DNA from: Candidatus Nanopusillus sp.
GTDB lineage: Archaea > Nanobdellota > Nanobdellia > Nanobdellales > Nanobdellaceae
Assembly (NCBI GenBank): GCA_046533775.1
Contig: JAWDOO010000001.1
Span: forward strand, 1-32,000
DNA: 32,000 nucleotides
Direction of reading: 5' to 3'
The notes below the pieces were generated by a model. The model did no database searches and had not been told where the DNA came from. It saw only the letters and a list, made by a program, of their open reading frames with translations. Position numbers and translations under genes: made by a program. Numbering within the stretch: the first letter of the stretch is position 1; each line of letters begins with the position of its first letter. Positions 1 through 32,000 of the stretch are shown here, piece by piece.

Positions 1-316
1 ATTGAAATAAAAAGAATATATTTCCAACAATACCAGATAAGAAAAATAATATTAAAAGATCTTTACTTCCATATAAATATTCAAATAATAAACCAAGAAA
101 AAACAGGGCTAATCCATCAAAAAATAACTGGCTTAAATTATAATCTCCAAAAATAGATGTTATAAACATCCATGGATATTTTATAGCATAATATGGATGA
201 AAAGCAATTAAATTTAATATTTGTGGATTTATTAATTCTATAATATATACTATAAAGAGTATAACTATTAGCCATATTGTTATTGGAAGATCAAGAAATT
301 TGTAAACCTTATTCAT
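1..316 (-). CDS. Partial polytopic membrane protein, rhomboid-like (3' end cut by the window edge)
   Basis: My translation of the reverse strand from ATG (316..314) stays open to position 1: MNKVYKFLDLPITIWLIVILFIVYIIELINPQ...YPWMFITSIFGDYNLSQLFFDGLALFFLGLLFEYLYGSKDLLILFFLSGIVGN. The helix and loop spacing resembles rhomboid TM1-TM3. The usual TM2 His/Asn are not evident, and the catalytic Ser/His would lie outside the window. Confidence 0.4.
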   Translation of the reverse strand, partial: MNKVYKFLDLPITIWLIVILFIVYIIELINPQILNLIAFHPYYAIKYPWMFITSIFGDYNLSQLFFDGLALFFLGLLFEYLYGSKDLLILFFLSGIVGNIFFLFQ

Positions 317-348
317 ATTAAAAATATATCGTAATATTTTATATATTA

Positions 349-2781
349 ATGAGATTACCTAAGGATGTAAAACCAATCAAATATTATATAAAATTAGATA
401 TAGATATTAATAATTTAGAATATAGAGGAGAAGAAAATATAGAGATTAATATAAATAAACCAACAAATAAAATATATTTACATTCAAAAGATATAAAAAT
501 AGAATTAATAAAATTGGACAATAAAAAGGTAAGTTTTAAAAGTATAGATAATGAAACAATTGAAATAAATCTATATAGTAAATATTATGGAAAAAAGAAA
601 TTATATATAAAATTTAGAGGAAAGATAAGAAATGATCTAATTGGATTTTACTTAAGTAAAGGAAAAGATAAAATATTAACTACACAATTTGAACCTACAT
701 ATGCAAGATATTTCATTCCATGTTTTGATGAACCTGAATTTAAAGCAGAATTTGAATTAGAAGTAAAGGTAGATAAAGATTATGATGTAATATCTAATAC
801 AGAAATAGAAAATGAAGAAACAAATGAAGATTATAAAATTGTAAAATTTAAGAAAACTCCACCAATGTCTACATATTTATTATATTTAGGAATAGGAAAA
901 TTTGATTATCTAGAAGATAAATATGAAAATAAGAAAATAAGAATTGTTACTGATATTGGTAAAGCTAAAGATGGAGAAAACTCTTTAGATTGGGCAAAAA
1001 AAGTATTAAAATATTATGAAAATTATTCTTCAATAGAATATCCATTAGAAAAATTGGATTTAATTGCAATACCAGATTTTGCTGCTGGGGCAATGGAAAA
1101 TTGGGGTGCAATTACATTTAGAGAATCTGCACTGTTATATAAAGAAGATTATTATTCATATGGACAGAGATTAAGAATATATAATGTTATAGCTCATGAA
1201 TTATGGCACCAATGGTCTGGAAATTTGGTTACTATGAAATGGTGGGATGATCTTTGGTTAAATGAATCTTTTGCAACATATATGGCATATAAAGCTATGG
1301 ATGAATTATTAAATGAAGATAATATTGGATCAAATTATATGTATGCTGTTGATACATATGAAGCAAAATTTGAAGATTCGACAATTTATACACATCCAAT
1401 AAATGTTAAAGTAGAAAAAGAAGAAGAAATTGAGAGTATCTTTGATAGCATAAGTTATGGAAAGGGTGGAAATGTATTAAGAATGATAGATAATTATCTT
1501 GGATACGATAAATTTAGGGTTGCAATAATAAATTATTTACATAAATATAAATATTCTAATGCTAGTTCTTCAGATTTATTTAAAGAATTTGAATTAATTG
1601 GAGGAAAATATATAAGAGAAATAATTGAAAAATTTGTAAATTCTCCCGGTTATCCAATAATAAATGTACATTATAATAATCTTGTAATACATTTATCTCA
1701 ATCAAGATTTTTATATAATAAGAAAGAAAATAAGAAATGGACAGTTCCTTTATTTTTAGATATTGAAGGAGAAAAAATGAATATATTATTCAATAAATCA
1801 AAGGGAAAGATTATACTTAAAAGAGATCCTAGATATTTTATAATTAATAGGGATGCTATTGGTTTTTATATATCAAATTATGAAAATTTAGAATATATAG
1901 GAAATGCAATCAAGGAAAAGAAAATATCACCATCAAGTAGGGCTGTTATTTTACATGATTATTATTTATTAGCATTAATGAATAAAATTAAATTAAAGAA
2001 ATTATTTGAATTAATTGAATATTATAGAAATGAAGATAATTGGCTAGTTTTATCAATATTATATACAATATTATATGATATATCATTTTACTTTAATATA
2101 GAAGAAAAGAAAATATTTAAACATTATATAGATATATTTAAGAATTATTATAATATAGAAATAAAGGATTATAATAGTTTAATGTTAAAGAGATTGGCAT
2201 ATAAAACATTGGGATTCTTAAATGATTACAATATAATAAAAGATTCATTTAATAAATTCAAAGAATGGGAAAAATTAAATAATAATGATAAACAAGTTAT
2301 ATCAGATATAATTGGTTTGCATGGAGGAACAAATGAATATATAAGAATGTATAATTTATATTCCAAATCACAAAACCCAGAAGAAAGGATAATATTATTA
2401 AGAGGTTTATCTAACTTTAGAAGAACTAGCATAATTGTAGATTTATTAGATAAAGCTATAGATAATTATATAAAATTACAAGATTGGAGAACATTATTTA
2501 CAAGTATATCAAAAAATCCGGAGGTTGTTTATGTATTATATCAATGGTTTAAGGATAATATTAGTGAGATAAAAAAATATGAAAATGCATATTTAGTTAT
2601 AAGAGATGTTATAAGAAGTTTGTTCGAAGCATATACTGGAAATGTTGTAAAAGATATAAAACAGTTCATGATAAAAAACTTACCAAAATATAAAAACGAT
2701 ATAATAAAATTCAGCCATTATTCTGAAATATATACAAATTTCGTATCAAAGAATAAAGAAGATATAGAAGATTTGTTATGA
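349..2781 (+). CDS. M1-family zinc aminopeptidase (tricorn-interacting factor F2/F3 / PepN-like)
   Basis: 810-aa ORF with the GAMENWG exopeptidase motif and HELWHQW-x18-E (HExxH...E in WLNESFA) zinc site, followed by a long helical C-terminal domain. Confidence 0.9.
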   Translation: MRLPKDVKPIKYYIKLDIDINNLEYRGEENIEININKPTNKIYLHSKDIKIELIKLDNKKVSFKSIDNETIEINLYSKYYGKKKLYIKFRGKIRNDLIGFYLSKGKDKILTTQFEPTYARYFIPCFDEPEFKAEFELEVKVDKDYDVISNTEIENEETNEDYKIVKFKKTPPMSTYLLYLGIGKFDYLEDKYENKKIRIVTDIGKAKDGENSLDWAKKVLKYYENYSSIEYPLEKLDLIAIPDFAAGAMENWGAITFRESALLYKEDYYSYGQRLRIYNVIAHELWHQWSGNLVTMKWWDDLWLNESFATYMAYKAMDELLNEDNIGSNYMYAVDTYEAKFEDSTIYTHPINVKVEKEEEIESIFDSISYGKGGNVLRMIDNYLGYDKFRVAIINYLHKYKYSNASSSDLFKEFELIGGKYIREIIEKFVNSPGYPIINVHYNNLVIHLSQSRFLYNKKENKKWTVPLFLDIEGEKMNILFNKSKGKIILKRDPRYFIINRDAIGFYISNYENLEYIGNAIKEKKISPSSRAVILHDYYLLALMNKIKLKKLFELIEYYRNEDNWLVLSILYTILYDISFYFNIEEKKIFKHYIDIFKNYYNIEIKDYNSLMLKRLAYKTLGFLNDYNIIKDSFNKFKEWEKLNNNDKQVISDIIGLHGGTNEYIRMYNLYSKSQNPEERIILLRGLSNFRRTSIIVDLLDKAIDNYIKLQDWRTLFTSISKNPEVVYVLYQWFKDNISEIKKYENAYLVIRDVIRSLFEAYTGNVVKDIKQFMIKNLPKYKNDIIKFSHYSEIYTNFVSKNKEDIEDLL

Positions 2782-2812
2782 ATTTATAAAAATAATAATT
2801 AACAAAGATCTT

Positions 2813-4948
2813 ATGGAAAGTAAAGATATTATATTAATTACATCAGCATTGCCATATGTAAATAATGTACCACATATAGGACACATTGCTGGAAGTCTTT
2901 TACCCTCAGATATATTTGCAAGATACAATAGATTGAAGGGTAATATTGTATTTTATTTATGCGGAACAGATGACCATGGATCTGCTACAGAAGTAGAAGC
3001 AATTAAAAGAAATAAAAAACCAGAAGAGATAGTTAATTTTTTTCATAATATACATAAAGAAGTATATAAATGGTTTAATCTATCATTTGATCAATTTAGC
3101 CAAACATCAAATAATCCTCTACATTATAAAATAGTACAAGAATTATTTATTAAAGCATATATAAATGGTTATATAATAGAAAAAGAGGTTGAATTACCAT
3201 ATGATCCTGAATGGAATAAATTTCTGGCAGACAGATTTGTTGTAGGAAAATGTCCATATTGTGGATATGAAAATGCTAGAGGAGATCAATGTGAAAGTTG
3301 TGGTAGATTATTAGATCCTAAAGATCTAATTGATCCAAAGAATTCAATTACTGGGAACAAAATTATATTTAGAAAAACAAGACATCTATATTTAAATTTA
3401 ACTAAATTAGAGGATAAAATAAAAGAATATTTGGAAAGTAAAAAAGGTATATTTACAGATCTAGCAATAACAATGTCTTTATCATGGATAAAAGAAGGTT
3501 TAAAGGAAAGAAGTATAACTAGAGATTTATCCTTCGGAGTACCAGTTCCATATAAAGAATTATGGCAAGTAACAATTAAGAAAATATTTGACAAATTATC
3601 ATTTAATTCAAAGGATGCTTTTGTTGATTCCTTAATAAATGCATTAAAAAATGAAGGTTTAGTAATAAATACAGATGAATACACAAATATTTTAAAAATT
3701 GTAGAAGAAAATTGGCCAAAAGTTGATAGTATATTAAATCTATACAACCATTTTGAAGAATATAAAGATAAAGTATTGTATGTTTGGTATGATGCTTTAA
3801 TTGGATATATATCATTTATTGCACAAAAATTAAAGGAAGAATATATATATGATGATGTAAAAGATGAAAATATTAATGATTTATCTTTATTAGAAGATAA
3901 TGGAAAAATAATTAAAATAAAAATAAATAATAAAGTATATGAATTAGAATATAAAATAGATGGAAGTGTTTTATATTTATCAGGATTATATAGCGAATTT
4001 TTTAATCTATATAAAATATTAAAATTCTTATTTGAGAATAAAAAAGTTATAAAAATTGTTTTAGATATTAATTGGAGGGAATTTTGGATAAATGGAAAGG
4101 TATACCACTTTTTAGGTAAAGATAATATTCCATTTCATGCAGTATTTTGGCCAGCTATTTTATTATCTACACATAATGTAAGCGATAATTATAAAGAATT
4201 CTTTGAATATACAAAATTGGATAATTATATTTTGCCATATAATGTAATTGGATTATCATATTTAACATATGAAAATAGAAAAATTAGTAAAAGTCAAAAT
4301 TGGGGCATATTTTGTGATTCTTTAATTAAATCAGAACTTGATCCTGATTATTGGAGATTCTATCTTTCATATATTTTACCATATAATAGAGATTCAGATT
4401 TTAAATGGGAAGATTTTCAATCTGTTATAAATAATGAATTGGTAAATAATATAGGAAATCTTACACATAGAATTTTATCTTTTGTTAAAAAATATTATAA
4501 TAATAAAATAGATGGTGATATTAGAAATGATATAATAAATACAATAAATAATGCATTAAATGAATATTATAAATATATGGATAAAGGAGAATTTAATTTA
4601 GCATTAAGGAAAATATTAGAATTATCTAATTATGGAAATAGAATATTTCAAGAAAATAAACCATGGGAAAATCCAGAAAATAATAAAAGTTTAGTTAAAT
4701 CTTTAATTATATTACTAATTTCAATATATACAATGTTATATCCATTTATACCAAATTCTTCAGAAAAATTCTTTGAATTTATAAATTATAAAGAAATATC
4801 TTTTGATAACCTTAATACTCTTTTACAATTTTCTAACAATATAATTATAGAGATAGTTAAAGAACCACAGGTTCTATTTAATAAGATTGATAATAATCTA
4901 ATAAATAAATTAAAACAGACAGTAACTAGACCTTCGATAAATTTATAA
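2813..4948 (+). CDS. metG: Methionyl-tRNA synthetase
   Basis: HIGH motif (PHIGH), zinc knuckle CPYCGYENARGDQCESCG, VWYDALIGYIS, GKDNIPFHAVFWPA, and KISKS as the KMSKS equivalent. Carries two long low-complexity insertions (see findings). Confidence 0.9.
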   Translation: MESKDIILITSALPYVNNVPHIGHIAGSLLPSDIFARYNRLKGNIVFYLCGTDDHGSATEVEAIKRNKKPEEIVNFFHNIHKEVYKWFNLSFDQFSQTSNNPLHYKIVQELFIKAYINGYIIEKEVELPYDPEWNKFLADRFVVGKCPYCGYENARGDQCESCGRLLDPKDLIDPKNSITGNKIIFRKTRHLYLNLTKLEDKIKEYLESKKGIFTDLAITMSLSWIKEGLKERSITRDLSFGVPVPYKELWQVTIKKIFDKLSFNSKDAFVDSLINALKNEGLVINTDEYTNILKIVEENWPKVDSILNLYNHFEEYKDKVLYVWYDALIGYISFIAQKLKEEYIYDDVKDENINDLSLLEDNGKIIKIKINNKVYELEYKIDGSVLYLSGLYSEFFNLYKILKFLFENKKVIKIVLDINWREFWINGKVYHFLGKDNIPFHAVFWPAILLSTHNVSDNYKEFFEYTKLDNYILPYNVIGLSYLTYENRKISKSQNWGIFCDSLIKSELDPDYWRFYLSYILPYNRDSDFKWEDFQSVINNELVNNIGNLTHRILSFVKKYYNNKIDGDIRNDIINTINNALNEYYKYMDKGEFNLALRKILELSNYGNRIFQENKPWENPENNKSLVKSLIILLISIYTMLYPFIPNSSEKFFEFINYKEISFDNLNTLLQFSNNIIIEIVKEPQVLFNKIDNNLINKLKQTVTRPSINL

Positions 4949-5463
4949 ATAAAAATTTATAAGCCAAAAATAAAAAATTAAAAATATGGATAAAGCCGAT
5001 GAAAACCCGCGTCTACTATATTTAATATATTTCACAAATAAATATATTATATATTATACTTTATCTTTACTGTTTCTTTTCTCCTTCTTCTCCTTTCTTT
5101 CCTTTCTTTGCCATAATATATTATTATATAAAATGTTTAAAAATCTTTCATTTTTTTATGACTTCAAATGAATACTAATATGTAGTAAAACCATGAACAG
5201 ATTATGTATTTATAAATAATTTATAAAGGGTTTATATATAAAATATTTATAAAGTAATCAAAATATTTAGAAATATTGAAATAATATATAAAATTTAGAT
5301 ATCTAAAGATATAATATATAAATAAATACTGGTTAAAAAATAGAATAATCAATATATTTAGAATATTGAGAAAAATTAAGAATAAAGAAAAGAAAAAAGA
5401 ATAGTATAAATTTATTTAATAATAAAAAATAATATTTTTATTGTTTTTTATTTAAAATATATT

Positions 5464-6411
5464 ATGTCTTATGATATTATAGGTGATATAGCTATAATTA
5501 AAAAGCCATTAAAATATGATGAAGAAGAATATGTAAAAAGAATATTGGAAAAGCATAAATTTATAAGAACAATTCTATTACAGGAAACAGATGTTTTACC
5601 TCCATATAGGATTCCAAAATATAAAATTTTATATGGAGAAAATAAAACTGAAACAATTAATATTGAATATGGATTAAGATTTAAGGTAGATGTATCTAGA
5701 TGTTATTATTCTCCAAGATTAAGTAATGAAAGATATAGAATTGCAAAACAAGTAAGGGAAAATGAAGAGGTTCTAGTAATGTTTTCTGGTGTAAATGTAT
5801 ATCCAATATATATAGCAAAATATTCGAAAGCTAAAATAATTTATTCAATTGAGTTAAATCCCTTTGCAGTAAAATATGGACTAGAAAATGTAAAAATAAA
5901 TAAAGTAAATAATGTTATCACATTATTAGGAGATGTAAGAGATGTATCAAAATATATAGGTTATTTAGAAAATGGAGATGGAATAATAAAAAATGATAAA
6001 GAATATATAAAAGATATAATTGATTCTGGATTGGAAATAAACAATCTATATATTTATGAATATGATGAAATGATAAAAAATATAAAATATAAAAAATTAA
6101 AATATATTGGTGAATTAGAAAATTTAGAAAAATTTAATAAAAAGTTTGATAGGATTATAATGCCATTACCAAAGGAAAGTCATACATTTTTAGAATATGC
6201 AATACCTTTAATAAAAAATAATGGAATAATACACTTATATCAATTCTTTGAAGAAGAAAAAATAAAGGAAAAAGCAATAGATTTATTAGAAAAATATTCA
6301 AATGAATTAAACTTTAAATATGAGATATTAAATATATTAAAAGTTGGAGATATAGCCCCAGGAAATTATAGGGTTTGCATAGATTTTAAAGTTATAAAAG
6401 AAAAAATTTAA
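5464..6411 (+). CDS. Trm5/Taw2-type (COG2520) class I tRNA methyltransferase, divergent
   Basis: N-terminal YDIIGDIAIIK, F-x-VD...YYSPRLSNER, a MFSGV glycine loop, YSIELNP, and FDRIIMPLPK...IIHLY all follow the archaeal Trm5 order. It has one ~65-aa insertion and substitutions at two normally conserved positions. Confidence 0.65.
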   Translation: MSYDIIGDIAIIKKPLKYDEEEYVKRILEKHKFIRTILLQETDVLPPYRIPKYKILYGENKTETINIEYGLRFKVDVSRCYYSPRLSNERYRIAKQVRENEEVLVMFSGVNVYPIYIAKYSKAKIIYSIELNPFAVKYGLENVKINKVNNVITLLGDVRDVSKYIGYLENGDGIIKNDKEYIKDIIDSGLEINNLYIYEYDEMIKNIKYKKLKYIGELENLEKFNKKFDRIIMPLPKESHTFLEYAIPLIKNNGIIHLYQFFEEEKIKEKAIDLLEKYSNELNFKYEILNILKVGDIAPGNYRVCIDFKVIKEKI

Positions 6412-6437
6412 AAATATCATAAAATTATTTTATCATA

Positions 6438-6893
6438 ATGAAAAGTGACTTCCTTACAACACTTATTATAATATTTGGTATTATATTAGGAATTATAGTT
6501 ATTTTATATTTGTTTGTACCTCCACAAGTAATATTAAAACTTTTAGGAAAGAATGTTTCGTCATCTGGTCCTATATCATTTAAGATATCATATATGTACT
6601 TTACTTCAAATGGTATATATGCAGTAATATATAATAGTGGATCTAATATAGATCTAAATAATATGAAAGTTACTTATATATATAGCAATAGTTATCAAAC
6701 TGGCACATGTAATATAGTTACAAATAATTATACACTACCTTCAGATAGTCAAGAAATAATTGGATTAAATTGTACAAATGAAGATATAATTATAAATAAC
6801 TTATTATCTAATAGTGGATCTTATGAATTCTCATTTATGTATGAAAACACTGTACAACAAGCTACTTTACCATTTAAGATTTCAAATCAATAG
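6438..6893 (+). CDS. N-terminally membrane-anchored, sequon-rich beta-type protein (ArlF/ArlG-like or pilin-like; uncertain)
   Basis: One N-terminal hydrophobic helix (LTTLIIIFGIILGIIVILYLFV) followed by a Ser/Thr/Asn/Tyr-rich domain with N-x-S/T sequons and an IYNSGSNIDL segment. The architecture is similar to ORF 10268..10654. Confidence 0.35.
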   Translation: MKSDFLTTLIIIFGIILGIIVILYLFVPPQVILKLLGKNVSSSGPISFKISYMYFTSNGIYAVIYNSGSNIDLNNMKVTYIYSNSYQTGTCNIVTNNYTLPSDSQEIIGLNCTNEDIIINNLLSNSGSYEFSFMYENTVQQATLPFKISNQ

Positions 6894-6968
6894 CGGACCC
6901 GGGGGGATTCGAACCCCCGACCTACGGCTTAGAAGGCCGTCGCTCTATCCATGCTGAGCTACGGGTCC
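6894..6968 (-). tRNA. tRNA-Arg (anticodon TCT)
   Basis: The reverse strand folds as GGACCCG-TA-GCTC-AGCATGGATA-GAGC-G-ACGGC-CTTCTAA-GCCGT-AGGTC-GGGGG-TTCGAAT-CCCCC-CGGGTCC-G. No intron, and CCA is not encoded. Confidence 0.9.
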
Positions 6969-7009
6969 AATTATAAAAATATTATTATGAAAAATTAAAA
7001 TGCTTAATT

Positions 7010-7065
7010 ATATCTGTATATCGATGTTTCATCATTTATCAGCAATGCCTTGCATCTTCACTATA
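7010..7065 (-). ncRNA. C/D box sRNA (2'-O-methylation guide), variant terminal boxes
   Basis: The reverse strand reads GTGAAGA(C)-TGCAAGGCATTG(12 nt)-CTGA(D')-TAA-ATGATGA(C')-AACATCGATATA(12 nt)-CAGA(D). This is the exact archaeal C/D spacing. It lies between two tRNAs on the same strand. Confidence 0.7.
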
Positions 7066-7144
7066 TATATAATATAAATGAAATATTAAAACCATATATG
7101 AAGTATTATAAAATTGTTAACAAAGTATTTGACAAAAATAATCA

Positions 7145-7215
7145 TGGGACCGCGGGGATTCGAACCCCGATCACTGGGACCCAAACCCAGTAGCCTACCA
7201 CTAGCCTACGGTCCC
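7145..7215 (-). tRNA. tRNA-Pro (anticodon TGG)
   Basis: Reverse strand GGGACCG-TA-GGCT-AGTGGTA-GGCT-A-CTGGG-TTTGGGT-CCCAG-...-CGGGG-TTCGAAT-CCCCG-CGGTCCC-A. G37 is present. No intron, and CCA is not encoded. Confidence 0.88.
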
Positions 7216-7271
7216 TTAAAAAATAAAGATTTTTCAAAAATTTAAAAGAGTTTTTAATAACATATTAAAAA

Positions 7272-8249
7272 ATGCCACAACATGGTAGACATAAACCTAG
7301 AGCAGTATCTATGCAATTTTGGCCAAGAGTAAGGGCTAAAAGAATATATCCGATAATTAAGAGTTGGCCTTCCATTAATAATATTCAACCAGTTGCTTTT
7401 GCTGGATATAAAGTTGGTATGACACATATTTTAACAAAAGAAGGAAAATATGTTCCTGTATCAATTATAGAAACTCCTCCGTTAAAGGTTCTTGGAATTA
7501 GATTATATAAGAAAGATATAAATAAAGGTTTTCTCTCTTTAAAGGATATTATTTCTAATAATTTTGATGAATATGTTAAAAGAAGAATAAAAACATTGGA
7601 ACCAAATGAAGATCTAGAGAAAGATATTCAAGATGCTGAACAAATATTAGATAAGGTTTCACTAATAAAATTAATTGTATATACACAACCATGGTTAACA
7701 ACAATTAAAAAGAAAAAACCAGAAATATTTGAAATACCTATTGGAGGAAATAATATTAAAGAAATATTTAATTATGCAAAAAATGTATTGGGAAATCAAA
7801 TAAAAATAAATGACGTATTTAAAGAGGGAGAATATATTGATGTAATTGGTATAACAAAGGGAAAAGGATTTCAAGGGGAAGTAAAAAGATATGGAATAAC
7901 AATTCAACCTAAAGAAAACAAGAGAAGTAAATCTGTAAGACATGCAGGTGCTAGAGGAGCAAGAGGAATGAGAAGAATATTTCCAACAGCACCAATGCCA
8001 GGTCAATATGGGTTCTTTAGAAGAACAGAATATAATAAATTAATAATAAAGATTTCTGATAATTATAATGAAATAAATCAAAGTTCTGGTTGGCCACATT
8101 ATGGAATTGTAAAGAATACATATTTAATGTTGAAAGGTTCAGTAATAGGGGCAAAGAAAAGATTATTAATATTAAGGAAAGCAATAAGACCACCAAGAAA
8201 TCCAGAAAAAATAGGCATAGAATATATATCTTTATTACCAAAGAACTAA
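7272..8249 (+). CDS. rpl3: 50S ribosomal protein uL3 (L3P)
   Basis: N-terminus HGRHKPRAVSMQFWPRVRAKR, then GYKVGMTH, GITKGKGFQG and VKRYG, typical of archaeal L3. About 325 aa. Confidence 0.93.
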   Translation: MPQHGRHKPRAVSMQFWPRVRAKRIYPIIKSWPSINNIQPVAFAGYKVGMTHILTKEGKYVPVSIIETPPLKVLGIRLYKKDINKGFLSLKDIISNNFDEYVKRRIKTLEPNEDLEKDIQDAEQILDKVSLIKLIVYTQPWLTTIKKKKPEIFEIPIGGNNIKEIFNYAKNVLGNQIKINDVFKEGEYIDVIGITKGKGFQGEVKRYGITIQPKENKRSKSVRHAGARGARGMRRIFPTAPMPGQYGFFRRTEYNKLIIKISDNYNEINQSSGWPHYGIVKNTYLMLKGSVIGAKKRLLILRKAIRPPRNPEKIGIEYISLLPKN

Positions 8250-8250
8250 G

Positions 8251-8547
8251 ATGGAAGTAAAAATATATAGAGTTGAAGGATTAATATTTAAAACAAAAAT
8301 TTTAAGAAATTTGAAGAAAAAAGAAGGGGTTTTAACAAAAAGAAAGGTTGTTTATAAATTTACAAAGGAATTATTGGGAATAAATGAAAAAGATGTTTTA
8401 GAAAGAATATATTCATTATTTGGAAGTGCATATAAAGTAAAAAGAAATAAAATAAGAATATTAAAAATTGAAGAAATTAGTGAAAATGATATAAAAGATA
8501 AGAATTTAAAGAAATTTATAGAATATATTAAAAATGGAAAATTCTGA
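8251..8547 (+). CDS. rplX: 50S ribosomal protein LX (L18Ae/eL20 family)
   Basis: KIYRVEG...F-K, ...RIYSLFGSAYKVKRNKIRILKIEEIS matches the LX pattern (vy...GS.HkvkR..I.I). It sits directly upstream of prefoldin alpha, as in many archaea. Confidence 0.72.
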   Translation: MEVKIYRVEGLIFKTKILRNLKKKEGVLTKRKVVYKFTKELLGINEKDVLERIYSLFGSAYKVKRNKIRILKIEEISENDIKDKNLKKFIEYIKNGKF

Positions 8548-8869
8548 TGAACTATTAGAATTTTTATATAGTCAATTAGAAGCCATACAGAATAAAATAT
8601 TAGAATATGAATTGATAAAGAGTTTTATTAATGAATTGAAAAAACAGGATGATACATATATAAATTTAGGAGGATTAATATTTGTTAAAGGGTCAATAAA
8701 AGATGATCAAAATTTATTAATAAATATTGGAAGAAATATATTTATTGAAAAAAGTAAAGATGAAGTTTTAAAATTAATAGATGATATAATAAATAAATTA
8801 AATCAAGATTTAAATGAGATAAGAACAAAAATAGATGAAATATCTATGAAAAAAACTCCTCAACCTTAA
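8534..8869 (+). CDS. pfdA: Prefoldin alpha subunit (short form)
   Basis: Coiled coil, then a beta-hairpin core (YINLGGLIFVKGSIKDDQNLLINIGRNIFIEKSKDEV), then coiled coil. Its position after rplX is the conserved one. Confidence 0.72.
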   Translation: MENSDELLEFLYSQLEAIQNKILEYELIKSFINELKKQDDTYINLGGLIFVKGSIKDDQNLLINIGRNIFIEKSKDEVLKLIDDIINKLNQDLNEIRTKIDEISMKKTPQP

Positions 8870-9479
8870 TAATTTCGTGACCAGTAGAATATTTTCCAAT
8901 TATTAAATATTCTTTATTAATTTCTATTCCATATCTTAAATATGGACTTCCGAAATTAATTGATCCTATATCTAAACTATAACCTGTAATTTCTTTTACT
9001 TTTTCTATTATTTTATCACTTAATTCCTGACTTATTAACAATTTATTATTATATAATTTTGATATACTTCCAAAAAGATATTTTGTTTTTATCTTATATG
9101 CTGGTAAAGATAGTTTTTCAGATATCTTCTTTACATCACTATCTTTTCCATAAGAATAAATTATTCCATTTTTTCCAATTAAAAATATATTTCCTATTAG
9201 ATTTTCTATAAAATCTATTTCAATTATATCAAAATGATTCTTTAATATATTCTTTAATTCTTCAGGAGCATTAGAACTAATAATTATTCCATTATTATAT
9301 TCTATAAAATATGGAGAAACAATTGGTGATTCTATATAATATTTTTTTATATCAATATTCATCCTTTCAATATTGTTTTTTTCGCTTTTACTTGCTAAAA
9401 GAAAATCTTCAAAGATATGCATTACAATACCTATAGATGGTATACTAATATAATCTGCTTTCTTAACTATCATTATCAA
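8844..9479 (-). CDS. eif6: Translation initiation factor 6 (aIF6)
   Basis: 211 aa with repeated pentein-like units. The C-terminal GSINFGSPYLRYGIEINKEYLIIGKYSTGHEI resembles the eIF6 signature (N.G...G.g..aN..g.lvg..tTg.E). Confidence 0.78.
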   Translation of the reverse strand: MIMIVKKADYISIPSIGIVMHIFEDFLLASKSEKNNIERMNIDIKKYYIESPIVSPYFIEYNNGIIISSNAPEELKNILKNHFDIIEIDFIENLIGNIFLIGKNGIIYSYGKDSDVKKISEKLSLPAYKIKTKYLFGSISKLYNNKLLISQELSDKIIEKVKEITGYSLDIGSINFGSPYLRYGIEINKEYLIIGKYSTGHEIIKVEEFFS

Positions 9480-9494
9480 TATTGATTATCGGGA

Positions 9495-10271
9495 ATGATT
9501 ATAAAACTTATATATTTCGAGATATTTAAAATTTGTATGAATATATTTTCGAACATATTTAGAAAAAAGAATAATGATAAAAATGTCCAAAATATTAATG
9601 TTTTACCACAACAAAATATTGTAAATCAAAATTATATATCGGAAATAAAAAATATTGTTAATTCTATTGAAGGTTTAGCAAAAAGTGTAAGGGAATTAGA
9701 GAATAAAGTATCTGAAATTTCAAGTAATGTTTCAAATATTAGTTCTACAATAGAAAATCATCAAAATGAAATAAATAGTATTAAAAATAGCTTGGAAAAA
9801 GTTTTTTCTATATATGAAATGCTAATAAAAAGTTATAATCCATTTGTAGAAGAAGAAAAAAAAGAAGAATCAAATGTTCAAGTTATAAATGAAAATAAGA
9901 TAGATAATAATGAAAATAATATATTACCTTTAAGTAAACTTGATGACAATCCAACTGTTTCTTCAATTATAATTGGTTGGTTAGCATACTTAGTTAAAAA
10001 ATCAAATATAGATGAAGTAGACGATGCATTGGATTATTATGAATCAATTAATTGGATAACAGAAAAAGTAAAAATAAAATTAAAGGAATATTTAAATGGA
10101 TTAAAAAACGTTGAGGGAGAAAATAAAAAGTTATTACCAACAGATCATATAGTAAGTTTATATATAATATCGAAATTAGCACAGATAAGTAGTTCAGATA
10201 ATATTGAAAGATTAAAAGATCTATATAATGAGCTAATTCAAAAAGGATATATATCACCAATAAAAAGATGA
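9495..10271 (+). CDS. Archaellum accessory protein, ArlD/E (FlaD/E) family
   Basis: N-terminal coiled coil, then the FlaD/E C-terminal domain pattern (LSKLDDNPTVSSIIIGWLAYLVKK...ALDYYESINWITEKVKIKLKEYL). First gene of a translationally coupled arl block. The second Met (MNIFSNIF, about 9537) may be the true start. Confidence 0.65.
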   Translation: MIIKLIYFEIFKICMNIFSNIFRKKNNDKNVQNINVLPQQNIVNQNYISEIKNIVNSIEGLAKSVRELENKVSEISSNVSNISSTIENHQNEINSIKNSLEKVFSIYEMLIKSYNPFVEEEKKEESNVQVINENKIDNNENNILPLSKLDDNPTVSSIIIGWLAYLVKKSNIDEVDDALDYYESINWITEKVKIKLKEYLNGLKNVEGENKKLLPTDHIVSLYIISKLAQISSSDNIERLKDLYNELIQKGYISPIKR

Positions 10272-10654
10272 TAAGGGAACTAATATATTTAATTATTCTA
10301 TTTATAGCTGGATATTTAGTATTAAGTACATTTTTTAACTTTTATTCTTCGGCAGGAAAAATAATTGCAAGTGAAATATCAAATATAACAAGTCCAACAT
10401 ATGAAAGTCAAGTAAATTATATAATAAATTATTATAATTCTGGTAACTATTCAATATTATATTTAGTACAGAATATAAATCCATCTAATTGTATAAATAA
10501 TATAGAGGTAGGAAATACAATGGTTAACTTTACATATAATGTATTAAATCAATATACAATAGAATTGAATATAAGTTATCCAGTAAATGCTGGAGATAAT
10601 TTAACAATAACATTTTGTAACGGCCAATCATCTTTATATTATATTAGCCCATAA
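10268..10654 (+). CDS. Archaellum stator-type protein, ArlF or ArlG (FlaF/FlaG)-like
   Basis: N-terminal TM helix plus a small sequon-rich beta domain. It lies between arlD/E and arlH, with a 4-nt overlap upstream and a TAATG overlap downstream. Confidence 0.5.
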   Translation: MIRELIYLIILFIAGYLVLSTFFNFYSSAGKIIASEISNITSPTYESQVNYIINYYNSGNYSILYLVQNINPSNCINNIEVGNTMVNFTYNVLNQYTIELNISYPVNAGDNLTITFCNGQSSLYYISP

Positions 10655-11358
10655 TGGTAGAATATATTAATGTTTATTTAGATAGGGATGAATTTTCAAA
10701 TAGAATTGGAGGAGGAATTCCAAAAGGTAGTATATTTATAATTGAAGGAGAAAATGGAACTGGAAAGAGTATAGTATGTCAGAGAATATTATACGGAGCT
10801 TTATCAAATAATCATACCGCAACATATATTTCTACAGAATTATCTGTTGTAGATTTTATTAAACAAATGGAATCGTTGGGTTATGATATAAAAGATTATT
10901 TATTAAATCAAAAATTATTATTTATACCAACCCTAAATTTATTTAATAAAATAAAGGAGAGAGAAAATTTAATATTTGAATTAACAAAAGAAAAGTCTAA
11001 AAAATTATTAGAAAATGAGTTAATAATATTGGATTCTTTATCATATCCATTAATAAATGGATTAAATAAAATGGATTCAATAAGATTAATTGAATTTTTA
11101 AGTAAAATAAAAAATCTAGATAAAACAATTATCTTAACATATAATCCTTCAGAAATAAATAGATTTTTTGTAAGAAATATAAGGAGAATTGCAGATATAT
11201 ACTTTAATTTAAGGTTTTCTTCCATTGGAGAATCATCATTATTAAAAATAATAGAAGTAAAGAGATTTAGATATCCAATGGGAATATATAATACATTAAT
11301 ACCATTTAGAGTAGAACCTAATATAGGGCTAATAATTGAGATATCTTCATATATATAA
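10654..11358 (+). CDS. arlH: Archaellum KaiC/RecA-like ATP-binding protein ArlH (FlaH)
   Basis: GGGIPKGSIFIIEGENGTGKS Walker A, then YISTE...FIKQMESLGYDI. Located immediately upstream of arlI. Confidence 0.85.
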   Translation: MVEYINVYLDRDEFSNRIGGGIPKGSIFIIEGENGTGKSIVCQRILYGALSNNHTATYISTELSVVDFIKQMESLGYDIKDYLLNQKLLFIPTLNLFNKIKERENLIFELTKEKSKKLLENELIILDSLSYPLINGLNKMDSIRLIEFLSKIKNLDKTIILTYNPSEINRFFVRNIRRIADIYFNLRFSSIGESSLLKIIEVKRFRYPMGIYNTLIPFRVEPNIGLIIEISSYI

Positions 11359-13031
11359 TGCCTGAACAAATACAAGAAACAAAAGAAGAATATATAATAA
11401 AGAGAGAAAATACAAAAGTAATAACTAATGATATAACTGCATCATTTGATGAGGCATTGAATAAATATGAGCATCTTAGAAATTATATTAATGAAATATC
11501 ATTAAAAATTGGGCCTCCCGAATGGATGACTTCTCTAGATTTTTCTTTAAGATCTAGAACTGAATTTAATATATTATATCCTGTTGGAGATCCAATATTT
11601 ATTCATATATATAAATTACCATCCGGAGAAGCATTATATAATGTAATAGAACCAGAATTAAATGATAATGAAAAGAAAAAATTAGATCAAATACAAACAA
11701 AAATTGTTAAATATGCAATAGAGGATATTAACTTTAATAATATTGAAGAAGTAAGAAGATACATAATTGATTTATTTAATAAGGTTATTGATTTTAAAAG
11801 AAAATTATTTTCTGATAAAGTATATATAAAAAATCAAGAAGAATATGATAAATTATTATATTTCTTAATTAGGGAAAGATTTGGTTATGGTTTTTTAGAA
11901 CCATTTTTAAGAGATCCTTATTTGGAAGATATACATATATTAGGTTTAGGTCCAATCTATGTTGTACATAAAATATTTGGAATGCTTAAAACAAATAGAG
12001 AATTTAAAAATGAAGAAGATTTAAATAAATATATAATTAAATATTCACAACTAGTTGATAGACCGGCATCAGAAACAAGACCAATAGTTGATGCAATATT
12101 ACAAGATGGATCAAGAGTTAACTTTATATATGGTAAAGATATATCTTTACATGGATCTTCATTTACAATAAGAAAATTCACTGCAAAACCATTAAGTATA
12201 ACACAATTAATTTCTTTTGGTACAATTTCTCCAGAAGAAGCTGCTTATTTATGGTTAGCAATTGAAAATGGGATGAATATAATAATATCTGGAGAAACAG
12301 CATCAGGAAAAACTACATTATTAAATGCATTAACTACGTTTATTAAACCTGATGCAAAGGTTTATTCTGTAGAAGATACACCTGAATTAAATATACCACA
12401 TAATATATGGCAAAGATTGGTTACAAGGGAAGTTGGAAAAAGTTCAGATGTATCTATGTATGATCTATTAAGAGCAGCATTAAGATCTAGACCAAATTAT
12501 ATATTAATAGGTGAGATAAGGGGTAAAGAAGGATATGTAGCATTCCAGGCAATGCAAACAGGTCATCCTGTCATGACAACATTCCACTCAGGTAATATAA
12601 CCCAATTAATAGAAAGATTGACTGGAGATCCAATAAATATACCAATTACATTTATAGATAACTTAAATATTGCTGTATTTACAACATCTGTAACAGTAAA
12701 AGGGAGATATGAAAGAAGAGTAACAAATATATATGAAATAGAAAAATATATTGCAGAATTAAAGAAAGTTGCTGTTAGAAATGTATTTACATGGAATTCT
12801 GTACAAGATAAACATATGTTCATTGGAAAATATAATAGTTATATATTAGAAAAGAAAATTGCACCATTAATGAAAATTGATGATAAAAGAAAAATATATC
12901 AAATATTAGATTATAGAGCTAGAATATTAAAAAAGATGGTTGAAAATGAGATATTCGATTTCTTTGAAGTATGGGAAATATTAAAAAATTTCTATATAAA
13001 TGGACCTTCATCATTACCATTTTCAGTATAA
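11358..13031 (+). CDS. arlI: Archaellum assembly/motor ATPase ArlI (FlaI), type II/IV secretion ATPase superfamily
   Basis: Walker A GETASGKTT, aspartate box/Walker B region (YSVEDTPEL, YILIGEIRGKE) and His box (TFHSG). 557 aa. Confidence 0.92.
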   Translation: MPEQIQETKEEYIIKRENTKVITNDITASFDEALNKYEHLRNYINEISLKIGPPEWMTSLDFSLRSRTEFNILYPVGDPIFIHIYKLPSGEALYNVIEPELNDNEKKKLDQIQTKIVKYAIEDINFNNIEEVRRYIIDLFNKVIDFKRKLFSDKVYIKNQEEYDKLLYFLIRERFGYGFLEPFLRDPYLEDIHILGLGPIYVVHKIFGMLKTNREFKNEEDLNKYIIKYSQLVDRPASETRPIVDAILQDGSRVNFIYGKDISLHGSSFTIRKFTAKPLSITQLISFGTISPEEAAYLWLAIENGMNIIISGETASGKTTLLNALTTFIKPDAKVYSVEDTPELNIPHNIWQRLVTREVGKSSDVSMYDLLRAALRSRPNYILIGEIRGKEGYVAFQAMQTGHPVMTTFHSGNITQLIERLTGDPINIPITFIDNLNIAVFTTSVTVKGRYERRVTNIYEIEKYIAELKKVAVRNVFTWNSVQDKHMFIGKYNSYILEKKIAPLMKIDDKRKIYQILDYRARILKKMVENEIFDFFEVWEILKNFYINGPSSLPFSV

Positions 13032-13106
13032 TTAATAAATTTTTCTTGAAATTAATTTAATTATGGATCGGTATTAAAAAGGCAAAAATTTTTGCTATAA
13101 ATAATT

Positions 13107-14381
13107 ATGATGGATAAAAATATTATAAAATTACTTTTATGGAAAAAACCAACAATAGAAGTATTAAATGAAGAAAAAGTAAATAAGATAGATAATTTTA
13201 GACATTATATAGGATATGAAATATCTGGATATGTCCATCTAGGTACTGCAGTTGTATCTGGATATAAATTAATTGATTTTATGAATTTTGCAGAAACAGA
13301 AGTATTTTTAGCAGATTGGCATTCAGTAATAAATAATAAATTAGGTGGAGATCCAGAAGTAATTAAAAGAATTGCAAGAGGATATTTTACCGAAGCAATG
13401 AAACAAACAATAAAATCTTTAGGTGGAGATCCTGATAAAATAAAATTTGTTTTAGCATCAGAAATATATAATAATGATTATTGGGCAGAAGTAATTAAAA
13501 TTGGAAAAAATACTACATTAAATAGATTATTAAGATCTGTTACAATTATGGGAAGAAAATATGAAGAATCAATGCCATCTGCAAATTTAATATATCCATT
13601 AATGCAGGCTGCAGATATAATATTTCAAAAGATAAATATTGCACATGCTGGAATTGATCAAAGAAAAGCACATGTAATTACAATTGAATATGCTGATAAA
13701 ATAAATTATGATTTAATTGCAGTACATCATCAATTAATAACAAATCTACAATTACCATATGAAACATTTCAAAAATTAAAATCTGGAAATATAAAAGAAG
13801 CTAAGGAAGAATTGTCTGAACTAAAAATGTCTAAATCTATACCAGGTTCTGCAATATTTGTTCATGATAGTCCTTCAGAAATTATTGATAAAATAAATAA
13901 AGCATTTTGTCCTCAGAGAGAATTAGAATTCAATCCAATATGGGAAATAGTTGAATATTTAATATTTAGGGATCAGGAAAATTATGGGGTGATAAAATAT
14001 TTATATGAAAATAATTTATATAAAATAGAAAATATTGAAAAAATAAATTATGATATATATGAAGAATTAAAGAATAAAAATAAAATAAATTGGAATGAAA
14101 TATATAAAATAATTGATAAAGAATCTAATGAATTATATAAGTATTCATATAAAGATATTGAGTTTGAGATAATTAATGAAAAAACTGGAGAAAGAAAAAT
14201 ATATAATAATTTATGGGATTTAAGAAAAGATTGGGTTGAAGGAAAAATACATCCAATGGATTTAAAGAAAGCTGTTGGAAAATGGTTAGCAAATAAATTA
14301 GAACCTGTATATAAATATTTTACTGAAGGACCTGGTAAGAAATATAAAGAAGAATTAGATTCTGTTAAGATAACAAGGTAG
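13107..14381 (+). CDS. tyrS: Tyrosyl-tRNA synthetase (archaeal/eukaryal type) with an internal insertion
   Basis: YEISGYVHLGT (HIGH-like), IYPLMQAADI, GIDQRKAHV, KMSKS, VHDSPSEIIDKINKAFCP and HPMDLKKAV all parallel archaeal TyrRS. Confidence 0.85.
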   Translation: MMDKNIIKLLLWKKPTIEVLNEEKVNKIDNFRHYIGYEISGYVHLGTAVVSGYKLIDFMNFAETEVFLADWHSVINNKLGGDPEVIKRIARGYFTEAMKQTIKSLGGDPDKIKFVLASEIYNNDYWAEVIKIGKNTTLNRLLRSVTIMGRKYEESMPSANLIYPLMQAADIIFQKINIAHAGIDQRKAHVITIEYADKINYDLIAVHHQLITNLQLPYETFQKLKSGNIKEAKEELSELKMSKSIPGSAIFVHDSPSEIIDKINKAFCPQRELEFNPIWEIVEYLIFRDQENYGVIKYLYENNLYKIENIEKINYDIYEELKNKNKINWNEIYKIIDKESNELYKYSYKDIEFEIINEKTGERKIYNNLWDLRKDWVEGKIHPMDLKKAVGKWLANKLEPVYKYFTEGPGKKYKEELDSVKITR

Positions 14382-14415
14382 TTTCTTTTATAAATTTTTT
14401 TATCAATGATAATTT

Positions 14416-14751
14416 ATGAAGATTGACAAAATGATTAACAATTTAATCATATTAATTAGTTTGTATAGATTACATGCAAAAAAATTATTTAATAAAATCC
14501 AAGATAATGAGGCAAAAATATTATTATTAATGTCATTTAAAGATAATGATATATTAAATATTTTGGAAGATATTGTTGATAGAAAGAAAATATTTGATGA
14601 ATATATAGGAAATAATCAAATAAAGAAAGCTTACTTAGTATATAAAGATATTGAATATAAATATAAGTTAGCTGAATCTTTATTATATAATAGAATCGAA
14701 GATTTAATTAAAATAAGAGCTTTAGATATTGCAAAATCTAAAAAGAATTAA
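14416..14751 (+). CDS. Hypothetical helical protein
   Basis: 111-aa ORF with ordinary codon usage for this genome. I recognise no motif. Confidence 0.45.
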   Translation: MKIDKMINNLIILISLYRLHAKKLFNKIQDNEAKILLLMSFKDNDILNILEDIVDRKKIFDEYIGNNQIKKAYLVYKDIEYKYKLAESLLYNRIEDLIKIRALDIAKSKKN

Positions 14752-14969
14752 TCTTTTCTCTTTACCTTATATAAAGGTATTTTTCCTTTATATGATAAAT
14801 ATATATAGATATCTATAATAATTAATATTAATATAATTAATATTGACATGTAATATAGATTTCTATACGGTAAATTAATTAATGTATTTGTTATTATTGC
14901 AATAACTATTAATGTAATTATTAAAGAAATATAAAGTTCATATTTTGTTGCGTACAATTCTTCTTCCAT
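14748..14969 (-). CDS. Small membrane protein (two predicted TM helices)
   Basis: 73-aa ORF with two hydrophobic stretches (ISLIITLIVIAIITNTLI; MSILIILILIIIDIYIYL) and a basic C-terminus. Confidence 0.4.
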   Translation of the reverse strand: MEEELYATKYELYISLIITLIVIAIITNTLINLPYRNLYYMSILIILILIIIDIYIYLSYKGKIPLYKVKRKD

Positions 14970-14995
14970 TAATAATTGTTTTATAAAATATTAAA

Positions 14996-15052
14996 AAATC
15001 TGAGCTCAAGACCCTCATCATTTATCAGCCGATGAGTTTTTCTTCATTATAA
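14996..15052 (-). ncRNA. C/D box sRNA (2'-O-methylation guide), variant terminal boxes
   Basis: The reverse strand reads ATGAAGA(C)-AAAACTCATCGG(12)-CTGA(D')-TAA-ATGATGA(C')-GGGTCTTGAGCT(12)-CAGA(D)-TTTTTT. It shares the 15-mer GCTGATAAATGATGA with the 7010..7065 locus. Confidence 0.7.
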
Positions 15053-15210
15053 AGATATTATAAAATTTTATTTTAAAAATGATCATTTATTTTCCAAATC
15101 TATATAATTATATTTAATTTAGATAATATTTTCTTAATTTATTCATAAAAAATAAATATAATAATGTATAAGTAATCCTTTTTATTGTTAAATATTAGAT
15201 AGGTTGATAT

Positions 15211-15292
15211 TTAATTATAAATATTTATAAAAATATTTGTTTGTTACAATTAAATAACTATAGTATAATAAATTTTTCCTATATAGTATAAT
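15211..15292 (+). promoter_or_regulatory. Conserved upstream module, copy 1 (TATA-like element plus TTACAATTAAATAACTATA block)
   Basis: Aligns with 16115..16209 and 16917..17017 on a shared core ATTTGTTTRTTACAATTAAATAACTATA. Relative to copies 2 and 3 it lacks about 8 nt of the TTTATAAA element. Confidence 0.55.
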
Positions 15293-16021
15293 ATGATGAA
15301 TAGTCAACAATCGGATAAAAGTTCTGAAAAAATATCTGATTTAATAAAAGAAGAAAATAATAAAATGCAACTAGAAGATACTACAAAAGAACTAAAGAAA
15401 TTATTAAACGAAATAAAGCTAGAATATTATATAATGGATCTAGAGAACTTATTAAAGGAAGCGGCTAAAAAATTAGAAGAAAGAATTAATCTACCTGAAA
15501 TAAAAGAATCCTCTACAATAAAAAATTTGGAAGAAAGCATTTATACAGAAATAAAGTTATATTGTGATAAACATAATAATGAACCTTTGCAGTGTGGATA
15601 TAATATTAAAATACTCTTTGATAAAGCATACCTTATTAATGAGAATTATATTAAAAAAGAAACAATTGAGTGTCATTCAGACTCACAAAATCCATCTTAT
15701 AAAATTGAATGCACTAAATATAATGATAATTTATCATTTGAGTTATATGATTCCAGTTCTTTCATAGAAGGTATAAAAAAATCATTTCTAAGTATGTATA
15801 AAATATTATATCCAGGAGTACCTATCGATATGAATGAGCAACATACTAATAAAGATACTCATATAGATATGAAAGCAGGTGTTTTTATGGATTTCGACAA
15901 GCCAAGAAAAGAGAATTCTGAAATAAAAATATATAACCTTAGTAGTAAAGAAAAAGAACTTGAATATAACAATGGTAGAGTTAATGTTTGGATGAAAGGA
16001 AGTTCTTTTGACACCTTCTAA
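15293..16021 (+). CDS. Uncharacterised protein, paralog 1 of a three-member tandem family
   Basis: 242 aa with a hydrophilic coiled-coil-like N-terminal half and a Cys-containing C-terminal domain. Shares LYCxKxxNEPxxCGY, IxCxSxS..P..IxCTxY, YPG and EN(S/P)EI with the next two ORFs. Confidence 0.75.
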   Translation: MMNSQQSDKSSEKISDLIKEENNKMQLEDTTKELKKLLNEIKLEYYIMDLENLLKEAAKKLEERINLPEIKESSTIKNLEESIYTEIKLYCDKHNNEPLQCGYNIKILFDKAYLINENYIKKETIECHSDSQNPSYKIECTKYNDNLSFELYDSSSFIEGIKKSFLSMYKILYPGVPIDMNEQHTNKDTHIDMKAGVFMDFDKPRKENSEIKIYNLSSKEKELEYNNGRVNVWMKGSSFDTF

Positions 16022-16037
16022 GTTATAACCATTTTAT

Positions 16038-16064
16038 CTTTTATTAGATTTTTTATTTCAAAAA
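16038..16064 (+). terminator. Conserved downstream module, copy D1 (TTATTAGATTTTTTATTTCAAAAA; oligo-T terminator candidate)
   Basis: A T-run directly after the stop codon. Near-identical copies lie at 15065..15083, 16862..16887 and 17689..17715. Confidence 0.45.
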
Positions 16065-16114
16065 TGATTATATAAGTCAATTGGATTATCAAATAATTAT
16101 TATAGATTGATCTT

Positions 16115-16209
16115 ATGATTATAGATATTTTTTAAAAATATTTATTTATTACAATTACATAATTATTGTATAAGATAAATTTATAAATTTTTCTATATAA
16201 TATAATAGC
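16115..16209 (+). promoter_or_regulatory. Conserved upstream module, copy 2
   Basis: ATTATAGATATTTT...TTATTACAATTACATAA...ATAAATTTATAAATTTTTCTATATAATATAAT. The TTTATAAA TATA-like box ends about 24 nt before the ATG, which suggests a leaderless or short-leader transcript. Confidence 0.55.
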
Positions 16210-16851
16210 ATGGAAAGTCAACAATCATATGAAAGTTCTAAAAAGATATCTGAGTTAATAGAAAACCTTAATAAATGGTTAGGAGAAGAAGATAATAAAA
16301 GATTAGAAGAAGAAATTAATAAAAGATTAGAATATCCTATGAACGAACTAGGAGACTCATTATATAAAATGGCTAAAGATGCACAAAAAAAGGTTAATCT
16401 GTCTGAAATGGAAGGAATTGATGCAGTAATAGATTTATATTGCTATAAAAGTGGTAATGAACCTATGGAGTGCGGATACTATATTAGTGCAGACGTTTAT
16501 AATAGAAATAAAGGAATTAGGTGTCTTTCAAACTCACCATATTTACCTAATAGAGTTAAATGCACTGATTATAGTAAGATAGATTCTGAATTATATGATC
16601 CATCTCAAAGTGCTTCGTTTGTACAAAACATAATAAATTCAATTCTAAATGCATATAATATATATAAGCCAGAAACGTTTATGAATATGGGTAAAAAACA
16701 TATACATTTTAGATCCGTTGCTTCTGTGAATCCAGAAGGGTCAATAAAAGAGAATCCAGAAATAGTTAAAGATGGCAATAAAATTAAATATAACAATGGT
16801 ATATATGTTATTGAGATAACTGCAGAACCTTATAACCCTTTTAAGCCATAA
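16210..16851 (+). CDS. Uncharacterised protein, paralog 2 of the tandem family
   Basis: 213 aa. The first ~18 codons are close to paralog 1 at nucleotide level (M-ESQQSYESSKKISELI vs MMNSQQSDKSSEKISDLI), and the Cys motifs are shared. Confidence 0.75.
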   Translation: MESQQSYESSKKISELIENLNKWLGEEDNKRLEEEINKRLEYPMNELGDSLYKMAKDAQKKVNLSEMEGIDAVIDLYCYKSGNEPMECGYYISADVYNRNKGIRCLSNSPYLPNRVKCTDYSKIDSELYDPSQSASFVQNIINSILNAYNIYKPETFMNMGKKHIHFRSVASVNPEGSIKENPEIVKDGNKIKYNNGIYVIEITAEPYNPFKP

Positions 16852-16861
16852 CTATTTTATC

Positions 16862-16887
16862 ATTTATAGATTTTTTTATTTCAAAAA
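16862..16887 (+). terminator. Conserved downstream module, copy D2
   Basis: ATTTATAGATTTTTTTATTTCAAAAA directly after paralog 2. Confidence 0.45.
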
Positions 16888-16916
16888 TTATTTAGTCGTT
16901 AATTTTTATCTTTAAC

Positions 16917-17017
16917 TTTATAATTATAGATATTTTATTTTAAAAACATTTGTTTATTACAATTAAATAACTATAATATAGAATAAATTTATAAATTTTT
17001 CTTATATAATAAATATT
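16917..17017 (+). promoter_or_regulatory. Conserved upstream module, copy 3
   Basis: TAATTATAGATATTTTATTTTAAAAACATTTGTTTATTACAATTAAATAACTATAATATAGAATAAATTTATAAATTTTTCTTATATAATAAATATT. Very similar to copy 2 by eye. Confidence 0.55.
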
Positions 17018-17614
17018 ATGGTCGGCAAAATCAGAAAAATATTTGGTCTAGATAGAATAATAGGAGAATTAGGTAACAAAAATCAAGAATATATTTCACT
17101 TATGGAGGAACTAAGGAACTATTCAAAAGAAATAGTCGAAATGGCACAAAAAACATATAATATACCTGAAATAAATAAAGTCAATGTATTAATAGGTTGG
17201 GTTACCAGTACATCTGATTATGATGCTGAGCAGTACAAACACCAACAATCTATTAAAATAGACGTTCATAGTATAGATGGAATATATATATGCGAATCAG
17301 ACATGTTACATTCACCTAATGAAATTGTATGCACTCGTTATAGTGATAAATCATCATTTGTGTTACCCAATTCCGATTATTTCATACAAAATATAAAAGA
17401 TTGGTCCCAAAAGGCAGCTAAATTATATCCAGGAAAAATTAAGCATCCTGATCAATATATATCTCTATCTGCATTTACTTCTATAGATTCAAAAAATCCA
17501 ATAATATCGAATCCAGAAGTAAATATAGTTAAAGTAGATAAAGATCTTTATAGAGTTGACTATAAAGATAAAGAGAATGGATTTCATAGCTGGATGACTT
17601 ATGGCCTTTTATGA
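17018..17614 (+). CDS. Uncharacterised protein, paralog 3 of the tandem family (divergent N-terminus, lacks the first Cys pair)
   Basis: 198 aa. IYICESDMLHSPNEIVCTRYSDKSSFVLPNSDYFIQNIKD...LYPG...SNPEV aligns with paralogs 1 and 2. Its 3' end is altered by a 53-bp insertion (see findings). Confidence 0.7.
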   Translation: MVGKIRKIFGLDRIIGELGNKNQEYISLMEELRNYSKEIVEMAQKTYNIPEINKVNVLIGWVTSTSDYDAEQYKHQQSIKIDVHSIDGIYICESDMLHSPNEIVCTRYSDKSSFVLPNSDYFIQNIKDWSQKAAKLYPGKIKHPDQYISLSAFTSIDSKNPIISNPEVNIVKVDKDLYRVDYKDKENGFHSWMTYGLL

Positions 17615-17688
17615 CGAGTTTGAGTTTTTGGCAGATCTAATACTGAGATGACTGTGCTCTTTTATGGATTTAAGTTATAATTTTTTAG

Positions 17689-17715
17689 CCTTTATTAGTT
17701 TTTTTATTTCAAAAA
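17689..17715 (+). terminator. Conserved downstream module, copy D3
   Basis: CCTTTATTAGTTTTTTTATTTCAAAAA, close to D1. Confidence 0.45.
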
Positions 17716-17824
17716 GTTTATATTATTCTAACAAATTAGAAGAACAAATTTTCTTAATTGATAATTTTACAAGATATTTAATAAAATATTATAAAATTAA
17801 TTGATATGACAAATTACATAATTC

Positions 17825-19159
17825 TTATATTTGATACATTATATTTTCTAAATCTTTTAAATCAAATAGATATAAATTATTCTCTTTAATTCTTTCTTTA
17901 AAACTTTTTGCAAATATTATATAATATTTATTTTTCATATCTAAATTTATATATTCGGATTTTTCCTTTAAATTTTCTAATATTTCCTTTGGATTTATAT
18001 TATCAGAATATTTACATTCTATTAAATATATATCTTTTGTATTTTCATTATATGCAACTAAATCTATTTCTTTATCTTTATACCACCATTTTCCAATTTT
18101 TGTAAATTTAAATAATTTGCTTTTTATTAAAAATTGTTTTGCTATACCTTCAAAAACATATCCCAAATATCTGTTATAATCATTTTTAATATTGTTAATA
18201 TCAAATATACCCTCTTCTATAGAACTTAAATTTGGATAAATATATCTAAACCAAAATCTAATAAAGTTATCATTTATATAATATCTACCTGCTCTAGAAT
18301 TTATTTTTTGATCTATTGGAACAATTCTTTTTATTAATTCTATTTCAATTAAATTTTTTAAATATGGACTCAAATCTGTTCTTTCAACTTTTATATAATC
18401 TTTAATTTCTTTTATAGTATTTTTACCAAATGAAATAGCTTCTAAAATTGATTTATATAAACTTAGATTTTCGAATTCATATCTCATTAAAAAATCTACT
18501 TCATCTAATATAAATGTTTTCTCTTTTAATTCTTTATCTAACCAATCCCAAAAATTTCCATTTATTTTTGATAGATAATAAGGATTTCCATCAGCAAATC
18601 CATATATTTCTATTAATTCTAAAATATTTTTATCTGGAAAGAATTCTTTTAAATCAAAAAAAGATATTGATTTTAATTTATATGTTAATGTTCTCCTACC
18701 ATATAAAGGACTTTTATAACTTAAAACTTTTGATTTTATCATTGATATTGATGATCCGATTATTATTAATTTTATTTTAGAATTTTTTAATATATTATCA
18801 ACAATATTTTGGAAAATATTTAATATATTTTTATCCTCTTTTATTAAATTTTGAAATTCATCAATAATTATAATATCTACTTTATCTTTTAAAAAATCAA
18901 ACAATATTTCCCAATCTTTTTTATATTTATTTAATTCTGGAAAATAATTTAAACATAAATTATAAAATCTATCCAAATTATTCTTTTCTAAAGCTAAATA
19001 ATATATTCTCCTCATTTTTTCTGTAGCTTTTAATACCAATTCTGTCTTACCAATTCTCCTTCTACCATAAATTATTATGAATTCAAATTTGTCACTATTT
19101 AAATATTTATTAAGTGAGGTTAATTCTTCTTTTCTATCTTTGAAATTTTGTATAATCAT
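17825..19159 (-). CDS. Archaeal AAA+ ATPase with C-terminal DUF234 (restriction-endonuclease-like) domain (COG1672 type)
   Basis: Walker A GRRRIGKT and Walker B IIIIDEFQ. The C-terminal region FEGIAKQF...EIDLVAYNENTKDIYLIECKY fits the DUF234 D/E..ExK-like pattern. Confidence 0.85.
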   Translation of the reverse strand: MIIQNFKDRKEELTSLNKYLNSDKFEFIIIYGRRRIGKTELVLKATEKMRRIYYLALEKNNLDRFYNLCLNYFPELNKYKKDWEILFDFLKDKVDIIIIDEFQNLIKEDKNILNIFQNIVDNILKNSKIKLIIIGSSISMIKSKVLSYKSPLYGRRTLTYKLKSISFFDLKEFFPDKNILELIEIYGFADGNPYYLSKINGNFWDWLDKELKEKTFILDEVDFLMRYEFENLSLYKSILEAISFGKNTIKEIKDYIKVERTDLSPYLKNLIEIELIKRIVPIDQKINSRAGRYYINDNFIRFWFRYIYPNLSSIEEGIFDINNIKNDYNRYLGYVFEGIAKQFLIKSKLFKFTKIGKWWYKDKEIDLVAYNENTKDIYLIECKYSDNINPKEILENLKEKSEYINLDMKNKYYIIFAKSFKERIKENNLYLFDLKDLENIMYQI

Positions 19160-19426
19160 AATTATACTAATTGTAATTATACATATATAAAGTTTATTAT
19201 CATTTAACTTACCCTTTATATTAAATTAGAAAAATATAACGCAAAATTATGGCTTAAGATAACATATATCCAAAGGATTAAAAAAGTATATGATTTTAGT
19301 ATTTACTTTCATAAATTTATTAACTTCTTTATTTCATTTCCATATTTATTTAAAATATCTCTTAATTTTTTATTTGCATCTAATAATTAATTTACATTAA
19401 TTTTGGTAATTATCGATAATTAACAA

Positions 19427-20212
19427 TTAGAAATTATATTTCTTATATCTTTTTCTCCTATTTCTACTGTTCTGATTATATATTTGAATACTTTGACCAA
19501 AAATTCTATTTAAATTTTCTGCATATTGCCTACATTGGCTATAAATCTTATTCAAATGTTTTCTGAGTTCTTTTAATAGATGAGGACATCTAAAGAATAA
19601 AGCTAAAATAATTGCCATGTAAATAATAACAAAAACAAAAACAACATCATAAATATAATACAAAATTTTTGATATCCAGCTAAATCCAGTCGCCCAGCCT
19701 ATAATACCATATAAAATTAATATTTGCAAAGCTAAATACACTGTAAGAAATATAAAAAATTCAAGTATGACTCTCCCAACTTTTTTAATGCTAAATCTTT
19801 TATATATATAGTATAAATAAAATGTCATTATAAGTGAGATTGTTATGATAAATATCCATACGTAGGTATGTATATTATTATTGCCAACTATAAATTTACC
19901 ATGCAAATATGAAGTTAAAAAATTATAAAGATAAACAATGTATATAATCACAAATACTAAAATAAATATAAAAAAGTATATAATCAAATAGCATGGTAAA
20001 TTTGCTATTTCTTTAATATCATTAGAAATTGCATCACATCTAGCTTTAAATATTATTTCATAAATTATTTCATAATCCTCTTTAAAATAATTTATAATTC
20101 TTAAGTAATGAATTATATCTTTTATATTATTCTTAAAATCATCAATATAATCATTTAGATGATTATATGTATCCCTCATAATACTTTTAAGGCTTTCAAG
20201 AAAGTCAATCAT
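19427..20212 (-). CDS. Hypothetical polytopic membrane protein (helical N-terminal domain, about 5 TM, basic tail)
   Basis: 261-aa ORF with several long hydrophobic segments and the C-terminus NQNSRNRRKRYKKYNF. A TATA-like ATTTATAAAGG ends 21 nt upstream of the ATG. Confidence 0.55.
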   Translation of the reverse strand: MIDFLESLKSIMRDTYNHLNDYIDDFKNNIKDIIHYLRIINYFKEDYEIIYEIIFKARCDAISNDIKEIANLPCYLIIYFFIFILVFVIIYIVYLYNFLTSYLHGKFIVGNNNIHTYVWIFIITISLIMTFYLYYIYKRFSIKKVGRVILEFFIFLTVYLALQILILYGIIGWATGFSWISKILYYIYDVVFVFVIIYMAIILALFFRCPHLLKELRKHLNKIYSQCRQYAENLNRIFGQSIQIYNQNSRNRRKRYKKYNF

Positions 20213-20303
20213 AACTATACAGTTACAAAATCCTTTATAAATATTTGGAGACTATCAAAAATCTAAAAATTTGTTATTAACTTACTTAGCCATGATTAAT
20301 CTT

Positions 20304-20350
20304 ATCAAAACTTCCATCAAAACCACATCTATTCAAAACCCCTTCAAAAC
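20304..20350. repeat. Array of four TCAAAAC (reverse strand GTTTTGA) heptamers; a fifth copy lies at 20500..20506
   Basis: Heptamers at 20305-11, 20317-23, 20333-39 and 20344-50. The 12-mer ATCAAAACTTCC is repeated exactly at 20304-15 and 20499-510. Confidence 0.6.
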
Positions 20351-20510
20351 AATGACGGATAATTTCTGTTATCCGACATAACTAAGCCAACAATAACTTT
20401 AGATATGATATTTTTAGAACTGCGACAAAATTAAGTTAAAGTATGATACAGGTTCTTTAATTGTTAATAGTCAATATTATTCCTCTGAGACAAACTACAT
20501 CAAAACTTCC

Positions 20511-20885
20511 TCAAATTAGGATTAAATTTAATTCGTCAAATTTTTCTTTAACTTTTAAGAAATCAGAGTCCTTAGTTACTAAAATTAATCTCTTATTTAT
20601 TGCTTGAGCTGATATTAATATATCGAAACTTCCAATTAACTTTCCTCTATCTTTTAATTTCTTATAAATTTGTGAACCTATTATCGCATCCTTCTTAGTA
20701 GGGTTTATGATTTTAAACCCTGATAGAAAATCAAGGATTTCACTTTCCTTAACCTTACCTAACAAGATTTCATATACAGTTAAAGAACTTGCGTAGAAGT
20801 CCTCTGAATTTAAAATAACTTCCTTTACTTTTTTATTACTTCTTAAATAATAAATAATTGCCGAGCTTTCTATTAATAATTTCAT
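20511..20885 (-). CDS. vapC: PIN-domain ribonuclease toxin VapC
   Basis: 124 aa. Acidic residues follow PIN spacing (LLIESSAII, VYEILLG, SFDILISAQAI, LVTKDSDF). A vapB-type gene lies immediately upstream. Confidence 0.85.
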   Translation of the reverse strand: MKLLIESSAIIYYLRSNKKVKEVILNSEDFYASSLTVYEILLGKVKESEILDFLSGFKIINPTKKDAIIGSQIYKKLKDRGKLIGSFDILISAQAINKRLILVTKDSDFLKVKEKFDELNLILI

Positions 20886-21075
20886 CGCTCTTTTTTCTCA
20901 TTTCTTTAATTTCCCTCTCCAGTTCTTCATCCTTTTCTTCACTTAATATACCAAAATATTTCTCCAACTTTTTCCTCCTCAAACTTAATGATTTCTCTAT
21001 TAACTCCTCAATTATATCACTAAAGCTTTTATCACCTTTTATCTCATTCAACTTTCTGTATACATCATCCATCAT
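20836..21075 (-). CDS. vapB: VapB-type antitoxin (archaeal 'putative antitoxin' family, SFSD motif)
   Basis: DDVYRKLNEIKGDKSFSDIIEELIEK...FGILSEEKDEELEREIKEMRKK matches the small archaeal antitoxins paired with PIN toxins. It overlaps vapC by an unusual 50 nt. Confidence 0.78.
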   Translation of the reverse strand: MMDDVYRKLNEIKGDKSFSDIIEELIEKSLSLRRKKLEKYFGILSEEKDEELEREIKEMRKKSDEIINRKLGNYLLFKK

Positions 21076-21487
21076 TAATTGCTTTCATAATATATTATAA
21101 TAGGTAGATAAATTTTTAGATAAGTATATTTTCACATATACTTTATACATATGATATTCCTCTTAATTATCATTGGAAGCCTATTAAATGAAATAACAAC
21201 ATAATTACAATATTTAATATAAGAAAAATAAATAAAAAGTGCTTATAACAATAAAAAATTTAAATAATTAAAAAATACAAAACAATTATCTAATATATAA
21301 GTAGCTTTTTAATAAATTATATATTATTTGTCATATTAGGTGGTTTCTCTAATAAACAATTCATTATCCAACTTAACATGGCGTATTTTGCATTAAGTGT
21401 TTTAGCTATTTCCATATAATCGCTAAGTATCATATTGAATGTTTTAGTTATTTCTACATAATAATCTTTAGATAAAAATTTAAGTTT

Positions 21488-22156
21488 TTATATCATATCT
21501 TTAATATTTAATTTAGGAGATTCTTTGTTCTTATTTAATATACTTTCATAAGCATATATAATATTATTTGCAAAACATGAGCCAAAAGAATATGGTGCTA
21601 AAGGCGAACCCAATGAATAGGATGATGATGGATTCTCCTTCTTTATATATTTTTCGCATATTTCTACATTTTCTTCCATAATTTTATACACTTCAGGATA
21701 TTTATATAATTCATTTTTATAGAAGTATACCAAAAATTCAAATGCAGAAGTTCTCCATTCATCGCCAACTATAGAATGCCCAATTTCATGAGTTACTATT
21801 GAATCTGTAACAGCATTTGCTATAATCTTTTCTATATCATTATCATTTTTATATACTGGCCATAATATTCCATTATGATATATAGAAACTAGATTACCAA
21901 TAAAAATTTTATTTGGATCATTTATATCTCTATTTATAACTTCTCTTAATCTATTCTTTATAATATGGACTTCATTTTTCATTCGATCATATTCTCCAAC
22001 ATGAATTCTAGGGTTTGTTCCATATTTTTGTTGATATTCTTCATATGATTCTAGAGTTACTAATGATAATTTTTCTTCAACCTGTATATTATTCTTTTTA
22101 AGATATTCTATAGTCCCATCAAAACTATTTTTTATAATACTAGCCAATTCATCCAT
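21488..22156 (-). CDS. Hypothetical HExxH zinc-metallopeptidase-like protein
   Basis: 222-aa ORF with IVTHEIGHSIVGDEW. No signal peptide or TM helix. I do not recognise the family. Confidence 0.55.
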   Translation of the reverse strand: MDELASIIKNSFDGTIEYLKKNNIQVEEKLSLVTLESYEEYQQKYGTNPRIHVGEYDRMKNEVHIIKNRLREVINRDINDPNKIFIGNLVSIYHNGILWPVYKNDNDIEKIIANAVTDSIVTHEIGHSIVGDEWRTSAFEFLVYFYKNELYKYPEVYKIMEENVEICEKYIKKENPSSSYSLGSPLAPYSFGSCFANNIIYAYESILNKNKESPKLNIKDMI

Positions 22157-22422
22157 TATATAGATATTAATAAAAAATTTACAAATATTTATTATTTAAA
22201 ATTTAGTACATTCAAAAATATATTTTGTTATTTTTTAAGCTGGGATAATAATTCATTATTAATGTTAGAATTAATACTTATAATAATGTTTAGGAGCATT
22301 ACACAAAACAAGTTTTTATTATCTCCATAATCTCTTTCTATAAATTTTTATTTATCTTAGGTAACTAATATATAAGTAATTTTTATAATGAGTATATCAA
22401 CATATAAAAAATCGTCTAAATT

Positions 22423-23544
22423 CTATATTATTAATGCAATTCCTGTAATTAAATAGATAATTCCAAGAGTTATATAAGCAACAGCTTTTATAAGGAACTC
22501 ATTTCGATAAAAATTTGATAAATGAACTTCCAAAATTCCTGTAGACATATCTGGAACTGTAACTTTTACTGGTTTCATATTTATCATTTCCCCAGTATCT
22601 GCAAATCCTCCAACAATTGTATAATCTTCATTAATTGGAATATATTGTTCTACTAAATACAAATGATTTTGTCTATAATAGGTCCATGAATTTATTTTTA
22701 CTCCTAATTTATTATGAAGTATAGAATTTTCTAATTCCACATCGGGTATATACCTTTTTAAATTTCTTATTATACTATTCCCTATTATAAATTTATAATT
22801 TTTTATATAGGAAAGATTTGCTTGAGTATTATTATTTGCAGCATATTTTATATATTGTAAAATTTCATCACTAATTCTTTTAGCATCATTAAAATTTGAT
22901 AATTTTATTTTATGATTTTGCAAATTATTTGGTATTATTTCAATTATGTTTGTTCTTACTTCAACAGTTGGTGCCTTTTCTAAATCTACTGCTGAAAAAC
23001 CAGTTCCATCCGTAAATAATGTTGGTATTCCTACATCAAAACCATCTACAAAATATGATCTCCGATTTGAATTATTATTGCTTCCTCTAGATTGTACGTA
23101 AAAAGTGGAAATAGAATAGTATATACAATCCTGCCCACTAATTGGGGTTTTCAAAGGTTGAAATCCGTAAGGTATAAATCTTCCTTTAACCTTATCTAAA
23201 CCATAAGTTGCAATATGAATTTTAGAAACTGGAGTATTATTTAAAATATTATGTATTATATATCTCTTAAAACCTCTAATAATTAAAAAAAGCGATATTG
23301 ATATTAAAATAATGAATAATGGTAACTTAAATGGAATATTTATGAACTGAAATATAAAAATATAAAAAATCATAAAAAACGCAAAATAAAAACCATCATA
23401 ATTCTTTGCTTTAATATCTTTTGCATATGGGGGTATATAATTATGATATATTGTCCTAGTACTTGACAAATTTTTAACATGAGGTGTTTGTTGTAAATAA
23501 CCTAGATTTCTAAGATTTAAAAAAATAATACGGTTTTGTTGCAT
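22423..23544 (-). CDS. GIDE-domain membrane protein (prokaryotic homolog of the MUL1/GIDE region)
   Basis: N-terminal TM pair, then NNTPVSKIHIATYGLDKVKGRF...PLKTPISGQDCIYYS...FTDGTGFSAVDLEKA, then a C-terminal TM helix. This is the GIDE pattern (T.I..l..G.v.i.G...P..sP.sg..CvyY). Starts 2 nt after lemA. Confidence 0.68.
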   Translation of the reverse strand: MQQNRIIFLNLRNLGYLQQTPHVKNLSSTRTIYHNYIPPYAKDIKAKNYDGFYFAFFMIFYIFIFQFINIPFKLPLFIILISISLFLIIRGFKRYIIHNILNNTPVSKIHIATYGLDKVKGRFIPYGFQPLKTPISGQDCIYYSISTFYVQSRGSNNNSNRRSYFVDGFDVGIPTLFTDGTGFSAVDLEKAPTVEVRTNIIEIIPNNLQNHKIKLSNFNDAKRISDEILQYIKYAANNNTQANLSYIKNYKFIIGNSIIRNLKRYIPDVELENSILHNKLGVKINSWTYYRQNHLYLVEQYIPINEDYTIVGGFADTGEMINMKPVKVTVPDMSTGILEVHLSNFYRNEFLIKAVAYITLGIIYLITGIALII

Positions 23545-23546
23545 AT

Positions 23547-24113
23547 TTAAAATTGTAACCTTGTAGATACATCTTGTTTTTCTTCCTCTGGTACTTTATA
23601 TAGAGGCATTGGTCTTATACCAGCTATACTAGCGACAATATTATATGGTACTTGTTGTATTCTTGTATTTAATAAAGTTACTGCTTCATTATAAAATTCT
23701 CTTGCATCTGCCAATTGTGATTCTAACTCCATAATTGCTTGTTGTAATTGTATTACATTTTGATTTGATCTTAATTGTGGATAATTTTCCATTACTGCAA
23801 ATAGATATCTAAAAGCTCCTGTAATTTGATTTGATAAATTTATTTTTGATTGTATATCATTTGATGGTAAATTCATATATTGAGTTCTCATTTGTGTTAA
23901 TCTTTCAAGAACTGTTCTTTCATATACTAAATAACTACTTACTGTTTCTACTAATTTTGCCAATGCATCATGTCTCTTTTGCAATAATACATCTATATCA
24001 TACCATGCCTTTTCTGCATTTTTCTTTAATGCTATTAGAGAATTATACATTGCTATAAAAAATCCTACTAATAATATTAAAATTACTACTAGAATAATAA
24101 GCCAAACCTCCAT
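23547..24113 (-). CDS. lemA: LemA family membrane protein
   Basis: N-terminal TM helix plus WYDIDVLLQKRHDALAKLVETV...ERTVLERLTQMR...YPQLRSNQN...LQ..I.E.E..LA.AR..YN, the typical LemA pattern. Confidence 0.9.
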   Translation of the reverse strand: MEVWLIILVVILILLVGFFIAMYNSLIALKKNAEKAWYDIDVLLQKRHDALAKLVETVSSYLVYERTVLERLTQMRTQYMNLPSNDIQSKINLSNQITGAFRYLFAVMENYPQLRSNQNVIQLQQAIMELESQLADAREFYNEAVTLLNTRIQQVPYNIVASIAGIRPMPLYKVPEEEKQDVSTRLQF

Positions 24114-24298
24114 AAAAGGAATAAAAATTTTGTTATTTTTAAAATTTTTTAATGTTATAATATAAATATTATAAAGAATAATAAAATAGTTATTTTAAAT
24201 AAAAATTTTTTAATTCTCTAATAGATTTGAAAAAATCTTTTGTTTCAATGAAATCGATGATCTATCTTTATATGAAAATTTTAAAAATATAGAAAACT

Positions 24299-24709
24299 TT
24301 ATGGTGCTGCCTGAAGATTAGAAAATAAACCACCAAGGACAAAATAACTAATAGCAGTAAACATTAGACCTAAGATCACTATTATACCAAAAGCTATTAC
24401 GTTAGCTATGATTAGCATAACAAAAGTTTTTATCCAATCTATATCGAACAAATACTTATAGATAGCTAGAGTTATTACAAAACCTATAATAAGACCTGTG
24501 ATAAATACTACAAAATTATGTGCTGTTACAAAATTTATTATAAAAGATATTATATCTGCAATTAAGGTAACAATCAGAACTCTTAAAAAAGGTACATTTA
24601 TTTTAATAATCCTAGCAGCTAAGTAAATAGATACAGAAGATATAAACCATATAACTATAAAAAATACTATGATTGCAACAATACCTAATGCCAGAAATCC
24701 TGCAAACAT
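24299..24709 (-). CDS. Hypothetical small polytopic membrane protein (about 4 TM)
   Basis: 136-aa ORF that is almost entirely hydrophobic helices. Same strand as lemA and upstream of it. Confidence 0.5.
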   Translation of the reverse strand: MFAGFLALGIVAIIVFFIVIWFISSVSIYLAARIIKINVPFLRVLIVTLIADIISFIINFVTAHNFVVFITGLIIGFVITLAIYKYLFDIDWIKTFVMLIIANVIAFGIIVILGLMFTAISYFVLGGLFSNLQAAP

Positions 24710-25346
24710 TATTATGGTATATAATTAAAATTTATAAAAATATTATTTATAAATATACGGAAATACATATCAATAATCTATACTTTTATCATTATTTTCT
24801 TCTGCTACTGCTAAATATTAAATATAAATAAATTTATTTTCATTTTTTATTCCAAAATAATTTTATATTCTAAAAATTCACAGCAAGTAATATTCTAAAT
24901 ATTATTTGTTGATATAAATATCATCTTCTATAATATTATTGAAAAATTTTTATTTTTATAATTTCATTATTTCATAATTGGTATATCTAGCATATCCGAT
25001 AAGATTCGATCTATATAAAGATCTTCTAATTGCAATTTCTATAAATTTTAGATATTTGGCTTTCGTATACAATTTTTTCTAATATTGTATTTACACCTTT
25101 TATATATAATTCTAATCCTTCAGAAATTCCACACCTATATTTATTACATATAAAATTCAATGCACAATTATTATTTAGATCAGCACCTAAATTATTATCA
25201 TTATCAATCTTTTCAATACATCCATTAATATTGCCTACTAGTTAATTAATTGTAAATATATTTATAAATATTTTCTTTTTAATTATCATTTAAGTTAAAA
25301 AATGAATTTCAAATATTTTTATTTATCAAAGATCCTAAATTAAAAA

Positions 25347-26330
25347 ATGGAAAAGATATATAATGAAGACCTAAAATTAATATCAAGAGAATATGATGTA
25401 AGAACTTTGTTTAATAATGAATTTGAGAGATTTATAATCGAAGAAAGAATTGATCCAATAACTAATTTTAAGATAAGAATAAATAAATCTATAAAAAGCA
25501 AACCAAGAAGTTATGGAAGAATTTATTCAAAAAGATCAAAATGTCCATTTTGTAATCCTGAAAAAGAAACTCCAGATTTCGAATTTTCAAAGAAAATATA
25601 TATTGAAAATTCTGTTCTTTTTTCAAATAAATATCCATATGGAAAATATCATGCAGTAATAGTTCCAAATTATAAAAAACATGTAAAGAATTTTTCTCAA
25701 ATAAATTATTTAAATCTTTATAATTCATTCATGCTAATAAAAGAATTCTATGAAAAAATACCTGAAAAAGATTATAAATATATATTTATTAATTTAAATA
25801 AGGGATTTTCTGCTGGTGCATCACAAGAACATTTACATTTCCAAATATTAATTGAAAAAGAGCCAACAAATTATTTTAAAATTTATTTAGATAAATCTAA
25901 CAAATATTTTGATAAATATAAGAAATTCTTTATAGAAGATTATTTTAATTTTGAAAAACAATTAAATGAAAGAATAATATTAGATGGAATAATTAAATTA
26001 TGGTCATCCTTTGCCCCATTTAGAAATAATGAATTAATTGGATATGTTGATACATTTGGTATATTTTTCTTATCTCAGAATAAATTTGAAGAATTTATTA
26101 AAAATCTATATAATATTTTGGTTACATATGAAAAATTGTATGAGAACTTTAATTTAGTTATATTTGATACAACACTATTAAAAGAATCAAGATCATATCC
26201 AATTATTAAAATAGCTCAAAGACCTTTATTTGATATTGGTTATATGGAAATTTGCCATTTAGAATATGTTGTTTCGTCAATACCTGAAGAAACTGCAAAG
26301 GAATTTAAGGAAAATTTAGAAAAGATTTAA
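25347..26330 (+). CDS. galT: GalT-like HIT-superfamily nucleotidyltransferase (galactose-1-phosphate uridylyltransferase / ADP-glucose phosphorylase type)
   Basis: The zinc motif CPFCNPEKE near the N-terminus and the active-site H-x-H-x-Q (QEHLHFQ) have the appropriate spacing. 327 aa. Confidence 0.75.
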   Translation: MEKIYNEDLKLISREYDVRTLFNNEFERFIIEERIDPITNFKIRINKSIKSKPRSYGRIYSKRSKCPFCNPEKETPDFEFSKKIYIENSVLFSNKYPYGKYHAVIVPNYKKHVKNFSQINYLNLYNSFMLIKEFYEKIPEKDYKYIFINLNKGFSAGASQEHLHFQILIEKEPTNYFKIYLDKSNKYFDKYKKFFIEDYFNFEKQLNERIILDGIIKLWSSFAPFRNNELIGYVDTFGIFFLSQNKFEEFIKNLYNILVTYEKLYENFNLVIFDTTLLKESRSYPIIKIAQRPLFDIGYMEICHLEYVVSSIPEETAKEFKENLEKI

Positions 26331-26989
26331 AAATTTTGATAATTTATTCTATAAACCGTAAAACTAAATTTATAATAATCTGGATCAAATAGTCCAATTG
26401 TATCATCATTTTTATCTTTTTTCTTCTCTTTTAAAGCTTTAAACTTAAAAACTGGCTGATATATAGATTGATCTATAGATTCATACTTAATAGGAATAGA
26501 CCGCCCGAAGATAATACTTTCTTTAATTTCTTCATCTATTTTATTATAATCTGATTCATTTCTTATAAAGTGTATTGATATTGTCCCATACTCTTCTGAG
26601 GAGTCTAGATATGAGTTTATAACTAGATTATATATACCAATAGCTAGAGTTTCCATGTTTCTTATTATATTTTTCTCTTTTCTCATATTTTTCCTTAACT
26701 CCCTTATATAGGGATTAAAAATAATATTGTAAATATCAGTTGTATAATCATAATCACTAAAATATATATATTTACGATGTGGCTTATAAATCTTTTGACT
26801 TTCAAATTTTCTTATTTCCAATGGATTAACACCACTACTTTCTACGCTATATCCATTATCTCCTAAATATATCAATATTCTTATATCTTTCCCCCAATCA
26901 CCTAAAGTAAATGAATATTTAACTATTTCCCCAACCATTTCCTTAAGTATCCAATCTAATTTTTGAGATAAATTTTCTTTATCACTCAT
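26327..26989 (-). CDS. Hypothetical protein
   Basis: 220-aa ORF with no recognisable motif. Transcribed divergently from the RelE-like ORF. Confidence 0.5.
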   Translation of the reverse strand: MSDKENLSQKLDWILKEMVGEIVKYSFTLGDWGKDIRILIYLGDNGYSVESSGVNPLEIRKFESQKIYKPHRKYIYFSDYDYTTDIYNIIFNPYIRELRKNMRKEKNIIRNMETLAIGIYNLVINSYLDSSEEYGTISIHFIRNESDYNKIDEEIKESIIFGRSIPIKYESIDQSIYQPVFKFKALKEKKKDKNDDTIGLFDPDYYKFSFTVYRINYQNF

Positions 26990-27068
26990 AAAGGATAATT
27001 ATTATAAAAATACTTAAATTTTTTATAGTATTTAAAAATTCATAATTACATAAAAATTCCTTTTTATT

Positions 27069-27500
27069 ATGGCAATACTATTTCATAGAATATATGGGAT
27101 TTTTATATTATTTGGCAATGATTTAGTAGATTATGAAAGAGTTAAAAATAATATAAAATTTTTGGAAGAATGGATAAAGGATCTTAAAAAAGAATTAAAT
27201 AATCAATATAAAATAATTTTTGATAGAATAGAATATCTTAAAGAGCTTAGAGGAAAAATAGAAAAATTAAATAAATCAATAAATATAAATGGAATGAAAA
27301 TTCCATTATTTTCAGATAGAGTAAATAGAGATATAAGGATTATATTTTCTATATTTAATAATACAAATAAAATTATTATTTGGGGAATAGACTCTCATGA
27401 AAAAGCTTATGGAAAAATAATAAAACGTGCTGAAAGTTTTATAAAAAATCATCAAAAATTAATATTAGAACTTTCAGGAATAAAAACAATATATAGATAA
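27069..27500 (+). CDS. RelE/ParE-superfamily toxin-like protein with extended N- and C-termini
   Basis: RVNRDIRIIFSIFNNTNKIIIWGIDSHEKAYGK parallels the RelE core R.GdYRviY.i.....v.il.i..R..aYk as I recall it for archaeal RelE. Confidence 0.5.
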   Translation: MAILFHRIYGIFILFGNDLVDYERVKNNIKFLEEWIKDLKKELNNQYKIIFDRIEYLKELRGKIEKLNKSININGMKIPLFSDRVNRDIRIIFSIFNNTNKIIIWGIDSHEKAYGKIIKRAESFIKNHQKLILELSGIKTIYR

Positions 27501-27504
27501 AAAA

Positions 27505-28857
27505 CTATGGATATAACCAACTTCCCCTTAATCTTGGGAATGGTTGTGTATCTCTAATATGATCCAATTTACATATCCATCTTAAGAATCTTTCAATACC
27601 CAATCCCATTCCAGAATGCGGAACAGATCCATATTTTCTTAGATCTTCATACCATTCATATGCACCTATTTCCTCATTTCCAACCTTGACTTTTAATTTA
27701 TCTAATCCCCATTCCTCAATTTTCTTATGTAGTATATCATATCTCCATTCTCTCTCGGATCCACCAATTATTTCCCCATATCCCTCTGGAGCAAGTAAAT
27801 CAAAGTTCTTTACAGTTCCATCTCCAACTTCATACATATAAAATGCTTTTACTTCTCTTGGATAATATGTAACAAATATTGGTACATCAAATTGTTCTGT
27901 TAATAATCTTTCTTCATCAGATCCAAGATCATCTCCATATTTTATATTAACACCAAGATCTTGTAATTTCTTTATTGCATCTTTATATGTGATAATTTTC
28001 CATGGCTTTTCAACAAATTGTTTTAATTCATTTATATCTCTTCCAGTAATATTTTTTAATTCTTCAAATTCAGATTTTCTTTCCTCAATTGTTTTTTCAA
28101 TTGAATATTTTAATGATTCTTCCATAACTTTAATAATATCTTCCATATGATACCATGCAGCTTCAATTTCAAAATGCCAATATTCATGTAAATGTCTTTT
28201 AGTTCTGGATAATTCTGCCCTAAATGATGGTGTTAATGAATAAACTTTTTCTAATGAGAATATTAATGCTTCTAAATATAATTGAGCAGATTGGGATAAA
28301 TATGCTTTATCTTCAAAATATTTTACTTCAAATAATTCTGTAGTATTTTCTGCAGCATTTCCAACTAATATTGCTGGTGTTACTTCATACCATCCATCCT
28401 TTATAAACCAATCTCTAAGATTTACAATTAAACTATGCTTTATTTTCAATACATCTGTAAACCACCTGGTTCTTATCCATAGATGTCTATACTTCTGTAT
28501 TGTATCTATGTCTTCATCCCCCTTTAATGGAAATGGTTTTCCATAATCATATACTTTTATCTCTTTTACTTCTATTTCATATCCACCAGGTGCCCTTTCA
28601 TCTTTTTTTAATATTCCTTTTACTTCTAAAGAACCCTCAATTTGAAATTTTGTTGCATCTTCCCATGTTTTTTGATCAACATTATCTTTTTTTACAACTG
28701 CTTGTATTATTCCTGTAGAATCTCTTATTACAAAGAAAATTTTATCCTTCATATCTCTCATTCTATAAACCCATCCTTTTATACTAACCTCCTTACCTAA
28801 AAAATCTTCTTTCAAAATATCTTTTATAAATAAAGTTTTCATCATAAGTTCACTCAT
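27505..28857 (-). CDS. asnS: Asparaginyl-tRNA synthetase (class IIb)
   Basis: N-terminal OB-fold region, motif 2 SFRAELSRTKRHLHEYWHFEIE, and motif 3 GMGLGIERF. YEWYEDLRKYGSVPHSG and the ...PFPR tail resemble AsnRS more than archaeal AspRS. Confidence 0.8.
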   Translation of the reverse strand: MSELMMKTLFIKDILKEDFLGKEVSIKGWVYRMRDMKDKIFFVIRDSTGIIQAVVKKDNVDQKTWEDATKFQIEGSLEVKGILKKDERAPGGYEIEVKEIKVYDYGKPFPLKGDEDIDTIQKYRHLWIRTRWFTDVLKIKHSLIVNLRDWFIKDGWYEVTPAILVGNAAENTTELFEVKYFEDKAYLSQSAQLYLEALIFSLEKVYSLTPSFRAELSRTKRHLHEYWHFEIEAAWYHMEDIIKVMEESLKYSIEKTIEERKSEFEELKNITGRDINELKQFVEKPWKIITYKDAIKKLQDLGVNIKYGDDLGSDEERLLTEQFDVPIFVTYYPREVKAFYMYEVGDGTVKNFDLLAPEGYGEIIGGSEREWRYDILHKKIEEWGLDKLKVKVGNEEIGAYEWYEDLRKYGSVPHSGMGLGIERFLRWICKLDHIRDTQPFPRLRGSWLYP

Positions 28858-28909
28858 TCCGACTTTCCATCAATATTAAATATTTAAAAATATTTATAAA
28901 TTATAAAGA

Positions 28910-29179
28910 ATGAAGGCTGTAAAAATAATTATATATGGAAAGGTCCAGGGTGTTGGATTTAGGAATTTTGTATTTTTACATGCTAAAAAATTAAATATTA
29001 GAGGATATGTAAAAAACAATCCCGATGGAACTGTAGAGGCTGTTTTCGAAGGAGATGAAGATAATATAAATAAGATGATTGAATTATGTAAGAGAGGACC
29101 TGAAAGAGCTAGAGTTGATAAAATTGATATAAAAGATATAGAAATTAATAATTATCAAGATTTTAGAATAATAAGATAA
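28910..29179 (+). CDS. acyP: Acylphosphatase
   Basis: 89 aa with IYGKVQGVGFRNF...A..LNIRGYVKNNPDGTVEAVFEG, the classical acylphosphatase signatures. Confidence 0.9.
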   Translation: MKAVKIIIYGKVQGVGFRNFVFLHAKKLNIRGYVKNNPDGTVEAVFEGDEDNINKMIELCKRGPERARVDKIDIKDIEINNYQDFRIIR

Positions 29180-29211
29180 ACTTTATATAATAACAAAGTT
29201 TTTATATAATT

Positions 29212-29634
29212 ATGGAAAAGAATATAAAAAAGAAAGAAGATGAAAATATTTCACCGGAGGAAGAAGAAATATATAAAAAAATTGAAGATATATATGAAAA
29301 AATTAATGAAAATTTAAATATAGCTTATCAATTAAAGGAAGAAGATAATAAAGATACAGAGAACTTTAATAAAGAATATGCAAATATGTTTGAATATGAA
29401 AATAATTTATATAATTATTTAGATCAACTTGCTGGAAATATTGGTAGATATAACAAAAAATATTATAAAAAATTAAATAAAGAATTGAATAAATATAAAA
29501 AAGCATATGAAAAAAGCTTAAAAAATACTTTATCCTTATTTAATAAAATAATTAATAAAAGAAGAAAAATAAAAAAGCATATTGAAAATATAATAAAATT
29601 AATGGAAGAATTGGAAAAATATATGGGACCGTAG
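29212..29634 (+). CDS. Hypothetical K/E/N-rich coiled-coil protein
   Basis: 140-aa low-complexity ORF. Its last 10 nt, including the TAG stop, lie inside tRNA-Val. Confidence 0.45.
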   Translation: MEKNIKKKEDENISPEEEEIYKKIEDIYEKINENLNIAYQLKEEDNKDTENFNKEYANMFEYENNLYNYLDQLAGNIGRYNKKYYKKLNKELNKYKKAYEKSLKNTLSLFNKIINKRRKIKKHIENIIKLMEELEKYMGP

Positions 29635-29697
29635 TCTAGTGGTTATGATGCCGCCCTGACTAGGCGGAGGTCCGGGGTTCAAATCCCCGCGGTCCCA
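29625..29697 (+). tRNA. tRNA-Val (anticodon GAC)
   Basis: GGGACCG-TA-GTCT-AGTGGTTA-TGAT-G-CCGCC-CTGACTA-GGCGG-AGGTC-CGGGG-TTCAAAT-CCCCG-CGGTCCC-A. Unusual U at position 37. No intron, and CCA is not encoded. Confidence 0.82.
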
Positions 29698-29727
29698 TTT
29701 ATTATTTTTATCTATAAAAAGTATTTT

Positions 29728-30204
29728 ATGAAAGAAAACTTATTAGATGAAAAATATTTAGAAAATTATTTAAATAAATTAGGTATAAAATTTCAAATTA
29801 TTAAATATGAGAAACCTGTTATTTCTTCAAAAAATGTTGAACAACAGGTTAATGGAATTATTACAAAGAGTATTCTATTAATTTGTGATAATAAACCGTT
29901 ATTATGTTTTTTATTGGGAAAAGATATTATTGATTTAAATAAAATAAAGAAATATTTTAATTGTAATGAAATGAAATTGGCTAAGGCAAAAGAAGTAAAA
30001 GAAATTACTGGATATGATATTGGTGGAGTTCCTCCAATTGGTTTAAAACAAAAGATAAAAACAATTGTTGATAAAAGTATAATTGATCTAAATGATGATC
30101 AAATAATATATTGTGGAGGTGGATCACATTATCATTTATTAAGAATTTCAAAAAAAGATTTACTTAAAGTTATGGAATATGAAGTATATGATATTAAGGT
30201 TTAA
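29728..30204 (+). CDS. YbaK/ProX-type aminoacyl-tRNA deacylase (trans-editing domain protein)
   Basis: 158 aa. The K-containing N-terminal half and ITGYDIGGVPPIG...IYCGGG fit the YbaK/ProRS-associated editing domain pattern. Confidence 0.75.
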   Translation: MKENLLDEKYLENYLNKLGIKFQIIKYEKPVISSKNVEQQVNGIITKSILLICDNKPLLCFLLGKDIIDLNKIKKYFNCNEMKLAKAKEVKEITGYDIGGVPPIGLKQKIKTIVDKSIIDLNDDQIIYCGGGSHYHLLRISKKDLLKVMEYEVYDIKV

Positions 30205-30394
30205 TTTTCTTAAAAACTGCTTTCAATGGTAAAACACCCTTTTCATATTCTATTTCTGCAATTTTTACTGGATTATATCTTATTCTTTCCATATCTTCTT
30301 TAGATAATTTTACCATCATTGGAGCCCCCATTGCAATTTGTATTGCCCTTGCACCAACTAATCTAGCTAGAGCAAATTTAGAAATATCATTCAT
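30194..30394 (-). CDS. rpoK: DNA-directed RNA polymerase subunit Rpo6 (RpoK/omega-like)
   Basis: 66 aa with SKFALARLVGARAIQIAMGAP...NPVKIAEIEYEKGVLP, the typical RpoK pattern. Confidence 0.85.
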   Translation of the reverse strand: MNDISKFALARLVGARAIQIAMGAPMMVKLSKEDMERIRYNPVKIAEIEYEKGVLPLKAVFKKIKP

Positions 30395-31182
30395 TGTATT
30401 TTCTTTAATAAATAATCTTTAAACTTTTCTGCTTCTGATAATAAATTATTGAATTCTTCTAAAGATATTGGACCTGATTTTCTTGTTTGTAATGCATTTA
30501 TTTTATCTGATAATCCAATATGTATAATCATATCTGCAGCTTCTTCTTCATATTTATTTGGATCTACAATAAACTTATCATCAATTTTTGCAAATGAAAC
30601 CATTACTGGAATATTTTTATTTAATGGTAATTTTTTATTTGTTTTATTTTTTGGATCTATCTTATATTCACCATTTTCTTTAATTAATTCTGGAAAATAT
30701 GTATTCATTAATGCACATACAGATGCTAAAGTTGACGCATCAATTATATTTCCATCATTATTTAATACATATATATCTAATAATACAGACCAAACATATT
30801 TACCTGATTCTATTACCAATTCTTTATCATTAATAAATCTAGATTCCCTTAATACTCTATCTACAACTCTTGAATATTCTATAGATTCCTCTGAAGTTCC
30901 TAGATCAACATTAATATCAGAAACTGGAGATAAATTTACTGTTGTTACTAGAATACCTGAGTCTTCATTATCTTGAAATGGTTCTGCTATTTCCAATTTT
31001 ACCCCTGCTAAAACTTTTGTTTTTCCAAGTTCTAAATAACAAGATCCCTCCGCATTCTTTACATAATTTTTTATTATTTTTATATCTCTATATTCTAATA
31101 AACTCCTTTTATCAATCCTATAATTTTCTTTTATAATTTTTCTAATATAATCTGTAATATTCTCTTCAAAATCAATATCCAT
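30391..31182 (-). CDS. rrp42: Exosome complex RNase PH-like subunit Rrp42
   Basis: 263 aa. AEGSCYLELGKTKVLAGVKLEIAEPF...GILVTTVNLSPVS...YSRVVDRVLRES...VWSVLLDIYVLNNDGNIIDA matches the Rrp42 (non-catalytic) pattern. Confidence 0.83.
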   Translation of the reverse strand: MDIDFEENITDYIRKIIKENYRIDKRSLLEYRDIKIIKNYVKNAEGSCYLELGKTKVLAGVKLEIAEPFQDNEDSGILVTTVNLSPVSDINVDLGTSEESIEYSRVVDRVLRESRFINDKELVIESGKYVWSVLLDIYVLNNDGNIIDASTLASVCALMNTYFPELIKENGEYKIDPKNKTNKKLPLNKNIPVMVSFAKIDDKFIVDPNKYEEEAADMIIHIGLSDKINALQTRKSGPISLEEFNNLLSEAEKFKDYLLKKIQ

Positions 31183-31350
31183 TTATAAATGATTTATAAG
31201 ATAATATTTATAAAAGTGATAACCAATATGCAAAAATTATTAACCCTATTGATATGATTAATATTATAAGATCTTTAACAGCTTCTTTTATATCTTCATC
31301 CATAAATAAAATATAAAATTTTGAAAAATAAAAAGTTTAAGAAAAAGCTT

Positions 31351-32000
31351 TTACTGAATTTGTGTTGCTTGTGGATATCCGTTTACTGTTTGTGTGTCAT
31401 TTACTTCTACTATTGTTGCATTATTGAATACATTTGCATCTACATTATTTACTAAGTAGTTTGCGAATAATTCTGTTGCTTGTGTTGTATCATTTCCATA
31501 CCATCCAAATATTACTAATGTGTTTGGATATAGTGTTGATGTCATTATTAATGCTGTACCTGGTCCGAAGTTTATTCCTAATTGTTGTAATACTGGTTGT
31601 AATTCTGAACCATATATATATCCATTATACATATTTGCATATGCTTGTAATTCTTGTCCTAATGTTGCATTCATATCTGATACATATTGTATTACTGCTT
31701 GTGCTGCTAATAGGTTTACTGCTGGACCTCCTACAACTATTAAATTACTCATTGATGGTGTTACTTGTGTATCTAATATTACTTTTCCAACTAATGATGT
31801 TGGAGTTGGTACTGATACTGTTGTTGTTACCGATTCTGATACTGGTACGGATACTGTTTCTGTTACGTTTTCTGATACTGGTACTGTCATTGTTGTTGAT
31901 GATGTTTCGGATGTTGTTGAAGATGGCAATGTAGAACCTGTTGGTACTAGTCCTGCATTAATTGTTAATGGTTGTGATGGTGCATATAATTGTACTGTTG
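31351..32000 (-). CDS. C-terminal part of a large surface (S-layer-like) protein; 5' end lies outside the window
   Basis: The track's start at 31929 is a TTG. My translation shows the frame stays open upstream to position 32000 (…TVQLYAPSQPLTINAGLVPTGSTLPSSTTSE…). Thr/Ser/Val-rich repeats are followed by a domain containing LIVVGGPAVNLLAAQAV, reminiscent of archaeal S-layer C-terminal domains. Codon composition differs from the neighbouring genes. Confidence 0.55.
   Translation of the reverse strand, partial: TVQLYAPSQPLTINAGLVPTGSTLPSSTTSETSSTTMTVPVSENVTETVSVPVSESVTTTVSVPTPTSLVGKVILDTQVTPSMSNLIVVGGPAVNLLAAQAVIQYVSDMNATLGQELQAYANMYNGYIYGSELQPVLQQLGINFGPGTALIMTSTLYPNTLVIFGWYGNDTTQATELFANYLVNNVDANVFNNATIVEVNDTQTVNGYPQATQIQ
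31807..31887 (-). repeat. Tandem Thr/Ser/Val-rich peptide repeats (VSVPVSE[NS]VT[ET]T) within the surface protein gene
   Basis: TVPVSENVTETVSVPVSESVTTTVSVP. The nucleotide repeat ...TCTGATACTGGTAC... is visible on the + strand. Confidence 0.6.

What the first reader, a model, noticed from the sequence alone, without database searches (positions are those of the whole stretch)
15293..17614. Tandem array of three divergent paralogs of an unrecognised Cys-containing protein family
Three consecutive same-strand ORFs (242, 213 and 198 aa) are clearly homologous but strongly diverged.
- Shared core: P1 IECHSDSQNPSYKIECTKYNDNLSFELYDSSSFIEGIKK...LYPG...ENSEI; P2 IRCLSNSPYLPNRVKCTDYSKIDSELYDPSQSASFVQNIIN...ENPEI; P3 IYICESDMLHSPNEIVCTRYSDKSSFVLPNSDYFIQNIKD...LYPG...SNPEV.
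- P1 and P2 also share LYC[DY]K..NEP[LM][QE]CGY and an MxSQQS..SS.KIS.LI N-terminus. P3 lacks both.
- None has a signal peptide or TM helix. Each has a helical, charged N-terminal half, and none matches a domain I know.

A locally amplified, fast-diverging, apparently cytoplasmic family in an otherwise minimal genome is the best candidate here for an undescribed function. Possibilities include an immunity-type or host/symbiont-interaction module, or a stress regulon. That functional reading is speculation.
Basis: partly seen in the sequence, partly recalled or inferred. Interest (0 to 1): 0.75.

Follow-up and report, generated by a model that had tools for sequence, protein, structure and literature searches.

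The report
Hypervariable gene-cassette array in a nanoarchaeon
A tiny symbiotic archaeon (Nanopusillus) has one chromosomal spot holding 0 to at least 8 tandem copies of a previously undescribed small protein whose promoter and core are conserved while its surface changes unusually fast, which points to a molecular arms race.

Summary
The three ORFs (15293-16021, 16210-16851, 17018-17614, + strand) are true paralogs of a family with no Pfam, NCBIfam, PADLOC, PHROG or PDB relative.

What the tools add:
- **Host and distribution:** the window is a Candidatus Nanopusillus MAG. Every named homologue is a Nanopusillus or Nanobsidianus hypothetical protein.
- **Location:** wherever flanks are informative, the family sits between a conserved 73-aa gene and a DUF234 ATPase gene. 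Copy number runs from 0 (N. acidilobi 7A) to at least 8.
- **Cassette structure:** each gene has its own conserved promoter block and 3' block. The non-coding flanks are better conserved than the coding body.
- **Selection:** flanking genes are 92-97% identical with omega 0.04-0.15. Family members reach 50% identity at the same synonymous divergence, with gene-wide omega of 0.4-3. A codon mixture model favours a positively selected class (LRT 70-110; controls 0).
- **Structure:** the AlphaFold model (pLDDT 91) is a long helix plus beta-sheet with an invariant Cys pair. It has no convincing match in PDB or BFVD.

Best reading: a polymorphic recognition or immunity-like cassette array in a flexible, defence-gene-rich island. 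The function remains inferred.

The parts
14748..14969 (-). Conserved 73-aa membrane-protein gene that forms the left boundary of the variable locus
   Evidence: It is 77-94% identical in the Nanopusillus loci, and the array follows it directly wherever flanks are informative.
15204..15292 (+). Conserved promoter block of cassette 1: a distal A/T-rich element, the TTACAATTAAATAAC motif and a proximal TATA-like element
   Evidence: Repeat families D1 and D3. Alignment of upstream regions across genomes. The motif occurs 3 times in the window against 0.01 expected.
15293..16021 (+). Paralog P1 (242 aa; the conserved start is probably at 15296)
   Evidence: It is 100% identical to NCBI RXQ68_00095, a hypothetical protein of Candidatus Nanopusillus sp..
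16014..16069 (+). Conserved T-rich 3' block (probable terminator), copy 1
   Evidence: Repeat family D2, with three copies, each lying over or shortly after the stop codon of a paralog.
16130..16209 (+). Promoter block of cassette 2. TTTATAAA at 16180-16187 lies -30 to -23 from the ATG, so the transcript is probably leaderless
   Evidence: The spacing was read directly from the sequence. The leaderless reading is an inference from typical archaeal TATA-to-start-site spacing.
16210..16851 (+). Paralog P2 (213 aa)
   Evidence: Identical to RXQ68_00100. AlphaFold model with pLDDT 91 and pTM 0.83.
16837..16892 (+). Conserved 3' block, copy 2
   Evidence: Repeat family D2.
16917..17017 (+). Promoter block of cassette 3
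   Evidence: Repeat families D1 and D3; motif hit at 16949-16974.
17018..17614 (+). Paralog P3 (198 aa). This subfamily has a 5-codon N-terminal deletion and lacks the first Cys pair
   Evidence: Identical to RXQ68_00105.
17665..17720 (+). Conserved 3' block, copy 3, marking the end of the array
   Evidence: Repeat family D2.
17825..19159 (-). Convergent DUF234 / archaeal-ATPase gene that forms the usual right boundary of the array
   Evidence: Pfam PF01637 plus PF03008. It is 93-95% identical in L005, L006, L011, L023 and L030. It is a remnant only in L014, and tblastn found no match in L004.

Best explanation
The locus is a copy-number-variable array of self-contained gene cassettes that is specific to the Nanopusillus/Nanobsidianus lineage. 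Each cassette has a conserved promoter block, a hypervariable coding body of about 200 codons and a conserved T-rich 3' block.

The encoded proteins are small and soluble. They have a conserved polar N-terminal tag (M-D/N-x-Q-Q-S-x-K-S-S-E-K-I), a long helix, and a beta-sheet domain held by an invariant Cys pair. A second Cys pair is either present or absent as a pair.

The hydrophobic core, the Cys pair and the expression signals are under purifying selection. A large share of the surface is under diversifying selection. The conserved flanks probably allow unequal or inter-strain recombination, which would expand, contract and reshuffle the array.

**Shown:** the family and its restriction to one lineage, the single locus, the copy-number variation, the cassette anatomy, the contrast in evolutionary rate with flanking genes, the conserved core, and the absence of known relatives.

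**Inferred:** the proteins form a panel of specificity variants that each bind a rapidly changing partner in a conflict. I favour cytoplasmic, immunity-like neutralising or recognition binders. My reasons are the lack of an export signal, the position in a flexible island that carries restriction-modification, PIN and ATPase genes, and the absence of the array at this locus in a cultured strain that still grows on its host. In this reading the conserved N-terminal tag is a common handle for a conserved partner or for localisation.
For: **Family and distribution**
- An exhaustive profile search found only 70 cluster representatives among 1.84 billion proteins, the complete ones about 190-280 aa and the rest fragments.
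- Every named hit is a Nanopusillus hypothetical protein.
- A second, divergent subfamily is homologous: hhalign probability 98.3%, E 1.3e-14.

**One locus, variable copy number**
- Wherever flanking sequence is informative, the family lies after TyrRS, orf111 and orf73, usually before the DUF234 ATPase.
- Counts include divergent subfamily members:
  - 0 in N. acidilobi 7A and in distant Nanopusillaceae
  - 1 in L004, L011 and L023
  - 2 to 4 in L006, L003, L031 and L030
  - 3 in the window and in Nst1
  - 7 in AB-777_F03
  - at least 8 in L001

**Cassette anatomy**
- The promoter and 3' blocks are repeated with each gene.
- The upstream 100 nt has a median identity of 74%, against 61% for the coding body and 55% for AT-rich background.
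- The promoter motif is unique to the three genes in the window.

**Evolutionary rates**
- Flanking genes are 92-97% identical in protein, with omega 0.04-0.15.
- Family pairs have Nei-Gojobori omega of 0.66-1.8 and GY94 maximum-likelihood omega of 0.41-3.14.
- Synonymous difference at same-residue codons is 0.09-0.25 in many pairs. That matches the flanks (0.135-0.164) and is far below saturation (about 0.68).
- P1 versus its L001 relative shows 94 identical codons, 6 synonymous differences and 102 non-synonymous differences, and these are dispersed along the gene.
- The joint M2a versus M1a test gives LRT 109.8. On the close pairs only it gives 69.5. On flanking-gene controls it gives 0.

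**Constraint**
- There are two invariant Cys in 59 sequences, conserved hydrophobic positions and a low-entropy N-terminal tag.
- The first Cys pair is present as a pair in 31 sequences, absent as a pair in 20, and single in 8.
- The open reading frames are far longer than chance allows.
- The AlphaFold model reaches pLDDT 91.

**Context**
- Neighbours or their counterparts in relatives include a DUF234 ATPase, a PIN protein, a type IIG restriction-modification enzyme and a GT2 glycosyltransferase.
Against: - No partner, toxin or effector gene is linked to the array, and no PADLOC model matches. The conflict role therefore rests on evolutionary signature and neighbourhood alone.
- The selection tests are my own pairwise implementations, not full phylogenetic site models. 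Multi-nucleotide changes, gene conversion between paralogs and alignment error can all inflate a positive-selection class.
- Gene-wide omega near 1 is also what weak constraint would give.
- Some copies are disrupted.
- There is no expression evidence.
- Cytoplasmic location is inferred only from hydropathy.
- The conserved Cys pairs and the conserved N-terminal tag would fit an exported protein equally well.
- Only 10 kb either side of the locus was examined in other genomes, so copies elsewhere in those genomes are not excluded.
Confidence: 0.45

Rival explanations
1. Host-interface proteins. The products are exported by a non-classical route, with the conserved N-terminal tag as the signal. 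They act at the nanoarchaeon-host contact, or inside the host, as adhesion-specificity or effector proteins. They diversify to track host surface or defence variation.
For: The diversifying-selection signature is present. The conserved polar N-terminal tag is the lowest-entropy segment, and it is duplicated in some members. Conserved Cys pairs are typical of extracellular proteins. A glycosyltransferase gene lies beside the array in some strains. Jarett et al. 2018 (PMC6142677) found raised non-synonymous SNP density in hypothetical proteins of this clade and read it as host adaptation.
Against: There is no signal peptide, TM helix or class III signal by hydropathy. The cultured, host-competent N. 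acidilobi 7A has no copy at this locus. No secretion apparatus is linked to the array apart from the unrelated archaellum operon upstream.
Confidence: 0.25
2. A nearly neutral, dispensable lineage-specific ORFan family. The genes are weakly constrained and evolve by birth and death. The apparent positive selection is an artefact of gene conversion, multi-nucleotide mutation and alignment error.
For: Gene-wide omega is about 0.9-1. Copy number goes down to zero. Frameshifted, split or truncated copies occur in L001 and L013.
Against: Intact reading frames of about 200 codons persist in more than 70 clusters, although a stop is expected every 10 codons or so. The Cys pair is invariant and the hydrophobic core is conserved. 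The promoters are better conserved than the coding body. The alignment supports a pLDDT-91 model. Controls of similar divergence give LRT 0. Roughly a third to a half of sites have omega near 0, so an average near 1 requires other sites above 1.
Confidence: 0.15
3. Small-ligand or lipid carriers with a helix-on-sheet architecture like LolA, LolB or LprG. They would serve to acquire lipids or other molecules from the host, which nanoarchaea cannot make themselves.
For: The top Foldseek PDB hits for the high-confidence model are LolA, LolB and LprG (E 6e-4 to 2e-2, probability up to 0.77). From established knowledge, Nanoarchaeota depend on host lipids.
Against: TM-scores are only 0.13-0.23 with rmsd of 16-19 A, so this is not a real fold match. 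Carriers of a conserved ligand are not expected to show surface-wide diversifying selection or to be dispensable.
Confidence: 0.07
4. Cargo of a virus, an integrated element or a diversity-generating retroelement (DGR).
For: The array lies in a flexible island. From memory, DGRs are known in DPANN archaea. One BFVD hit has probability 0.99 (A0A0N9PBA3).
Against: IMG/VR contigs and GenBank phage records contain no homologue. No scanned ORF in the window is a reverse transcriptase or an integrase. There is no near-identical template/variable repeat pair. Differences are spread over the whole gene. The flanks are chromosomal and syntenic. The BFVD hit has a TM-score of only 0.29.
Confidence: 0.03

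Closest known systems
Orphan immunity-gene arrays of polymorphic toxin systems (for example acquired interbacterial defence clusters and CDI/Rhs orphan modules), and the archaeal polymorphic toxin/immunity loci that have been predicted computationally
   Same: Both are tandem arrays of small, mostly cytoplasmic, rapidly diversifying paralogs. Copy number varies between strains, and the arrays sit in flexible or defence islands.
   Different: No toxin gene or toxin remnant is linked to this array. No known immunity family matches. Each gene here has its own highly conserved promoter and a conserved N-terminal tag. The resemblance is recalled from general knowledge and was not tested by homology.
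Variable surface-protein multigene families of host-associated bacteria (Mycoplasma Vlp/Vsp/Vsa, Borrelia paralogous families)
   Same: Both have a conserved 5' region (promoter plus N-terminus) followed by a divergent body. Both occur as tandem copies, vary in copy number and show a diversifying-selection signature, in organisms with a minimal genome that live attached to a host.
   Different: Those families have lipoprotein signal peptides and internal tandem repeats, and they use promoter homopolymer tracts or site-specific inversion for phase variation. None of these features is seen here.
LolA / LolB / LprG half-barrel fold and the MHC class I-like platform fold
   Same: All have an antiparallel beta-sheet with helices lying on it. 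They are the top-ranked Foldseek hits.
   Different: TM-scores are at most 0.32 and mostly about 0.2, with rmsd of 6-22 A and sequence identity up to about 14%. This is not a match at fold level.
Hypothetical proteins with high non-synonymous SNP density in Yellowstone clade 1 Nanoarchaeota (Jarett et al. 2018, PMC6142677)
   Same: Same organisms: L013 here is a contig of SAG AB-777_F03, a genome of that study. The general observation is the same: hypothetical proteins diversify faster than housekeeping genes.
   Different: In the passages I read, that study reports the result by functional category. It highlights cytochrome bd oxidase and FlaJ/TadC, not this family, its cassette array or its locus.

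Membership tests
Any Pfam, NCBIfam, PADLOC or PHROG family | A profile HMM match at or near the curated threshold | tested here: not met
   Best Pfam E-values for the three paralogs are 0.099-0.36, far below the gathering scores. Across 59 members, no family is hit by more than one member.
Proteins with a solved structure (sequence level) | A profile match to a PDB chain | tested here: not met
   The best E-value is 0.14, on helical segments only.
LolA/LolB/LprG lipid-carrier fold | Global structural superposition (TM-score about 0.5 or more) onto a half-barrel with a helical plug | tested here: not met
MHC class I-like platform | TM-score about 0.5 or more onto the alpha1-alpha2 platform | tested here: not met
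   The best TM-score is 0.32 over 140 columns, against 1hla.
Diversity-generating retroelement target protein | A nearby reverse transcriptase, a template/variable repeat pair, and variation confined to a C-terminal region | tested here: not met
   No scanned ORF in the window is a reverse transcriptase. The only repeats are the promoter and 3' blocks and the diverged paralog bodies. Substitutions are spread over all secondary-structure elements.
Polymorphic-toxin immunity protein | The gene lies immediately downstream of a toxin gene or toxin C-terminal remnant | tested here: not met
   The neighbours are orf73, a C/D sRNA candidate, other cassettes and the DUF234 ATPase. No toxin domain is present. 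An orphan immunity array cannot be excluded.
Polymorphic-toxin immunity protein | Specific binding and neutralisation of a cognate toxin | not testable with these tools
   This needs biochemistry or genetics.
Phase-variable surface lipoprotein families (Vlp/Vsp type) | An N-terminal signal peptide or lipobox | tested here: not met
   Mean hydropathy of the first 25 residues is -0.4 to -1.4, and the maximum 19-residue window is 0.55. The N-terminus is polar (MDSQQSYKSSEKI).
Gene family under diversifying selection (operational class) | A site class with omega above 1 that is supported over a nearly neutral model, while controls are not | tested here: met
   M2a versus M1a gives LRT 109.8 over 10 pairs and 69.5 over 7 close pairs. 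Flanking-gene controls give LRT 0. Caveat: this is my own pairwise mixture implementation with no correction for recombination.

The most novel reading that the evidence does not exclude
The cassettes encode a previously unknown kind of polymorphic self/non-self or partner-recognition system in an archaeal ectosymbiont. It would consist of a novel disulfide-stapled fold with a hypervariable surface and a conserved N-terminal tag acting as a non-classical export or docking signal. Different strains would carry different panels. The panel would determine which host, or which competing nanoarchaeon, a cell can associate with or exclude. That could explain the reported clonality of nanoarchaea on a single host cell (Jarett et al. 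2018, PMC6142677).
Probability: 0.2. Interest if true: 0.85.

Novelty: new variant of a known kind. Interest (0 to 1): 0.68.

Why it matters
Nanoarchaeota have some of the smallest and most paralog-poor genomes known (Podar et al. 2013, PMC3655853). A locus that one strain lacks and another fills with at least eight copies, evolving 10-20 times faster at non-synonymous sites than its neighbours, stands out as a site of ongoing conflict or specificity.

It gives a concrete and compact handle for asking what determines host range, strain exclusion or defence in DPANN ectosymbionts:
- the proteins are only about 200 aa;
- the promoter is conserved and could be used for transcript detection;
- the flanks are conserved and could be used for PCR or long-read typing of arrays in hot-spring populations.

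The family may also have a new fold. That claim was tested only against PDB and BFVD.

Tried and rejected
**Family and sequence searches**
- Pfam, NCBIfam, PADLOC and PHROGs on the three paralogs, and Pfam on all 59 aligned members, returned only noise.
- A PDB sequence-profile search returned nothing.

**Fold searches**
- Foldseek of both AlphaFold models against PDB, and of the better model against BFVD, gave no TM-score above 0.32. I reject the LolA/LprG and MHC-like hits as fold assignments.

**Locus retrieval**
- The search for related loci with the broad alignments failed for lack of a conserved peptide stretch.
- I worked around this by fetching loci through the neighbouring TyrRS gene and through a P2-subfamily alignment.

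**Viral origin**
- IMG/VR and GenBank phage searches were empty.

**DGR origin**
- Rejected: no reverse transcriptase, no template/variable repeat pair, and substitutions spread across the whole gene.

**Saturation of synonymous sites in a 22% GC genome as the cause of omega near 1**
- Rejected by a codon-usage simulation. Observed values are 0.09-0.25, saturation is about 0.68, and the flanks give 0.135-0.164.

**Mosaic or blockwise gene conversion as the sole cause**
- Differences are dispersed along the genes. This was not formally excluded.

**A frame-shifted P3 N-terminus as a sign of DNA-level constraint only**
- Rejected. It is an in-frame 15-nt deletion.

**Structured RNA in the array**
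- Rfam and tRNA scans found nothing in the array.

**Literature**
- Searches found no description of the family.
Full report
**1. Observation**

The three same-strand ORFs are present exactly as described: 15293-16021, 16210-16851 and 17018-17614, encoding 242, 213 and 198 aa.

They are homologous. BLASTP gives P1/P2 32% identity (E 2e-25), and P1/P3 and P2/P3 25-27% (E 1e-8). The quoted motifs line up in the alignment.

The window has about 22% G+C. At this composition a stop codon is expected about every tenth codon, and 200 open codons have a chance probability of about 1e-9. The other frames of the region are open for at most 75 codons.

The proteins have no hydrophobic segment. The maximum Kyte-Doolittle 19-residue window is 0.55, and the N-termini are hydrophilic.

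**2. Where the window comes from**

P1, P2 and P3 are identical to hypothetical proteins RXQ68_00095, _00100 and _00105 of a Candidatus Nanopusillus sp. MAG.

The surroundings are typical nanoarchaeal genes:

| Side of the array | Genes |
|---|---|
| Upstream, far | M1 peptidase, MetRS, Trm5/Tyw2, ribosomal proteins L3 and L18A, prefoldin, eIF6 |
| Upstream, near | archaellum block (FlaC/D/E-like, FlaH-like KaiC ATPase, FlaI), Tyr/Trp-type tRNA synthetase, a 111-aa gene, a 73-aa membrane-protein gene |
| Downstream | convergent DUF234 archaeal ATPase, a polytopic membrane protein, a PIN protein, LemA, a HIT-like protein, AspRS |

**3. The family**

No curated library recognises it (section 8). 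An exhaustive HMMER search with a 7-sequence profile against 1.84 billion cluster representatives found only 70 hits with E below 1e-3. The complete ones are about 190-280 aa and the rest are fragments. Every hit that carries a name is a Nanopusillus hypothetical protein.

A second, much more divergent subfamily shares the arrays in some genomes. It has an M-x-D/N-Q-T N-terminus and the same C-x-S ... I-x-C signature. It is homologous by profile-profile comparison, with probability 98.3% and E 1.3e-14. Its named relatives are also only Nanopusillus.

Across 59 aligned members the mean column identity is 22%. Even so, two cysteines are invariant: C105 and C118 in P2 numbering, equal to C127 and C140 in P1.

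It is present as a pair in 31 sequences, absent as a pair in 20, and single in 8. This pattern fits two independent hairpin-stapling disulfides better than a four-Cys metal site. That is an inference, because I could not read model coordinates.

The other conserved positions are hydrophobic core residues, an N-P motif, and the polar N-terminal tag (M-D/N-x-Q-Q-S-x-K-S-S-E-K-I). The tag is the lowest-entropy segment of the protein, and it is duplicated in some members. Synonymous variation occurs within the tag, so the constraint acts on the peptide. P3 lacks part of the tag through an in-frame 15-nt deletion.

**4. Structure**

With the 59-sequence alignment, AlphaFold2 gives a confident model of P2: pLDDT 91 and pTM 0.83. 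The elements are:
- a long helix (residues 7-61);
- a beta-meander (69-79, 87-97, 102-108, 117-120, 125-127);
- a second helix (131-152);
- four more strands (164-208).

**5. One hypervariable locus**

I fetched the neighbourhood of the adjacent TyrRS gene from GTDB species representatives. I fetched P2-like genes from metagenomes, and several contigs by exact protein look-up.

Wherever flanks are informative, the family lies immediately after orf73, downstream of TyrRS and orf111, and usually before the DUF234 ATPase.

Copy number at this site, counting divergent subfamily members:

| Copies | Genomes or contigs |
|---|---|
| 0 | cultured N. acidilobi 7A (only an ATPase remnant, a Zn-ribbon protein and a type IIG restriction-modification enzyme lie there); two more distant Nanopusillaceae |
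| 1 | an N. acidilobi MAG (L004); L011; L023 |
| 2 to 4 | L006 (2), L003 (3), L031 (3), L030 (4) |
| 3 | the window; Nanobsidianus stetteri Nst1 |
| 7 | SAG AB-777_F03 |
| at least 8 | metagenome contig L001 |

A few copies are disrupted. L001 has an early frameshift in one copy and a split in another, and L013 has a fragment. This indicates birth-and-death turnover.

Several assemblies end at or near the locus. That is what strain heterogeneity at a repeat array would produce, but this is an inference.

**6. Cassette anatomy**

Each gene is preceded by a conserved block of about 65-100 nt and followed by a conserved T-rich block of about 56 nt. The unit period is 808-914 nt. The blocks are conserved across paralogs and across genomes.

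Over 561 member pairs, median nucleotide identity is:
- 74% in the upstream 100 nt;
- 70% in the first 45 coding nt;
- 61% in the rest of the coding sequence;
- 55% for unrelated AT-rich intergenic 100-mers.

The promoter is better conserved than the coding body in 81% of pairs.

The core motif TTTRTTYRTTAYAATTANRTARYTAT occurs three times in the 32-kb window, once before each paralog. The number expected by chance is 0.01.

A TTTATAAA element lies -30 to -23 from the ATG. That is the usual distance of an archaeal TATA box from the transcription start, so I infer that the genes are independent, leaderless transcription units. I did not test this.

**7. Evolutionary rates**

*Flanking genes.* Between the window and related genomes, TyrRS, FlaI, orf111, orf73 and the DUF234 ATPase are 82-97% identical in protein (mostly 92-97%). 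They have dS of about 0.15-0.3 and omega of 0.04-0.29.

*Family members.* Members from the same genomes are only 21-77% identical. The best cross-genome pairs have Nei-Gojobori omega of 0.66-1.8 and GY94/F3x4 maximum-likelihood omega of 0.41-3.14.

*Saturation is not the cause.* At codons that encode the same residue, the synonymous difference per synonymous site is 0.09-0.25 for many pairs that share only 47-60% of residues. The flanks give 0.135-0.164, and random codon choice would give about 0.68.

*One pair in detail.* P1 and its closest L001 relative share 94 identical codons. They differ by 6 synonymous and 102 non-synonymous codons, spread along the whole gene.

*All pairs together.* Over ten phylogenetically independent nearest-neighbour pairs there are 528 non-synonymous and 71 synonymous codon differences. 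Every structural element varies. Helix 2 and the N-L-P-E-I linker vary least.

*Mixture model.* A joint pairwise codon mixture model prefers M2a over M1a:
- all ten pairs: LRT 109.8, with 15% of sites at omega of about 15;
- the seven pairs of 74-88% identity only: LRT 69.5.

The same test on flanking genes gives LRT 0. Those controls include pairs at 77-82% identity.

*Caveats.* These are my own pairwise implementations.

*What follows regardless.* About a third to a half of sites are strongly constrained and the gene-wide average omega is about 1. The remaining sites must therefore evolve at or above the neutral rate, while the reading frames, the core and the promoters are maintained.

**8. 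What it is not**

- **Not a known family.** Pfam, NCBIfam, PADLOC and PHROGs gave only noise for the three paralogs. When all 59 aligned members were scanned, no Pfam family was hit by more than one member. A PDB sequence-profile search found nothing.
- **Not viral.** IMG/VR contigs and GenBank phage records contain no homologue.
- **Not a DGR target.** There is no reverse transcriptase and no template/variable repeat pair, and substitutions are not confined to one region.
- **Not a classical secreted or lipoprotein family.** There is no signal peptide by hydropathy.
- **No linked toxin gene.** None was found.
- **No structured RNA in the array.** Rfam and ARAGORN found none.

**9. Interpretation**

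The combination of features is the signature of a polymorphic recognition family engaged in a conflict:
- conserved expression signals;
- a conserved N-terminal handle;
- a conserved core;
- a hypervariable surface;
- copy number from 0 to at least 8;
- occasional pseudogenes;
- a position in a flexible island that in different strains carries restriction-modification, PIN, ATPase and glycosyltransferase genes.

I favour cytoplasmic, immunity-like specific binders (overall confidence 0.45). My reasons are that no export signal is visible, that the neighbourhood is rich in defence genes, and that the cultured strain 7A has no copy at this locus yet lives on its host.

An exported host-interface role is the main rival (0.25). 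Near-neutral decay (0.15) is disfavoured by the maintained reading frames, core and promoters.

Podar et al. 2013 (PMC3655853) report that Nst1 has one of the lowest paralog densities among Archaea and lacks CRISPR-Cas. That makes a tandemly amplified family stand out.

Jarett et al. 2018 (PMC6142677) report raised non-synonymous SNP density in hypothetical proteins, and clonality of nanoarchaea per host cell, in the same clade. Neither paper describes this family in the passages I read. Further literature searches found nothing.

**10. Verdict**

The family is undescribed and confined to one lineage, and it shows one of the clearest diversifying-selection and copy-number signatures one could expect in such a small genome.

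Its function is unknown. The mechanism proposed here is an inference from evolutionary pattern and genomic context. I class it as a new variant of a known kind: an arms-race paralog array, here with a new protein family and in an archaeal ectosymbiont.

Noticed in passing
window 14990-15048, minus strand: A likely C/D box sRNA lies between orf73 and the first cassette. Its layout is AUGAAGA (C), a 12-nt guide, CUGA (D'), UAA, AUGAUGA (C'), a 12-nt guide GGGUCUUGAGCU, CAGA (D), then a U-run. It is 59/59 identical in 7 Nanopusillus loci, although neighbouring genes show 15-20% synonymous divergence. It is still recognisable, with a canonical CUGA D box, in a distant Nanopusillaceae genome. Rfam did not report it at gathering threshold.
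   Followed up: partly
window 17825-27500, compared with L004, L005, L014 and L031: The region to the right of the array is a flexible island whose content differs between close relatives. The window has a DUF234 ATPase, a polytopic membrane protein, PIN, LemA and a HIT-like protein. Nst1 and N. acidilobi 7A instead carry a 1121-1128-aa type IIG (MmeI/Eco57I-like) restriction-modification enzyme. Strain 7A has only a 79-aa remnant of the ATPase, plus a Zn-ribbon protein.
   Followed up: partly
L006 5564-6499 and L003 1-376: In some strains a GT2 glycosyltransferase gene is inserted between orf73 and the cassette array. This suggests the same hot spot also exchanges surface-glycosylation genes.
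   Followed up: no
window 9495-13031: An archaellum gene block (FlaC/D/E-like, a 128-aa ORF, FlaH-like KaiC ATPase, FlaI) lies directly upstream of TyrRS. It is conserved at 93-97% in all Nanopusillus loci. This was already described for Nst1 (PMC3655853).
   Followed up: partly
window 14416-14751 (+) and 14748-14969 (-): The conserved 111-aa and 73-aa genes converge, and their 3' ends overlap by 4 nt. The arrangement is conserved in all close relatives. In distant Nanopusillaceae a phosphomannomutase-like gene sits between them.
   Followed up: no
window 27505-28857 (-), compared with L004 15367-16299, L005 17551-18483 and L014 17588-18520: The window has a full-length 450-aa AspRS with an OB anticodon-binding domain. 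The relatives' loci show, at the island edge, a 310-aa class II synthetase-like protein without that domain, only 27% identical (possibly AsnA-like). The relationship and the synteny were not resolved.
   Followed up: no
BFVD entry A0A0N9PBA3: The only viral-structure hit with high Foldseek probability (0.99, E 4e-4, 16% identity, TM 0.29) is an unnamed 230-aa protein. I could not retrieve its sequence or its source virus.
   Followed up: no
L001_3717 and L032_360 upstream regions: In two cassettes about 45 nt of the promoter block is missing, so the distal A/T-rich element sits at the position of the proximal TATA box. The promoter block therefore looks like a tandem duplication of one TATA-plus-TATAGTATAA module.
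   Followed up: no
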